DNA of 64,000 nucleotides from Arenicellales bacterium (lineage in GTDB: Bacteria > Pseudomonadota > Gammaproteobacteria > Arenicellales > Poriferihabitantaceae), in the NCBI GenBank assembly GCA_963665165.1, contig OY761989.1, positions 2,286,287 to 2,350,286 on the forward strand. Reading direction: 5' to 3'. Under the pieces are notes generated by a model that saw only the letters and a program-made list of their open reading frames with translations, had not been told where the DNA came from and did not search any database. Positions within the stretch are counted from its first letter, which is position 1. Each line of letters begins with the position of its first letter. Both the position numbers and the translations under genes were made by a program. Positions 1-64,000 of the stretch are shown piece after piece.

Positions 1-90
1 AGCCGATGGCGCAGCCGCGCAACTGACGGCAACCGCGGCGGTGGCGGTGAACAACCAGGATTTGACTTCGGGATTGATTTTGGGGTGCAT
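1..90 (-). CDS. 5' end of an exported protein running off the window (possibly LptD, by synteny with murU)
   Basis: ATG at 90-88 opens MHPKINPEVKSWLFTATAAVAVSCAAAPSA..., a signal-peptide-like N-terminus, divergent from murU. The LptD identity is a synteny guess only. Confidence 0.4.
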   Translation of the reverse strand, partial: MHPKINPEVKSWLFTATAAVAVSCAAAPSA

Positions 91-269
91 GATTTGACCA
101 GGGGCCGAAGATCAATGATTTGCGGCAATTATAGAGTTTCAAGCGTTTATAATCCAACTGCAAATGTCCAAAAGCCCTGCGAATCGGCCATGACCCTGTA
201 TCCCGCATCCCGAACATCGCCGCGACAAAGTATTTGTCCGGGCGGCCTGGCGTTCTTGCCGGAAAGAAC

Positions 270-965
270 ATGATGGATGTGATGATTCTGGCCGCGGGTC
301 GCGGGGAACGAATGCGCCCCCTTACAGATACCCTCCCCAAACCGCTTCTGCCGGTTGGCGATTACCCGCTGATCGAACATCATATCCGGAAACTGGCAAA
401 AGCGGGCTTCGTGAAATGCCTGGTCAATGTTTCCTGGCTGCCTGAATTGATTCTGGAATACCTGGGTAACGGCAGCCGGTTCGGTATCGAAATACGCTAT
501 TCCCTCGAGGCTGGCGGCGCATTGGGAACAGCCGGAGGTATCGTACACGCCCTGGACAGTATCGAAGGGCATGAACTGCTGGTGGTCAACGGGGACATCT
601 TCACCGACATCGACTTCACGAAACTGGCCCTGCCACGGGATTCGGCTGCACATCTGGTGCTGGTGGACAACCCGCCCCATCACCCGAAAGGTGATTTTTG
701 CCTGGAAGGCGGCCGCATTGAAGGAATCGGCAAAAACTCCAACCCGGCCTACACGTATTCGGGGATAGGAATTTATCGCAAGGAGATTTTCGAAACCTTG
801 CCTGTCTGCAGGAAAATCGATCTCAAAAGCGTTATGGACGGGCTGGTGGAGCAGCAGGCAATGACCGGGGAATACACCCGATCCATGTGGATAGACGTCG
901 GTGACCCGGACCGGCTCCGACAGGCAAGGGAAACAGCGGGGCGTCAGCCCGCAGGGGTTGCCTGA
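270..965 (+). CDS. murU: N-acetylmuramate alpha-1-phosphate uridylyltransferase-like nucleotidyltransferase
   Basis: MILAAGRGERMRPLTDTLPKPLL, LGTAGGI, VVNGDI, AHLVLVDNPPHHPKGDF, YTYSGIG and WIDVG motifs; ATG at 270/273. Confidence 0.85.
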   Translation: MMDVMILAAGRGERMRPLTDTLPKPLLPVGDYPLIEHHIRKLAKAGFVKCLVNVSWLPELILEYLGNGSRFGIEIRYSLEAGGALGTAGGIVHALDSIEGHELLVVNGDIFTDIDFTKLALPRDSAAHLVLVDNPPHHPKGDFCLEGGRIEGIGKNSNPAYTYSGIGIYRKEIFETLPVCRKIDLKSVMDGLVEQQAMTGEYTRSMWIDVGDPDRLRQARETAGRQPAGVA

Positions 966-2290
966 AATCCGGTTGCCGAGTCAATGGCGACGCTCAGTTT
1001 CCCGCATAATTCATCGATCTGGTCATCTTCAATGATGAAGGGCGGCGCCAGCAGGACATGATCGCCCTTGTAACCGTCAACGGTCCCGCCCATCGGATAG
1101 CAGATCAGCCCGGCTTCGAACGCGGCTTTCTTGATCTTTCGATTGACACCCAGAAAAGGATCGAAAGGTTCCCTGGTATATTTGTCGCGCACGATTTCCA
1201 GTCCGCGGAACAACCCCCGGCCCCTGATATCGCCTATATACGGGTGGGATTCGAATTGCGCCGCAAGCGCCGCATGCAGCTTCTCGCCCTGTTTCATGCA
1301 ACGCTCGACCAGGTTGCGCTCGATCAGGGCATTGACAACGGCCAGTCCGGCGGAACACGCAACCGGATGTCCGAGATAAGTATGCCCGTGTTTGAAGATC
1401 CCGCTGCCCTGCTCGATCGTCCGGTAAATTTCCCGGCTGCACAGAGTCGCGCCAATCGGCTGGTAGCCTGCGCCCAGCCCCTTGGCGATGGCCATGATGT
1501 CCGGCGCAATGCCCTCCTGTTCACAGGCATACAGTGAACCGGTACGCCCCATGCCGCACATGACCTCGTCCAGGATCAGAAGAATGCCATAACGGTCGCA
1601 TATTTCCCGGATACGCTTGAAATACCCGCCCACCGCCGGTACGGCGCCGAGGCTCGCTCCGACCACAGGCTCTGCGATGAACGCCATGACCCGGTCCGCT
1701 CCGACTGACTGGATTTCATCTTCCAGATGATTCGCCACCCGCTGCCCGTAATCGAACTCCGATTCCCCTTCTCCCTGCCCCCGCCAGGCATAGCATGGAC
1801 TGATGTGGCTGGTTTCCATCATCAACGGCGCGAACAGTTGACTCCGCCAATTGATTCCGCCCGCCGCCAAAGCGCCCAGAGTGCCGCCATGATAACTTTG
1901 CCGGCGGGAAATCAACCGGTGCCTTCCCGTTTCCCCCTTTTCCAGAAAATACTGTCGGGCCAGCTTGATCGCCGACTCTATCGCTTCGGAACCGCCCGAC
2001 ACGAAGTAGACACGGTCGAGCCCGGCGGGAGCATGGCGGATCAGCAGGTCAGCCAGTTCTTCCGCAGGTTCACTGGTAAAAAACGCGGTATGCGCGAAGG
2101 CCAGCCGGTTCATCTGCCCGGTGATCTTTTCGATCACTTCCCGGTCGCCATGGCCGAGGCAGGACACCGCGGCGCCGCCGGATCCATCCAGATATCGCTT
2201 GCCATCGCTATCGATCAGATAGCAGCCCTGCCCCGTCATTGCCACCGGTGGGACGCCTGTTCCCGGAGACCGCGAAAATACCTTGCTCAT
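944..2290 (-). CDS. Class III PLP-dependent aminotransferase
   Basis: YLDGSGGAAVSCLGH, SGGSEA, SYHG, FIAEPVVG, LILDEVMCGMGRTG, AKGLGAG (PLP Lys) and HGHTY motifs. Confidence 0.9.
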   Translation of the reverse strand: MSKVFSRSPGTGVPPVAMTGQGCYLIDSDGKRYLDGSGGAAVSCLGHGDREVIEKITGQMNRLAFAHTAFFTSEPAEELADLLIRHAPAGLDRVYFVSGGSEAIESAIKLARQYFLEKGETGRHRLISRRQSYHGGTLGALAAGGINWRSQLFAPLMMETSHISPCYAWRGQGEGESEFDYGQRVANHLEDEIQSVGADRVMAFIAEPVVGASLGAVPAVGGYFKRIREICDRYGILLILDEVMCGMGRTGSLYACEQEGIAPDIMAIAKGLGAGYQPIGATLCSREIYRTIEQGSGIFKHGHTYLGHPVACSAGLAVVNALIERNLVERCMKQGEKLHAALAAQFESHPYIGDIRGRGLFRGLEIVRDKYTREPFDPFLGVNRKIKKAAFEAGLICYPMGGTVDGYKGDHVLLAPPFIIEDDQIDELCGKLSVAIDSATGFQATPAG

Positions 2291-3072
2291 ATCAAACTCG
2301 CTCCACGATTGACGGATGGCAATGTTGCCAGGGATACCAGCACGGCAGCCTCACAGATTTCCACCAGGGCGCCATAAATATCCCCGGTGAATCCTCCGGC
2401 CTTTCTGGCCAGCGCCCACCATACCAGGGCAAACCCGAGAGCGCTCCCGATCACGGAGACGGCAAACCCGGGCAGGGAAATGACGCAGAGAATCAAGCAA
2501 ACCGCAACCCCGGTAATCAGGATGGAACGCGGGTCAAGACTCCGGGACAGCGCTGAACCCGCTCCGGACTCCCGCACATAAGGAAACCGGACGATGGCGA
2601 TGGACAAGGTGATCCGCGCGATTGCCAGGGAAAACAGGACAGCCAGCAACGCGCCCTGCCTGAACAGGGCGATCAACGCGACTGCCTTGACGATCAGAAC
2701 CAGGCTCGTGAATACGATGGCGCCGACCCCGCAGTGTGTATCCCGCATGATTTCCAGGAATCGCTGCCGGGTAAATCCTCCCATCCAGGCATCGCCGCAG
2801 TCTGCCAGGCCATCGATATGCAGGGCGCCGGTGATACCCACCCAGAACAACAGGGTCAGTACGGCCGCGAGTTCAGGAGGAACCTCCATCCATCCTTGCA
2901 AAACCGCGCCGAAAACGACCAGCGGCACAGCGCAAAGCATGCCCGCGCACCCATACCAGGTTACCGCGGCGCCAGCGAGTTCGGGTTGATGCGAAAAGTT
3001 CCGGCCGGGAGGGATGCGGGTCAAAAATCCGAGCGCCTGGAGAAATTCATTGAGCATGTGTTTCGATTCCAT
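2287..3072 (-). CDS. cobS: Adenosylcobinamide-GDP ribazoletransferase (cobalamin synthase)
   Basis: FLTRIP, TGALHIDGLADCGD, IMRD and GGFTGDIYGA motifs; hydrophobic; start probably 3072 or 3057. Confidence 0.9.
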   Translation of the reverse strand: MESKHMLNEFLQALGFLTRIPPGRNFSHQPELAGAAVTWYGCAGMLCAVPLVVFGAVLQGWMEVPPELAAVLTLLFWVGITGALHIDGLADCGDAWMGGFTRQRFLEIMRDTHCGVGAIVFTSLVLIVKAVALIALFRQGALLAVLFSLAIARITLSIAIVRFPYVRESGAGSALSRSLDPRSILITGVAVCLILCVISLPGFAVSVIGSALGFALVWWALARKAGGFTGDIYGALVEICEAAVLVSLATLPSVNRGASLI

Positions 3073-3085
3073 GAGCCATGGTGGG

Positions 3086-3718
3086 TTACCGGGTATTATG
3101 ACTGTCGAGCTGGTACCAGTTTTCCTGGTTGTCCTCATGGTAGACCATGATCCGGCTATGACAGGCATAAGGGATATTGAATCGGCGCAGGGAATCCGCT
3201 TTCAGATCCAGCGCGCTATGGAATATGGCCCTGATCACACCGCCGTGCGCGAACAAAACGATTCGCTTCCCCCGATGGATTTCCGTCAGTCGGCCAAACG
3301 CGTCCTGCACCCGATACAGAAAATCGGCATAAACCTCCCCGCCATGGGGCGCGGGCTGGTCGGGCTGTCCGATCCAGGTCTTCCATTGGCCGGGATACCT
3401 TCTTGAAATCTGCACGAATGACAGGGTTTCCCACTCGCCAAAATCCACCTCGGCAAAACCATCGTCAACAATGCAGTCGATCCCACGGCGTTCGCTGAAA
3501 TCCCGCGCGAATGACACGCATCTCCTGCGCGGGGACGATACGCACAGGTCCCAGCCGGAATCCGCCTTTTCAAGCCGGGATGTCTGCGTCCGGAGCTGCC
3601 GCCAGCCGTTTTCGGAAAGCTCGGGGTCGGTCACCCCGCAAATGGCGTCACCCAGTACATGCTCACCGTGGCGCAGAATGTCAATCCGCGTACAGTCCGA
3701 CCGGGCACGCCTACCCAC
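3086..3718 (-). CDS. cobC: Histidine phosphatase (alpha-ribazole-phosphate phosphatase)
   Basis: ILRHGE, SSPRRRC, EVDFGEWE, PHGGE and AHGGVIR motifs; lies between cobT and cobS; GTG at 3718 taken as start. Confidence 0.8.
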   Translation of the reverse strand: MGRRARSDCTRIDILRHGEHVLGDAICGVTDPELSENGWRQLRTQTSRLEKADSGWDLCVSSPRRRCVSFARDFSERRGIDCIVDDGFAEVDFGEWETLSFVQISRRYPGQWKTWIGQPDQPAPHGGEVYADFLYRVQDAFGRLTEIHRGKRIVLFAHGGVIRAIFHSALDLKADSLRRFNIPYACHSRIMVYHEDNQENWYQLDSHNTR

Positions 3719-4766
3719 GGTCGGAAACCTGTGCCTCGGCAAATGTCGCCATTTCATTTTGCAGCGCACACGCCGAACGCAGCAGGGAGACGGCAACCGC
3801 CGAGCCTGTACCCTCTCCGAGGCGCATCCCGAGAGATAACAGCGGGTCGGCCGCGAGCGCCCGGAGGATCCGTTCATGGCCGGGTTCCGCCGAAGTATGG
3901 GAGAACAGCATCCATTCCCTGACCGAAGGGTTGATCTCGCAAGCGGCCAGGGCAGCCGCTGAAGAGATGAATCCATCCACCAGGATCGCCATTCCCCGTT
4001 GCGCTGCATGGATGAAATAACCGGTCAGGGCCGCAATTTCAAATCCTCCCAGTTCCGCCAGCAACTCCACGGCATCGTTGCCGCCGCCCGCCCTGGCGAC
4101 TGCCCTTTCCACGATCGTCAACTTGTGCCGGACCCCCGGGGCATCCAGGCCGGTGCCAGGTCCGACCAGATCCGGGGCATCCGCGACCCCGCAGGCCACC
4201 GCAAGAGCGGCAGCTGAGGTGGTATTGGCAATCCCCATGTCGCCGCCAATGACAATGGCCGTGGCCCGATCAAAACCGGCCGCAACATCTTTCCCCAGTT
4301 GCAGCGCCGCCAGGCACTGCCGCCGGCTCATTGCAGGTTCGACCGCAATGTTTCCCGTCCCTTTCCCAATCGGTCGGTCCACCACGGGAGAATCAAATTT
4401 CCGTTCGCTGATCGTGCCGGCGTTGACCACCGTCAGGCCGGCGTTCAACTGCCTGGCCAGGACATTGATTGCGGCTCCGCCGCGAACGAAATTCCGGACC
4501 ATTTCCATCGTGACCACCTGGGGAAAAGCGCTCACTCCTTCATTGGCTACACCGTGGTCCCCTGCAAAAACAGCAATCTCGACCGGATCCGCAGACGGGG
4601 CGCTCCGGCCTTGCATGGCCGCAAGCCGAACCGCTATCGATTCAAGCCGGCCCAGCGAACCGGGGGGCTTGGTCAAGGTCGACTGCCGTCGGGTTGCCCG
4701 GTCGCGCATAGCCTCGTCCAGCCGACTGCTTTTCTCCAGGTACCAGGGGTTCATTTCATTAATCAA
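3711..4766 (-). CDS. cobT: Nicotinate-nucleotide--dimethylbenzimidazole phosphoribosyltransferase
   Basis: LTKPPGSLGRLE, FAGDHGV, GDMGIANTT, GGFEIAA, DGFI and LGMRLGEGTG motifs. Confidence 0.95.
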   Translation of the reverse strand: MINEMNPWYLEKSSRLDEAMRDRATRRQSTLTKPPGSLGRLESIAVRLAAMQGRSAPSADPVEIAVFAGDHGVANEGVSAFPQVVTMEMVRNFVRGGAAINVLARQLNAGLTVVNAGTISERKFDSPVVDRPIGKGTGNIAVEPAMSRRQCLAALQLGKDVAAGFDRATAIVIGGDMGIANTTSAAALAVACGVADAPDLVGPGTGLDAPGVRHKLTIVERAVARAGGGNDAVELLAELGGFEIAALTGYFIHAAQRGMAILVDGFISSAAALAACEINPSVREWMLFSHTSAEPGHERILRALAADPLLSLGMRLGEGTGSAVAVSLLRSACALQNEMATFAEAQVSDRG

Positions 4767-4794
4767 TACTTGCGATTGCTCCGGGACCGTCCGG

Positions 4795-5319
4795 TCACGG
4801 TTGTTTCAGGATTTGCGGCAATCCGAATAATACCATCACTACCTGATCGGCTATAGCCGCAAGCTCCTGGTGAAGCCAGCCGCTTTCGTCCACGAACCGC
4901 CTGCCCAGAACCGAATCCGGGACAATGCCCAATCCGGTTTCACCGGACACCAGAAACCATTTTGCCGGTGAGCGCCCAAGACCGGATAAAAAGGCTTCCT
5001 TTTCCTGTTGCCAACCTGTCAACGATTGCTGGCAAAGCCAGTTGCTTAACCAGAGCGTCAGACAATCGACTACCACCGCGTCTCTTTCCGAGAACCTGTC
5101 GATCAATCCGGAAAGCCGGAATGGTTCCTCGATCAACTGCCATTCAGGCCCGCGTTCCCGCTGATGCCTGAGTATACGGGCCGCCATTTCCCCCTCGTCT
5201 GCCGCGTCCGCGAATTGTGCCGTAGCGATAAAACACAGGTTGGCATTGCCCTGTTTCGCATGATCCAGGGCATAGCGGCTCTTGCCGCTGCGCGCGCCTC
5301 CGACGACGAGTTCTATCAT
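4795..5319 (-). CDS. cobU: Bifunctional adenosylcobinamide kinase/phosphate guanylyltransferase
   Basis: GGARSGKS P-loop, EMAARILRHQRER, VDCLTLWLSN, GLGIVP and RRFVDESG motifs. Confidence 0.95.
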   Translation of the reverse strand: MIELVVGGARSGKSRYALDHAKQGNANLCFIATAQFADAADEGEMAARILRHQRERGPEWQLIEEPFRLSGLIDRFSERDAVVVDCLTLWLSNWLCQQSLTGWQQEKEAFLSGLGRSPAKWFLVSGETGLGIVPDSVLGRRFVDESGWLHQELAAIADQVVMVLFGLPQILKQP

Positions 5320-5338
5320 ACAGGAATCAACAGCCAGG

Positions 5339-6285
5339 CTACGTTGCAGCCGGTTCCGGGACGGGTCGTTCCGAGTGCAGCAACCAGGTATGCATCAGGC
5401 CCTTGCCCTTGATCTGCACGCCTCCAACCTCTTCGAAAACGAAGGAATCCCGCAACAGCGCGTGAATGGATTCTGAAACATGAATACTGCCGGGTCGACC
5501 GGTGGTCTCCATTCGGCTGGCCACATTCACCACATCCCCCCAGATATCATAGCAAAACCGTTGCCTGCCCACGATTCCAGCCACAGCCAACCCTGAATGC
5601 ATGCCGATTCTCAGTTGCAGTCCCAGGTCGTTCCGACCGGACCAGACCCTGAATTCATCCCGGATCCTGAGCGCGAAATTCGCGGTTTTCCGGTGATGGT
5701 CGGACGATGCCCGGGAAAGTCCCCCCGCCGCCATGTAACCGTCCCCGATGGTCTTGATTTTTTCGATGTCCCAGGTTTCGAGATGGGAATCGAATATGGC
5801 AAATACTTCCCCCAGTATACGCACGATTTCCCTGGCTCCCAGGCGCTCGGTCAGTTCTGTAAAACCAACAATATCGGCAAACAAAACCGTGATGGACGGG
5901 AATATGTCTGCTATTTCCGACTCTCCCGCCCGCAGTCTGGACGCAATCTCCCTGGGCAGGATGTTCAGCAAAAGTCGTTCCGAACGGTCTTTTTCCACAC
6001 TCAGATCCTGCATGGCCCGTTCGAGAGCCGCATTCTTGTCCTTCAGTTGCCCGGCCAGCCTCTCCACCAGCTTGAGCCGCTGCCGGGCTGAAATTTCACG
6101 CAATTGCCGGGCCCCAGTTCTTCCATGGCTTGCCCCAGGGCTGCGTTCCTGTCCTTCAGTTGCCCGGCCAGCTTCTCCACCAGCTTGAGCCGCTGCCGGG
6201 CCCACATTTCGCGCAGTTTCAGTTCTTCCAGGGCCTGTGCATGCGCCGTATCCCCGGTATCCGGACCCTGCGCAGGCTTTTTCAC
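5339..6285 (-). pseudogene. Class III adenylate cyclase with N-terminal coiled coil, frameshifted at about 6107-6114 (real lesion or assembly artefact)
   Basis: Catalytic domain LFADIVGFT, EKIKTIGDGYM, RIGMHSG, YDIWGDVVNVASRME with ATP-specifying K/D. The N-terminal part (ORF 6043-6285) is in a different frame from the catalytic part (ORF 5339-6205). Confidence 0.8.
6010..6232. repeat. Tandem duplication of a 105-bp (35-codon) unit, with an extra 8 nt between the copies
   Basis: CAGCTTGAGCCGCTGCCGGG occurs at 6068 and 6181 (offset 113 = 105+8); both copies encode ARQRLKLVE(K/R)LAGQLKD(R/K)NAAL..AM. Confidence 0.85.
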
Positions 6286-6306
6286 TTCGGCAGGCCCCGA
6301 ACGAAG

Positions 6307-7491
6307 TTAATTACCCGAAATCGTGTCGAGTGTGGACTGCAATCGTACCGCCAGACAAGTGATGTCGTCCGATTGCGGCGCGTCTGCAACAAATTCCCGC
6401 ACGGCAAGCATCACGCCTTCGGCGATTTCCTGCACGCTCCCTGACGACATCTCGGACAATTTGCGGTCGAGACGCTCTTCCCCGAACTCCTCGGAGCGGG
6501 CGTCTTCAGCCTCCGTGACCCCGTCAGTGTACAGGAACAAGGTGTCTCCCGGATTCAACTGAATTTGCGTATCATTGAATTCATGTCCCGCCAGGATACC
6601 CAAAACCAGATTCCCGGTCGTGGGCAGTTCCTCGAGTTCCCCATTCGGATGTATCAGGCGGGGCGGATTGTGACCCGCATTGGAATACTCGAACTTCCCG
6701 ACGCCAAAATCCAGCACCCCGAAGAAAAGTGTGATAAAAGTGCATGCTTCGTTGTCTTCGCACACAAGATCGTTTACCAGAGACAGACAGTGTGATGGCG
6801 ACCGGAAACTCTGCAGGGAAGCCTTCAACAATGCCCGGGTGACCATGGTGAACAGCGCCGCCGGAACCCCTTTGCCGGCGACATCGGCAATCACGATACC
6901 GAGATGACTGTCGTCAAGATAAAAATAGTCGTAAAAATCACCGCCGATTTCACGCGCCGGCAGGATCAGGGCGCTGACCTGGTGGGTCTCCGTGTCCGGC
7001 AGCGCCTTCGGTTGTACGGCATCCTGCACCTGGCGCGCGACCTCCAGTTCCTGCTTGATTGCGACCAGCCGGTCACGTGACTCCGTGGCAGACTGCATGA
7101 CCTGCACGTGTTTGATGGTCTTTTCTATCGTGATCGAAAGGTCATTGAAATCAATCGGCTTGGTCAGAAAATCAAAGGCTCCGCGGTTCATGGCGGTACG
7201 AATGTTCGCCATGTCTCCATACGCGGAGACGATCACCGCCTGCACATCGGGGTTGACGACAGCCAGCCGGCTCAGCAACGTAAGTCCATCCATGACCGGC
7301 ATATTGATGTCGGATAACACCAGGTGCACATCCGGATTCGCTTCCAGTATATGCAATGCCTCCATGCCGTTATGGGCAAACAGGAAATCCAGTTCCTTTT
7401 TGCGAATGCGCCGTCGAAACTTCTGTCGAACCAGCAATTCCAGGTCTTCTTCGTCGTCTACCACCAACACCCGGACTAACGGTGCATTCAT
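6307..7491 (-). CDS. Response regulator receiver fused to SpoIIE/PP2C serine phosphatase (RsbU/RsbY-like)
   Basis: REC: VVDDE, SDINMP, SAY, FLTKP. PP2C: GGDFYD, IADVAGKG, NAGHNPP, YTDG, SDDIT. Confidence 0.92.
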   Translation of the reverse strand: MNAPLVRVLVVDDEEDLELLVRQKFRRRIRKKELDFLFAHNGMEALHILEANPDVHLVLSDINMPVMDGLTLLSRLAVVNPDVQAVIVSAYGDMANIRTAMNRGAFDFLTKPIDFNDLSITIEKTIKHVQVMQSATESRDRLVAIKQELEVARQVQDAVQPKALPDTETHQVSALILPAREIGGDFYDYFYLDDSHLGIVIADVAGKGVPAALFTMVTRALLKASLQSFRSPSHCLSLVNDLVCEDNEACTFITLFFGVLDFGVGKFEYSNAGHNPPRLIHPNGELEELPTTGNLVLGILAGHEFNDTQIQLNPGDTLFLYTDGVTEAEDARSEEFGEERLDRKLSEMSSGSVQEIAEGVMLAVREFVADAPQSDDITCLAVRLQSTLDTISGN

Positions 7492-7577
7492 GACCCGTCT
7501 CTCTGGTTAATCGGTTCTGGCGGGAATGGGGACCGTTTGTGCACCGGGCACTCACGGGAAATGATCAAAGTGGACAC

Positions 7578-7955
7578 TCAGGCCGCTGCGAGCGCATCGG
7601 CCAGTTTCTCCCGAATGTCCAGAATCGCGCTGAATCCACTGATCTCGAATATCTGCGCAATGTGCGGCGCCAATCCGCAAAATAACGCCTTGCCCCCTCC
7701 CGACTGCATCTTCCGCGCACTCAACAACATCACCCGCAATCCCGCGCTGCTGATATATTCCAACTCCTCGAAATTGAAAATCAATACCCCCGAACCGCCT
7801 TCCGTCTGCTCCCGGATCGCCGCGTCCAGAATGTCCACCGTGCTGCCATCCACCCGACCGCACGGCCGAACAATAAAGGCCTCACCGGATCCGGTCGCCG
7901 CCGTCTCCGTCTTTACCGTCAACTTGTCCTGACCCTGCTTGATCTGTTCTGTCAT
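7578..7955 (-). CDS. STAS-domain anti-sigma factor antagonist (RsbV/SpoIIAA-like)
   Basis: GRVD, LEYISSAGLR (phospho-Ser motif), IFEISGF. Confidence 0.9.
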   Translation of the reverse strand: MTEQIKQGQDKLTVKTETAATGSGEAFIVRPCGRVDGSTVDILDAAIREQTEGGSGVLIFNFEELEYISSAGLRVMLLSARKMQSGGGKALFCGLAPHIAQIFEISGFSAILDIREKLADALAAA

Positions 7956-8374
7956 TCAGCTTCTCCAGTCATTTTGCATCGTAGGGTAATACGATTACGT
8001 TCATTTGTTCTTTCATAAGCATATTCATCAGACAACTCTTTGGTCAGCAGCACACCCAGACCGCCTATCGGGCGATCCGACAAATCCGAAGCCGTATCTG
8101 CTTCCGGCGCTTCTTCAAATGGGTCGAATTCACTGCCGTTGTCTTCCAGAGAAGCGCAGACAACGCCATCTTCCACAGACAAACTGATGGCCAGTTCGGG
8201 CGCCTCCACCGCCAGCAATCCATAGTTTACGCTATTTGTAACCAATTCTTCAAGCATGAGGTTGAGGCGCAACTGCAACGGCATGGGCACTCCATGCTCA
8301 CTCGCGAAATCCTCCAGAACCGGCTCCAGCTCACTGATGGAAGTCAAGTCCGGAGTCAGGGAGACAGTAGTCAT
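7952..8374 (-). CDS. Anti-sigma factor/Ser kinase (RsbW-like HATPase_c)
   Basis: LEELVTNSVNYG, EDNGSEFDP, RPIGGLGV motifs; overlaps the STAS start; ATG at 8374. Confidence 0.9.
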   Translation of the reverse strand: MTTVSLTPDLTSISELEPVLEDFASEHGVPMPLQLRLNLMLEELVTNSVNYGLLAVEAPELAISLSVEDGVVCASLEDNGSEFDPFEEAPEADTASDLSDRPIGGLGVLLTKELSDEYAYERTNERNRITLRCKMTGEAE

Positions 8375-8534
8375 TCGATCCAAAATCCCGATTTTTAATG
8401 ATAATGCATTATCCGCAAAAAATTCTAGCCAAACAAATATTCAGAGTCAATACCCGTTCCAGCGGCTTCACTCCCTGTACTATACAGGAAATGTTGTAGA
8501 CTACTCCATAATTTTTCACAGTATCCTCCATACC

Positions 8535-9317
8535 ATGAAATTTCTGCTGGTTTCCGATTTGCATTATGTACTGAAGCACTTTGACTGGGTTTTGAATATC
8601 TCCGGCCAATTCGATGCCGTTGTCATGGCCGGCGACCAGATCGACGCCCGGTCCCATGTGTACATGCGTATCCAGATTCCTGTAATCCTCAAGTATCTGC
8701 ACCGGTTACAGGCCAATACCCGGCTTCTGGTGAGTTCCGGGAATCATGACCTCGATGTTCGCGGAGACCACGGAGAGAGGATTGCCCGATGGCTGGAGCC
8801 GGTTCGTGAGTCCGGAATCGCCACCGATGGAGACAGCGTGGTGATCCATGACACACTGTTCACCGTATGTCCATGGTGGGATGGGCCAAAAACCCGGGAG
8901 ATCGTCTCGAACCAACTGGCCGCGGATGCCGGCAAACCGAAACAGAACTGGGTATGGGTTTACCACGGCCCGCCGGACAACTCCCCGACCAGCTGGACCG
9001 GGAAACGCCATTATGGCGACTCCGACCTGGTGACGTGGATCGAACGACACCAACCGGATATCGTCCTGACCGGGCATATCCACGAGGCGCCCTTCGTCGA
9101 AAATGGCTCCTGGGTCGACCGCATCGGGTCCACCTGGGTATTCAACTCCGGCCGGTCCAGAGGCAGCTTCCCGCCTCACATCGTGCTGGATATCCGGCAA
9201 CGGACCGCACACTGGCATTCGCCTGCCGCCGCCGAATGGGTGGCGCTGGATCAACCGTTGCAACGACCGCCGCGCAACACCGCCACAGTCCCCTCCTGGT
9301 TACAGGGAACGGGCTGA
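8535..9317 (+). CDS. Calcineurin-like metallophosphoesterase (Icc/CpdA-like)
   Basis: VSDLH, AGDQID, SGNHD, YHGPP and TGHIH metal motifs; ATG at 8535. Confidence 0.88.
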   Translation: MKFLLVSDLHYVLKHFDWVLNISGQFDAVVMAGDQIDARSHVYMRIQIPVILKYLHRLQANTRLLVSSGNHDLDVRGDHGERIARWLEPVRESGIATDGDSVVIHDTLFTVCPWWDGPKTREIVSNQLAADAGKPKQNWVWVYHGPPDNSPTSWTGKRHYGDSDLVTWIERHQPDIVLTGHIHEAPFVENGSWVDRIGSTWVFNSGRSRGSFPPHIVLDIRQRTAHWHSPAAAEWVALDQPLQRPPRNTATVPSWLQGTG

Positions 9318-9372
9318 CCCGGTCGCGACCAGACGCGGCGCGGCCGGATGAGCTGGCCGGATACGGAGCCAG

Positions 9373-9861
9373 TCAGGCGGGGTCGCGGTCAGAACCGGGC
9401 TGCGGGTCTTCACCCTGCTGGTTCACGATCGTCGCGAGTATTTCATCCATCATCGAAAGGTGATTGGACTGATCGCTGAACTGCTCCTTGATATCCACCA
9501 GGTAATTGGTCACGCCATTGACGCGGCGCGCCAGCAATACCGCCAGGGGATAGCAGATGTCCGTATTGTTCTTGAGGAAATCAGGTTGATTCTCAACCAT
9601 GTAGAACCGGGACGGAACCAGAGTCGTCACAGTTGCCGTGTGCGGCAAATCCAGCAATGCGGACATCTCGCCGAGTATCGACCCGGGTTCGGTCAGCCTG
9701 ATGATTTCCTGGTCGCGTTTGGATACCCGGACTTCGCCTTCTATCAGGATATAGATCATACCGGTGCGGCCGCCCTCTTCCAGTATGGTTTGATTCGCTT
9801 CGATATTCACCACCGGCAAAGACCGGCAACCGTGCAGTATGTCATGCATCAAATCATTCAT
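9373..9861 (-). CDS. Stand-alone cyclic nucleotide-binding domain protein
   Basis: IYILIEGEVRV, PGSILGEMSALLDLPHTATV; no C-terminal HTH seen. Confidence 0.88.
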   Translation of the reverse strand: MNDLMHDILHGCRSLPVVNIEANQTILEEGGRTGMIYILIEGEVRVSKRDQEIIRLTEPGSILGEMSALLDLPHTATVTTLVPSRFYMVENQPDFLKNNTDICYPLAVLLARRVNGVTNYLVDIKEQFSDQSNHLSMMDEILATIVNQQGEDPQPGSDRDPA

Positions 9862-9945
9862 TTTCCGGCTCCGATGACATCAGGATATTCAAATTGAAAC
9901 CCGATCATACAACCAAAACCGTCCGCCATGCGAGGATTTCATGTT

Positions 9946-11502
9946 TTATCGAACAGGCTGGTCAAGCAGGATATTGAAGTGATTACGGATCCGGTTATCG
10001 GTCGCCCTGTCCAGGTAGCCGGGATGATGGCCGGCCAGGATCCGGACGGCCTTGTCATGCGCCTGCCGCCACATATCCCTGGCCCCGCTCTCCTGCCAGG
10101 TGCGGGGGTCGTCCCGGTTCGCGAGTTTCGGATAAAAATGCTCCTTTTGCATCGCGTCCATGGTATGGCTGCCGCCGAGGAAATGGCCTTCACCGGCAAC
10201 CGCCTCCCGGATCGCGTCGAACCCCAGGGTTTCTTCATCGACCTCCACTCCGCGAATGATCCGGTATACATGGGAAAGCATTTCATCATCGACCACAAAA
10301 GCAGCATGGGAAGCCCCCAGCAAGCTGGCCATCATGCCGGAAGACTCATACACCATATTCGCCCCTGCAAGCCCGGTCGCCAACGAGGAAATGGCCTTTT
10401 CGATCCCCATCTGCGCGTCCACCGCCTTCGCGTCCGCCATACTGGAGGCCACCCCGGACGGCAGCCCCAGCCAGTTCGACAATTGTGCGGAAGCCGCATT
10501 GAGCAATGTGATCTCCCCGCCGCCACCGGCAAATGAGCCGGTGCGCAAATCAATCACAAAAGGCCAGTTGGAGAAAATCATCGGATAACCGGGTTTGAAA
10601 ATATTCACCATCACCAGCGCGGCCAGCGTCTCCGCCAGGGTGGATGCCAGCATACCGGCAATGGTCGCGGGGGATGTCGCCCCGGATTGTGCGGCGATGA
10701 TGCTGTTCAGCGGCATCCCTCGTTCCATTGCTGCCATGGCTACCTCAAAGGCGTCAGCGCCATAACGTAATGGAGAGATCACCGGACTGATATGGGCTTT
10801 GCAGAAGGGCCGCCGCCTGAACCTGCCTTCCCCGCCCAGGGCCTGGTCGAACATGTCCACAATCGGATCGACATGCCCGGCCACGAAGAAACTGGTGCCC
10901 ACCGGTTTCGTGGTCCCGCGCAAAAGCGCATAAGCGGTATTGACATCCAGATCGAAATTGTCCGGCACATCGGTTGCCACACAACAACGGGTAAACCAGG
11001 CCACGTTTTTCAGGCAGTCCGCCAGGCGTGTGAAGTCATACAGGTCACGCAGGGTCGAGGGTCTGTAAACTCCCGATTCCATGTCCAGGGTCTGTACCGC
11101 CGCGCCGCCCGTCCCGAAGTAGACCCGGTCTCCCCCGACTTCGAAGTCATGCTTCGACTCCCGGCCATGGAAGACGAAGGATTTGGCGGCGCCATCGATA
11201 ATATCCCCGACCATCGCGGCCGGGAAACACAGGCGCCCCGGATCGTTGACGAAGGCGCCGCAACGCAACGCCTGGCCGGTCAGGGCATCCGGGGATTGCC
11301 CCATTCCGATTTCTTCAAGAATCCTGAGGGCCGTACCCAGGATGGCCTCCATGTCCGCTTCGGACAATGGACGGTATTGTCCGCCAACCTGACCGGGTGG
11401 ACAGGGATCGAACTCCGGCGGCTTGCTGCGCAACGCATGCATCGCCTCCCGGCTGCGGATTCCTCCCCTTCTGGTTCTGGGTCGTTTTTCGGCCACAATC
11501 AA
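9946..11502 (-). CDS. Trimethylamine methyltransferase (MttB) family, non-pyrrolysine; MtgB-like betaine:corrinoid methyltransferase
   Basis: GGQYRPLS, LEEIGM, FGTGGAA, ISPLRY, GATSPATIAG, AKAVDAQ and GEGHFLG motifs; no in-frame TAG. Confidence 0.9.
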   Translation of the reverse strand: MIVAEKRPRTRRGGIRSREAMHALRSKPPEFDPCPPGQVGGQYRPLSEADMEAILGTALRILEEIGMGQSPDALTGQALRCGAFVNDPGRLCFPAAMVGDIIDGAAKSFVFHGRESKHDFEVGGDRVYFGTGGAAVQTLDMESGVYRPSTLRDLYDFTRLADCLKNVAWFTRCCVATDVPDNFDLDVNTAYALLRGTTKPVGTSFFVAGHVDPIVDMFDQALGGEGRFRRRPFCKAHISPVISPLRYGADAFEVAMAAMERGMPLNSIIAAQSGATSPATIAGMLASTLAETLAALVMVNIFKPGYPMIFSNWPFVIDLRTGSFAGGGGEITLLNAASAQLSNWLGLPSGVASSMADAKAVDAQMGIEKAISSLATGLAGANMVYESSGMMASLLGASHAAFVVDDEMLSHVYRIIRGVEVDEETLGFDAIREAVAGEGHFLGGSHTMDAMQKEHFYPKLANRDDPRTWQESGARDMWRQAHDKAVRILAGHHPGYLDRATDNRIRNHFNILLDQPVR

Positions 11503-13916
11503 CCCCGCACCCGTAAATTGCCCGGGTCGTACTGGATCGGATGGATCACCCGCGCCGGATAATGGTCTCCGAGAATCCCGATTTCCAGCTCCGTCCCGAT
11601 TTCCGCCCGGGCCGGGTCGACGAAGGCACAGGCCATGTTCAGGTTCGTACGATGGCCAAATCCCGCTGAAGTCACCGATCCGACCTGTCGCCCCTGTGCA
11701 AGAACCGGAGCGCCGCTATGGGCGCAGGCCATGTCGCAATCCACCGCCATCGAGATCATCCGTTTACGCGGGCCACGGTCGATTTGCCTGATCAGGGCTT
11801 GCTGACCGACAAAAAACGGCTTGTCCAGCTTCACAAACCGGTCCAGCCCGGTTTCCATCGGATTCCGTTCATGGATCAGGTCCGCCTTCCAGTGGAGATA
11901 ACCTTTTTCAATCCTCATCGATTCGGTGGCGTACAGGCCGAAGCAGACCATGTTGAAATCCCGACCCGCCTGATCCAGTATTTTCCAGGCCAGGTAGAGT
12001 TGTTCATTCGGAACATGCAGTTCGTAAGACAACTCCCCCGAGAAGCTGACACTCATTGCCAGCGCTTGCGCGTGGCCGATGAACACATGCCTTGCCTGCA
12101 TCCACGGAAAGGCCTGTCCCGACCAGTCGCACCTCGGTGAGACCGATTGCAGCAACTCGCGTGACCTCGGCCCCGCAATGACCAGGGTCGTATGGCTACC
12201 CGCCAATTCACGGATGCGGACGGAATCCGGCTTGTACCGGCTCAACCAGTCCCGGTCGTGCCATTCAGAGGCAGCGGCGGAACCATACCAGTAATGATCC
12301 TCTCCCAGCCTGGCCAGGGTCGCCTCGCTCAGCACATTGCCTTTCCCGGTCAGCAGGTAACAAAGCCTGACCTGCCCGTCCGCCTTCGGCATGGCGCCGC
12401 AAATCATGGTATCCAGAAAATCACCGGCGCCCCGACCCTTGATCTCATAACGGTTGAAGCCGGACACCTCCATCATGCCAACGCCATTGACAATGCCTTC
12501 CACCTCCCTTGCGACAATATCCATGGTGGCTGTAAAGCGATAACTGCGGCGGTCGGCAAAGTCGGCATCGGGCTTGAAAAACAAGGCGCGCTCCCAGCCG
12601 GCGACCACCCCCCACTCACAGCGCCTGGCATCCAGGACCGGATACAACGGAGTCGTACGGGCCAGCCGCGCCGCCGGACGATGTTCGTGCGGGAGATGGT
12701 AGTGAAACTCGTTTCTGTAATCCTCGACCGCCTTGAGACAGGTATGCTCGGTATTTGCGTAGCGGGTGAACCTGCGCGGATCCAGGTACCAGGCGTCCCA
12801 TTCGCACTCTCCGTGCACCATCCACTCCGCCAGGATTTTGCCATGCCCCCCGCCTTCCCCGATCCCGGCCCGCAATCCCAGACAGGCAAAGGCATTCGGG
12901 ATACCGGGAATGGGACCGACCAGCGGCGCTCCGTCAATCGTATAGGTAATCGGGCCGTTGACCACAGTATGTATCCCGGCCCGCTCCAGGCAGGGCAGGC
13001 GGGCGAAGACACCTTCCATATTGTCCAGGCATCGGTCCAGGTCGGACGGGCACAGCGACATAGTGAAATCGGGGTCGATACCGTCCATACCGAAGGTTCT
13101 GCAATCCTGTTCGTAAATCCCCACCAGTAAACCGGTCTTTTCCTGACGCGAATAAAAATCGTCGCCGGGATCGCGAATGATGGGGACGCGGAAATCCAGT
13201 TGCCCGATTTCCCGGATCGGTTCGGTCAGGAAATACATGTGTTCCATCGAGGTTACCGGATGGCTGACGCCCAGCATGCGCCCGACCTCATTCACCCGGT
13301 ATCCGGCGGCGTTTACGACCATCTCGCAAGCGATGTCGCCTTTGCGGGTATGCACTATGAACTCACCGCCCGGTTTGCGGGTGATCCGTTCAACCGGATT
13401 GAATCGCTGGACTTCGGCGCCGGCCTTGCGCGCCTGGCGGGTCAGCGCGGCACAAAGCTGCGCCGGGTCGATGTCTCCATCCAGCGGGTCCCACCAGGCC
13501 CCAAGCAATCCCTGTGTCTGCAACAATGGATGTCTTCTGCCCGCCTCAGCAGCGTCGATAAACTCCATTTCCACCCCGACCCCGCGCGCGACCGAAACGT
13601 AGTGCCGGTATATATCGACCTGGTCCGGCGTGTGGGCAAGCCGCATGCCTCCGGTAATATGGTAATTGATCGGGAAATCCGGGTCCGCCGATAACTGCCG
13701 ATACAGATCGATGCTGTGCCTCTTCAGCGCGAACATGGTCTGGTTGGCGCCAAACTGGGTGACCTGGGCCGCCGCATGCCAGGTCGAACCGGAAGTCAGT
13801 TCATCGCGCTCGACCAGAATGACGTCTGTCCAGCCTTCCCTGGACAGATGATACAGCGTCGAGCAACCCGCAATGCCGCCGCCGATAATCACCACACGGG
13901 CGCTAGTCCTCATCAT
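11499..13916 (-). CDS. GcvT-family FAD oxidoreductase (dimethylglycine/sarcosine dehydrogenase-like)
   Basis: IIGGGIAG, TSGSTWHAA (covalent FAD His), NGPITYT, GWER, SFSGELSYELH and SMRIEKGY motifs; 805 aa. Confidence 0.9.
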   Translation of the reverse strand: MMRTSARVVIIGGGIAGCSTLYHLSREGWTDVILVERDELTSGSTWHAAAQVTQFGANQTMFALKRHSIDLYRQLSADPDFPINYHITGGMRLAHTPDQVDIYRHYVSVARGVGVEMEFIDAAEAGRRHPLLQTQGLLGAWWDPLDGDIDPAQLCAALTRQARKAGAEVQRFNPVERITRKPGGEFIVHTRKGDIACEMVVNAAGYRVNEVGRMLGVSHPVTSMEHMYFLTEPIREIGQLDFRVPIIRDPGDDFYSRQEKTGLLVGIYEQDCRTFGMDGIDPDFTMSLCPSDLDRCLDNMEGVFARLPCLERAGIHTVVNGPITYTIDGAPLVGPIPGIPNAFACLGLRAGIGEGGGHGKILAEWMVHGECEWDAWYLDPRRFTRYANTEHTCLKAVEDYRNEFHYHLPHEHRPAARLARTTPLYPVLDARRCEWGVVAGWERALFFKPDADFADRRSYRFTATMDIVAREVEGIVNGVGMMEVSGFNRYEIKGRGAGDFLDTMICGAMPKADGQVRLCYLLTGKGNVLSEATLARLGEDHYWYGSAAASEWHDRDWLSRYKPDSVRIRELAGSHTTLVIAGPRSRELLQSVSPRCDWSGQAFPWMQARHVFIGHAQALAMSVSFSGELSYELHVPNEQLYLAWKILDQAGRDFNMVCFGLYATESMRIEKGYLHWKADLIHERNPMETGLDRFVKLDKPFFVGQQALIRQIDRGPRKRMISMAVDCDMACAHSGAPVLAQGRQVGSVTSAGFGHRTNLNMACAFVDPARAEIGTELEIGILGDHYPARVIHPIQYDPGNLRVRG

Positions 13917-16046
13917 TCATCCCCTCACCCGGATCAGGGCATCCCCCACGATGGCGCCAGCGGGCAAAACCATCAGTGGATTCACATCCATTTCAACCAG
14001 TTCCGCGGATTTCGATTCTGCGAATTCCGCCACCTGGATGATCGTGTCAACGAGTTTGTCGATGTCACATGGCGCGCGCCCCCTGAAACCGCGCAACAGC
14101 GGGTAGCACCGGAGCCTGGACAAAGCCTGTTTCACCGTATCGGCATCGGTCGGCAACAGGATAGTCCGGGAGTCCTTGTACAGATCGACCAGTATTCCGC
14201 CGCTCGCGACCACCATTGTCAATCCGAATTGCGGGTCTGCCCGAACGCCGACCAGCAATTCATGCACTGTATCCTCCACCATGGATTCAATCAGCAGTCC
14301 GTGACTTTTTTGTTCGAGGCAGCGGCCCGCCATCACACCGCGAATATGCTCCACCGCCGCCAGCGCCGATTCGACATCGGCCAGATTCAGCAGGACTGCA
14401 TCCAGTTCGGTTTTATGAACCAGGTCATCGGCGACCAGTTTGATCGCCACCGGAAATCCGATTTGCCCGGCTACCGCCGCCGCCCGGCTGATTTGCGGAA
14501 TCGGCAGAAACCGGCTCTTCGGTATTTGCAGGCCGAACCGGCCCAGCATCCGCTTGCTTTCCCATTCGTTCAGGGATCGCGGTGGGTAGTCCGGGTCCGG
14601 ATGCCGCGCCGCCGGTCCGACAATCCTGAATCCACTCCTCTGGCCGTTTGCCAGAATCCGTTCCCGGTCACGATGGTAATCGCAGGCCAGGGCCAGCGCA
14701 TCCAGTCCTCGGTCAAACCCCTGCATCGGCGTGATTCCGCCAGCGACATAGATTTCCCTGGATTCCGGGTCGAAATTCTCGGAAAGCTCACTGCATATCC
14801 CGGCCGGGATTCCGACGGCGTTGACCGCGTCCATGAATGATTTCCCGTCTGCGCGGTAACGGGAATTATCGGCTTCGAATTCCGCCGGGGGGTAGTCCTG
14901 GACAAAAACCGCGGCGTCAAAACCGTCTTCCAGCGCGGTCGCGAATACTTTTGGCATGACCTCCCGGTTACCCCATAACGGGGTAGTATAGTCCAGGGGA
15001 TTGGAAATGGTCGCGATATCCGGCAACAGTCCGGCCAGCTTCCGGCAACACGATTCCGATGGCTGCGGCAGCGCCAGTCCCTTATCGTCACAATAGTCGG
15101 CCACCATCAGGGCTTCGCCTCCCGAACAGGTAAACGCGGCAACGCGCCGGCCTTCGGGAACGCCTGACAGGGTCATGAACTTCAGGGTTTCGAGCATCAA
15201 CTCCGGGGACCGGACCCGAATCACCCCCAGCAGGTCGAACAATGCCTGGTGGGCCTCATCGGACCCGGACAGTGACCCGGTATGGCTGACCGCCAGACCG
15301 GCGCCGATACTCGAACTGCCCGCTTTCAGTACCAGAACCGGCTTTTTGGCGTGCAGGGCCTTCAGGCAGGCAGCGGCAAATTTCTCTACATTGACGATGC
15401 CTTCGATATAAATGCCAAAGCCGCTCACTCGCGGATCATCGACCAGGACATCCATGTAATCTTCAATTGCCAGCATCGCCTGGTTGCCGGCGGAAATCAC
15501 ATAGGCAAGCGGAACGGAACGCTGGTTCATGGCCATATCTGCCGTGATCATGCCGCTCTGCATGATCAGCGCCGCCCCTTTGCGGCATTTGTGCCGCCCC
15601 GCTCCGAACGGCCACAGAACCGCATCGTGGACATAGTTGATCACCCCGTAACAGTTCGGCCCGACCAGCGCCATATTGCCTGCGGCCTGGATCAACTCCC
15701 GCTCGGATTCCCTGCCGGCCGGTCCGGTTTCTCCATAGCCCGCGGTAAAGCAGACCACGCCGCCGGCGCCGATTTCATTCAACTCCACAACCACCTGCAC
15801 AGCGGCTTCTTTCGGCGCGGCCAGGAAAACCGCGTCGGGCGCTCCGGGCAAGTCCTTCACGGTCGGATAGCAGGGCTGTCCGCCCATTTCACCGCGTTTC
15901 GGATTCACGCCCGATACCGTCCCCTTGAATCGCGCGGCACACTGGCGGGCCGCATAATCCGCGTCCCGGCCACCGATAAAGGCGATATGTCCGGGCGCCA
16001 GTAATCGTTTCAGGTTTTCGAGGCGCTGCAAATCGTCGTTGGGCAT
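13917..16046 (-). CDS. ADP-forming acyl-CoA synthetase, fused alpha/beta (BcoA/B-like gamma-butyrobetaine-CoA ligase)
   Basis: VGPNCYG, QSG, SHTGSL (phospho-His), NPLD, HKTE and EMDVNPL ATP-grasp motifs. Confidence 0.85.
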   Translation of the reverse strand: MPNDDLQRLENLKRLLAPGHIAFIGGRDADYAARQCAARFKGTVSGVNPKRGEMGGQPCYPTVKDLPGAPDAVFLAAPKEAAVQVVVELNEIGAGGVVCFTAGYGETGPAGRESERELIQAAGNMALVGPNCYGVINYVHDAVLWPFGAGRHKCRKGAALIMQSGMITADMAMNQRSVPLAYVISAGNQAMLAIEDYMDVLVDDPRVSGFGIYIEGIVNVEKFAAACLKALHAKKPVLVLKAGSSSIGAGLAVSHTGSLSGSDEAHQALFDLLGVIRVRSPELMLETLKFMTLSGVPEGRRVAAFTCSGGEALMVADYCDDKGLALPQPSESCCRKLAGLLPDIATISNPLDYTTPLWGNREVMPKVFATALEDGFDAAVFVQDYPPAEFEADNSRYRADGKSFMDAVNAVGIPAGICSELSENFDPESREIYVAGGITPMQGFDRGLDALALACDYHRDRERILANGQRSGFRIVGPAARHPDPDYPPRSLNEWESKRMLGRFGLQIPKSRFLPIPQISRAAAVAGQIGFPVAIKLVADDLVHKTELDAVLLNLADVESALAAVEHIRGVMAGRCLEQKSHGLLIESMVEDTVHELLVGVRADPQFGLTMVVASGGILVDLYKDSRTILLPTDADTVKQALSRLRCYPLLRGFRGRAPCDIDKLVDTIIQVAEFAESKSAELVEMDVNPLMVLPAGAIVGDALIRVRG

Positions 16047-16055
16047 AGAACCTGG

Positions 16056-17222
16056 TTATCCGCCATACTCCCTTAACAGTGAACGGGAAATAATATGCCG
16101 CTGGATTTCCGAAGTACCGTCCCAGATACGGTCCAGACGCGCATCCCGCCACATTCTCTCGATCGGGAGATCTTCCATCAGCCCCATACCTCCATAGATC
16201 TGGATGGTATTGTCGGCGGCCCGCCCTACCGCCTCCGAAGCGAACAGCTTGGCCATCGCGGCATCCACATTACGCATCACCCCCCGGTCCGCCTTGTCCG
16301 CCGCATCCATCACCAGCAGGTCGGCGGCTTTCAACTCTACCATCATGTCCGCGAGTTTGAACGAAGTCCCCTGGAATTTTCCGATTGGCTGGCCGAACTG
16401 TTTCCTCTGGGCCGCCCAGCCCGCCGCAAGATCAAGCAAACGCTCCATCCGGCCGCAAGCGGCGGCGGCGACCCATACCCGTCCCATCCTCAACCACTCG
16501 TCCGCCAGTTCCAGACCCTTGTGCTCCTCGCCCAGAATCTTGCTCTCATGCACCCGGCAATGGTCAAAAACAAGCTGCCAGGTATGATAAGCGCGCTGTG
16601 CCGCACAGCGTGGCCCGCGTTCGATCGCAAAGCCCGGCAGACCCGCGTCGACCAGGAATCCGGTCACCAGTTTGCGTTCCCCGCGAGGACTCCCGGTCAC
16701 GCCGGTCTGCGCGAACAGAATCGCAAAATCCGGTTTTACCGGACTGCTGATGAAATGCTTGCTGCCGTTGATTACAAATTCACTGCCGACCCGTTCCGCC
16801 CTGGTCTGCATCGACAGGATGTCGGAACCGGCGCCGGGTTCAGTCAATGCGAAAACCTCTTTCTTCTCCCCGGTCACGCAAGGTTTCAGATATTCGTCGA
16901 TCTGCTCGTCCTTGCAGCACATCAGGATCTCGGACGGACGATGCAGGTAGCCGTGCAACCCGTAAATGGTCTTTCCCAGTTCCCTCTCGAACAGGGCCAG
17001 GGATTTGTAATCCAGCCCACCCCCGCCGATTGATTCCGGCAGGTTCGGAGCATAAAAGCCCATCTCGATCGCCCTGCGCTTGATATGGGAACCCAGTTCC
17101 TCCGGGACTTCCCCGGTCCGGTCAACCTCCGCCTCATGGGGTTCGAGTTCCTGTTCCCGGAACGCGCGAACCGAATCCACCAGCAACCGTTGTTCTTCAG
17201 TCAGGGGATAATCCATGGTCAC
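16056..17222 (-). CDS. Acyl-CoA dehydrogenase (BcoC-like)
   Basis: FALTEPGAGSD, NGSKHFIS, RKQFGQPIGKFQ, AMAKL, QIYGGMG, IWDGTSEIQR motifs. Confidence 0.92.
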   Translation of the reverse strand: MTMDYPLTEEQRLLVDSVRAFREQELEPHEAEVDRTGEVPEELGSHIKRRAIEMGFYAPNLPESIGGGGLDYKSLALFERELGKTIYGLHGYLHRPSEILMCCKDEQIDEYLKPCVTGEKKEVFALTEPGAGSDILSMQTRAERVGSEFVINGSKHFISSPVKPDFAILFAQTGVTGSPRGERKLVTGFLVDAGLPGFAIERGPRCAAQRAYHTWQLVFDHCRVHESKILGEEHKGLELADEWLRMGRVWVAAAACGRMERLLDLAAGWAAQRKQFGQPIGKFQGTSFKLADMMVELKAADLLVMDAADKADRGVMRNVDAAMAKLFASEAVGRAADNTIQIYGGMGLMEDLPIERMWRDARLDRIWDGTSEIQRHIISRSLLREYGG

Positions 17223-17495
17223 AACCGATCGGTCTCGATGCTCTTTTTGATTCTGTTCAATATGGACAAGGCGCCGGTTTCGCCTCCAGGGAACCGGTTC
17301 CAGTCATCTGGTTGCCATTTATACCGGATTTTCACCAGGATAGGAATACGCCCGATTCCCCGTGAAGCCAGCATCCCCCACGCCCAACCGTCGGCAGGAA
17401 CACAGCCTTGCCTGTCCGCAGCCGAAGAGCGGTTGCGGAAACCGTCCAATCCCGCTTAGACTAGCGTATCCTGTATCCAGAAATCCAAACCGAAC

Positions 17496-18308
17496 ATGAC
17501 CGGGAATAACCAGGACATCATCACTGTCGAAAATGGACAGGTTTTCGAAATTACCATCAACCGCCCGAAGGTCAACGCGATCGACACGCCGACCAGCCGC
17601 AGGATGGGGGAGGCGTTTGTCTATTTTCGGGATAACCCGGAACTGAAAGTCTGCATCATCACCGCCGCCGGTGAGAAAATCTTCTCCGCCGGCTGGGACC
17701 TGAAGGCGCTCGACAGCGGCGATATCAGCCTGTCGAACTGGTGGGAAGGGGAAGACGCCAGCCTGGGCGGCTTCGCTGGCATCACCGAGATCTGGGATCT
17801 GAACAAACCCGTGATCGCGGCTTTGAACGGACTGACCATTGGCGGGGGGTTTGAAATTGCGCTGGCGTGCGATTTGATCATTGCCGCCGAACAGGTTGAA
17901 TTCGCATTGCCCGAGCTGCCGCTCGGCATCATTCCCGATGCCGGCGCGATCCAGCGCCTGCCGCGCCGGATTCCGTACAACATCGCACTTGAAATGCTGT
18001 ATTTCGGCAGGAGGATGCCGGCTCGCGAAGCGGCCGGCTACGGGTTGGTCAACAAAATTGTCCCGGCCGACCGACTCCTGCCCACCGCCCGTGAATGGGC
18101 AAGCCGGTTAACGGATGTCGCCCCTCTCGCCCTGCAATCGATCAAGGAAGTCCTGCGCGCCATCGACGGAGAGAGCATCCGCGATTCATTCGACAGGATG
18201 CGCAACGATGACCTGCCTTTCTACCGGGAAATGCTGCGCTCCAACGATGCCGGAGAAGGGGTCAAGGCTTTTGTCGAAAAGCGCAACCCCGACTTCAAGG
18301 GCAAATAG
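17496..18308 (+). CDS. Enoyl-CoA hydratase, carnitinyl-CoA dehydratase/crotonobetainyl-CoA hydratase-like
   Basis: INRPKVNAID, FSAGWDLK, GGFAG, GGGFEIALACD, LPE and AFVEKRNP motifs (CaiD-like). Confidence 0.88.
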   Translation: MTGNNQDIITVENGQVFEITINRPKVNAIDTPTSRRMGEAFVYFRDNPELKVCIITAAGEKIFSAGWDLKALDSGDISLSNWWEGEDASLGGFAGITEIWDLNKPVIAALNGLTIGGGFEIALACDLIIAAEQVEFALPELPLGIIPDAGAIQRLPRRIPYNIALEMLYFGRRMPAREAAGYGLVNKIVPADRLLPTAREWASRLTDVAPLALQSIKEVLRAIDGESIRDSFDRMRNDDLPFYREMLRSNDAGEGVKAFVEKRNPDFKGK

Positions 18309-18329
18309 AAATCATCAACCGGAAATGCC

Positions 18330-19301
18330 ATGCTGAATCAACCCCCGGACGCGGTTAAAAACATCACCTGCCTCGGCGCCGGCCCGATTGGCGGCGGCTG
18401 GACGGCCTGGTTCCTTTCCCGCGGTTACCGGGTCACGACCTGGCTGCACGACGAATCGGAGACAGACGCGCTGGAACGCTTGCTCCAGACCGCGTGGACC
18501 AGTTTGACGGAGCTCGGTCTGGGTCCGCAGGCCAGCCTGGATCATTTCAAATCGACGACTTCTCTGGAAGAAGCGGTGGCCGAAGCGGAATTCATCCAGG
18601 AGAGCATACCGGAATCGCTCGATCTGAAACAGGGGCTGTACCAGACCCTCGGTGATATGGCGCATCCCGATGTGGTCATTGCATCCAGCACATCCGGACT
18701 GTCCATGACCGACATTCAGGCCAGGTGCGCCACCCCGGAACGCACTATAGTCGCCCACCCGTTCAACCCGCCTTACCTGCTGCCACTGGTCGAAATGATC
18801 GGCGGGAAGAAAACCGCCGCCCGCGCCGTCACCTGGAGCGAACAGTTCTACCGGGCAGCCGGAAAGTCTCCTCTGGTGATGAAAAAGGAAGTGCCCGGCT
18901 TTATCGCCACCCGGCTGCAGGAAGCGATCTGGCGTGAAGCGCTGCACATGGTGGCCAATGGCGAAGCCACGGTCGAACAAATCGATCAGGCGGTCGTCAA
19001 CGGGCCCGGGCCGAGGTGGGCCCTGATGGGGCCTTGCGAAATATTCCATGTGGGCGGGGGCGAAGGCGGCATGGCCTACTGCCTGGATCAATTCGGCCCC
19101 GCGCTGAAACTGCCGTGGAGCCGCCTGGCCGCCCCGGAACTGACCGGGGACTTGAGGAACCGGATGGTCGAAGGCTGCGAAGCAATGTGTGGAGGGGCGG
19201 ATTTCGCGGCGTTGAGCCGGAAAATGAACCAGGGCCTGGTGGAAATTGCCAGAATGAAACTCGAATCCTCAACCCGGCGGGAACCAGAGATTGTCAGTTG
19301 A
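18330..19301 (+). CDS. cdhA: L-carnitine dehydrogenase (3-hydroxyacyl-CoA dehydrogenase family)
   Basis: GAGPIGGGW, FIQESIPE, SSTSGL, HPFNPPYLLPLVE, WREALH, GPGPRW, GGMAYCLDQFGPALKLPW motifs. Confidence 0.8.
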   Translation: MLNQPPDAVKNITCLGAGPIGGGWTAWFLSRGYRVTTWLHDESETDALERLLQTAWTSLTELGLGPQASLDHFKSTTSLEEAVAEAEFIQESIPESLDLKQGLYQTLGDMAHPDVVIASSTSGLSMTDIQARCATPERTIVAHPFNPPYLLPLVEMIGGKKTAARAVTWSEQFYRAAGKSPLVMKKEVPGFIATRLQEAIWREALHMVANGEATVEQIDQAVVNGPGPRWALMGPCEIFHVGGGEGGMAYCLDQFGPALKLPWSRLAAPELTGDLRNRMVEGCEAMCGGADFAALSRKMNQGLVEIARMKLESSTRREPEIVS

Positions 19302-19414
19302 GGAGTACAGGTCTATAATCCGCCCTGAAGCATCTGTAAACAAAAACAGGATAATCACCACCCGGATCATGCCCCGGGTGCATCGTAATTCGTCTTTCCA
19401 GGAGAAATACAACC

Positions 19415-21013
19415 ATGAGTGTAGAAAACGAAATCAGAAAATTGCAAAAGCAGGTCTCGGAAAACCAGATGAGCCGTCGTCGCTTCATGCAGGGCGCAAT
19501 GGCGCTTGGCGTAGGCGCAATGGCGCCGTCGCTTTACAGTGAAGCAGCCAGGGCGGCGCCCAAGGTAGGCGGGGTTTACCGGATGGGTCTGGGCGGCGCC
19601 AACACCGGGGATTCCATGAACCCGGACAACAACGGCGACACCTTCATGATCAACCTGAACCAGGGTATCGTGCGCAACCCCCTGGTTGAAGTCAATGCCT
19701 ACGGGCAGGCCGTCCCGGAACTCGCGGAAACGCTCGAACCTTCCGCCGATGCTTCCGTTTGGCGGGTCAAACTGAAAAAGGGTATTGAATTCCATAGCGG
19801 GAAATCCCTGACCATGGATGACGTCATCGCTTCGATCGAACATCATCGCGGCGAAAATTCCACATCTGACGCCAAATCGGTGGCTGAGTCTCTGGGCGCC
19901 CTTTCAAAGGATGGCGACACTTTGGTATTCACCCTGGAAAGCGGCAATGCCGACTTCGCCTACCTGCTCAGCGACTATCATATCCTGATTGGCGCGGCGG
20001 ATGACATGGGTAATATCGACTGGGCATCCGGCGACGGCACCGGCCCATACAGTCTGGTCGAGTTTGAACCCGGTGTGCGGGCAACGGCAAAACGGAATCC
20101 GAACTACTTCAAGGAAAACGAAGGCAACTTCGATGAAGTGCACATCACCGCAATCAACGATACCGCCGCCCGGATGAACTCCATGGTGACCGGCCAGGTC
20201 GATGCGATTGCGCGTTGTGACCTCAAAACCGCCGGCCTGCTGGAGAAAAAGCCCGATGTCGATGTGCTCCAGGTTTCCGCCACCAAGCACTTCACTTACC
20301 CGATGGATGTGCGGGTTGCGCCTTTCAGCGATAACAATGTGCGTCTGGCGCTGAAATACGGCATGGACCGCCAGGGCTTCGTCGATACTGTTCTGCGCGG
20401 TTACGGTTCGGTTGGCAACGACCACCCCATCGCCTCGACCCAGAATTACCATGCGTCCGACCTGCCTCAACGTCAATACGATATCGACAAGGCCAAATGG
20501 CATCTGAAACAGGCCGGTTACGAGAGCCTGGATCTGGAACTGTCGGCAGCCGACGCCGCATTTGGCGGCGCCGTGGAAGCATCGGAACTGTACGCCGAAG
20601 CGCTGCGTCCGGCTGGCGTCAATCTGACTGTCAAACGGGTATCTCCGGACGGCTATTGGGATAATGTCTGGATGAATGTGCCGTGGTCGGCATGCTACTG
20701 GAGCGGTCGACCGACTGCCGACTGGATGTTCACCATTGGCTACAAGGCTGGCGGCAACTGGACCGACAGTTTCTGGAATCATGCCCGTTTCGAAGAGTTG
20801 CTGGTCATGGGCCGCGCCGAACTCGACGAAGCGAAGCGAAGGGACATCTATGTTGAAATGCAGACCATCGTCAGTAACGAAGGTGGCGTAATTGTGCCCT
20901 GTTTCGCCAACAACGTCGATGCCGCTTCCACCGCGCTCGGCCGTCCGGCCAAACTCGCAGCCAACTGGGAACTTGATGGCTCTCGCAGCGCAGCGCGCTG
21001 GTGGTTCGCATAA
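19415..21013 (+). CDS. ABC transporter substrate-binding protein, DppA/OppA family, Tat-exported
   Basis: SRRRFM twin-arginine signal; LAE, GTGPY, VRLALK and WNHARF motifs. Confidence 0.9.
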   Translation: MSVENEIRKLQKQVSENQMSRRRFMQGAMALGVGAMAPSLYSEAARAAPKVGGVYRMGLGGANTGDSMNPDNNGDTFMINLNQGIVRNPLVEVNAYGQAVPELAETLEPSADASVWRVKLKKGIEFHSGKSLTMDDVIASIEHHRGENSTSDAKSVAESLGALSKDGDTLVFTLESGNADFAYLLSDYHILIGAADDMGNIDWASGDGTGPYSLVEFEPGVRATAKRNPNYFKENEGNFDEVHITAINDTAARMNSMVTGQVDAIARCDLKTAGLLEKKPDVDVLQVSATKHFTYPMDVRVAPFSDNNVRLALKYGMDRQGFVDTVLRGYGSVGNDHPIASTQNYHASDLPQRQYDIDKAKWHLKQAGYESLDLELSAADAAFGGAVEASELYAEALRPAGVNLTVKRVSPDGYWDNVWMNVPWSACYWSGRPTADWMFTIGYKAGGNWTDSFWNHARFEELLVMGRAELDEAKRRDIYVEMQTIVSNEGGVIVPCFANNVDAASTALGRPAKLAANWELDGSRSAARWWFA

Positions 21014-21064
21014 TCTTTACCGATGTGTTTACAGTCCGGTTTTGCAGTTTGACAGTGCAAAACG

Positions 21065-21102
21065 AAAAGGCGGTCAGGAATCCCTGATCGCCTTTTTATT
21101 TT
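21065..21102 (+). terminator. Intrinsic terminator/stabilising hairpin after the SBP gene
   Basis: AAAAGGCGGTCAGG-AATC-CCTGATCGCCTTTT followed by a T-rich tract. Confidence 0.75.
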
Positions 21103-21136
21103 CTGTAAAACCCTTCAACCCAACCCCCCGCCACGG

Positions 21137-22096
21137 ATGAAAAACCCCCTGTTGCGCATGATCGCCAACCGGATCGGCCTCGGCCTGTTCACCCTGCTGG
21201 CGATTTCATTCCTGATTACCGTCGGCGTGGAATTGCTTTCCGGCGATGTCTGTACCGCGATCATGGGGCAGATGGCGAGTCCGGAAACGGTCGCTGCCTG
21301 CCATGCGAAACTGAACCTGGATCGGCCCCTGCTGGTGCGCTATCTGGAATGGTTGTTCAACTTCCTGCAAGGGGATATGGGCAGTTCCCTCGCTAATGAG
21401 AGAACCGTCCAGGAGCTGATCAGCGCCAGAATCGGCAACACGCTCTATCTCGCCGCGCTCTCATCCCTGGTGGCCATTCCCCTCGGGATCGCGTTGGGCG
21501 TTGTGGCTGCCCTGTATCGAAATACCGGGTTTGACCGCGGTATTTCAGTCACCACCCTGAGCGCCATTTCGGTCCCGGATTTTTTCGTGGCCTATATCCT
21601 GATGGCCCTGTTCGCGGTCAAGTTCAGCCTGTTCCCGGCCATTTCAAACGTATCGGAGGATATGGGGTTCTGGGAGCGGTTTTATGTATCAGGACTGCCG
21701 GTCTTCACCCTGACCCTGATCTCCATCGCGCACCTGATGCGGATGACACGGGCTTCCATCGTCAACCTGCTGGCGAGTCCGTACATCGAAATGGCGAAAC
21801 TGAAAGGCGTCAAACCGGCCAGGATCATCATCAAACATGCCCTGCCCAATGCCTGGGCGCCGATCATCCAGGTCGTCGTCCTCAATATCGCATTCATGGT
21901 GGTCGGCGTTGTGATCATAGAAGTGGTATTCGTGTATCCCGGCCTGGGGGCGCTGATGGTGGATTCGGTGCAGCTTCGCAACATGCCGGTAGTACGCGCC
22001 ACTGCAATGATCTTCGCGGCGGCTTATATCCTGTTGAACCTGCTGGCCGATGTGCTTTCCATCATTGCCAATCCGAGACTGCGGCACCGGAGATAG
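21137..22096 (+). CDS. ABC permease (DppB-like)
   Basis: LDRPLLVRY, GDMGSS, YIEMAKLKG, HALPNA motifs. Confidence 0.92.
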   Translation: MKNPLLRMIANRIGLGLFTLLAISFLITVGVELLSGDVCTAIMGQMASPETVAACHAKLNLDRPLLVRYLEWLFNFLQGDMGSSLANERTVQELISARIGNTLYLAALSSLVAIPLGIALGVVAALYRNTGFDRGISVTTLSAISVPDFFVAYILMALFAVKFSLFPAISNVSEDMGFWERFYVSGLPVFTLTLISIAHLMRMTRASIVNLLASPYIEMAKLKGVKPARIIIKHALPNAWAPIIQVVVLNIAFMVVGVVIIEVVFVYPGLGALMVDSVQLRNMPVVRATAMIFAAAYILLNLLADVLSIIANPRLRHRR

Positions 22097-22098
22097 GC

Positions 22099-22944
22099 GT
22101 GAAAGAAGCGGGCATGAAAATACTGGAATACATCGGAGACCTCAACTGGAGCGCCCGGATCGGCTTGTTCATCATTCTGTTTTTCGCGTTCTGCGCCATC
22201 TTCGCGCCCTGGCTGGCCCCCTATGGAGAAAGCGAGATAGTGGGGGATGTGTGGGAACCGATTGGCGGGGAATTCGTGTTCGGCACGGATATCATCGGCA
22301 GGGATATGCTGTCCCGGCTGATTTTCGGGGCGCGCAACACAATCGTACTCGCGCTGTTGACCACAATCTGTTCGTTCACCCTCGGCAGTGTAATGGGGTT
22401 CATAGCCGCGACAAAGGGCGGCATGATCGATCAGGTTCTCAGTCGAATCGTGGACATCATCATATCGGTACCGACGCTGATCTGCGCGTTGATCGTGGTA
22501 TCCGCTGTCGGCACCTCCTTTTTCGTCCTGGCTGTCGTGATCGGCATCATCTACGCCATGCCGGTATACCGTATTGCCAGGGCAGTCGCGATGGACATCG
22601 AGGTGATGGACTATGTCGAAGCCGCCAGACTGCGCGGCGAAGGCCTGTGGTGGATCATGAAACGGGAGATCCTGCCCAATGCGATGACTCCGCTGGCCGC
22701 CGAATTCGGCTTGCGCTTCTGCTTCGTGTTCCTGCTGATCAGTGGTCTGAGCTTCCTCGGGCTGGGACTGCAACCCCCCCTTGCCGACTGGGGCGCGATG
22801 GTTCGCTCCAATTCCGAAGGGATCGCCTGGGGTTTCCTGCATCCCCTGATACCCGCTTCGTGTATCGCCCTGCTCACCATCGGCATCAACCTGCTGGTCG
22901 ATTCGCTGGTACATAAAGCCAGCGGTTTGCGCGATGAACACTGA
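22099..22944 (+). CDS. ABC permease (DppC-like)
   Basis: FGTDIIGRD, YVEAARLRGE, EILPN, LSFLGLG motifs; alternative ATG at 22114. Confidence 0.92.
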   Translation: MKEAGMKILEYIGDLNWSARIGLFIILFFAFCAIFAPWLAPYGESEIVGDVWEPIGGEFVFGTDIIGRDMLSRLIFGARNTIVLALLTTICSFTLGSVMGFIAATKGGMIDQVLSRIVDIIISVPTLICALIVVSAVGTSFFVLAVVIGIIYAMPVYRIARAVAMDIEVMDYVEAARLRGEGLWWIMKREILPNAMTPLAAEFGLRFCFVFLLISGLSFLGLGLQPPLADWGAMVRSNSEGIAWGFLHPLIPASCIALLTIGINLLVDSLVHKASGLRDEH

Positions 22945-22967
22945 GACGCCTGCCCGCGCGACAAGCC

Positions 22968-24614
22968 ATGACTGACCGACTACTGGAAATCCGGGATATC
23001 CTGATCGAAGCGGAGATCGAAGGACAATGGACGCCAATCGTAAACAACCTCTCCATGACCCTGGAGCGCGGAGAAATCGTCGGGTTGATTGGCGAATCCG
23101 GCGCCGGGAAATCCACTTTCGGCCTCTGCGCCCTGGGCTATACCAAGCCCGGATGCCGGATCGTTTCAGGCTCGATCAAACTGGACGGGATGGAACTGAC
23201 CGGCCAGCCGGAATCGGTCCTGCGGGAGATTCGCGGCAACAAGGTCGCCTATGTGGCGCAAAGCGCCGCCGCGTCATTCAATCCGGCCCACACGCTTCTT
23301 GAACAATTTTCCGAAGCTCCGGTGCAACACGGCAAGATGAAAACCTCCGAGGCGGCCATCCGGGGACGGGAACTTTACAAACAGCTTGATTTGCCTGAAC
23401 CGGACACCATCGGCGAAAGATACCCGCACCAGGTCTCCGGCGGGCAGTTGCAAAGGGCGATGACCGCCATGGCGCTCGGCAGCAACCCGGACATCATCAT
23501 TTTTGACGAGCCCACGACGGCTCTGGATGTCACCACCCAGATTGAAGTGCTGTCCGCCATCAAAGAGGCGGTGAAATCGCGCCATGTCGCCGCGATTTAC
23601 ATCACCCACGATCTGGCCGTTGTCGCACAAATGGCCGACCGCATCATGGTGCTGCGTTACGGTGACCTGATCGAAGAGGGCGATGCCCGTGAAATGCTGG
23701 CAAACCCGAAAGAAGATTATACGCGCCAGTTGCTGGCAGTCCGGTCCCTGCGTGAACAGCGGACTGGAGACGCGCGCGAAGACACTATACTGGAAGTGGA
23801 GAATGTGACCGCGCGCTATCCGGGTACAACGACGGATGTCCTTCAGGACATCCACGTCAAGCTGCAAAAAGGCAAGACAGTCGCAATCGTCGGCGAATCG
23901 GGAAGCGGCAAAAGCACACTGGCCAGAGTGATCACCGGACTGTTGCCGCCGTCCACAGGATCAATCACCTACCGCGGCGAAGTATTGCCCCCGGGCCTCA
24001 AGGAAAAGAGCAAGGAGAACCTCCGCTCCATCCAGATGATTTACCAGATGGCCGATGTGGCGATGAATCCCCGTCAACGAATCCGGGAGATTATTGGCCG
24101 CCCCCTGGAGTTCTATCACGATATTTCAGGCCAGGCCAACGAAGCGAGAGTGCTCGAATTACTGGAAAAAATTGAAATTCCCGGCAGCTATATGGACCGA
24201 TACCCGGCCCAGCTTTCCGGCGGGGAAAAACAGCGTATCTGCATTGCCCGCGCGCTGGCCGCGGAACCGGAACTGATCATCTGCGATGAAGTGACCTCCG
24301 CTCTCGACCAGCTGGTTGCCGAAGGCATCCTGGACCTGCTGCAAAACCTGCAGAATGATCTCAACGTTTCCTATCTGTTCATCACTCACGACCTGGCTAC
24401 GGTCAAGGCGATTGCAGATGAAATCGTGGTGATGTACCAGGGCCGGATCGTGGAGCAGGGTCCGAAGAAGGAAATCCTGGAACCGCCCTGGGAAGACTAT
24501 ACGGAGTTGCTACTGTCTTCGGTCCCGGAAATGGACCCCGACTGGCTCGACGAACTGGTTCAACGACGACTGCGCGGCGAAGCCCCCACCGCCGACACCC
24601 TCAGGCAACGATAA
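22968..24614 (+). CDS. ABC ATPase, fused DppD/DppF
   Basis: Two Walker A motifs (GESGAGKS, GESGSGKS), VSGGQ/LSGGE signatures, DEPT/DEVT. Confidence 0.93.
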   Translation: MTDRLLEIRDILIEAEIEGQWTPIVNNLSMTLERGEIVGLIGESGAGKSTFGLCALGYTKPGCRIVSGSIKLDGMELTGQPESVLREIRGNKVAYVAQSAAASFNPAHTLLEQFSEAPVQHGKMKTSEAAIRGRELYKQLDLPEPDTIGERYPHQVSGGQLQRAMTAMALGSNPDIIIFDEPTTALDVTTQIEVLSAIKEAVKSRHVAAIYITHDLAVVAQMADRIMVLRYGDLIEEGDAREMLANPKEDYTRQLLAVRSLREQRTGDAREDTILEVENVTARYPGTTTDVLQDIHVKLQKGKTVAIVGESGSGKSTLARVITGLLPPSTGSITYRGEVLPPGLKEKSKENLRSIQMIYQMADVAMNPRQRIREIIGRPLEFYHDISGQANEARVLELLEKIEIPGSYMDRYPAQLSGGEKQRICIARALAAEPELIICDEVTSALDQLVAEGILDLLQNLQNDLNVSYLFITHDLATVKAIADEIVVMYQGRIVEQGPKKEILEPPWEDYTELLLSSVPEMDPDWLDELVQRRLRGEAPTADTLRQR

Positions 24615-24620
24615 ACAGCC

Positions 24621-24812
24621 CGTCATCTGATTTTTAAAATGCCGTCTACACGGAGCGAATTCTGGAAAACCAGACTGGAACATAATCGCCAACGGGATTC
24701 AGAAGTCCGCTCAGCTCTTTTGGAGTCAGGATGGAGGCTTCTTGTTATCTGGGAGTGTGCCTTGAAGGGAAAAGATTGTACAGGAGAAATAAAGGGAAGG
24801 CCGGAAGAGTAG
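24621..24812 (+). pseudogene. vsr: C-terminal remnant of Vsr very-short-patch repair endonuclease
   Basis: Translates FKMPSTRSEFWKTRLEHNRQRDSEVRSALLESGWRLLVIWECALKGK, the Vsr C-terminal signature; the N-terminal half is absent. Confidence 0.8.
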
Positions 24813-24908
24813 AACGACAGCCCAGGTACAGGCAGTTGCAGTAATCATTCGCCGCGTTTTTCGAGTTCGTCCAACCGCGCTTTCATCGGGTCGGCTGGAG
24901 CTTCCGGG

Positions 24909-25211
24909 TCATACCGAAAATCCGTAGTGGGTGCCGTCGGGAAACTCGACATCGACACGCAACTTGCCGCCGGTCGCTTCTACATAGCGCTTCAGGGACG
25001 ACAGTTTCAAGTCACGACCCGGCTTCTCCATACCCGACACGGTCGGTTGTTTGATCCCAAGAGTAAGCGCGATCTCTTTCTGGGTTTTTTGTGCACGCTC
25101 TCGCAACTCTGCCAAATGGATGTCAAGCAGCATCTCTGCCGCTTTTTCCCGCGCTTTGGCAACTACTTCGGGCTTCTCTGTTGTCAGTATCTGATCAAGC
25201 GTTCTTGCCAT
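24909..25211 (-). CDS. XRE/HTH antitoxin (HigA/Ata-like)
   Basis: LAELRE..KTQKEIALTLGIKQPTVSGME...LSSLKRYVEATGGKL; downstream of the toxin. Confidence 0.88.
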   Translation of the reverse strand: MARTLDQILTTEKPEVVAKAREKAAEMLLDIHLAELRERAQKTQKEIALTLGIKQPTVSGMEKPGRDLKLSSLKRYVEATGGKLRVDVEFPDGTHYGFSV

Positions 25212-25215
25212 AATG

Positions 25216-25566
25216 TTACCCTTTCTTCAGTTTCTCCAGATGTGCCGTGAATTCACGATCAGCCACCCGGATCATCGTCTCATAAAATCTTTTCCCATCC
25301 CCGGTCTTGTTACCGGCGCAAAGCAATATCCCTTTCCGTTCTGGGTCAAACGCGAAAAACGCCCTGATCGGATTGCCTTTGCTCTGGATTCGCAATTCTT
25401 TCATATTGCTATGGCGTGAACCGTTCACAGTGTCCGAATATGGCCGCGACAACATGGGGCCTCTTTCCTCAAGCACTATAAGCGATGCCAGCACATTGGT
25501 CCTGTCAACATCATCCAGAGCATCAAGCCACTCGTCAAAGGTGTCGGTTGTTTCGATAACCCACAT
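25216..25566 (-). CDS. RelE/ParE-superfamily toxin (Gp49/HigB/Tad-like)
   Basis: FDEWL, GPMLSRPYSDT, SRHSNMKELR, RAFFAFDPER and AGNK motifs. Confidence 0.88.
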   Translation of the reverse strand: MWVIETTDTFDEWLDALDDVDRTNVLASLIVLEERGPMLSRPYSDTVNGSRHSNMKELRIQSKGNPIRAFFAFDPERKGILLCAGNKTGDGKRFYETMIRVADREFTAHLEKLKKG

Positions 25567-25583
25567 GACTCTTCCTTGTCAAA

Positions 25584-25623
25584 ATATAGGTTGAATGCTA
25601 TATAGCTGCAACTTTAATGTCAA
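25584..25623 (-). promoter_or_regulatory. Sigma70 promoter of the TA operon with overlapping inverted-repeat operator
   Basis: Minus strand TTGACA (25623-25618)-17 nt-TAGCAT (25600-25595); ATATAG-N8-CTATAT palindrome at 25584-25603. Confidence 0.7.
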
Positions 25624-25717
25624 GCGATTTTGTTCAGAGCAGACTTTTACTGATTCTTCTTTAACATCCTTGTATTTCTGGCACGGAATGCCATAATTGC
25701 GGGGATGATCGCGCGTC

Positions 25718-26641
25718 TCAGGCCGGGATCACGTCCGGGAAGCCATCGGCGCGTAATTCGTCACCGACCTCCTCTTCCAGCATTTTGACCACATGCGGCG
25801 TCCAGGCGTCGCCGCCATACTTGTCCCTCGATGCCTCGAACTGCGCTTTGACCAGATGGGCCAGCTTGAGCGGCACCTGGTATTTCTCCCCCAGGTCGGT
25901 GACGAATCCCAGATCCTTCAATCCGAGGTCCGTGGTAAACCCGGTATTCAATGATCCATTCAGGATCACCGGAGCCCAGTCTTCAAATTCCCGGCTGGTT
26001 CCGGAACTTGCGCAAATGGCCTGGTAACACATCGCCAGGTCCAGTCCTCCCTTTTTCGCCAGCATCAATGCCTCGCCGGTCGCCACCAGATCGACCAGGC
26101 ACAATAAATTGGAAATCACCTTGATCAGGGACGCGCTGCCAATATCCCCCGTATGAATGACCTGGCCCGCCAACAACTCGAAAAGCGGCAAGTGCCGCTC
26201 GAATACGACCCTGTCCCCGCCAACCAGTACCGTCATTTCCCCTCTTGCCGCCCGATGCACGCCGCCTGTCACCGGGGCTTCGAGCAACGCCACTCCTTTC
26301 GCTGCCGGGATTTCCCGCATTTTCCTGATCCCGTCGACGCCGACCGTGCTCATTTCGATCCATGTACTACCCGGCCGCATGGCGGCCAGAGCGCCGCTGC
26401 CGCCCAGCATGGCTTGCCCGGACGCGGCGGGAGACGGCAGACAGGTGATTACGGGATCGCACCTTTTCGCCAGATCCACGACAGAATCGGCCGCGGCGGC
26501 CCCTTGCCGGGCCAGACCGCTCACTCTGGACGGGTCGAGGTCGAATACCACGATGGATGGATGCGCTTTCAGCGCCACCGACGCAAGCCGGGCGCCGAGT
26601 TGCCCCAGGCCGATAAACCCCGGATTCATCGCTGGATCCAT
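25718..26641 (-). CDS. NAD(P)-dependent oxidoreductase, 3-hydroxyisobutyrate dehydrogenase family
   Basis: GFIGLGQLG, TCLPSPA, WIEMST, EAPVTGG, KVISN and KDL motifs; start 26641 or 26629. Confidence 0.85.
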   Translation of the reverse strand: MDPAMNPGFIGLGQLGARLASVALKAHPSIVVFDLDPSRVSGLARQGAAAADSVVDLAKRCDPVITCLPSPAASGQAMLGGSGALAAMRPGSTWIEMSTVGVDGIRKMREIPAAKGVALLEAPVTGGVHRAARGEMTVLVGGDRVVFERHLPLFELLAGQVIHTGDIGSASLIKVISNLLCLVDLVATGEALMLAKKGGLDLAMCYQAICASSGTSREFEDWAPVILNGSLNTGFTTDLGLKDLGFVTDLGEKYQVPLKLAHLVKAQFEASRDKYGGDAWTPHVVKMLEEEVGDELRADGFPDVIPA

Positions 26642-26686
26642 GGGACGGGAATCTCTCGGCAATCGGAAACAGGGATCAGGAACCCC

Positions 26687-27571
26687 TTATTTCCCGGCAA
26701 GGCCGAGTTTCGTTCTGGCCTCATCGGCAGACAATGCGCGCCCGCCCAACCTGTTTATGATTTCAACCGCTCTTTGCACCAGTTGGCCATTGGTGGCCAG
26801 CACGCCGCGATCCAGGTAGATGTTGTCTTCCAGACCGACCCGGACATTGCCGCCCAGCACCATGGCCTGGGCGACCATCGGCATCTGCATTCTGGAAATA
26901 CCGAATCCGGCCCATACCGCGTTATCCGGCAACGCCTGTTTCATGGCAACCATGGTTTCGGTATCGGCTCCGGCGCCCCACGGAATGCCGAGGCAAATCT
27001 GGAACATCGGCGGAGCGTCGATCAATCCTTCATCGACCAGTGACCGGGCCAACCGGATCTGGCCGAGGTCGAATACCTCCAGTTCAGGCTTGACCCCGAG
27101 TTGCCGGGTCATTTCCGCCATCTTCCTCAAATAAGCGGGCGTGTTCAGATACAGGTCATTCGCGTTCCCGAAAATCATGGTACCGCAGTCCAGGCTGCAA
27201 ATATCCGGCATGCATTCAATCACATGCGCGAGCCGCTCTTCCGGCCCGACCATATCCGTACCCGGCCCCGGCATCGAGGGGTCCTCCTCACTCGGAACCC
27301 AGTCTCCTCCCATGCCCGCGGTCAGATTGATGACGACATCGACCCCGCTGTCCCTGACCCGATCCACCGTTTCCCGGAACAGGCCCACATCCCTCGACCC
27401 CTGGCCGGTTTCCGGGTCGCGCACATGAATATGCGCAATCGCAGCGCCGGCTTTAGCGGATTCGATGACCGCGGCGGCAATCTGTTCCGGAGTCACCGGC
27501 ACCTTGTCACTCCGCCCGGTGGTATCGCCGGCCCCGGTTACCGCACAGGTTATGATTACTTCGTTGTTCAT
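26687..27571 (-). CDS. Beta-keto acid cleavage enzyme (BKACE/DUF849; 3-dehydrocarnitine cleavage, CdhC-like)
   Basis: [38 protein letters not shown] and RVGLEDN motifs; ATG at 27571. Confidence 0.88.
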
Positions 27572-27626
27572 GTCATGGGTTACCGTATGCAAAGCGGTCA
27601 TTCTACCAGACGGAACCAGCACGGTA

Positions 27627-27674
27627 TATCACCGCAATTATCCCCGCAAATATCTCCGCAAATATTCCCGCAAG
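27627..27674. repeat. 4 x 12-bp direct tandem repeat (TATcyCCGCAAn)
   Basis: tatcaccgcaat tatccccgcaaa tatctccgcaaa tattcccgcaag, in the intergenic region upstream of the BKACE gene. Confidence 0.85.
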
Positions 27675-27730
27675 CGCCACTTTATTTCGCCATTCACACA
27701 CGGCCGGGAATGACGGCCATGGCAGAAGCG

Positions 27731-28507
27731 TTACCTGGAAATGTTATTGAGTTGTTTGCCGATCACATTCAGTTTTTCCGCTATTTCGTCTTGCCGTATC
27801 CTGAGTTCCGCCAGTTCGGCGTGCTGGTCCCCTTCATGCTCGGCCTGCATCGCGGACACGATGATCCCGATGAACAGATTCAGCACCGTAAACGATGTAC
27901 ACAATATGAATATGACAAAAAAGGACCAGGCCATCGGAAAGACTTCCATCACGGGCCTGACTATACCCATCGACCAACTCTCCAGGGTCATGATCTGGAA
28001 CAACGAGTAGGCGGACAGGCCAATGGAACCGAACCAGTCCGGGAAATCACCTCCAAACAACTTCGTCGCCATCACGGAAAACACGTAAAAAACCAGCAGC
28101 AACAGGCAGGTTATCGACCCCATTCCCGGTAATGCCGCAACCAGCCCTCCCACAACCCGTTTCAGAGACGGCATGACACTGATCAGACGCAACACCCTCA
28201 AAATCCGGAGCGCCCTCAATATGGAAAGATTGCCGCTCACCGGAATCAACGAAATGGAAACCACCAGGAAATCGAAAATCCGCCATGGATCGTGGAAGAA
28301 CCTGAATCGATAAACCAACATTCTGGCCAGGACCTCGATGGTGAACACGCCCAGAATGACCTTGTCCAGAACGATCAGGACCGTCCCCATCCGGTCCATC
28401 ACAACGGCATCGGTTTCCAGTCCCAGGATGATCCCGTTGATCACGATCAGTACAATGATGAAAGTCTCGAACTTGCGGCTTTCCAGCAATACTTTTATAT
28501 TTTTCAT
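27731..28507 (-). CDS. Bacterial voltage-gated sodium channel (BacNav)
   Basis: Six TM segments, DPWRIFDF, S4 LRALRILRVLRLIS, selectivity filter FQIMTLESWSMG, NLFIGIIV and a C-terminal coiled coil; ATG at 28507. Confidence 0.93.
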   Translation of the reverse strand: MKNIKVLLESRKFETFIIVLIVINGIILGLETDAVVMDRMGTVLIVLDKVILGVFTIEVLARMLVYRFRFFHDPWRIFDFLVVSISLIPVSGNLSILRALRILRVLRLISVMPSLKRVVGGLVAALPGMGSITCLLLLVFYVFSVMATKLFGGDFPDWFGSIGLSAYSLFQIMTLESWSMGIVRPVMEVFPMAWSFFVIFILCTSFTVLNLFIGIIVSAMQAEHEGDQHAELAELRIRQDEIAEKLNVIGKQLNNISR

Positions 28508-28669
28508 ATCTTTACATGTTTCCTTTTTTTCAATACTTTCCCACGGGGCTTGACCCGGCGCATCCGTTGCGGATTCGACCCGCCAGCCTCGTACCGGTGG
28601 AAATTTTCTCAAACTGCGAGTATGATCGAAACCCTGTCATGAATAATCGATTGGAGTTTTCCGGATACA

Positions 28670-28996
28670 TTGATCAAGAACACAAAATTCCAGATTGGCC
28701 AGGTCGTGCGCCACCGGGTTTATGATTTCCGCGGTGTCATATTCGATGTGGATTCAGAATATAATAATACGGAGGAATGGTATCAATCCATACCGGAGAC
28801 AATAAGACCCCACAAAGAGCAGCCTTTTTATCATCTGCTCGCTGAAAACCGGGACACGCAATATATCGCCTATGTGTCCGAGCAAAACCTGCAAAATGAT
28901 GATAGCGGCCTGCCGGTCAGCCACCCCCAGGTGGATGACATATTCGAGAAAACCGAAAGCGGTCATTATACCGTTCGTTATAACCGATCTCACTGA
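28670..28996 (+). CDS. hspQ: Heat shock protein HspQ (YccV-like)
   Basis: KFQIGQVVRHR, RGVIFDVD, QPFYHLL, AYVSEQNL motifs. Confidence 0.9.
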   Translation: MIKNTKFQIGQVVRHRVYDFRGVIFDVDSEYNNTEEWYQSIPETIRPHKEQPFYHLLAENRDTQYIAYVSEQNLQNDDSGLPVSHPQVDDIFEKTESGHYTVRYNRSH

Positions 28997-28998
28997 AA

Positions 28999-30174
28999 TC
29001 ATCCATTCGATATGCCCTTCCAGGCCCGGCGCCTGGCCAGATGAATGCCGCGCCATACCAGACCCGCGGCCAGAGCCAGGTAGACCACCACCAGATGCAG
29101 GGGCAGTCCGTGGTGACCCAGTTCCTCCATCGCCAGCCCGCCGGACACCGACCCTAAAAGCGCCCCCACACCCCACATCAGCGCGAACGCGGCGGAGCCA
29201 TTTATCAGGTCCGCCCCATCAAACCGGTCTCCCAGCGAGGTCAGCGTCACGGTATAGACTCCATAACCGGTCGTCCCCGCCAGAATCAGCACAGGCCACA
29301 TCCACGGGGTTGCCATGACCAGCGGCAGAATCAACAGCGTCACGGACGTAACCAGCGCGCAGCCCGCCAGGACCAGCCGATGGGGGAACTTGTCCGCCAG
29401 CCACCCAACCGGGAACTGCAACACCGTATTGCCGACGATCAACGCCGTCAACGCCAAAGCCGAAGCGGCTACGGTCAGACCGGACTGAATGCCGTACACC
29501 GGCAACAAGGACAGTGTCGCCGCATCGAAAATGGCAAACGCGAAAACGCAGGCCAGCAACATCGGGGCCATGGGCGCGAAATCGATAATGCCGGTCTTGC
29601 GGGATTTTTCTTCGGGCGTAAACTTCCCTTCCCGCAGCAGGCAAAGCGGCCATACACCCAATAAAATCACCATCGCGCCCGCGATGAACGGTGTCCAGCC
29701 CTGGATACCGATCCAGCTTATTATTGCGGGGCCGGCGCCGAAGCTGGCCGACAGGACACTGCTGTAGATTGCGACCACTTTCCCGCGGTGGGCGCTGCCC
29801 GCAAACTTGACGATCCACATTTCGCTCAATACGAACAGCGTGGAAATCGACATGCCCTGAAGGATGCGCAGGATAAACCAGGATTCCAGGGAATCGAAAA
29901 TCTTGTAACTGACCAGCAGGACACTGGTGGCCAGGGCCGCGGCAATGGCGACGTTCCGTGACCCGAATTTTCTGGCTGCAATCGGAATCACCGGCGAGAA
30001 CAGCAGGATTCCGATCGGCATCATTGCCGAATTGATGCCGATCATTCGGGCGGAAACCCCTCTCGATTCCAGAATCAGCGACAACAGGGGATAGGTCATG
30101 CCAAATGCCAGGCCGAACACACTGATGGCCGCACAGGCTGCAACCAGATTTCGCAGATTCATGGACGAAACCAT
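28999..30174 (-). CDS. MFS transporter
   Basis: About 12 hydrophobic segments; SEMWI, RGKVVAIY, QFPVGWLADK motifs. Confidence 0.88.
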   Translation of the reverse strand: MVSSMNLRNLVAACAAISVFGLAFGMTYPLLSLILESRGVSARMIGINSAMMPIGILLFSPVIPIAARKFGSRNVAIAAALATSVLLVSYKIFDSLESWFILRILQGMSISTLFVLSEMWIVKFAGSAHRGKVVAIYSSVLSASFGAGPAIISWIGIQGWTPFIAGAMVILLGVWPLCLLREGKFTPEEKSRKTGIIDFAPMAPMLLACVFAFAIFDAATLSLLPVYGIQSGLTVAASALALTALIVGNTVLQFPVGWLADKFPHRLVLAGCALVTSVTLLILPLVMATPWMWPVLILAGTTGYGVYTVTLTSLGDRFDGADLINGSAAFALMWGVGALLGSVSGGLAMEELGHHGLPLHLVVVYLALAAGLVWRGIHLARRRAWKGISNG

Positions 30175-31041
30175 TCAGGGACCGCCCTCCTGACGAGCCC
30201 CGCAACCGGGTAGCCAGCATCCTTCCGTAACCCGGTCATTGCCGCCCGGATCCGGGTGTGTAACCACCTTGGAAAAACCCCTGTCGACCATTTTCTTCCT
30301 CACTTGTGCAGCCTGCCGATAGCCGTGTTCCAGTACCAGCCAGCCCCGGCATGCAAGGAATCCGGGAGCGGCTTCGATTATTTCGCTTAATGCGGCGAAT
30401 CCCTGGTCTTTGGCGACCAATGCGCCGACCGGTTCAAAACGCAGGTCACCCCGGGTCAGGTGAATATCATCAGGCGCGATATAAGGCGGATTGGAGCAGA
30501 TCAGGTCAAACCGGCCTTCTTCGATACTATCGAACCAGTCGCTTTTTATCCACCGGATATTTTTCAGTCCCAGGTTCTCCTGGTTGATTTTTGCGATTTC
30601 AAGCGAAGACCGGCTCACATCGGTTGCCACGATCCCGGCGTCGGGCAATTCCGAAGCCAGGGCCAGCGCCACCGCGCCGCTTCCCGTGCCCGGTTCCAGA
30701 ATGTCCGGTTTATCGATCCCGGCTACGGCGGACAAGGCTCTTTCAACCAGCAGTTCCGTTTCATGCCTGGGAATCAAAACCCTTCCATCCACCTTCAGGT
30801 CCAGCGACCAGAATTCCCTGGAATGCGTGATGTACGCCACCGGGGCGCCTTTTTTACGCATCCGGACAAGTGATTTGAATGCTTTCTCCTCGTCTTTGGA
30901 CAGTGGCCGGTCACTGTTCGCGATCAGGGATGCCGGATCCATTCCGAGCAGATGGCACAGGATGATCCTGGCGTCCCGGTCACCGCTCTCGAACGGGGAC
31001 AATTGCCTGCCAGACCAGCGTAGCGACTCATCGACCGTCAT
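30175..31041 (-). CDS. prmC: Release factor glutamine methyltransferase
   Basis: PVAYI..REFWSL, LIPRHETELLVE, GTGSGA, SNPPYI, LEHG motifs. Confidence 0.95.
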   Translation of the reverse strand: MTVDESLRWSGRQLSPFESGDRDARIILCHLLGMDPASLIANSDRPLSKDEEKAFKSLVRMRKKGAPVAYITHSREFWSLDLKVDGRVLIPRHETELLVERALSAVAGIDKPDILEPGTGSGAVALALASELPDAGIVATDVSRSSLEIAKINQENLGLKNIRWIKSDWFDSIEEGRFDLICSNPPYIAPDDIHLTRGDLRFEPVGALVAKDQGFAALSEIIEAAPGFLACRGWLVLEHGYRQAAQVRKKMVDRGFSKVVTHPDPGGNDRVTEGCWLPGCGARQEGGP

Positions 31042-31070
31042 TGTTCCAGGGAGGTGGATGACAGAGGCCT

Positions 31071-32156
31071 TCAGGCCTGGTTCAAATCTGCCAGAAGGTG
31101 TGCCTGATGTGCGGAGATCAACGGCACGATAATCGGATCGATACGCCCCTTGAGCGCCTCATCCAGCTTGTACAATGTCAGATCGATGCGGTGGTCGGTG
31201 ATTCTTCCCTGCGGGAAATTATAGGTCCGGATACGCTCAGACCGATCCCCGCTACCCACCAATGACTTCCGGGTACTGGCCTGTTCACGCTGCCGCTGTT
31301 GAATTTGCGCTTCCAGCAAACGCGATTTCAATACGGCCATCGCACGCGCCCGATTCTTGTGCTGGGACCGCTCATCCTGGCATTCGACCACCACCCCGGT
31401 AGGCAAATGGGTGAGGCGTATGGCAGAATCGGTTTTGTTGACATGCTGCCCCCCCGCCCCCGAAGCCCTGAAGGTATCGACGCGAATCTCCGACGGGTCA
31501 ATCCTGATTTCATCCATCTCATCCGCTTCCGGCATGACTGCGACCGTACACGCGGAAGTATGAATACGGCCCTGGGACTCGGTTTCCGGCACACGCTGCA
31601 CGCGGTGAGCGCCCGACTCGAATTTCAGTCTTGAATAAGCGCCCATTCCGTCTATTTTGGCGATGATTTCCTTGTACCCGCCATGTTCCCCTTCACTGCT
31701 GCTGATCACCTCCACTTTCCACTGGCGACTTTCCGCATAGGAATAATACATTTTGAAAAGGTCGCCGGCGAACAGCGCGGCCTCATCGCCGCCGGTTCCC
31801 GCCCTGATCTCAAGAAAAACATTTCTGGAATCATTCGGGTTCCGGGTCAGCAAAAGCTGTTGCAGGGTATTTTCACAGTCCTCCATGGATTGCTCCAGGC
31901 CAGGCAGTTCCTCTCTCGCCATGTCCCGTATCAGGCTGTCCGGGTCTTCCATCATTGCCCGGGTTTGAACCATCTCGTCATCCAGCTTCCTCCAGGTTTC
32001 AAAAGCTCCGACAACAGGCAGTATTTCCGACAATTCAATCGACAACCTGCGGAACCGGTCCTGATCGGAAATAATATCGGGATCGGACAACAGCATATTG
32101 ATCTCTTCATGACGATCGGCAACCTGAAGCAACTTTTGTTTGGCGGAAGGATGCAT
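31071..32156 (-). CDS. prfA: Peptide chain release factor 1
   Basis: [20 protein letters not shown] (PxT), [14 protein letters not shown] motifs; ATG at 32156. Confidence 0.97.
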
Positions 32157-32181
32157 TGCAGGAGAAGCAGCCGGAAAACGA

Positions 32182-33429
32182 TTACAGATTGAACAGCTTC
32201 CTGACGGCTGCAATCACATTCGCATCCTCTTCGACATCGGCCTGGTTGATAACCTGGCTGGGATGATGGGCTACCTTGTTGATCAGGTCACGCGCAAGCT
32301 GCTCGACCACCCGAACCGGATCGGTCCCGTTTTCCAGTCTCCTGAGCGCACGCTCGAGTTCTGCCCGCCTCAGGTCGTCGAGCCCCTCCCTGAAAGAGAC
32401 AATCGCCGGGACCGAATCCAGGGAACGCATCCAGCGCATGAATTTGACGACCTGGAAGTCGATAATATTTTCGGCCTTGGAAGAAGCCTGCAACCGCATC
32501 GTCCTGTTCTCATCGACAATCGACCTCAGGTCATCCACGGTATACAGGTACGCGTCTTTCAACCGGGCCACCTCGACCTCGACATCCCGTGGCACCGCCA
32601 GGTCAAGAATGAACATCGGAGCGTGTTTCCTTTTCCTCAGCGCGGCTTCGATTGCGCCTTTCCCGAGAATCGGCAAAGTGCTGGCGGTGGAGGTCACCAC
32701 GATATCCGCTTCCGGCAACCGGGCTGGAACTTGCGCCAGGGAGATCGCCTCGCTGCCCACTTCCCGGACCAGGGTCTGCGCTCTTTTGATCGAACGATTG
32801 GCAATAATGATATGCCGTACGCGATTCTGTTTCAGATGGCGGGCAACCAGTTCGATCATCTCTCCGGCGCCGATCAACAACACCGTTTGATCTTCCAGTC
32901 GGGTAAATACCCGTTTCGCCAGACGGACTCCCGAATAAGCCACGGAAACCGCGTTTGCGCCAATATCGGTATCGGTCCTGACCAGTTTGGCCACGCTGAA
33001 GGTATGCTGGAACAATCGGTTCAGGATCTTGCCGGTGGCGCCTGCCCTGGACGCTGTCTGGAACGCGTCTTTCATCTGGCCCAGAATCTGGGGTTCGCCC
33101 AGCACCATCGAATCCAGGCCGGACGCCACCCTGAAGGCATGCTTGACGGCTTCCTCGTCCGGGAACCGATAGATGATCTCTTTCAGGACCGGGGTCTCAA
33201 GCCCGCTGTAGCCGGATAACCAGGCCAGAATCTCCCCCGGGTCATCCCGTTCCTGCCGGCAGTAGATTTCGGTACGATTACAGGTGGACAATATGGTGGC
33301 TTCACTGGCTCCCACTTCCCCGGTCAGTTCAGTGAGCGCCTGCTGGATCAGGTCCGAACTGAAAGCGGCTCTCTCCCTGACTTCTATGGGGGCCGTGTTG
33401 TGATTCAGGCCTAGCGCCAACAGGTGCAT
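32182..33429 (-). CDS. hemA: Glutamyl-tRNA reductase
   Basis: [43 protein letters not shown] motifs. Confidence 0.97.
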
Positions 33430-33613
33430 GGTTCAGATTGGGCGAAAGCGGTGAGTTTTATCGGATTCCAGCAAAATCAGAGCATGAAAACGGTTGCAAA
33501 TGAATCGGCACAGCCGCATATTATAATGCGGTTCGATAAATAAATCCTTACGCGGGCCGGTATGCGAATAACCGACAAGCCAAACCCTTGATCTTGCGAT
33601 CCATCAGATATTC

Positions 33614-35428
33614 ATGGTGCCTTATACGCCAGCGCCTCTTTCAACCAGAACATTCAGAAACGTAATCCTTGCCGGACTGTTTGTAGCGCTTTCGGGATGC
33701 CAGACCAGTCCGCAAGCCATACAGGAAGACGAAATCGGAGCAACCGAACCCCCTGGCAGCGGTTATCCGTCCCTTCCTGGTCCATCTGCGGAGCAGGCTC
33801 AAGGGAACCCGGCACAACCGGATACGGAATTTCTCCATACCGTTATCACGGGGCTCGTAGCGGCGCAACGAAACCAGCCTGAAACCGCGCTGGAATACAT
33901 TTCGCGGGCAGCCTTGCAATCCCGGAACCGCGGTCTGGCCAAGGAATCCGTCCGGATGGCTATGGACAATCAGGAGTTTCAGCAGGCGATCGACCTTTCC
34001 CGATTACTGGAACCATTCGGACCGGATGATTACCTGACCGCAGTCTCGATTGCCAGGGCGCATTTCCGGCTTGGTGAAACGGGTCCGGGCCTTGTCCTGC
34101 TTGCTGACCTGGCTGAAAAATGCAACCGGGAACATGGTTACATTTTCCAGGCTATCGCCGAATCGCTCACCTCCACCGAAAGTCCCGATTTGTCCGGGCT
34201 ATGGCGCGAGGTGGTTGAATCCCGGCCTGACAACGCGGCATTGCAACTGACGACCGCTTTCGTCTCCGCAAGACAGAATCAGCCGCAACAGTATGTCGAA
34301 CGACTGAACCGGGTTCTGGAGCTTGAACCTGACTGGGAATTCCCCGCGACCCTGCTGCTGGTGCAACTGCGCTATGGCAACGACGATGACTCCGCCGGAG
34401 AAGGCCGGACCGCGGCAGGCGGGTCGGTCAGCCAGTTTGCGATGGAGCATCTGGGAACCCATCCCGGACACCTCCGGTTCCGCTTGCAGTTTGCGCGCCA
34501 CCTGATCGAAAATGGCGACATGGAACCGGCGCTTGAGCAGTTGGACATCGCCCTCGACATGGACCCCGATTCACTGGAGGCGCTTTTTGCGACCGGGGCC
34601 ATCTATTTTGAAAAGGGTGACCTGATTCATTCACAGGATTATTTCATCCGGTACCTGCAACTGGATCCGGACAATGACCGAGCCCGAATCTACCTTTCCG
34701 ACATCGAATACAGACAAGGCAATTATACCGCCGCATCGAACTACCTGCATGGCGTGGCCTCGCGGCCATATTATCTGGACGCACAGATCAGGCTGGCGAC
34801 CATTCTGGCGAAACTTCATGAAGTGGACACGGGGATCCGGCACCTGCGGCAAATTGACGCGGCTTCCGATGAAGACCAGGTCCGCCTGATATTGCAACAG
34901 GATCTGTTGTTCCGGGAAGATGACCGCTATGCTCAATCGAAACAGGTACTGGATGAAGGATTAAAGCAGTTCCCGGATCATCCTGACCTGCTTTACAACC
35001 GTGGCCTGGTGACCGCAAAATTGAACCGGCTCGACCTGCACGAACGGGACATGCGCAAGTTGATTGAAATCGAGCCGGACAACGCCCATGCCTATAACGC
35101 TTTTGGTTATGTCCTTGCCGACAAGACCGACCGGCTGGAAGAAGCGATGGCCCTGATTAAAAAAGCCAATGCCCTGCTGCCGGACAACCCGTTCATACTC
35201 GACAGTATGGGCTGGGTCCATTTCCGGCTGGGCAACACCCGCAAGGCCATCGAATATCTGATGCTCGCTCTGGACGCGCGCCAGGACGCGGAAATCGCCG
35301 CGCATCTCGGTGAAGTATTGTGGGTCACCGGAAACCGGGAGGAAGCGCGCAAAATCTGGGAAAAGGGGATCGAATGGGACCCCGGGAACGGAATTCTGAA
35401 ACAAACCATTGAACGACTCTCACAGTAA
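33614..35428 (+). CDS. TPR-repeat lipoprotein (hemA-lolB associated)
   Basis: Lipobox LSGC, TPR repeats, NAFGYVLAD, ILDSMGWV, EIAAHLGEVLW; conserved synteny. Confidence 0.88.
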   Translation: MVPYTPAPLSTRTFRNVILAGLFVALSGCQTSPQAIQEDEIGATEPPGSGYPSLPGPSAEQAQGNPAQPDTEFLHTVITGLVAAQRNQPETALEYISRAALQSRNRGLAKESVRMAMDNQEFQQAIDLSRLLEPFGPDDYLTAVSIARAHFRLGETGPGLVLLADLAEKCNREHGYIFQAIAESLTSTESPDLSGLWREVVESRPDNAALQLTTAFVSARQNQPQQYVERLNRVLELEPDWEFPATLLLVQLRYGNDDDSAGEGRTAAGGSVSQFAMEHLGTHPGHLRFRLQFARHLIENGDMEPALEQLDIALDMDPDSLEALFATGAIYFEKGDLIHSQDYFIRYLQLDPDNDRARIYLSDIEYRQGNYTAASNYLHGVASRPYYLDAQIRLATILAKLHEVDTGIRHLRQIDAASDEDQVRLILQQDLLFREDDRYAQSKQVLDEGLKQFPDHPDLLYNRGLVTAKLNRLDLHERDMRKLIEIEPDNAHAYNAFGYVLADKTDRLEEAMALIKKANALLPDNPFILDSMGWVHFRLGNTRKAIEYLMLALDARQDAEIAAHLGEVLWVTGNREEARKIWEKGIEWDPGNGILKQTIERLSQ

Positions 35429-36098
35429 CACGATCCGCCCCGGAATATTGGCAATCGTGTTGATTGCCGTTCTGTCCGGCTGCGCCACAATGCCGGAACC
35501 GCAAGATCCGGTATCCGAAGACCGGCGCTTGCAGCTCTGGGGTCAACATCAATCCATCCATGCCCGTATATCGGGTTGGTCATTAAAGGGCAAAATAGGA
35601 GTCAGGACCGGCCCCAAAGGAGGCTCTGTGACATTGAACTGGTCGTATGCGCCCACTGGACAGAACATCGAGTTGTACGGCCCGTTCGGCGGTGGCCGCA
35701 TCCTGATCGAATCGTCCCCGGATTCCGCCGTGTTGAGGGATGCCAGGGGGCAGGTGATCCATGGAGAATCCGCCGAACAGGTCCTGTATGAACGGTTGGG
35801 CTGGCACATCCCTTTTGATGAAATGGCGATGTGGTCCCGCGGACTGCCGGGGGAGGACGCGAGCGACCTGGAAATCAACGCGTCCGGGCGCCTGATGAGC
35901 TTCAACCAGGGTATCTGGCGCGTCGAATACACTCAATACCAATCCATCCTCGAGTTCTCGCTGCCGCGCAAATTCACGATTACCTCGCTGCCGGGGGAAA
36001 TTGAAGTTTTTGACGGTGACGGAAATTACCTTGGCGATGAATTACGGGTCCGGGCCATTCTGAAAAGCTGGCGTGATATCCAGTCGATTCAATCGTGA
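35409..36098 (+). CDS. lolB: Outer-membrane lipoprotein insertase LolB
   Basis: Lipobox LSGC, W..KGKIGV, GPFG, LGWHIP, W.RGLP motifs; directly upstream of ispE. Confidence 0.88.
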   Translation: MNDSHSNTIRPGILAIVLIAVLSGCATMPEPQDPVSEDRRLQLWGQHQSIHARISGWSLKGKIGVRTGPKGGSVTLNWSYAPTGQNIELYGPFGGGRILIESSPDSAVLRDARGQVIHGESAEQVLYERLGWHIPFDEMAMWSRGLPGEDASDLEINASGRLMSFNQGIWRVEYTQYQSILEFSLPRKFTITSLPGEIEVFDGDGNYLGDELRVRAILKSWRDIQSIQS

Positions 36099-36943
36099 TG
36101 CCCGAAAAATTTCCCGATTCCCTGGTCTTGCGGTCACCCGCGAAAATCAACCTGTTTCTGCATGTAACCGGGAAACGCGGCGACGGTTACCATGAACTGG
36201 AAACCGTTTTCCAGTTCCTTGATTTTCACGATGTTTTGAAATTCGAGTTAACCGGTGAGCCGGGAATCGTCCGCATTGACGATCACCCTTATGCCCTGCC
36301 CCGGTCCGACCTGGTCGTCCGCGCATCGGAACTGCTGGCTTCGAGCCGGGGGTTGAAAAAACCGGCCGGGGTCCGGATAACCCTGACCAAGGTCATACCG
36401 CCCGGTTCCGGCATGGGGGGAGGCAGCTCCAATGCCGCAACCACACTGCTCGCGTTGAACAGACTGTGGGAACTGCGCATGACGCGGCCTGAACTGCTGC
36501 CGCTGGCGAAACAACTGGGCGCCGACGTACCGGTCTTCATTTACGGACATTCATGCTGGGCCACTGGAATCGGTGACGAGTTTGAACGATTCGACCCTGA
36601 ACCGCATTGGTACTGTATCTGTATTCCTGAAACGGCCGCCTCCACCCGGGCCGTTTTTCAACATCCCGGCCTTTGCCGCGACCATCCGCCTGTTTCAAGG
36701 CTCGATTTTCATCAGGGCCGGGTCTGTAATGATCTGGAAACCGTATCCAGAAGCCTGTATCCCGAAATTGAAGAAGCCTTCGCCATACTCAACCAGTACG
36801 GCAGGGCCAGAATGAACGGCAGCGGCGCTTCGGTTTTCCTTCAATGTGAATCGGAAGTGGCCGCGAGACGGATCCGGGAACGGTTGCCCGACCGCCTCCA
36901 CGGCGTGGTGGCCCGCGGCCTGAACGACATCCGCAACCACTGA
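36095..36943 (+). CDS. ispE: 4-diphosphocytidyl-2-C-methyl-D-erythritol kinase
   Basis: SPAKINLFLHV, GYHELET, GMGGGSSNAA, LGADVP motifs. Confidence 0.95.
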   Translation: MMPEKFPDSLVLRSPAKINLFLHVTGKRGDGYHELETVFQFLDFHDVLKFELTGEPGIVRIDDHPYALPRSDLVVRASELLASSRGLKKPAGVRITLTKVIPPGSGMGGGSSNAATTLLALNRLWELRMTRPELLPLAKQLGADVPVFIYGHSCWATGIGDEFERFDPEPHWYCICIPETAASTRAVFQHPGLCRDHPPVSRLDFHQGRVCNDLETVSRSLYPEIEEAFAILNQYGRARMNGSGASVFLQCESEVAARRIRERLPDRLHGVVARGLNDIRNH

Positions 36944-36948
36944 ACGGC

Positions 36949-37905
36949 TCAGAATTTTTCTCCCAGTTTCTGTCTGGCGGCATACAACGCGATGAAGTCA
37001 TAGGCGATGGAGGCGCCGAGCAACGAAGTGATCTCTGCATGGTCGTATGGTGGAGAAACCTCCACCAGGTCCATTCCCACCAGGTGGATGCCTCTCAGAT
37101 TGCGAAGAATCTGTAACGCCTGGGCTGAACTCAATCCCCCGCAGACCGGTGTGCCCGTGCCCGGCGCAAAAGCCGGATCCACGCAATCAATGTCAAAAGT
37201 CAGATAGGTTTTCCGGTTCTTGAGGATTTTCCTGATCTGCCGGACCAGGGCTTCGACGCCGTTGGCGTGAATCCAGCCGGCATCGAAAATATTGAAGCCA
37301 AGAGGCGCGTCGTTGGTCGTTCGTATTCCCGCCTGAACGGATTCTTCAGGGATGACCAACCCTTCCTTTACGGCGTGGAAGAACATCGTGCCATGATCGA
37401 CCCGTCCCTCTTCATCTTCCCAGGTATCCGTATGGGCATCGAAATGCAGTAACGATACCGGGCCATGTTTCTTGACGTGGGCGCGCAATACCGGCAGCGT
37501 GATGAAGTGGTCGCCGCCCAGGGTCAGCGCCGCCGTATCGGTCTCAAGGATCGATTCGATATGAGCCTGGATTTGGTCAGGAACGGCTTCAGGGCGTCCG
37601 TGGTCAAACAGGCAGTCTCCATAATCCACGATTTTCAGCAACTCCATCGCATCGAATTCCCAGGGCCAGTTCCGTTGCCAGGCGATTTCCACGGAAGCCG
37701 CCCGAATCCCCCGTGGCCCGAACCGCGTACCGGGACGATTGGTCGTCGCGGTATCGAACGGAACTCCCGTTATCGCAAGTTCGGCGTCGCGAAGGTCTTT
37801 CGAGTACTTGCGCCGGGCAAAGCTCAATGCTCCGGAATAAGTGGGTTCCGGATTGACTCCACTCAGGGAGTCCGCAGTAAGCGCCTGGTCGATACGATTG
37901 ACCAC
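36949..37905 (-). CDS. speB: Agmatinase (canonical ureohydrolase)
   Basis: GVPFD, RPGTRFGP, GGDH, DAHTD, DHGT, DIDCVDP and VEVSP motifs. Confidence 0.88.
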   Translation of the reverse strand: MVNRIDQALTADSLSGVNPEPTYSGALSFARRKYSKDLRDAELAITGVPFDTATTNRPGTRFGPRGIRAASVEIAWQRNWPWEFDAMELLKIVDYGDCLFDHGRPEAVPDQIQAHIESILETDTAALTLGGDHFITLPVLRAHVKKHGPVSLLHFDAHTDTWEDEEGRVDHGTMFFHAVKEGLVIPEESVQAGIRTTNDAPLGFNIFDAGWIHANGVEALVRQIRKILKNRKTYLTFDIDCVDPAFAPGTGTPVCGGLSSAQALQILRNLRGIHLVGMDLVEVSPPYDHAEITSLLGASIAYDFIALYAARQKLGEKF

Positions 37906-38126
37906 CTTGTCTGTAACCGATAAATGGGATCCGGGAGTTTATCAAGGAGAGTCCGCCAATTCGAGTCTTATCTTTTGATTTTTGCGCTTATTGCCAGATT
38001 CCGATTGACAGCCACCGGCCTGGCAATCAAAATACTGCGTTTTTTCAAGAGGAACCCGGTTATAATCGCATCCACGGGAAATGTGTCCGCTTCCTCGAAT
38101 CCGGATGTTCAACGATTAACTGAAAT

Positions 38127-38203
38127 TGGGGTGTAGCCAAGTGGCCCAAGGCACCAGGTTTTGATCCTGGCATTCGGAGGTTCGAATCCTCCCACCCCAG
38201 CCA
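38127..38203 (+). tRNA. tRNA-Gln (anticodon TTG)
   Basis: TGGGGTG acceptor pairing with CACCCCA, anticodon arm CCAGG-TTTTGAT-CCTGG, GTTCGAATC T-loop, encoded CCA; upstream of prs. Confidence 0.95.
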
Positions 38204-38228
38204 GAACAGTAAAATCCAGAAAACAAAC

Positions 38229-39182
38229 ATGGTATCACCCGAAAATCTGACGCTCTTCGCTGGCAATGCCAATCCCGGCCTGGCGACCGAGATCGCCCAG
38301 ACCCTCGGCGTACCCCTCGGCAAGGCCATGGTCGGACGGTTCAGCGATGGGGAAATCAATGTCGAGATCATGGAGAATGTTCGCGGCCGGGACGTATTCC
38401 TCGTTCAGCCGACCTGTGCGCCAAGCAATGACAACCTGATGGAATTACTGGTGATGATGGATGCGATCAAGCGTTCTTCCGCCGGCAGGATTACCGCGGT
38501 GATCCCCTATTTCGGCTATGCCCGGCAGGATCGCAGGCCGCGTACTGCCCGGGTCGCCATTTCCGCAAAGCTGGTGGCTGAAATGATCGGCGTTGCGGGA
38601 GCGGACCGGGTACTGACCATGGATCTGCATGCGGACCAGATCCAGGGGTATTTCGACATTCCCACGGACAATATTTACGGTTCGCCGGTTTTGATGAGTG
38701 AACTGTGGCGCAAACAACTGCCCAATCCGGTGATTGTCTCTCCGGATGTCGGCGGCGTTGTACGCGCCCGGGCCATGGCCAAGCAGCTTGAAACCGGGCT
38801 CGCCATTATCGACAAACGGCGGCCCAGGGCCAACGAAGCCAAGATCATGCATATTATCGGGGATGTGGCGGACCGTTCCTGTATTCTGATAGACGACATG
38901 GTCGATACCGCGAATACCCTTTGTGAAGCGGCCCGCGCATTGAAGGAACACGGCGCGATCAAGGTGCTCGCAAGTTGTACCCATCCGGTGTTGTCGGGGG
39001 AGGCGATCGACCGGATCGAAGATTCGGAAATCAACGAACTGTTGGTGACCAATTCGATACCGTTGAGCGGGAAGGCTCGGGAATGCGCGAAAATCACTCA
39101 ACTGAGTGTGGCTGAGCTACTGGCCGAGTCGATTCGCCGCATTGCCACGGGTGACTCGATCAGCAACCTGTTTATAGATTAA
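38229..39182 (+). CDS. prs: Ribose-phosphate pyrophosphokinase
   Basis: [33 protein letters not shown] motifs. Confidence 0.97.
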
Positions 39183-39205
39183 TCAACTGAATCAAGAGTA
39201 GAAAA

Positions 39206-39874
39206 ATGGCAGATCAATTTGAACTTACCGCAAGACTCCGCGCACGTTCAGGCACCCATCTGGTACGTCGGCTGCGCCGCGAAGGAGATGTTCCCGCGGT
39301 ACTCTATGGTGGTGGAAAACCCAACCTCAGTATCGCGGTCAACCACGATGTGCTGTATCACAGTCTGGAAAAGGAAGAGTTCCACTCTGCCGTTATCATC
39401 ATCAATACGGACGGCAAGAAGGAACAGGTGATTCTTCGCGATGTGCAACGTCATCCCCACAAGATCAATGTCCTGCATGCGGATTTCCAGCGTGTTGACG
39501 AAAACAAGACGCTGACCATGTCACTGCCCATCCACTTTATCGGTGAAGAAGAGTGTGTGGGCGTCAAAACCGGGGGCGTAATCAGCCATCTGATGAACGA
39601 TGTCGAAGTTACCTGCCTGCCCAGGGATTTACCTGGCCACATCGAACTGGACCTGACCCACCTTGACCTGAACGAATCGCTGCACCTTTCGGATATTCAA
39701 CTGCCGGAAGGGGTCCATATCACGGCCCTGATGCACGACGAAGGCCACGAGCACGACCATGCGGTGGTTTCCGTGATCGCGCGGCGGGTTGGCGTCGAAC
39801 CAACCGTGGAGGACATGGCTGCCGACGCCACGGAAGATGACGAAGGAAGCGCCGCTGAAACCTGGAACGGGTAA
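39206..39874 (+). CDS. rplY: 50S ribosomal protein L25/Ctc
   Basis: RRLRR.G.VPAVLYG, QRHP, HADFQR motifs, with a C-terminal Ctc domain. Confidence 0.95.
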   Translation: MADQFELTARLRARSGTHLVRRLRREGDVPAVLYGGGKPNLSIAVNHDVLYHSLEKEEFHSAVIIINTDGKKEQVILRDVQRHPHKINVLHADFQRVDENKTLTMSLPIHFIGEEECVGVKTGGVISHLMNDVEVTCLPRDLPGHIELDLTHLDLNESLHLSDIQLPEGVHITALMHDEGHEHDHAVVSVIARRVGVEPTVEDMAADATEDDEGSAAETWNG

Positions 39875-39904
39875 TCCTGCAACCCTGTCCGGTTCCGAGT
39901 CAAT

Positions 39905-40504
39905 GTGAAACCCGCTGGAATAGCCCTGGTGGCCGGGCTGGGAAACCCGGGACCGCAATATGCCGCAACCCGGCATAATGCCGGGTTCTGGTTTATGGAA
40001 CGCCTGCAACCCGGATATCGGACAACCCTTTCGACGGAAAAGAAATTCAAGGCGAAAACAGGCCAGTTCAGACATCGGGACGAAGTGGTTCGCACGATCA
40101 CACCCTGCACATTCATGAACCTGAGCGGCGAGCCGATAGCGGCTATGGCGTCATTTTACCGAATCGCGCCGGAACAGATTCTGGTCATCCACGATGAAGT
40201 CGATTTCGAACCGGGCGTGGCGCGGTTCAAAACAGGCGGCGGCCATGGCGGCCACAACGGTCTTCGCAATATCATAGCCAGACTCGGTTGCGGCGACTTC
40301 CCGAGAATTCGTATCGGCATCGGCCATCCGGGCAATCATCGGGACGTATCGAATTTTGTACTGTCCAGGCCGCCGCTGGGTGAAGCTCGCAGGATTGAAA
40401 ACGCCATCGACCGGGCAATCGCAGTCATGCCGGACATTCTTTCCGGAAATTACCAGCAGGCGATGAATACGCTCCACCGGAACTCCACAGGCCCCGGAAA
40501 ATAA
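39905..40504 (+). CDS. pth: Peptidyl-tRNA hydrolase
   Basis: GLGNPG, TRHNAGF, FMNLSG, HDE, GGHNGL, RIGIGHP motifs. Confidence 0.97.
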   Translation: MKPAGIALVAGLGNPGPQYAATRHNAGFWFMERLQPGYRTTLSTEKKFKAKTGQFRHRDEVVRTITPCTFMNLSGEPIAAMASFYRIAPEQILVIHDEVDFEPGVARFKTGGGHGGHNGLRNIIARLGCGDFPRIRIGIGHPGNHRDVSNFVLSRPPLGEARRIENAIDRAIAVMPDILSGNYQQAMNTLHRNSTGPGK

Positions 40505-40505
40505 C

Positions 40506-41600
40506 ATGGGCATCCAATGCGGCATCGTGGGGTTGCCGAATGTAGGCAAATCCACACTGTTCAACGCACTGACCGGTTCCGGCCAGGCCCAGACCGAAAA
40601 TTACGCCTTTTGCACGATCGACCCCAATGTCGGCATCGTTGAAGTGCCCGATGCCAGACTGGACAAACTGGCGGAAATCGTCCAGCCCCGCAAGGTCATA
40701 CCGGCCACCGTGGAATTTGTCGATATTGCCGGACTGGTGGCAGGCGCCTCACAGGGAGAAGGACTGGGCAATCGCTTTCTGGCCCATATCCGGGAAGTGG
40801 ACGCAATCGTTCATGTCGTACGCGCCTTTGAAGACGACAATATCACCCACGTGTCGAATCGGGTCGATCCCGGATCCGATATCGGGACGGTCAACACCGA
40901 GCTGATACTGGCCGACATCCAGACCGCCGACAAGGCCATCGGGCGCGCTGAAAAAGCCGGAAAATCAGGTAACAGGGAACAAATCGCGCTGGCCGGGTTG
41001 CTGAACACAGTCCGGGCGCATCTGGATGACGGCTTCAGGATCGGGTCGATGAACCTGGCCCCTTCGGCGCGAAAAACCCTGGAACCGTGCTGTTTCCTGA
41101 CTGTCAAACCCGTCCTTTACATCGCCAATGTCGAAGACATCGGTAATGCGTGCAATCCTCACCTGCCTGTCATACGGCAGTGGGCGGAAAGTGAATCGGC
41201 GCAAGTGGTCGCGGTATCCGCTTCTCTGGAACAGGAACTGACCGAATTGGCCGAACAGGATATAGCGCCGTTTCTCGAAGAAATGGGGCTACGGGAACCC
41301 GGCCTGAACCGCGTCATCCGCTCCGCTTACTCCCTGCTGGGTTTGCAGACTTTTTTTACCGCCGGCCCGAAAGAAGTGCGGGCCTGGACCATTGCGACAG
41401 GCGCCACAGCCGCACAGTCGGCAGGTACCATACACAGCGACTTCGAACGGGGTTTTATTTGCGCGGAAACGGTCGCCTGGGACGACTATGTCCGATATGA
41501 TGGCGTACAGGGGGCAAGGGAAGCGGGCAGGCTCAGACTGGAGGGAAGAAATTACGTCGTCCGGGATGGTGACGTCATGCATTTTCGTTTTAACGTATGA
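40506..41600 (+). CDS. ychF: Redox-regulated ATPase YchF
   Basis: GIVGLPNVGKST, DIAGLV, FFTAG.KEVRAW, IHSDFERGFI, DGDVMHFRFNV motifs. Confidence 0.97.
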   Translation: MGIQCGIVGLPNVGKSTLFNALTGSGQAQTENYAFCTIDPNVGIVEVPDARLDKLAEIVQPRKVIPATVEFVDIAGLVAGASQGEGLGNRFLAHIREVDAIVHVVRAFEDDNITHVSNRVDPGSDIGTVNTELILADIQTADKAIGRAEKAGKSGNREQIALAGLLNTVRAHLDDGFRIGSMNLAPSARKTLEPCCFLTVKPVLYIANVEDIGNACNPHLPVIRQWAESESAQVVAVSASLEQELTELAEQDIAPFLEEMGLREPGLNRVIRSAYSLLGLQTFFTAGPKEVRAWTIATGATAAQSAGTIHSDFERGFICAETVAWDDYVRYDGVQGAREAGRLRLEGRNYVVRDGDVMHFRFNV

Positions 41601-43717
41601 ACCAGCTTGGTTACGAAGAACTTGAAACCCTCCTGGATGAGTATCTTGACCCGGTGCTTTCATCCCGCCGAACCTCTGAAGAACCGGTACGGGGCCTGCT
41701 CCCGCTTGCCCGGCGCCATCAGGATTTCGCGCTGCACTGGACCGATGTGATCCGCAGATCCAATGCCGAAATGGCCTGGCAGTTCGTCAGTCGGGTTCCA
41801 CTGGCGCTGAAATTGATGGATACCAGGGGAACACGCCAATGGCTCCTGCATGCCATGGATATCTATGACAGGGAAGGCCTGTACCCCGGAAGCGCGGCAT
41901 TCGAGAAAGTGGAATCCTTCGCCCGGGAGTTTCGACTGAGCCATGTCACCATCACCCTGGAACAGGTGCGGGGAGTGCTTGAGACCATTGTATGCGGCCT
42001 GTCCGGGCGGACGCTCAAAATCGAGTCGGGCAACAGCGCCTTTACCGATACCGGGACACTCTACCTTCCGGCGGCAATCAACCGGTTCAACCAGCGCGAA
42101 GAAAACTACCGTCTGTACAAGATCATGGCGGTCCACCTGTGGGCGCAAACCTGGTTCGGTACATTCCGGCGCCCTGCCCCGGACGCGCCCCATCCCGGCA
42201 CGATACTGGGCGGGTTCCCGGACAGCGGGCGCGCCCTGAAACTGTTCAACCTGCTCGAATCCTGGCGGCTCAACGCATGCATAGAACGGGAACTTCCGGG
42301 ACTCGCCAGGGAAATGGGGCAACTGCACCCCGTAGTCGTTCCGCAGGATGCCACATGGAAAAAAATCCTGGATGGTCTGTCGCAACCCGGCGCAACCGTG
42401 TATCAAACCCTGGAAGCCGTTTCTGTACTTTATGACCTGCGGATGCCCTGGCCGGAACCGTTCATATACCAGGGCGAGTTGAACTTCGATGCCGCGGAAA
42501 TGACCATCGAACAGCGCATGCAAGCGGACCGGGCCGAATTGCAATTGAGCCTGCATGAACTGCTGGAATCGATCGTCAATGAGCAAAACCCCGATTCAGA
42601 CCCGCTGCAGGTCGAAGGCGCGCAGTTCGACGCGGAAATCGACGAGCAAGGCAATCCCCGGGTCACTCTGGACGGAGAACCACTCGACGCGCCGCCGGAC
42701 CTCGAGAATCTGTTGACCTCCATGTTCCAGGACTTTGATGACATTCCGGATGACTGGCTGGTTCCGGCCGGGGACGGCAGCTATGACAACCGGAACCAGC
42801 CGGATAACCCGGCCGAAGACGTCTGGAAAGGCACCTGGCATAAGGAAGGGGCATTCCTGTACGACGAGTGGGATTTTCGCCGGCAGTCCTATCGCAAAAA
42901 CTGGTGTGTGCTGCGTGAAGTGGAAACCCATCCGCACTACGATGATTTCGCGGAAAGAACCCTGGAGCGCTACATTCACCTGGTTACCGACATCAGAAAA
43001 CACTTCGAAGCCCTGCGCGGAGAAGACCGGATTCTCAAAGCGCAGCCCACCGGGGACGATATCGACCTGGACGCGTTGGTCACCGCCCACGCGGACCATC
43101 TCACCGGTGTTGAAATGACGGATCGGGTATACGTCCGGATGAGAAAACAGGAAAGGGACCTGGCCGTCCTGTTCATGGTCGATATCAGTGGATCGACCAA
43201 GGGCTGGATCAACGATGCGGAACGGGAAAGCCTGATCCTGCTTTGCCAGGCGCTCGAGATTCTGGGAGACCAGTACGCTATTTACGGATTTTCCGGGATG
43301 ACCCGCAATCGTTGTGAAGTCTATAAGATCAAGACCTTCGAGCAGAACTATGACCGGGACGTACGCGCCCGGATCAGCGGCTTGAGGCCCCAGGATTACA
43401 CCCGGATGGGAGTCGTGATTCGCCATCTCACCCGCATTCTCAATGACGTGGAAGCGCGCACCCGGATTCTGGTCACATTATCGGATGGCAAGCCGGATGA
43501 TTATGACGGCTACCGGGGCGACTATGGAATCGAGGACACCCGCCAGGCGCTGCTCGAGGCGCGCCATGGCGGCATTCATCCCTTTTGCATCACCATTGAC
43601 ACCGAAGCCAGCGATTACCTGCCCCACATGTACGGCCACGCCAGTTTTACCGTAATTGACGAAGTCCGCAAACTCCCCCTCAAGGTAGCCGATATCTACC
43701 GGAAACTGACCACCTGA
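41597..43717 (+). CDS. CbbO/NorD-family von Willebrand factor A protein
   Basis: YDEWDF, GDDIDLDA, MIDAS DISGST, YTRMG, LSDGKPDDYD, GIEDTR and HPFCITID motifs. Confidence 0.88.
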   Translation: MNQLGYEELETLLDEYLDPVLSSRRTSEEPVRGLLPLARRHQDFALHWTDVIRRSNAEMAWQFVSRVPLALKLMDTRGTRQWLLHAMDIYDREGLYPGSAAFEKVESFAREFRLSHVTITLEQVRGVLETIVCGLSGRTLKIESGNSAFTDTGTLYLPAAINRFNQREENYRLYKIMAVHLWAQTWFGTFRRPAPDAPHPGTILGGFPDSGRALKLFNLLESWRLNACIERELPGLAREMGQLHPVVVPQDATWKKILDGLSQPGATVYQTLEAVSVLYDLRMPWPEPFIYQGELNFDAAEMTIEQRMQADRAELQLSLHELLESIVNEQNPDSDPLQVEGAQFDAEIDEQGNPRVTLDGEPLDAPPDLENLLTSMFQDFDDIPDDWLVPAGDGSYDNRNQPDNPAEDVWKGTWHKEGAFLYDEWDFRRQSYRKNWCVLREVETHPHYDDFAERTLERYIHLVTDIRKHFEALRGEDRILKAQPTGDDIDLDALVTAHADHLTGVEMTDRVYVRMRKQERDLAVLFMVDISGSTKGWINDAERESLILLCQALEILGDQYAIYGFSGMTRNRCEVYKIKTFEQNYDRDVRARISGLRPQDYTRMGVVIRHLTRILNDVEARTRILVTLSDGKPDDYDGYRGDYGIEDTRQALLEARHGGIHPFCITIDTEASDYLPHMYGHASFTVIDEVRKLPLKVADIYRKLTT

Positions 43718-43734
43718 TTTTCCCCGGATTGGTC

Positions 43735-43791
43735 TTGACATGGAACAACCGGATGCTATACAGTTTAATAAACTGATTAACCAGTCAGTTT
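43735..43791 (+). promoter_or_regulatory. Sigma70 promoter and putative TetR operator of the hypBA-ureohydrolase operon
   Basis: TTGACA 43735-43740; TATACA/TACAGT 43757-43764; inverted repeats CAGTTT-aat-AAACTG (43761-43775) and AAACTGA-N8-TCAGTTT (43770-43791). Confidence 0.7.
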
Positions 43792-43869
43792 TTTGCGGCG
43801 CGACTGCCCTCAGGCTGCCTGCGCCGCCAGACGGCAGGATGCAAACCTTATCGTTGACCGGAGTAGAGT

Positions 43870-44742
43870 ATGTGTACTGTATGCGGATGTGGTGACACTG
43901 AAAACAGGGGACGCCCCGAACGCCATCCCCGGGCGCATTCCCACGACCACTCCCACCACTCTCACGACCATTCCCATGACCACTCCCATGACCACTCCCA
44001 CGGTCATGCGCATCATTACGGACAGACAGAGTCCGGCGTAACGGTCGCCGGATTCTCCCAGGAAAGACTGGTGCAGATCGAGAAAAGCATCCTGTCCAAA
44101 AATGACGGGCATGCCGCGTCGAACCGGGAGTGGCTCGCCGCGCATGACCTGACGGCGCTGAACCTCCTTTCCAGTCCCGGCGCCGGGAAAACGACCCTGC
44201 TGGTCGAAACCATTCGCGAACTCGCGGCCATATTGCCGGTCGGAGTCATTGAGGGCGACCAGGAAACCTCGAACGACGCCGACCGTATCCTGCAATCGGG
44301 CGCCAGCGCGATCCAGATCAATACCGGGAAAGGCTGCCACCTGGATGCCCACATGATCGGGCATGCGCTGGGTGACCTGGATGTGGCGCCGGGAGGGATC
44401 GTGTTTGTAGAGAATGTGGGCAACCTGGTCTGCCCGGCGATGTTCGATCTTGGAGAACACGCCAGGGTCGTCATTCTGTCCGTGACGGAGGGCGAAGACA
44501 AGCCGATCAAGTATCCGGACATGTTTGCGGCTGCGGACCTGTTGCTGATCTCCAAGACCGACCTGCTGCCATATCTTGATTTCAGCGTCGCGCAGGCGGT
44601 CGAATACGCAAGGCGGGTCAATCCGGATGTGGAGACGATCGAGGTCTCGGCAAAACAGGGCGTCGGCATGGATTCCTGGATCGACTGGATCATGGATCGA
44701 TGCGTCCGGACACAGCCCGGACGGCATACATCCGGACGGTAG
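43870..44742 (+). CDS. hypB: Nickel metallochaperone GTPase HypB
   Basis: N-terminal MCTVCGC, His-rich tract, SSPGAGKTT, EGDQ, GKGCHLDA, ENVGNLVCP, EGEDKP.KYP, SKTD motifs. Confidence 0.95.
   Translation: MCTVCGCGDTENRGRPERHPRAHSHDHSHHSHDHSHDHSHDHSHGHAHHYGQTESGVTVAGFSQERLVQIEKSILSKNDGHAASNREWLAAHDLTALNLLSSPGAGKTTLLVETIRELAAILPVGVIEGDQETSNDADRILQSGASAIQINTGKGCHLDAHMIGHALGDLDVAPGGIVFVENVGNLVCPAMFDLGEHARVVILSVTEGEDKPIKYPDMFAAADLLLISKTDLLPYLDFSVAQAVEYARRVNPDVETIEVSAKQGVGMDSWIDWIMDRCVRTQPGRHTSGR
43936..44016 (+). repeat. Coding low-complexity (HSHD)n repeat
   Basis: Degenerate CAYTCCCAYGAC 12-mer repeats encoding HSHDHSHHSHDHSHDHSHDHSHGHAHH. Confidence 0.8.
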
Positions 44743-44748
44743 GCGGAT

Positions 44749-45174
44749 ATGCACGAACTCGCGCTGGCCAGGGAGATGATCGAGATCGTGCAACAGTATG
44801 CGAGTGAACATGGCCCGGGCCGTGTCAGGAATATTTCTATACGGCTGGGGGAATTATCCGCAATGTCGAGGGCATTGCATTTCTGTTTTGGCGCAGCCTC
44901 CAGAGGCACGTTGTGTGAAGGCGCCGTCCTGCACATCGAGGAAATTCCCCTGACTGTCTGGTGCCAGGGCTGCAATGAAAACAAGTCTCCAATCGGACGA
45001 TACAGTTTTCGCTGCATGGATTGCGGGATGCCGACTCCGAAAATCGTGACTGGCAAGGAAATGGAACTTGTTTCCATTGAACTGTCCAGAACCGCAGAAG
45101 ACAGGATGAAGAAACCCGGCATGCCCGCCCGTCAGCGGAATGAATCAACCCACCTCCTGTTTCAAGGCGTTTGA
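44749..45174 (+). CDS. hypA: Nickel metallochaperone HypA
   Basis: MHE Ni motif, LGELS, two CxxC (CQGC, CMDC), GKEM. Confidence 0.93.
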   Translation: MHELALAREMIEIVQQYASEHGPGRVRNISIRLGELSAMSRALHFCFGAASRGTLCEGAVLHIEEIPLTVWCQGCNENKSPIGRYSFRCMDCGMPTPKIVTGKEMELVSIELSRTAEDRMKKPGMPARQRNESTHLLFQGV

Positions 45175-45176
45175 GG

Positions 45177-46250
45177 ATGACTGAAAACAAAGACCGCTCA
45201 CAGTTTGTTCCGTTTCAGCACCGGGGGCCGCACCGGGAACCGGCTGGTACGCATACGATGTCCCCGAACAGGCATAACGGCGCATTCAAGGCAGAAGGGA
45301 TCCTGACATTCATGGGCGCTCCCTATTGCCCTCCCGAGCGGGACAGGATTCGTGAAGCGGGAGCCAGGATCTGTTTTCTGGGGGCGCCGTGGGACCAGGG
45401 CACGATAGTCAGGACCGGCACATCGAGCGGCCCGCGCGGGATACGCGAGGCTTCATCCCAGTATTTCCCCTATATGTTCGAATATGACGTCGATCTGATG
45501 ACATTTTTCAATGTCGTGGATTGCGGAGACATCCCGATCGTTCCGGGCAACAATGCCCTTTCGCAGCAATATATGGAAGATTATGTGACGGAATGCCTGG
45601 AAGGCGGCGCAAAGGTGCTGCTGGTGGGGGGCGACCACTCTGTTCCCATTCCCGGAGCCAGGGCGCTGTCCCGATATTTATCCAGGCACCACCCGGAAGG
45701 GAAAATGGGATACCTCCATGTCGATTGCCACCTGGATGCCGCAGTGGACTGGGCAGGAATTGAAATTACCAATGCCTCGGGGCCAACGGAGACATTCAAA
45801 CTGCCGAATGTGGACGGCAGGAACATGGCCCACATGGGTTCCAGGAACGGACTCAATCCAAAGGACTGGATGGATTTCTGGATCGACAACGATATGCCAA
45901 TCCTGCCCATGTCCCAGGTGGTCGAGGAAGGCATTGACAAATGTGGACGGTTTATTCTTGACCGGGCCTGGAACGGAACGGACGCCGTTTACCTGTCATG
46001 GGACACAGACTCCATAGACTGCAGCACTATGCCAGGTACGAGTTGTCCGGAATGTTACGGAATCAAGGCGCGTGAAGCGATCCAGTTCGCCAGGATTGCC
46101 GGAGAATACGGTGTCGATGTGATTGAGCTGGCGGAGTTGTCCCCGATTTTCGACGTCAGCCAGATGAGCGCAAAACTCGCCTGCATGTTGCTCTACCATT
46201 ATCTGGGCAGCAGGGCGGCAACCCTGCGTTCGAGAAACGAAACTCCCTGA
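45177..46250 (+). CDS. Ureohydrolase catalytic subunit, metformin/dimethylguanidine hydrolase alpha (MfmA)-like
   Basis: Intact binuclear ligands GGDH, DCHLD, WDTDSID. Segments QHRGP, TFMGAPYCPP, QYFPYMFEYDVDL, DYVTECLEGGAKV, NMAHMGSRNGLNPKDW and YHYLGSRA match my recollection of MfmA. Confidence 0.85.
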   Translation: MTENKDRSQFVPFQHRGPHREPAGTHTMSPNRHNGAFKAEGILTFMGAPYCPPERDRIREAGARICFLGAPWDQGTIVRTGTSSGPRGIREASSQYFPYMFEYDVDLMTFFNVVDCGDIPIVPGNNALSQQYMEDYVTECLEGGAKVLLVGGDHSVPIPGARALSRYLSRHHPEGKMGYLHVDCHLDAAVDWAGIEITNASGPTETFKLPNVDGRNMAHMGSRNGLNPKDWMDFWIDNDMPILPMSQVVEEGIDKCGRFILDRAWNGTDAVYLSWDTDSIDCSTMPGTSCPECYGIKAREAIQFARIAGEYGVDVIELAELSPIFDVSQMSAKLACMLLYHYLGSRAATLRSRNETP

Positions 46251-46308
46251 TGGCCGGGACCACCAGACTGGTAACTTATCAATAATTGAAATTGCAGCAG
46301 GAATACCG

Positions 46309-47355
46309 ATGAACCCCGCAAAAGCATTCGCACACCTTTTTTCCCCGCTTGGCGGGGAAGAATCCGACAACTATCGTTCACCCGGCCAGATTTCATTTCT
46401 GCGCGCGCCATTCGTTCCGGTCGATAGCGAGGAATTGAAAAACCCGGAAGCGCAGTATGCGTTTGTCGGCGTACCATTCGACGAAGGAAATGTAGGGAAG
46501 CCCGGATCGGAAGACGGCCCCAGGGAATTTCGGGTCGCGTCACTGGATTACTTCCCGTACTGGTTCGAGTTCAATGTCGATCTGCATGGCTCCACAATCG
46601 ACATTGGAGATGTCTCGATGCCGCGTGTCAGTCCGGATGTGGCGCGCGGCCGGATCTACGACACGGTGCTCAAGGTGTTGCATGCGGGCAAGACCCCGAT
46701 CGTTTGCGGCGGCGATCGCTCGGTTTCCATTGCCGCTGCCAAAGCGCTGTCGGATTACCTGGGGAAAGACAAAAAAATGGGGTACATGCACCTGGGCGCG
46801 CATCTGGACATGTCCGATTCCTGGGCCGGGGAAAGCCAGGTCAGTACCTGTGCCATGGCCCGCATTACGGAGCTTGAAAACCTGGACATGGATCATGTCG
46901 CGCACATGGGCGCCAGAAATTCCTTCAACCCGAAAGACCAGATCGATCTTGCCAGAGCCAGGGGAATGCGGTTCTACCCGATGTTCGAAATTCTCGACCG
47001 GGGCGTCGATGAAGTGGCGGAAGAAGCGGTCGAACGGGTATGGGGGGGAACTGATGGCCAGTATCTGAGCTTCAACTTCAACGTGATGGATTCATCCGCA
47101 GCGCCGGGCGTGACCGCTACAGAACCGGGTGGTCTTGAATCTAGGGAGATCATGCGGGTTGCGTCACAGATCAGCGCCCGTGGTGGAGTCAGCGTGATTG
47201 ACGTAACCGAATTATGCCCGATGTTCGATGTCAGCGGCTCTACATCGAGGATGGCGGTCTGTGTGGTTTTACGCATCATGGCCGGCATTGCGTACAAGCA
47301 TGGACGCACTCTTGATCCGTCACTGCGTCGGCCCGGTTGGAAATTCGCGGACTGA
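46309..47355 (+). CDS. Ureohydrolase non-catalytic subunit, MfmB-like
   Basis: Metal ligands degenerate (GGDRS, GAHLD, FNFNVMD). MNPAK..AHLFSPLGG, GVPFDEGN.GKPGSED and TEPGGLESRE match recalled MfmB. Confidence 0.85.
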   Translation: MNPAKAFAHLFSPLGGEESDNYRSPGQISFLRAPFVPVDSEELKNPEAQYAFVGVPFDEGNVGKPGSEDGPREFRVASLDYFPYWFEFNVDLHGSTIDIGDVSMPRVSPDVARGRIYDTVLKVLHAGKTPIVCGGDRSVSIAAAKALSDYLGKDKKMGYMHLGAHLDMSDSWAGESQVSTCAMARITELENLDMDHVAHMGARNSFNPKDQIDLARARGMRFYPMFEILDRGVDEVAEEAVERVWGGTDGQYLSFNFNVMDSSAAPGVTATEPGGLESREIMRVASQISARGGVSVIDVTELCPMFDVSGSTSRMAVCVVLRIMAGIAYKHGRTLDPSLRRPGWKFAD

Positions 47356-47408
47356 GGCAACCCCCGTATTCGATTCACACTTGATCCAAAACAGATAGAA
47401 CGAGGTAA

Positions 47409-48521
47409 ATGCAAATGGCAAACACGACGAAGAACGCACACAGAAACCAATCTCCAGGATCCATTACCAGAAGAACGTTCCTCGGTTACACGGCCAGCGC
47501 CGCGGCGGCGACCCTGCTGGGGACGCGAACAGCGGCCGCGGCGGATGAACTGAATATACTGGTATGGTGCGACCATGCGGACGACAAGCTGATCAAGCCC
47601 TTTGAAGCCGCGCATAATGTCAAGGTAAACGTAAAAACCTATGAAGGCACCGGCACGGCTTTATCCATTATCGGGCAATCTGCACCCGGAGACTGGGATG
47701 TTCTGGTCGTGGATGCCCCCGACGTTCCGGTTGTCGCCCGCCAGGGAATCCTGGCGCCCCTTGATGACGGAAATTTTCCGTTGGACGATCTGTTCTCTCC
47801 CCTGATTTCAGCCGGCTTCAACTATGTTGACGGAGTACGCTACGCGGTACCGGAAAAATTCGGCTATTACGGTGTGGCATACAACCGGGAAAAAGTGGAC
47901 CCTGCGGATATGCGCTCTGCCCAGGTCATGTGGAATGAAAAATACAAGGGCCGGGTCGCCGTGTACGATTATTATTTTCCGCTCATGCAGTTGATCGCGA
48001 TCTCGATGGGAATCGAACCGGACAAGATCAGCCTGGATGATCTGCCGGCCATTCGCGAGAAACTGCTTGCGATGAAACCGAACGTCAAGATTGTCGGTGA
48101 TATCGTAGGCGTGCAGAATGCGCTGGTAAGCGGTGATGTCGACCTGATATTGAACGGCGCCGAATTCTCGGTTTCCGGTTTGATGCCGACCATCCCCGCG
48201 CTGGACTGGACTATTTTCGATGAAGGAGGCCTGATGTGGATACAGGGTATTGGCGTGTTTGAAAGCTCCTCCAACAAAGCGCTGGCGGAAGAATTCGTCC
48301 GCTACATATTAAGTCCCGACGGCCAGGGTCGTCTGGCGACTTCCGAGTGCTTCTGGGCAATGCCGTCAAACAGGAACGCGGTATTGAACGACGACCAAAG
48401 AAGGATACTGCGCTGGGATGAACAACCCGATTTTCTGGGCAAATCCGTACCCTCCACGATCAGCCAGCCTGATATTGATTCCGCAATGCTGGATATCTGG
48501 ACAGAGTTCCTGCAAAGTTGA
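47409..48521 (+). CDS. PotD/PotF-family ABC substrate-binding protein, Tat-exported
   Basis: TRRTFL twin-arginine signal; LNILVW, YAVP...G..GVAYN, WNEKYKG, EGGLMW motifs. Confidence 0.88.
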   Translation: MQMANTTKNAHRNQSPGSITRRTFLGYTASAAAATLLGTRTAAAADELNILVWCDHADDKLIKPFEAAHNVKVNVKTYEGTGTALSIIGQSAPGDWDVLVVDAPDVPVVARQGILAPLDDGNFPLDDLFSPLISAGFNYVDGVRYAVPEKFGYYGVAYNREKVDPADMRSAQVMWNEKYKGRVAVYDYYFPLMQLIAISMGIEPDKISLDDLPAIREKLLAMKPNVKIVGDIVGVQNALVSGDVDLILNGAEFSVSGLMPTIPALDWTIFDEGGLMWIQGIGVFESSSNKALAEEFVRYILSPDGQGRLATSECFWAMPSNRNAVLNDDQRRILRWDEQPDFLGKSVPSTISQPDIDSAMLDIWTEFLQS

Positions 48522-48559
48522 CCACTGGACACTGAATCCGATTCACTAACGGATTTGCG

Positions 48560-48625
48560 AACCGGCCAATCCTGCCCGGTTGTGGATTGTCCTGCCAGGC
48601 AATCCAGTCCGGGGCACGGCCGGTT
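48560..48625. other. Long intergenic stem-loop between SBP and permease
   Basis: Nested pairings AACCGGCC/GGCCGGTT, TGCCCGG/CCGGGGCA, TGGATTG/CAATCCA. Confidence 0.65.
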
Positions 48626-48649
48626 TGACTGCCGATTCTACCGTTTGAC

Positions 48650-49531
48650 GTGAACGGACGTAAACAGGCGATGACAGCCAGCGTTATGAGAGCAAAGCGG
48701 GAATGGACAAAATGGGCTGTTCAGCCCGCGGTTGTCTTTACGCTCGTCTTTTTCTGCCTGCCGCTTTTGATCATGGTGGCTGTGAGTTTCTGGCAGAGAG
48801 TTTACGGAAAGTTGCAGGCGACCTGGTCAACCGCCAATTACGCCCAGTTTTTCGGGACGGATTACCTGCTTGATTCGCTGCAGAACTCACTGGAGGTCAC
48901 GCTGATTACCACGGTCGCAAGTGTGTTGCTGGCTTATCCCCTTGCCTGTATCCTGGCATACCGGATTCCACCGAAATGGCAAAAGATACTGCTGATCCTG
49001 GTCGTGCTGCCCTTCTGGACGGCTTATGTCGTTCGCTCATACAGTTGGCTGCTCGTGATCTCGGAAAAAGGCATCATCAATGTGGTATTGCTGTCACTCG
49101 GAATCATAGAGGAGCCGCTGGAGCTTGCATATCGACGCGGCGCAACGATTCTCGGTTTTGTCCATTTCTTCACCATGCTGATGACCCTGACCATTTACGC
49201 GAATCTGGTTCAAATCAAATCATCGTATCGAAAGGCGGCTGCAGACCTCGGCGCAAACCGGTTCCAGGTCTTCATACATGTCACCCTGCCACTCAGTATT
49301 CCGGGCGTTGCCGTAGGCGCATTCATTACATTCGTGATCGCAATCGGGGACTACATCACTCCGCAGATCCTGGGAGGCGGTACCGATCTGCTGGTGCCGC
49401 AGGCCATCATGCTACAGGTATCCCGGGCAGCCAACTTTCCGATGGCGGCCGTGATGAGCCTGACCCTGACGGTGGTGGTGATCGTTGTTTATCTGATGGT
49501 CCACAAACACCTGAAAATGGACCGGATATAG
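48650..49531 (+). CDS. ABC permease (PotB-like)
   Basis: LPFWTAYVVR, AAADLGA, VTLPLS.PG, DYITP.ILGG motifs. Confidence 0.92.
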   Translation: MNGRKQAMTASVMRAKREWTKWAVQPAVVFTLVFFCLPLLIMVAVSFWQRVYGKLQATWSTANYAQFFGTDYLLDSLQNSLEVTLITTVASVLLAYPLACILAYRIPPKWQKILLILVVLPFWTAYVVRSYSWLLVISEKGIINVVLLSLGIIEEPLELAYRRGATILGFVHFFTMLMTLTIYANLVQIKSSYRKAAADLGANRFQVFIHVTLPLSIPGVAVGAFITFVIAIGDYITPQILGGGTDLLVPQAIMLQVSRAANFPMAAVMSLTLTVVVIVVYLMVHKHLKMDRI

Positions 49532-49543
49532 GAGAGATCAAGG

Positions 49544-50335
49544 ATGCTGAACCGGATCAGGCGTTTCCCGTCCATCTTTTACCTGCTGCTCGCGCTGCTG
49601 TTCATATACCTTCCGGTATTCGTGCTGGTGATGTTTTCGTTCCAGGACGGATTGCTGCCGGTATTCCCCTTTAATGGACCCAGTTTACAGTGGTATGAAA
49701 AAATGCTGGCCAATGAACGGCTGGTGGAATCGCTGTACAACTCGGTGCTGGTCGCGGTTCTGTCTTCGCTGGTAACCACGATTGCGGGATTTCTGGCGGC
49801 TTACGGACTGGCCCGCCACCGCCACCGCTTCGCAACCGGCATCCAGTTCCTGTTAATGGCGCCGCTCATGGTCTCATACCTGATTATCGGGATCGGATTG
49901 CTGATCACGTTGAATATTTTTGGCATATCGAAATCCCTGCTGGCCGTGGGACTGGGCCATGTAGTGATCAATTTACCGCTTTGTTTTGCAATCGTATATT
50001 CCCAGTTCGGCGATCATCTGAAGAATATTGATTGCGCGGCCCGTGACCTGGGCGCCAGCGACCTGTCCACGATCACCCTGGTCATTGCTCCGATTATGAA
50101 ACCGGCGCTTCTGGCCTCGTTTTGTTTATCGGCGACGCTGTCCTGGGACGAGTTCATCATCGCGTTTTTGTTAAGCCGGTTCGATGTCACGCTGCCGGTC
50201 ATCATCTTTGAAATGCTGCGGGCCGGCTTGACCCCGGAAGTGAATGCGGCGGGCACCATGGTGTTCGCAATCTCAATGGCGCTGGTTGCCGTCTCCGCAG
50301 TGGTCATGCTCTTCAACACCAGGAAAACAGGATAA
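49544..50335 (+). CDS. ABC permease (PotC-like)
   Basis: FIYLP, SLQWY, AARDLGA, LSWDEF, TLPV, PEVNA motifs. Confidence 0.92.
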   Translation: MLNRIRRFPSIFYLLLALLFIYLPVFVLVMFSFQDGLLPVFPFNGPSLQWYEKMLANERLVESLYNSVLVAVLSSLVTTIAGFLAAYGLARHRHRFATGIQFLLMAPLMVSYLIIGIGLLITLNIFGISKSLLAVGLGHVVINLPLCFAIVYSQFGDHLKNIDCAARDLGASDLSTITLVIAPIMKPALLASFCLSATLSWDEFIIAFLLSRFDVTLPVIIFEMLRAGLTPEVNAAGTMVFAISMALVAVSAVVMLFNTRKTG

Positions 50336-51423
50336 TGAAAGACCCGATCCTGGAACTGGATAACATCACCAGGAAATTCGGCAGGTTCACCGCCGTGGAC
50401 AAGGTCAGCCTGAATATGGACCCCGGTGAATTTCTGGTTCTGCTCGGTCCTTCCGGCAGTGGAAAAACGACGATATTGTCCATGATCGGTGGATTTACCA
50501 TGCCGACGACCGGGGTAATCCGTATTCATGGAGAGGACATGACGGCTGTACCACCGGCTGGCCGGCCCACGGCCACCGTGTTTCAGGATTACGCGCTGTT
50601 CCCGCACATGCGCGTTATTGAAAATGTGGCGTTCGGATTGAAAATGCGCAAGTTCGGCAAGCGGGAGAGACATGGAAAAGCCAGGGAATCGCTTGAACTG
50701 GTTGGCCTCGGCGATTTCAGTGACCGGCGTGTGGACCAACTCTCGGGAGGACAGCGTCAACGGGTCGCGTTAGCCAGAGCGATTGCAGTGGAACCGGCTG
50801 TCCTTTTGCTGGACGAGCCGCTGGGAGCGCTGGACCTGAAAATCAGGCAGCAAATGCAGCAGGAACTCGTGCGATTGCAAAAACGCCTGGGAGCGACTTT
50901 TGTCCATGTCACCCACGATCAGGAAGAGGCGATGAGCATTGCGGATAATATCGCCCTGGTCAATAGCGGGAAAATCGAGGATTACGGCCCCCCGGAACGG
51001 GTCTATCTGCGCCCTGCAACCTTGTTTGCAGCCAGATTCATGGGCGAGAACAATACATTCGAGGGACTCGTTACCGCGATGGATGATTCCGGAATTTCAG
51101 TCCATTCCGAAATTGGCGAATGCACTTTACCCCGTTGTGTCTCCACGCACAGTACGGCCCGTACCGGAGAAAAGGTGCACTTGTCCCTGAGGCCCGAACA
51201 GGTCAGGCTGGGAGATGGCAACCAGCGCAATCTGATGGACCTCGGCCAGGCCAGGGTTGAGGAAGTGATTTTCCAGGGTACGCACCGACTGTGCCGGGTC
51301 GTATGTCGGGGTGAGAAAGAAGTACGCATATTGCTTCGTCTTCATCCCGATGAAAAAGTGCAGGTGGGTGACACGATTCCCATCCACGCGAAACGCGATG
51401 ATGCGGTTTTGCTGGTCCGCTAG
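50335..51423 (+). CDS. ABC ATPase (PotA-like)
   Basis: GPSGSGKT, FQDYALFPH, LSGGQRQR, LLDEP, VTHDQEEA motifs; C-terminal TOBE domain. Confidence 0.93.
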   Translation: MKDPILELDNITRKFGRFTAVDKVSLNMDPGEFLVLLGPSGSGKTTILSMIGGFTMPTTGVIRIHGEDMTAVPPAGRPTATVFQDYALFPHMRVIENVAFGLKMRKFGKRERHGKARESLELVGLGDFSDRRVDQLSGGQRQRVALARAIAVEPAVLLLDEPLGALDLKIRQQMQQELVRLQKRLGATFVHVTHDQEEAMSIADNIALVNSGKIEDYGPPERVYLRPATLFAARFMGENNTFEGLVTAMDDSGISVHSEIGECTLPRCVSTHSTARTGEKVHLSLRPEQVRLGDGNQRNLMDLGQARVEEVIFQGTHRLCRVVCRGEKEVRILLRLHPDEKVQVGDTIPIHAKRDDAVLLVR

Positions 51424-51443
51424 CTTCCGTTGGTCCATTGTCC

Positions 51444-52070
51444 ATGACTGGAAAATCGCTCAGAAAGCCAGGGCCCAAGGGACAGAAGCGGGCGGACCAT
51501 CTGATGGAAGTGGCTATCGACCTGTTTTCCGAAAGAGGATACAGCGCGGTAACAATACAGGATATTACGGAAAGGGCGGGGGTTGCGCACTCGCTGGTCT
51601 ATTACCATTTCAAAAACAAGGAGGAGCTGTTCAACAAAGCGGTGAACAATCTGATCGACAAGCAGATTCGACAGTACCAGGCCAGTCTTCAACAGCATAC
51701 GGACCCGATTGAACTGATCGAAAAATGGATCCAGTACAACATCGACCACTCGACCGTCCTCATGAAGCTCGTGCGTATCATGTTCGACCGCTCCATCTCC
51801 CGGGACGCTACGCCATTCGCCCGGGACGCCATCCGGCATTTTTATGACGAGGAGCACAATATCCTGTCCAGAAATGTAGCCCGGGGAGTCAGGCAGAAAC
51901 AGTTCAGGCAAGTGGATCCGGACAGCATGGCCTCGTTCATATCCACGCATATCGACGGTGTGTTTTACGGGGCCTGCACACAGGAGGATTTCGACATCAG
52001 AAATGAAATGGAACGCATGAGAAACACCCTCTGGAAAATTCTGTACGACCACAAGGAAACCATCGCCTGA
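51444..52070 (+). CDS. TetR/AcrR family transcriptional regulator
   Basis: AIDLFSERGYSAVTIQDITERAGVAHSLVYYHFKNKEELF HTH. Confidence 0.93.
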   Translation: MTGKSLRKPGPKGQKRADHLMEVAIDLFSERGYSAVTIQDITERAGVAHSLVYYHFKNKEELFNKAVNNLIDKQIRQYQASLQQHTDPIELIEKWIQYNIDHSTVLMKLVRIMFDRSISRDATPFARDAIRHFYDEEHNILSRNVARGVRQKQFRQVDPDSMASFISTHIDGVFYGACTQEDFDIRNEMERMRNTLWKILYDHKETIA

Positions 52071-52202
52071 CCCGGGTCGGCGACAAAATGAAATGGCCGA
52101 TACCGGAGGTTCCACTTGCGACTGCCCTGTACTGACTGCTAGACTTTGGGAAAAGCAGTTCCTTCCTGTATCCCCAAGACTCCCTGACACGACCCGATTG
52201 CG

Positions 52203-52628
52203 ATGAAAACGACCAACAAACTGACCCTGGAAGATGCCAATCTCATTATCGAGGCATGCCGTAAAAAAGCGCTGGAAATTGGCGTGGACATGGATATAGC
52301 CGTCACCGACGATGGCGGTCATCTGGTCGCGTTTCAGCGCATGGACAATGCCCGGGTAACCAGCATCGAAATCTCGATCAGCAAATCATTCACCGCATCG
52401 GCGGCCCGGAAGTCCACGCGGGATTACGGCAAGGTCAGTGGTCCGGGACAACCCGCCTTCGGAATCAACACCAGCCACCAGGGGCGTTTCATGATCGTCG
52501 CGGGCGGTCTGCCGATTTTCGCGGGAGACGACATCGTAGGCGGAGTCGGATGCAGTTCAGGCACCCCCGACCAGGATGAAATCGTAGCCCAGGCCGGCGT
52601 CGATCGCTTCCTCGAATCAATCGGATAA
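52203..52628 (+). CDS. GlcG/HbpS-family heme-binding protein
   Basis: IAVTDDGG, RMDNA, KSFTA, GGLPI...IVGGVG.S and DQD motifs. Confidence 0.88.
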   Translation: MKTTNKLTLEDANLIIEACRKKALEIGVDMDIAVTDDGGHLVAFQRMDNARVTSIEISISKSFTASAARKSTRDYGKVSGPGQPAFGINTSHQGRFMIVAGGLPIFAGDDIVGGVGCSSGTPDQDEIVAQAGVDRFLESIG

Positions 52629-52742
52629 ATCGCGGCAGTTCCCCCACCGGCTTTTCGGCGGGCAGGCACAGTGACCTGCCTCTACGGGGATGGTTGCAGT
52701 CAGGCGAAACTTGTCCCTGCGGTGACAGGTTGCAATCAGCCG

Positions 52743-53295
52743 ATGTCGAACCCGGAATTCTATCCCCGATCCATTGCGCCCCTGCTTGTCGAAGCGCTTG
52801 AAGATTCGCCGGTCGTACTGATTCACGGCCCGCGCCAGTGCGGCAAAACCACGCTCGCCCAGATCACTTGTGCGCCGGACACTCTGTCCTGGCCCGGCAA
52901 CTCGCTTGTCCGGGAATACTCCCTGAAAAACCGGGATTACACCTATTTCAGCTTTGACGATCCAGTCACGAGAGACGGCGCCCGAACCGACCCGATGGGT
53001 TTTGTCACAGCGCTGCCCAAGCGCGTCATACTGGATGAAGTCCAACGTGTTCCGGAATTGTTCGAAACCATCAAGATAGCCGTGGATCGCCGGCGTCGAA
53101 GTCAAGGCATCGGCAACGGTGAAGCCATCTGACTTTCGTGGACTTCGTAAACTCGAAAAGGCGGCCGGAGACCGCTTCGCCCGGGGTGTAGTGCTTTATG
53201 ATGGGGAAACCGGCGTGCCCTTTGGTGAGCGCCTCCATGCTGTGCCGATTTCCCGGTTATGGAGCAGGACGGGGGCTGAACAGCCATTCGAGTGA
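52743..53295 (+). pseudogene. Internally deleted AAA_14/DUF4143 ATP-binding protein
   Basis: N-terminal GPRQCGKTT and ILDEVQRVP are joined out of frame at about 53085-53096 to the C-terminal IAGVEVKASATV...DFRGL...GVVLYDG...AVPISRLW; the middle is missing. Confidence 0.82.
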
Positions 53296-54960
53296 ACTGA
53301 AAACGCGGTTGCCCAGTGTTCCGGCCAGGTCGAGCGCTATGGATTCGCTGAAAAAACCATCCATGTCCAGAGCGGTGCTGATCGCCTTCAATTCGATCTG
53401 ACCGGCGCGCTCGATCCGGCTTGCAACCTGTTTCAGGTGCCGTTCGAGGTAGAATGGATCATTATGATTGCGGGTCGCGCTTTCCATGGGCGCGCCGTCC
53501 GAGATCATAACCAGGCACTTCCTGCCTTCAACCCGGCTCAGCAGGCGGCGCTCTGCCCATTGCAGCGCCTCGCCGTCCAGCCCCTCCTTGAAGTGGATCG
53601 GATTCATCAGCGATGAGATCGAATAGCGGGAACGCCGCCAACTGGTTTCGGCATCCTTGTAAACAATATGCAAACGGTCATTGAGGCGGCCCGGATAGCC
53701 AGGAGACCCTGATTTGCGCCATTCCCGGACCGACTCGCCCCCGGCCCAGCCGGCGGTGGTGAATCCCAGTATTTCCGTGGACACGCCGGCAAGCTCCAGC
53801 GCCCGGCAGTAGATGTCCACCAGAATGGCGACCGCCTGAAACCGCTGGCGTTTCATGGACCCGGAGTTGTCAATCAGGAAACCGATCACGGTATCGCAGT
53901 GCGGCGCCTGTTTTTCCTGCTTGAAAACCCGGTAATAACCGGGCTTGGATACCAGTTGACCGAGTCTGCGGCCATCCAGATAGCCTTCTTCTTCCCCATC
54001 CTGCCATCCCGACCGGCGCGGGATCGCAAACAGGCGCTGCAACCGCAGGGCCAGTCTCGATATATTGACCGTCTGGGCCTGGATCATGCGATCCAGTTCT
54101 GCCCGCAGTTTGCGCCTCTGTTCGATACGATAGAGGTCCTTCGCGGCCACCAGTCTGTCAAAATCCGTGCAAAAAACATGGTATTGGTCCTCCTGGTCCG
54201 CTCCCTCTTCCATTCGCCCGCCCTCGCCGATCCCGGATTCCACATAGCGGTCATCGACTTCATCGACCGGCGGCAGCAGGGTCCGGTCCCTGAGCGCCGC
54301 CAGATGCCTGTCGATCCTGTCGCCGCCAACAGACAACGCGATTTCCTGGATCGCCTGTGCGATGTTCAGTGCATGGCGCGCATATTCCCGCTGATCGTCA
54401 ATCCTTTTTTTCAGCATCGCCAGATCATCGCCGATGACCGGCGCGAGCCTGAATCGCACCGACTCGATCAGCCCTTCGACCTCTCCATCCTGGACCCGGT
54501 TGGCCAGTCGGGAACGGACGATCCAGGCCAGGCTGTAAATCAGTAGCCCCAGTTCGTTTTCGACCAGTCCGTTCCCCCGGCTTTGGCGGCACCATTGATC
54601 GAACGCTTCATCCACATTTCGCTGGATGCCGACCAGGGTTTGCTGAAGACGCGCTTCGCACCTCAACTGCTCCAGAATATCGAATGCGAGCCTGGCGACC
54701 GGGTACGGCGGCGACAATGACCGGTGCAGGGAAAGGTCGCTGTGAATCAGTCGAAGCGCAATGCAATCGGCCACTCCGCGATTGCGGGAGAACGAGTCCT
54801 TGAGCGCATCGGCCAGCAGATGGGGCACATGGAGCGACCGGGTACGGCCTTTCAGGAAAAGGGTCTGTCTCTTGTATTCCGCTTCGGGATTTGCCGACAA
54901 CGCCCGGATGGCGGCGGCGCAATGACGCTCAATCAATCGACGCCGCACTTCTTCTGCCAT
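53257..54960 (-). CDS. CobT-like VWA protein (cobaltochelatase CobT family)
   Basis: RGVAD..AL, EQLRCE, EEGYLDGRRL, LIDNSGSM, EILGFTT, PGRLND and ISDGAP motifs. Confidence 0.85.
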   Translation of the reverse strand: MAEEVRRRLIERHCAAAIRALSANPEAEYKRQTLFLKGRTRSLHVPHLLADALKDSFSRNRGVADCIALRLIHSDLSLHRSLSPPYPVARLAFDILEQLRCEARLQQTLVGIQRNVDEAFDQWCRQSRGNGLVENELGLLIYSLAWIVRSRLANRVQDGEVEGLIESVRFRLAPVIGDDLAMLKKRIDDQREYARHALNIAQAIQEIALSVGGDRIDRHLAALRDRTLLPPVDEVDDRYVESGIGEGGRMEEGADQEDQYHVFCTDFDRLVAAKDLYRIEQRRKLRAELDRMIQAQTVNISRLALRLQRLFAIPRRSGWQDGEEEGYLDGRRLGQLVSKPGYYRVFKQEKQAPHCDTVIGFLIDNSGSMKRQRFQAVAILVDIYCRALELAGVSTEILGFTTAGWAGGESVREWRKSGSPGYPGRLNDRLHIVYKDAETSWRRSRYSISSLMNPIHFKEGLDGEALQWAERRLLSRVEGRKCLVMISDGAPMESATRNHNDPFYLERHLKQVASRIERAGQIELKAISTALDMDGFFSESIALDLAGTLGNRVFSSLEWLFSPRPAP

Positions 54961-54981
54961 GACGGATTTATGGGCCGGGCG

Positions 54982-55962
54982 CTATTTTGGATATTCAGAT
55001 TGCGTGATCGCGTATTCCAGGTCTTCCCCGAAAGCGCGCTGGTAGTATTCCGCGATAATCGAATACTCGGCCTGATCGCATTTGTTCAGGAATGACAGGA
55101 GGAACGCCTTGCCGATATCGTCGAATATTTCGATGTTTTCCGCCCAGGTAATCACGGTTCTCGGGGACATTACAGTGGAAATATCTCCGGCGGAAAAGCC
55201 GTTTCGGGTCAGGCCCGCCAACCCGACCATCGCTCTCACGGTCTCGATACGGTCGGAAAAAGTCGGCGCCTGGGCCAGTACGATGTCCACTTCCTCCTGC
55301 ACGGAAAGATAATTCAGGGTGGTCACGATATTCCACCGGTCTATCTGCGCCTGATTCAATACCTGGGTACCGTGATACAGCCCGTTCAGATTGCCGAGTC
55401 CGACCGTATTGGAGGTGGCGAACAATCTGAACCCCTGGTGGGGGTTGATCACCCGGTTCTGGTCCAGCAATGTAAATTTTCCGTCACGCTCCAGAATACG
55501 GTGAATCACAAACATCACATCCGGGCGGCCCGCGTCAAACTCGTCGAAAACCAGAGCCACCGGACGTTGCAGGGACCAGGGGACGATCCCCTCCTGAAAC
55601 TCGGTAACCTGTTTGCCCTGCCTGATCACGATCGCGTCCCGGCCGACCAGGTCCAGGCGGCTGATATGCCCATCCAGATTAACCCGGACACAGGGCCAGT
55701 TCAGCCGGGCGGCAACCTGTTCGATGTGGGTCGACTTGCCGGTTCCGTGGTAACCTTGCACCAGTACCCGGCGATTTTTCGCGAATCCGGCCAACAGCGC
55801 CAGCGTAACGTCGTGATTGAAACAATAGCTGGAATCGATTTCAGGCACATGTTCATCGCGCTGGCTGAAACCGGGGACTTCAAGATCGGTATCCAGTCCA
55901 AACGCGGCTCTTGCAGAAATCATGCAATCCGGGGTTTGCTCAAGGTAATTCGGTTCTGACAT
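54982..55962 (-). CDS. CobS-like MoxR AAA+ ATPase
   Basis: GYHGTGKSTHIEQVAARLNWP, FDEFDAGRPDV, YHGTQ, MSPRTVITWA motifs. Confidence 0.9.
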   Translation of the reverse strand: MSEPNYLEQTPDCMISARAAFGLDTDLEVPGFSQRDEHVPEIDSSYCFNHDVTLALLAGFAKNRRVLVQGYHGTGKSTHIEQVAARLNWPCVRVNLDGHISRLDLVGRDAIVIRQGKQVTEFQEGIVPWSLQRPVALVFDEFDAGRPDVMFVIHRILERDGKFTLLDQNRVINPHQGFRLFATSNTVGLGNLNGLYHGTQVLNQAQIDRWNIVTTLNYLSVQEEVDIVLAQAPTFSDRIETVRAMVGLAGLTRNGFSAGDISTVMSPRTVITWAENIEIFDDIGKAFLLSFLNKCDQAEYSIIAEYYQRAFGEDLEYAITQSEYPK

Positions 55963-56116
55963 GAAAGCCGGTATCTCCTGACTGTGTTTTCTGGAATTTT
56001 TCGGACCTCAAGATTCTAACGACTTTTATAAAGTTCATGCAGATTAAATGCGCGTTATAATTCACCAACCGCAATTTCATGGCGATCCACTCCGGTTTTC
56101 CTGACTTTTACGACCC

Positions 56117-57100
56117 ATGCCTGACCATCGTCCGATAACCGGTGTCCTGATCAACAACCTCGGTACGCCGGCATCCCCGCGGACAGGCGATGTGCGGGCA
56201 TTCCTGAAACAATTCCTGAGCGATCCCAGGGTGGTCCGGTTGCCCCGGCCAGTATGGTGGTTCATACTGAATGTCATCCTGTTGAATACCCGCCCGAAGC
56301 GTTCCGCCGAGGCTTATCGGGAAATCTGGACCGATCAGGGCTCACCGCTGCTGGTCACCAGTCAAAGCCAGGTCGAACGGCTTCAATCCTGGGCGCAATC
56401 CGGTTTCCCGGATGTCAGGATAGAACTCGGAATGCGCTATGGCGCGCCGTCGATCGAACAAGGCTTGAACAGACTGCGTCAGGCCGGCGCCGCACGATAC
56501 CTGATCATACCGATGTACCCGCAATATTCCACAACCACCACCGCCTCGACAAAAGACGAGGCGCTGAGGGTATTCGAATCCTGGCAATCCATGCCGGAGT
56601 TCCGGTTTGTCTGCCACTATTTCGATGAACCGGAATACATCGGGGCATTAAGCCGGTCTGTCGAGGAATACTGGATAAAGAATGGACAGTCGGGCAAGCT
56701 GCTGATGTCCTTTCATGGCATACCGGAGCAGTATTCACGGCAGGGCGACCCGTACAAGGGGCACTGCGAATCCACCGCGAGACTGCTGGCTTCAAGCCTG
56801 CAACTGGGTCCGGACCAGTGGCAACTTTCCTTTCAATCCAGGCTGGGCCCGAAAAAATGGCTGGAACCCTATACGGACCACACTCTGCGGGAATTGGCCG
56901 GACAGGGTATCGAATCAGTCGATGTGATTTGCCCCGGATTCAGTGTGGATTGCCTGGAGACGCTGGAGGAAATCGCGATCAGGAATAAACAACTGTTTCT
57001 CGATTCAGGGGGCAGGACCTATAATTACATCCCGTGCCTGAATGACGGCCCGCAGCATATTGAAATGATTGGCCGCCTGATCGAAAATCATAGTCAATGA
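56117..57100 (+). CDS. hemH: Ferrochelatase
   Basis: NLGTP, FLSDPRVV, GSPL, MRYG, PMYPQYS, SFHGIP, FQSR, WLEP, DCLETLEE motifs. Confidence 0.95.
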   Translation: MPDHRPITGVLINNLGTPASPRTGDVRAFLKQFLSDPRVVRLPRPVWWFILNVILLNTRPKRSAEAYREIWTDQGSPLLVTSQSQVERLQSWAQSGFPDVRIELGMRYGAPSIEQGLNRLRQAGAARYLIIPMYPQYSTTTTASTKDEALRVFESWQSMPEFRFVCHYFDEPEYIGALSRSVEEYWIKNGQSGKLLMSFHGIPEQYSRQGDPYKGHCESTARLLASSLQLGPDQWQLSFQSRLGPKKWLEPYTDHTLRELAGQGIESVDVICPGFSVDCLETLEEIAIRNKQLFLDSGGRTYNYIPCLNDGPQHIEMIGRLIENHSQ

Positions 57101-57459
57101 ACGCACTGTTAATCATCGCCCACGGCAGCAGAAATACCGAATCGATCCGGGAAATCCAGGATTTGACCGGCCGTTTGAAAGATGCGGTGGATGATTTTGA
57201 TCGGGTTGAATGCGCCTTCCTTGAAATGGCGGAACCGGATATCTCCGCCGGTTTGTCCGGACTGATCGAAAAGGGTGCAAAGGAAATCGTGATACTCCCC
57301 TACTTCCTGGCCAAAGGCAATCATGTCATCCGGGATGTGCCCGGTGAAATCTCCAGCGTGCAGCGCCGGTATCCCGATATTGAAATCCGGCTGCTTCCTC
57401 ACATCGGAAAGTCGACCGGCATGGAAAACCTGATAATTGATCATGTCAGGAACCGGTGA
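57097..57459 (+). CDS. Short CbiX/SirB-type chelatase
   Basis: IAHGSR, AFLEMAEP, PYFLAKGNHV.RD.P motifs; 120 aa. Confidence 0.88.
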   Translation: MNALLIIAHGSRNTESIREIQDLTGRLKDAVDDFDRVECAFLEMAEPDISAGLSGLIEKGAKEIVILPYFLAKGNHVIRDVPGEISSVQRRYPDIEIRLLPHIGKSTGMENLIIDHVRNR

Positions 57460-57583
57460 TCAATCCCGAAGAGAAACGCCGATACGCCATCCAATGCAAA
57501 TCCAGTGCGCCTGTTGTCTTGCATTGGAGAAAACGCTCCACTATAGTTTCCGTGCCATAACTCCTTAAGTCCCGTCCGTACCC

Positions 57584-58624
57584 ATGAAATTTCAGCTTGC
57601 ATACAACCTGGAACGTAACGACGACACGCTGTCGGTCAGTCAGGTGATGCGACATACACTGGAAATCATACAAATGGCGGATCGCGGCGGTTTTCACATT
57701 GTCTGGGCGGCGGAGCACCACGCAATTGAAATGAACATGGCGCCCAACCCGTTCCAGATACTGACCTGGTGGGCAAACCATACCAACGATATCCGACTCG
57801 GTACCGCTGTCGCGGTGGCGGCCTACTGGAATCCGATCCGGCTGGCGGGCGAGGCCGCATTTCTGGATGTAATCAGCGGCGGACGTCTCGAATTCGGAAT
57901 CGGTTCCGGGGCGTATCAACGTGAATTCGACCGGATGCATCCCGGCCTGAAGCAACAGGACGCCTGGCGTTACATGCAGGAAATGCTTCCCGCAGTCAAG
58001 GCGCTGTGGCAGGGCGATTATGCCCACGATGGAGAATTCTGGTCATTTCCAGCCACCACTTCAGTGCCGAAACCCCTGCAAAAACCGCATCCGCCCATCT
58101 GGGTCGCCGCGCGCTCACCGATCACGTTCGACTATGCGGTAAAAAATGGGTGTAACATCCTGTGCTGGCCGATGGCCCGCTCTTTCGACGAAGAGCAACT
58201 TTATAAGGCCCGGATGGAAGAATCCATTGCCAAAAATCCGGGGTGCAGGCGTCCTGTTTTTGCCATGATGCGCCATGCCGCATTGTATGGGAACGATACG
58301 GAACGGGATTCAGCGATCCAGGCACTGCAAACCAATATGGGGCTGTTTGAGAACCTGTACCGGAACCTGGGCGATGTCGTAAATGGATTCCCCCGGCAAA
58401 TTCCCCTGGAAGACCTGGTCGAACGCGAACAGTATTATCCGGACAAACTGGAAGAAAACCTGATGTTCGGGTCTCCTGACCGGGTAATCGAAAAACTGAA
58501 ACGCCTGGAAGCACTGGGAGTGGATGAATTCGTCTATTACGCGAGCATGGGCCAGAGCCACGCAGAACAGAAAAAATCCCTGCAACTGTTCTGCGATGAA
58601 GTCATACCCGCGTTCAGTGATTGA
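57584..58624 (+). CDS. Luciferase-like (LLM) flavin-dependent monooxygenase
   Basis: WAAEHH, IRLGTA, PIRLAGE, SGGRLEFGIG.G, PKPLQKPHPPIW, GSPD motifs. Confidence 0.9.
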   Translation: MKFQLAYNLERNDDTLSVSQVMRHTLEIIQMADRGGFHIVWAAEHHAIEMNMAPNPFQILTWWANHTNDIRLGTAVAVAAYWNPIRLAGEAAFLDVISGGRLEFGIGSGAYQREFDRMHPGLKQQDAWRYMQEMLPAVKALWQGDYAHDGEFWSFPATTSVPKPLQKPHPPIWVAARSPITFDYAVKNGCNILCWPMARSFDEEQLYKARMEESIAKNPGCRRPVFAMMRHAALYGNDTERDSAIQALQTNMGLFENLYRNLGDVVNGFPRQIPLEDLVEREQYYPDKLEENLMFGSPDRVIEKLKRLEALGVDEFVYYASMGQSHAEQKKSLQLFCDEVIPAFSD

Positions 58625-58667
58625 AATCCTCTAACGGCACGGATTACCGCCTTTGCGGCCCGGAAAA

Positions 58668-60416
58668 ATGAAAAAATTATCGGGCGGTCAAGCTGCGGTG
58701 GAATCATTGCGGACAGAAAACACAAAACATGTTTTTGGCCTGATCGGCTCGGCGGCCATGGAGATGTTCGACGCGCTTTATGATGCCGGGGATATTGATT
58801 TCATCGGAGTGCACGACGAGCGGACAGGAACCCACATGGCCGATGGCTATGCCCGGGCTTCGGGGCAACCCGGAGTGGTCCTGGCCGGTCAAAATGGTCC
58901 GGGGGCGACCAATCTGGTGACCGGGCTGGCCCAGGCAAAAGCCGCTTTCTCGCCGGTCGTTTCCATCGCCGGTTCACTCTCTCTGGAACATGTTTATCGG
59001 GACGCGTTCCAGGAGGTGGATCAACAATCGCTGTTTACTCCGGTCACGAAAAAAACCTGGACCGTCACTCACGCCAAACGGATTCCGGAAATGTTCCGTG
59101 AAGCGTTTCGCCTGGCGTTGACCCCGCGATGCGGTCCGGTGCAACTCAACCTGCCAAGGGATGTGCTGGCCGACATCGCCGAATTTCCTCCGTTTCAATC
59201 GCCCCGGTCTTACCGGACACACAACGTCCCAAGCGGATCGGATGAAGCGATCGAACGGGCCGCGGAAATGCTCGCAGCCGCACAAAAACCGGTTATCGCC
59301 GCCGGCGGCGGCATCAAGAATACGGACGGATTCGAAGACATCCTGGCCCTGGCGGAAACACTGAACGCGCCGGTCACGACCTCTCCCGGCCACGGTGACG
59401 CGATTCCGTTCGATCATCCGTTGAACGCGGGACAAATGGGACCGCGTGGAAATCCGGTCGCATCCCGTTTGATGCAGGAAGCGGATGTCATTCTCGCATT
59501 GGGAACCCGATTGGGGTTCAATTCGACATTCTATTCGTATGACCACATAAACGAGCGGGCCAGCATCATCCAGGTTGAACTGGAACCGACCGCAATTGGC
59601 CGTTATTTTCCTGTGGAGCTCGGAATCTGGGCCGATGCCCGCTCCGCCGCAAGGCAACTGTGTACGGAACTGGGCAGGCAGAAAGCGCGGTCTGAAGTCG
59701 CAAAATGGACGGAGGACTTCAAACGTGACCGTATCGCCTGGCTTGACCGGCGCGACCGGGATCCGGCCATTGACCGTTATCCGATTCAGCCCGCGGCGCT
59801 GTACAAGGCGCTGCGCGGCGTACTGCCGAAAAACGCGGCGGTGACCATGGATGCGGGCACCTTGTGCCTGCAGGCGACGGACGCACTGAATTACTGGACA
59901 CCGAAATCCCTGTTCACGCCGCTGGATTTCGGTCTTGTCGGTTTTTCATTCGCCTGCGGGCTTGGCGTAAAGCTCGCGCGTCCCGAGCGTCCGGTAGTCA
60001 GCCTGATGGGAGATGGCGGTTTCGGGATGACTCTGTCGGAACTGGGCACCGCCGTGGACAACCGGATCAATACCACCACCATCGTCATGAACAACCAGTG
60101 CTGGGGCGCGGAAAAAGCCTACCAGAGGGATTTTTTCGGGGAGAGGTATATCGGCTCTGATGTCAGCAGCCCGCCATTCGACAAGGTCGCGGAGTTGTAC
60201 GGAGCGGCCGGCTATCGCGCCGACCGGGTTTCAGAGATTGCCGGCGCGGTCGAAGCGGCGCTTGATTGCGGCAGGCCGGCGGTGGTGGATGTCGCGGTTG
60301 ACCCGGAGGCGCTGTACAGCTTTCGCCGGGATTCATTCAGGCATCGTGTGGACCAGGCGGCGCCGGGGCCAGGCAGGCCAGGGCCAGCCGTCATTTCCCC
60401 CCGGCAATCAGGATGA
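58668..60416 (+). CDS. ThDP-dependent enzyme, sulfoacetaldehyde acetyltransferase (Xsc)-like
   Basis: FGLIGSA, HDE, HMADGYAR, QNGPG, FQE, GDGGFGM...NNQCWGAEK motifs; ATG at 58668. Confidence 0.8.
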   Translation: MKKLSGGQAAVESLRTENTKHVFGLIGSAAMEMFDALYDAGDIDFIGVHDERTGTHMADGYARASGQPGVVLAGQNGPGATNLVTGLAQAKAAFSPVVSIAGSLSLEHVYRDAFQEVDQQSLFTPVTKKTWTVTHAKRIPEMFREAFRLALTPRCGPVQLNLPRDVLADIAEFPPFQSPRSYRTHNVPSGSDEAIERAAEMLAAAQKPVIAAGGGIKNTDGFEDILALAETLNAPVTTSPGHGDAIPFDHPLNAGQMGPRGNPVASRLMQEADVILALGTRLGFNSTFYSYDHINERASIIQVELEPTAIGRYFPVELGIWADARSAARQLCTELGRQKARSEVAKWTEDFKRDRIAWLDRRDRDPAIDRYPIQPAALYKALRGVLPKNAAVTMDAGTLCLQATDALNYWTPKSLFTPLDFGLVGFSFACGLGVKLARPERPVVSLMGDGGFGMTLSELGTAVDNRINTTTIVMNNQCWGAEKAYQRDFFGERYIGSDVSSPPFDKVAELYGAAGYRADRVSEIAGAVEAALDCGRPAVVDVAVDPEALYSFRRDSFRHRVDQAAPGPGRPGPAVISPRQSG

Positions 60417-61871
60417 ACAACTGACCGAAAGCCGGGCAGCCCAGTCTGGCGGCGGGCTGGCGTAGACCTGGAAATCCGGTTGTTCATCGAATGGTCGGGC
60501 GAGCAATCCAACCAATTTGTCTATTTCGGAATAATCCATTTCGTCCCTGGCTTTACGAATCGCAATTTCCGCCATCCAGTTCCTTAGCACATACCGGGGA
60601 TTGACACGTTCCATCGCCCGCCTCCGGTCCCGGCCATTCGTTTCCTCGATTTCAAGCCGCTTCCGGTATCGGGTCAACCAATCCGTCAGATCCGCGCTGC
60701 AGGGCATCCCGTTCCGGCCGGAACCGGGACTGCACAACATCCGGAACGTATTGGTGAAATCCAGTTGATCGCGTTCCATAACCGTCAACAGGTCATCATA
60801 CAGCCTGCCGTCTTCGTCCGTTTCCTTGTGCAGGCCGAGTTTCGCTCTTTTCGATTTCAGGCAGGCATCGTCGAATATCCCTTCATATTTCATCAACTCA
60901 CCGGTCGCTTTTTCCACAGCCTGTTCGGGAGACTGGTCGAACAGGGGCAGCATGGCCTGGGCAAGACAACCCAGATTGAACAATCCGACCGGTCCCTGTC
61001 GATTGAATGCATACCGGCCGGTACGGTCTGAATGGTTGCAGATATGACCCGCCTGATAACGATCCATGAACCCGAAAGGCCCGTAGTCGATGGTTATTCC
61101 ATGAATGGACATGTTGTCGGAATTCATCACTCCATGACAAAACCCGACAGACTGCCATTGCGCAATCAATCGGGCGGTAAGATCGACGATGGTCGAAAAC
61201 AGGGACAGATACGGTTCACGGCTGTCCTTTAATACCGGGTAGTAATGATCCAGCGCGAAATCGGCGAGGATTTTCAGGTCGTCATAACGATTCTGGTAGA
61301 AAAGGAATTCGAAGCTGCCGAAGCGCAGGTGGCCGGGCGCGACGCGGATCAGCATGGCCCCGGTTTCAAGCTGCTCCCGATACACGTGTTCGTCACTGCC
61401 GAACAATGCCAGCGCCTGGGTCGTCGGGATGCCAAGACCGGTCATCGCGGCGCTGCACAAATATTCCCGGATTGTAGAGCGCAATACCGCCTTGCCATCC
61501 CCCTGCCTCGAATAGAGCGTCCGTCCGCTGCCTTTCAATTGCAGGTCCCATAACCGGTTGCCGCGGGTTCTGACCTGCCCCAGCAAAAGCGCTCTTCCAT
61601 CCCCGAGCCGGGGCACATACTGGCCGAACTGATGACCGGAATAGCACATCGCCAGCGGGTCCGTACCCGGCCAGGCGGAAGTCCCGCCGATCAGACTGAC
61701 GAAATCCGGCCTCGACAGTTCCCCGGGGTCGAGCTCCAGCAAATCGGCCACCCGGGTGTTGAAATGAATCAGATATTGATTTTCCAGCAACTCGGGTTGA
61801 TGCCGCGAATGGAATATTCCCGGCAAGCCGCCGTACACATTATCGAACCGGAGCGATTCAAGCGTATTCAT
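60408..61871 (-). CDS. selO: Protein adenylyltransferase SelO (YdiU)
   Basis: YSGHQFG, LGDGRA, LKGSG, DGKAVLRS.IRE, HGVMNSDN, IDYGP motifs; C-terminal SCSS. Confidence 0.95.
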   Translation of the reverse strand: MNTLESLRFDNVYGGLPGIFHSRHQPELLENQYLIHFNTRVADLLELDPGELSRPDFVSLIGGTSAWPGTDPLAMCYSGHQFGQYVPRLGDGRALLLGQVRTRGNRLWDLQLKGSGRTLYSRQGDGKAVLRSTIREYLCSAAMTGLGIPTTQALALFGSDEHVYREQLETGAMLIRVAPGHLRFGSFEFLFYQNRYDDLKILADFALDHYYPVLKDSREPYLSLFSTIVDLTARLIAQWQSVGFCHGVMNSDNMSIHGITIDYGPFGFMDRYQAGHICNHSDRTGRYAFNRQGPVGLFNLGCLAQAMLPLFDQSPEQAVEKATGELMKYEGIFDDACLKSKRAKLGLHKETDEDGRLYDDLLTVMERDQLDFTNTFRMLCSPGSGRNGMPCSADLTDWLTRYRKRLEIEETNGRDRRRAMERVNPRYVLRNWMAEIAIRKARDEMDYSEIDKLVGLLARPFDEQPDFQVYASPPPDWAARLSVSCSS

Positions 61872-62041
61872 GGCTGAATTCGATGGGTTGGTATCTTCCC
61901 GGAACGGTTTTTACTATCATTGGTTCGTGTATTGAGAAAACAGGTCAGGACCCTGCCTTTTTGATTGAAAATGAATCCGGATTGCGCGATGATCGCCCTC
62001 CTGTTTCTTTGCTATTTTAACTTTTATTTCTGATAACAAAC

Positions 62042-63346
62042 ATGACAAGAGCCGAACAAATCAAGGCCGTTGAAAACGACTGGGCGACCAACCCGCGTTG
62101 GGCAAATATAACCAGAGGCTATAGCGCGGAAGATGTGGTTCGTCTGCGCGGGTCCGTCCAGCCTGAACTGACTTATGCCCGGCGAGGCGCCGAAAGGCTC
62201 TGGAACCTGATTCACGGAGGCGCGGACAAGGGCTATGTGAATTGCCTGGGAGCGCTGACAGCGGGCCAGGCCGTACAACAGGCCAAGGCAGGGGTTGAAG
62301 CCATTTACCTGTCCGGCTGGCAGGTGGCGGCGGACAACAACAGCTCCGAAACCATGTATCCGGACCAATCGCTCTACGCCTATGATTCGGTACCTGCCGT
62401 AATTCGCAGAATCAACAATTCTTTCGCCCGGGCAGACCAGATTCAATGGTCGCGCGGCGTGGATGAATCCAGCGATGAATATATCGATTACTTCCTGCCC
62501 ATTGTCGCGGATGCCGAAGCCGGGTTCGGAGGCGTCCTGAACGCATTCGAACTGGCCAAGAGCATGATTATCAACGGCGCCGCCGGGGTGCATTTCGAAG
62601 ACCAGCTCGCCGCGGTCAAGAAATGCGGACACATGGGCGGCAAAGTACTGGTCCCGACCGGGGAAGCAATCCAGAAACTGATTGCCTCCCGACTCGCTTC
62701 AGACGTGCTCGGCGTTCCGACCCTGATCCTTGCGCGCACCGACGCGGAAGCGGCGAACCTGCTCACTTCGGACTTCGATGACAGGGACCGGCCCTTTCTC
62801 ACCGGTGAGCGCACTTCCGAAGGCTTCTATCGCGTAAGGAACGGGCTGGAACAAGCCATTTCGAGGGGGGTCGCCTATGCACCCTGGTCGGATTTGATCT
62901 GGTGTGAGACAGCCACCCCCGACCTGGGGTTTGCGCGGGAATATGCCGATGCGATACACGAGAAATACCCGGACCAGCTTCTGGCCTACAACTGTTCGCC
63001 CTCATTCAACTGGAAGAAAAACCTGGATGACAAGGATATCGCCGGGTTCCAGGATGAAATTGCCGCCATGGGTTATAAATACCAGTTCATCACTCTGGCG
63101 GGCATCCATAACATGTGGTACCACATGTACGATCTGGCTTATGATTACGCCAGGGGGGAAGGCATGCGGCATTATGTCGAAAAAGTACAGGAACCGGAGT
63201 TCTCTGCCGCATCCCGGGGGTACACGTTCGTCGCCCACCAGCAGGAAGTCGGAGCCGGTTACTTCGATGACGTGACCACCACTATCCAGGGCGGCTCATC
63301 CTCAGTGACTTCATTAACCGGTTCAACCGAAGAAGATCAATTCTGA
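62042..63346 (+). CDS. aceA: Isocitrate lyase
   Basis: [48 protein letters not shown] motifs. Confidence 0.97.
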
Positions 63347-63402
63347 GCGCCCGTCACCATTACAACCGGCGTCTGTACATCGGGTACGGACGCTGATTCG
63401 TC

Positions 63403-64000
63403 ATGTGCCCTGAACGTACCAGACCGGACCTTGCCAAGCAGGTTGCTGAAACCATTCTGCATGGCTTCAACCGGCATTTTACCCGATTCCGGGAAATCAC
63501 CGTCGAGGCGAAACACCGTTTTGAAACGGCGGATTGGGAAAGCGAGGTCCAGGCCCGCAAGGACAGAATCTGGTTTTATGACAGGCGGGTGGATGAAACC
63601 GTTGACTACATCAACCATAATCTGGACCTTGACCTGGAGCATCTGGACAGACCGCTGTGGCAGGATATCAAACGCCGGTACCTGTGGCTGCTTTACGAAC
63701 ACAAGCAACCCGAACTCGCCGAGAGCTTCTACAATTCGGTTTTTTGCCGCCTCTTTGACCGCAGTTATTTCAACAATCGACACATATTCCTGAACCCCGG
63801 CAGCGCCACTGATTTTCTCGATGTGGATGATCCGGTCTATACCAGTTACTACCCGGATGAGTCGGGGCTGAAGCATGCGTTCAATCGGATCCTCAACAGT
63901 TTCGATCTTGAAAACAGTTGGCAGGATCTGCAAAGAGACCTGGATTTACTGGTCGAGAACTTCGAGCCCTGCCTGCAATCCACAATCAAACCCCGGCCCC
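63403..64000 (+). CDS. aceK: Isocitrate dehydrogenase kinase/phosphatase, 5' part (runs off the window)
   Basis: ATG 63403; AETILHGFNRHF..FREIT..AK.RFE.ADW, RI.FYD.RV, PELAESFYNSVFCRLF motifs; follows aceA. Confidence 0.88.
   Translation, partial: MCPERTRPDLAKQVAETILHGFNRHFTRFREITVEAKHRFETADWESEVQARKDRIWFYDRRVDETVDYINHNLDLDLEHLDRPLWQDIKRRYLWLLYEHKQPELAESFYNSVFCRLFDRSYFNNRHIFLNPGSATDFLDVDDPVYTSYYPDESGLKHAFNRILNSFDLENSWQDLQRDLDLLVENFEPCLQSTIKPRP

Follow-up and report, generated by a model that had tools for sequence, protein, structure and literature searches.

Does a sponge-associated Arenicellales gammaproteobacterium break down a guanidine compound with a nickel enzyme tuned differently from the enzymes already described, or does it carry one more copy of a known system? 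The question is raised by one locus in a window of 64,000 nt (the whole stretch of DNA that was analyzed). An earlier note had proposed that this locus encodes a complete heteromeric guanidine hydrolase related to metformin hydrolase, with its own importer and regulator, and had named it the best candidate in the window for an undescribed system. We examined the locus by homology searches, phylogeny and comparison with related loci.

Gene content of the locus

The ORF list, Pfam and NCBIfam together bear out the co-directional unit of ten plus-strand genes that had been claimed between positions 43870 and 52628, in the order hypB-hypA-alpha-beta-SBP-permease-permease-ATPase-tetR-glcG (Table 1). 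The two arginase-family genes are adjacent, with alpha first, and are separated by 58 nt. We took in the best 80 of 123 related loci, and among these the eight core genes again stand together in 36 to 41 of the 41 loci of the clade to which the window belongs (hereafter clade I). Since the grouping recurs to this extent, it is not due to chance, and the operon is real and intact. The last gene, glcG, is co-directional but peripheral: it lies 132 nt from tetR and was found in only three of the 41 clade I loci (the window, L002 and L003; best 80 of 123 related loci), so it is not a core part of the unit in which it had been included. We detected no transposase, hydrogenase or urease among the window ORFs scanned (16 + 43), as the earlier note had stated for the two nickel enzymes.

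Table 1. Positions of the predicted features in the window
Feature	Position	Strand	Remarks
Sigma-70-like promoter, TTGACA-18-TACAGT	43735..43764	+	upstream of hypB; 10/12 consensus matches
22-bp palindrome, candidate TetR operator	43770..43791	.	read from sequence
hypB, Ni-inserting GTPase	43870..44742	+	TIGR00073, 279.7 bits
hypA, Ni metallochaperone	44749..45174	+	TIGR00100, 92.6 bits; PF01155, 97.7 bits
alpha, catalytic ureohydrolase (Arginase family)	45171..46250	+	start TTG 45171 or ATG 45177
beta, metal-site-degenerate ureohydrolase paralogue (Arginase family)	46309..47355	+	
Substrate-binding protein (SBP), periplasmic, PotD-like fold	47409..48521	+	SBP_bac_8
ABC permease 1, PotB-like	48650..49531	+	BPD_transp_1; start codon uncertain
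ABC permease 2, PotC-like	49544..50335	+	BPD_transp_1
ABC ATPase, PotA-like, C-terminal TOBE_2 domain	50335..51423	+	Pfam, NCBIfam
TetR-family regulator	51438..52070	+	TetR_N, 64.5 bits
GlcG/HbpS-like protein	52203..52628	+	PF03928, 130 bits

A predicted heteromeric nickel ureohydrolase of the MefH/DmgH family

Both subunits gave strong matches to the solved metformin hydrolase MfmAB, as had been anticipated, and are of the same HypAB-associated heteromeric type. Alpha matches the MfmA chain 8snf_D with 523 bits (E 3.7e-156) and is 60.6% identical to MefH-alpha and 65.4% to the DmgH-alpha of Hyphomicrobium; beta matches the MfmB chain 8ryi_C with 527 bits (E 2e-157) and is 63.2% identical to MfmB and 65.0% to Hyphomicrobium DmgH-beta. 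The first paralogue had been called active and the second inactive, and the metal sites agree with this: alpha keeps all six ligands (H158, D183, H185, D187, D276 and D278; MetCa numbering), whereas the equivalent residues of beta read R-G-H-D-N-N, with four of six lost. This pattern is found in 69 of 83 beta sequences and falls within the three to five mutated ligands that characterize the family. In all 84 alpha sequences aligned, N199 replaces the usual non-coordinating catalytic His, and the beta residues Y22 and F82, which belong to the cap, are kept. We are highly confident from these comparisons that the window enzyme belongs to the MefH/DmgH family. With 61-65% identity to complexes that have been solved or purified, the enzyme is probably nickel-dependent and, by analogy with the solved relatives, probably an alpha2-beta4 assembly.

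The kind of system is not undescribed, since MefH/MfmAB/MetCaCb and its precursor DmgH have already been published. MefH (Pseudomonas mendocina and Aminobacter; PDB 8snf, 8ryi and 8x3g) shares with the window the order hypB-hypA-alpha-beta, the six nickel ligands and Asn199 of alpha, the degenerate beta and a TetR gene by the operon. However, MefH resides on plasmids, surrounded by IS and Tn3 elements, and is accompanied by HupE and a CodB-type permease, whereas the window locus is chromosomal and, unlike MefH, has a full PotD-like ABC importer. Chromosomal non-drug precursors were reported in 2024 as DmgH from Aminobacter niigataensis DSM7050 and a Hyphomicrobium MAG (PMC11399263). DmgH (the Hyphomicrobium MAG being Hyphomicrobium sp. 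SMAG_U6089, our locus L068) has the same family membership, architecture and chromosomal location, and like the window enzyme it is presumed to scavenge natural guanidines with release of urea. The next-closest solved relative, GdmH of the Synechocystis type (PDB 7esr/7oi1 and 9fek), is likewise Ni-dependent and HypAB-matured, but it is a single-gene homomer that matches alpha with 159 bits versus 523 for MfmA, and it keeps the catalytic His where the MefH/DmgH family has Asn (PMC10927577).

Nickel chaperones

The HypB protein has a P-loop and a His-rich tract in addition to a Cys motif at the N-terminus, and HypA has an N-terminal M-H-E and two CxxC pairs. These chaperones could serve a urease or hydrogenase, the arginase-family pair being ordinary Mn-dependent agmatinase-like enzymes that merely adjoin them. 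Indeed, the best named NCBIfam models of both paralogues are agmatinase and formimidoylglutamase, but these scores lie far under the cut-offs (120 versus 174 bits), whereas the matches to MfmA and MfmB exceed 520 bits. The remainder of the genome also speaks against it. No [NiFe]-hydrogenase (PF00374) was matched in the whole 2.47-Mb genome, and the urease (ureC and ureG at 0.60 Mb) is encoded about 1.7 Mb from the operon and has its own dedicated UreG. The hypB of the locus is the sole one of the genome, the remaining cobW-family matches being UreG or CobW-like. Finally, hypA adjoins alpha/beta in 41 of 41 clade I loci and hypB in 36 of 41 (best 80 of 123 related loci). We therefore consider this explanation very improbable.

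A separate clade next to the characterized enzymes

We placed the enzyme by quick tree searches with SH-aLRT support only. In the alpha tree (best 80 of 123 related loci), the window falls in clade I, a group of 41 rows with a support of 100 and a stem of 0.62; the identical 41 rows form one clade in the beta tree (SH-aLRT 100). Clade I is sister (support 89) to a clade of 17 rows that contains the MefH lineage and the Hyphomicrobium DmgH and holds every characterized enzyme. The window enzyme is thus outside the clade bounded by the two characterized DmgHs. Of the earlier picture of a chromosomal locus, without mobile elements, from the family that gave rise to the drug enzyme, the chromosomal and transposase-free parts stand; according to the alpha tree, the enzyme is in the sister clade and off the branch that led to MefH. 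Clade I is a separate orthologous group and a marine branch of the family.

A published pair, RsMetCaCb, might belong to the same group. Its alpha is 61.7% identical to MetCa, and it was purified as a heterohexamer that was inactive on metformin, the only substrate for which activity is reported in the available text (PMC11271267). Among the best 80 of 123 related loci, alpha identity to MetCa ranges from 59.4 to 65.4% in clade I and has a minimum of 62.4% in all other clades; because 61.7% lies within the former range and under the latter minimum, RsMetCaCb may be a clade I member.

Nearness to the characterized enzymes suggests one reading of function, in which the window enzyme is an isofunctional DmgH orthologue that converts N,N-dimethylguanidine to urea and dimethylamine, the differences being confined to the modules for import and regulation. 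Both deep branches of the sister clade hydrolyze dimethylguanidine (alpha tree; PMC11399263), and identity to the characterized enzymes is 61-65%. The long stem of clade I (see above) argues in the opposite direction.

Substrate pocket

Pocket positions were taken from PMC11271267, PMC10927577 and PMC11399263. The window alpha presents T80, C184, N199, A200, W231, T288, S289, C290 and E320, and the DmgH pattern of Q80, C200, T289 and a small residue at 290 is absent, with T80, A200, S289 and C290 at these positions. Four exchanges form a signature private to clade I: Q80T, C200A, T289S and A290C. Among the best 80 of 123 related loci, all 41 clade I alphas lack Q80 and possess A200, and all 43 others possess Q80 and C200. 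Fixed differences between clade I and the rest amount to 10 of 357 alpha positions, and 4 of these are among the 10 pocket positions, other than ligands, that have been published (Fisher p 6e-5). Both this strong enrichment and the fixation of Q80T and C200A argue against a mere DmgH orthologue. Nevertheless, alpha N199, W192, W231, E320, C184 and T288 and beta Y22 and F82 are kept, as would be expected of such an orthologue, and S289 is the variant that improves DmgH: the T289S exchange alone raised its activity (PMC11399263). Moreover, the two characterized DmgHs differ mutually at 184, 288 and 290, and since both act on dimethylguanidine the pocket must tolerate some change.

The pocket also bears on two other substrates. 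That the enzyme hydrolyzes metformin is suggested by its best PDB matches, which are metformin hydrolase chains, and by C184 and S289, which are as in MefH. However, MefH has Q80, C200, N288 and A290 where the window has T80, A200, T288 and C290, and alpha departs from the published MefH class (C184 with N288-S289-A290 and > 93% identity). Its identity is 60.6%, whereas true MefH proteins are > 97% mutually identical (PMC11399263, PMC10927577), the RsMetCaCb pair lacked metformin activity at a similar distance in the available text (PMC11271267), and the locus is chromosomal in a genome of the marine-symbiont type. We regard metformin hydrolysis as extremely improbable. Hydrolysis of guanidine or monomethylguanidine to urea and ammonia or methylamine, in analogy to GdmH, is less far-fetched: the presumed dependence on nickel chaperones is shared, GdmH-type chains rank next among the solved relatives of alpha (7esr_A, E 1.6e-45; 9fek_A, E 3.1e-42), and guanidine is known to serve as a nitrogen source in nature (PMC11410670; PMC12508155). 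Of the four pocket changes specific to clade I, however, three are from a larger to a smaller side chain, which does not suggest a smaller substrate; methylguanidine turnover was not observed for MefH and DmgH in the available text of PMC11399263, and we found no guanidine riboswitch in 41000-54000. This reading is therefore unlikely.

Importer and regulator

The importer and regulator attributed to the system are both conserved with the hydrolase in clade I. Among the best 80 of 123 related loci, the PotD-like SBP adjoins alpha/beta in 38 of 41 clade I loci, permease 1 is found in 36, permease 2 in 37, the ATPase in 36 and TetR in 19, and no PotD-like SBP lies near alpha in the 12 loci of the Hyphomicrobium DmgH clade or the 15 of a basal clade. 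The best PDB matches of the SBP are PotD-type (E 1e-15 to 1e-19), and its signal is of the twin-arginine type (an R-R-T-F-L motif with an Ala-rich cleavage region after it). We rejected a PotABCD polyamine importer equivalog, all four components scoring far under the NCBIfam cut-offs (PotA 348/482, PotB 176/348, PotC 153/326 and PotD 58/582 bits). With 58 bits against 582, the SBP is not a PotD orthologue; the importer shares the superfamily, folds and four-component layout of PotABCD and PotFGHI but differs in its Tat-type SBP signal and its orthologous group. The association with the hydrolase suggests a guanidine as ligand.

This context differs from that of the Hyphomicrobium DmgH (L068), which has AsnC, an NMT1/NitT-TauT-type ABC importer, HupE and adjacent ureEFCGD. 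The window has TetR, the PotD-type importer and no adjacent urease, and HupE was not found in the genome (96.8% complete), so the urease/HupE context described for DmgH is absent. However, three relatives of the Aminobacter-type DmgH (L066, L078 and L081, in the MefH/Aminobacter-DmgH subclade) have homologues of the PotD-like importer and of TetR, with 54-59% identity to the window SBP and 36-42% to its TetR. The importer type is therefore not exclusive to clade I and may serve dimethylguanidine already in these three, which again favors the DmgH orthologue.

The TetR protein presumably senses the ligand and represses the operon. The metformin plasmid pMET-2 likewise encodes a TetR upstream of its hypB, and the two proteins share 33% identity over 201 aa. 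The promoter scan gave no overall excess (4 sites versus 5.8 expected from shuffles), and we credit the promoter site upstream of hypB only because of its position and the adjoining operator. The palindrome starts 6 nt past the -10 hexamer; its arms form 7 exact pairs (8/11 overall), and it is the single match in the window, with 0.07 expected. Its exact core is also found upstream of hypB in L002 and L003, and a palindrome related to it is present in 12 of 15 TetR-positive versus 0 of 17 TetR-negative clade I loci (best 80 of 123 related loci), for a pattern defined after inspecting the data and loci that are non-independent. With the N-terminal helix-turn-helix of TetR, the palindrome at the promoter makes a predicted TetR-operator pair.

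A second system in the same genome

Among the best 80 of 123 related loci, 9 of the 41 clade I genomes possess a second heteromeric system with an unchanged DmgH-type pocket, which would be redundant if clade I did the same job. The window genome is one of these nine, and its second alpha is 74.3% identical to Hyphomicrobium DmgH-alpha. This second system has an M20 peptidase context and different beta ligands; given this odd context, it need not be the dimethylguanidine enzyme. Clade I and the characterized DmgH/MefH clade occurred together in none of the 74 genomes examined (best 80 of 123 related loci), which fits a simple orthologous replacement and thus the DmgH orthologue.

Proposed function

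Weighing both sides, we consider an isofunctional DmgH orthologue a serious possibility, although not a probable one. The remodeled pocket, the different importer and regulator and the coexisting DmgH-type paralogue suggest instead that the specificity of clade I is different from, or broader than, dimethylguanidine, to which we give a probability of roughly 0.5. The same three features, the importer and regulator being compared with those of L068, strengthen the earlier note's statement that the substrate is unknown. The operon is predicted to serve the uptake of a small guanidine compound and its cleavage by a nickel enzyme. This compound is probably cationic and substituted, and it is possibly other than dimethylguanidine.

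By homology and comparative genomics, we infer that this TetR-controlled operon would allow the bacterium to scavenge nitrogen from such a compound. The Tat-exported PotD-like binding protein and the PotABC-like transporter would import it, and the compound or its product would free TetR from the palindromic operator just past the -10 element, before hypB. HypA and HypB would load two Ni2+ into alpha, which would act in a heteromer with metal-free beta, the N-terminal loop of beta capping the pocket. Hydrolysis would yield an amine and urea, the latter being passed on to the urease, whose genes lie at another site in the genome.

We put a little short of even odds on a fuller version, in which clade I would be a marine, largely sponge-symbiont nickel hydrolase of a natural guanidine metabolite other than dimethylguanidine, unrecognized as a microbial nitrogen source. 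If this is true, the binding protein and the TetR sensor would be ready-made specific baits for the compound in host or seawater extracts, and a single genome would possess two heteromeric Ni-guanidine hydrolases with different tuning and one HypB in common.

Operon organization and genomic surroundings

The earlier note had described ten co-directional genes running from hypB to glcG, with no hydrogenase or urease in the window. The ORF list and the Pfam/NCBIfam profiles recovered all ten genes as claimed (see table), and scanning 16 + 43 ORFs of the window revealed no hydrogenase, urease or transposase. The GC-content over the operon region is unremarkable (0.53-0.60), and an Rfam scan of positions 41000 to 54000 (E up to 1) gave no match to a guanidine riboswitch or to any other RNA family. 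The window operon is a real and complete system that belongs to an already known family.

Other genes surround it. The 706-aa ORF upstream of hypB has no Pfam/NCBIfam match, its C-terminal 290 residues match NorD (9qhd_G; E 6e-55), and its start overlaps the stop of ychF; this NorD-like VWA protein has no adjoining NorQ-like AAA+ partner and is retained upstream of hypB only in two related loci (L002 and L003). Downstream of glcG and ahead of the convergent cobT-cobS genes lies a 153-aa ORF whose AAA_14 ATPase domain is limited to the N-terminal portion; it is probably a gene remnant. Farther upstream, one cluster encodes an MttB-superfamily methyltransferase, a DAO+GCV_T dehydrogenase (dimethylglycine/sarcosine-dehydrogenase-like), an ADP-forming CoA ligase, an acyl-CoA dehydrogenase, an enoyl-CoA hydratase and a 3-hydroxyacyl-CoA dehydrogenase; it resembles an island for the catabolism of methylated amines or carnitine-type compounds.

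Features of the operon, its surroundings and related loci (positions in the window unless another sequence is named)
Feature	Position	Strand	Remarks
Signalling cluster	5339-9861		adenylate/guanylate cyclase with HNOBA segment, response-regulator-SpoIIE phosphatase, cNMP-binding protein
Putative catabolic island	9946-19301	both
Single arginase-family gene	36949-37905	-	298 bits
NorD-like ORF	41597-43717	+
Promoter-like site	43735-43764		TTGACA-18-TACAGT, upstream of hypB
Palindrome	43770-43791		22 bp, six bases after the promoter-like site
hypB	43870-44742	+	N-terminal Cys motif, long His-rich tract, GTPase core
hypA	44749-45174	+	N-terminal M-H-E, two CxxC pairs
alpha, arginase-family	45171-46250	+
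beta, arginase-family	46309-47355	+
PotD-like binding protein	47409-48521	+	N-terminal twin-arginine motif and Ala-rich cleavage region
Permease 1	48650-49531	+
Permease 2	49544-50335	+
ABC ATPase	50335-51423	+	TOBE_2 domain
TetR regulator	51438-52070	+
GlcG/HbpS-like gene	52203-52628	+
AAA_14 fragment	52671-53132	+
cobT-cobS pair	53257-55962
Second system, own genome	C1:1676786-1679271 (L092 8074-12448)		divergent AsnC regulator, hypA2, alpha2, beta2, M20 peptidase directly downstream
DmgH-type pair and clade-I operon, Arenicellales MAG	L012 883-11000		alpha at 5605, beta at 6724, directly upstream of the operon; DDE transposase at 3983-5131
Clade-I operon	L021 11135-15838		beta and permease 1 in several pieces, possibly frameshifts or assembly errors

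Enzyme identity and probable nickel maturation

The excerpts consulted from three 2024 papers (PMC10927577, PMC11271267, PMC11399263) describe a Ni-dependent alpha2-beta4 heterohexamer in which only alpha binds the metal. Since these papers describe the family, this kind of system is not new and the earlier note went too far in naming it a candidate for an undescribed system. Metformin hydrolase (MefH, also named MfmAB or MetCaCb) is presented as a recent descendant of the chromosomal dimethylguanidine hydrolase DmgH, whose activity was demonstrated with the enzymes of Aminobacter niigataensis DSM7050 and Hyphomicrobium sp. SMAG_U6089, the latter a 70%/68%-identical pair (PMC11399263). A 61.7%-identical pair, RsMetCaCb, was purified as a heterohexamer by Li et al., with no metformin activity according to the excerpt (PMC11271267).

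The proposed likeness to MfmA and MfmB proved high for both subunits. Alpha matched the solved metformin hydrolase subunit A (8snf_D) with 523 bits (E 3.7e-156), and beta matched subunit B (8ryi_C) with 527 bits (E 2e-157). In alignments, alpha is 60.6% identical to MefH of P. mendocina and 65.4% to the Hyphomicrobium DmgH (respectively, 63.2% and 65.0% for beta). The next solved relatives, chains of the type of the homomeric guanidine hydrolase GdmH, reached only 159 and 140 bits. Alpha keeps Asn199, which is specific to the family, and all six metal ligands. In beta, the ligand positions read R-G-H-D-N-N; this subunit retains Y22, F82 and the N-terminal loop, which cap the pocket in MetCaCb (PMC11271267).

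The window's own genome is a single 2.47-Mb contig (96.8% complete) with one copy of HypB. No [NiFe]-hydrogenase was matched in this genome, and the urease, encoded at 0.60 Mb, comes with a UreG of its own; from gene content, the role that best accounts for the HypAB pair is therefore the maturation of alpha. Searches of the same assembly for nickel permeases of the HupE/UreJ and NicO families found none.

A marine clade within the family

A scan of species-representative genomes provided 123 relatives; the analysis covered the best 80 loci, including the Hyphomicrobium DmgH locus (L068). The closest among these 80 were Arenicellales and 'Candidatus Poriferihabitaceae' MAGs, with 97% and 94% alpha identity and the same flanking genes. 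For the alpha subunit, we computed a maximum-likelihood tree from 84 sequences, with four beta sequences as the root, using a quick search with SH-aLRT support only. The window alpha fell inside a clade of 41 sequences (clade I; SH-aLRT 100, stem 0.62), whose sister is a 17-sequence clade with both the MefH lineage and L068 (SH-aLRT 89). The phylogeny against MefH and DmgH called for in the earlier note thus places the window enzyme within the family, in the sister clade to MefH and L068. A 15-sequence clade, a 6-sequence Arenicellales clade and scattered sequences branch below these two. In a beta tree, likewise from a quick search, these 41 loci again group in a single clade (SH-aLRT 100), which indicates that both subunits diverged together.

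Clade I represents 41 of the 84 alpha sequences, many of them from Arenicellales and 'Poriferihabitaceae' genomes, and its labels are mixed (Gammaproteobacteria/Arenicellales and Alphaproteobacteria). Only 4 of the 81 sampled genomes of the window's order hold a copy at 81% identity or more: the clade-I system is a patchy accessory trait. Two genomes of this order (G063 and G033) encode a further group of alpha-like proteins, 52% identical to the window alpha (E about 1e-125), which falls outside all analyzed clades.

A PotD-like binding protein is encoded within 9 kb of alpha in 38 of the 41 clade-I loci, the three others being two loci on truncated contigs and one long-branch sequence. The corresponding counts are 0/12 in the Hyphomicrobium-DmgH clade, 0/15 in the 15-sequence clade and 0/5 for the stand-alone loci of the Arenicellales clade. 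The L068 locus has another order: HupE, AsnC, permease, NMT1-type binding protein, ATPase, hypB, hypA, alpha, beta, ureE, ureF, ureC, ureG and ureD. Because glcG is kept in only 3 of the 41 clade-I loci, we regard it as a neighbor and not as a component of the operon, which departs from the unit first proposed. Beyond the eight core genes and TetR, clade-I neighbors are shadow ORFs and an EamA-type transporter (7 loci), and no conserved gene adjoining the operon hints at the fate of an amine product. Clade I is a coherent marine branch, set apart by its pocket and by its set of importer and regulator.

No publication characterizing clade I was found in the literature searched, and its members may already figure in the supplementary trees of PMC11399263 and PMC11271267. 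Searches there found no work on nickel ureohydrolases of sponge symbionts, and for 'Poriferihabitaceae' only a genome note; nothing from 2024 on about heteromeric ureohydrolases and HypA was found beyond the MefH/DmgH papers.

Substrate pocket and specificity

We compared ten non-ligand pocket positions taken from excerpts of PMC10927577, PMC11271267 and PMC11399263 (80, 184, 192, 199, 200, 231, 288, 289, 290 and 320). Q80 is absent from all 41 clade-I members (T in 40, N in one), A200 is present in all of them, C290 in 40 and S289 in 37. All 43 alpha sequences outside clade I carry Q80 and C200, and outside clade I and the small MefH/Aminobacter subclade the pocket is uniformly Q-C-W-N-C-W-T-T-A-E, as in the Hyphomicrobium DmgH. 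Fixed differences between clade I and the rest are limited to 10 of 357 alpha positions, four of which belong to the pocket set (odds ratio 38; Fisher p 6e-5). In three of the four pocket changes, a smaller side chain replaces a larger one.

A second heteromeric system with an unchanged pocket was found in nine of the 41 clade-I genomes. In the window's own genome, this system has no hypB of its own, and the single HypB presumably serves both systems. Its alpha2 is 64.4-66% identical to the window alpha and 74.3% identical to the Hyphomicrobium DmgH-alpha, and is thus nearer to the latter than the window alpha is; the ligand equivalents of beta2 read H-G-H-E-N-N. Upstream of this second system, the opposite strand encodes a Na:alanine symporter and a Usp protein. 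In total, the genome encodes two heteromeric pairs and five single ureohydrolase genes, one of the latter in the window and four elsewhere. In the Arenicellales MAG locus L012, a transposase separates the DmgH-type pair from a NitT/TauT-type ABC transporter.

The pocket changes, the PotD-like importer and the coexistence with a DmgH-type copy argue for a functional variant. Alternatively, the window enzyme could be an isofunctional DmgH. The characterized DmgHs differ at positions 184, 288 and 290 yet share their substrate, and T289S alone improved DmgH activity (excerpt of PMC11399263). Moreover, three relatives of the MefH/Aminobacter-DmgH subclade with a DmgH-like pocket (L066, L078 and L081) have a homologous PotD-like importer and a TetR gene upstream of hypB. 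Finally, clade I and the characterized clade never occurred together in the 74 genomes examined, as simple orthology would give. Weighing these lines of evidence against each other, we consider isofunctionality a serious possibility at clearly less than even odds, and we put the probability that the specificity of the window enzyme is different from, or broader than, that of DmgH at about 0.5. Guanidine or methylguanidine is an unlikely substrate, an unrelated Mn-dependent agmatinase is very improbable, and a metformin hydrolase is extremely improbable.

Regulation and proposed mechanism

Terminator and promoter scans yielded sites no more numerous than in shuffled sequences, and only the promoter-like site next to hypB was used, for its position alone. 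The core of the palindrome that follows it occurs once in the window (0.07 matches expected) and is also found upstream of hypB in L002 and L003. Of 15 clade-I loci that carry TetR, 12 have a related palindrome in the 260 nt upstream of hypB, vs. 0 of 17 TetR-less ones, for a pattern picked after inspection, in related loci that are not independent and with four TetR loci lacking usable upstream sequence. These observations fit a role of TetR, encoded at the operon's end, as repressor of its own operon through this candidate operator. On the metformin plasmid pMET-2, the TetR gene is instead located in front of hypB, and its product is 33% identical to the window TetR.

We infer each step of the following scheme for clade I from homology and genome comparison. 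A Tat-exported binding protein and the ABC transporter would import the substrate, ligand binding would release TetR, and HypA and HypB would load Ni into alpha. Hydrolysis in the beta-capped pocket would then yield urea and an amine, and the urea would be passed to the distant urease.

Implications for the family

Clade I adds to the family a large and coherent marine branch whose pocket, importer and sensor are its own and which this small genome keeps beside a DmgH-type copy. Substrate diversification within the family becomes directly testable, and the enzyme, the binding protein and the repressor are three proteins that could each report the ligand independently. According to the excerpts consulted, dimethylguanidine has no known natural source, and the reason for which bacteria maintain a nickel enzyme dedicated to it is left open there (PMC11399263; PMC12508155). 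If dimethylguanidine is the substrate of clade I, DmgH would extend to the marine realm, arguing for a natural marine source. A new substrate would point to an unrecognized guanidine pool in sponge holobionts or seawater.
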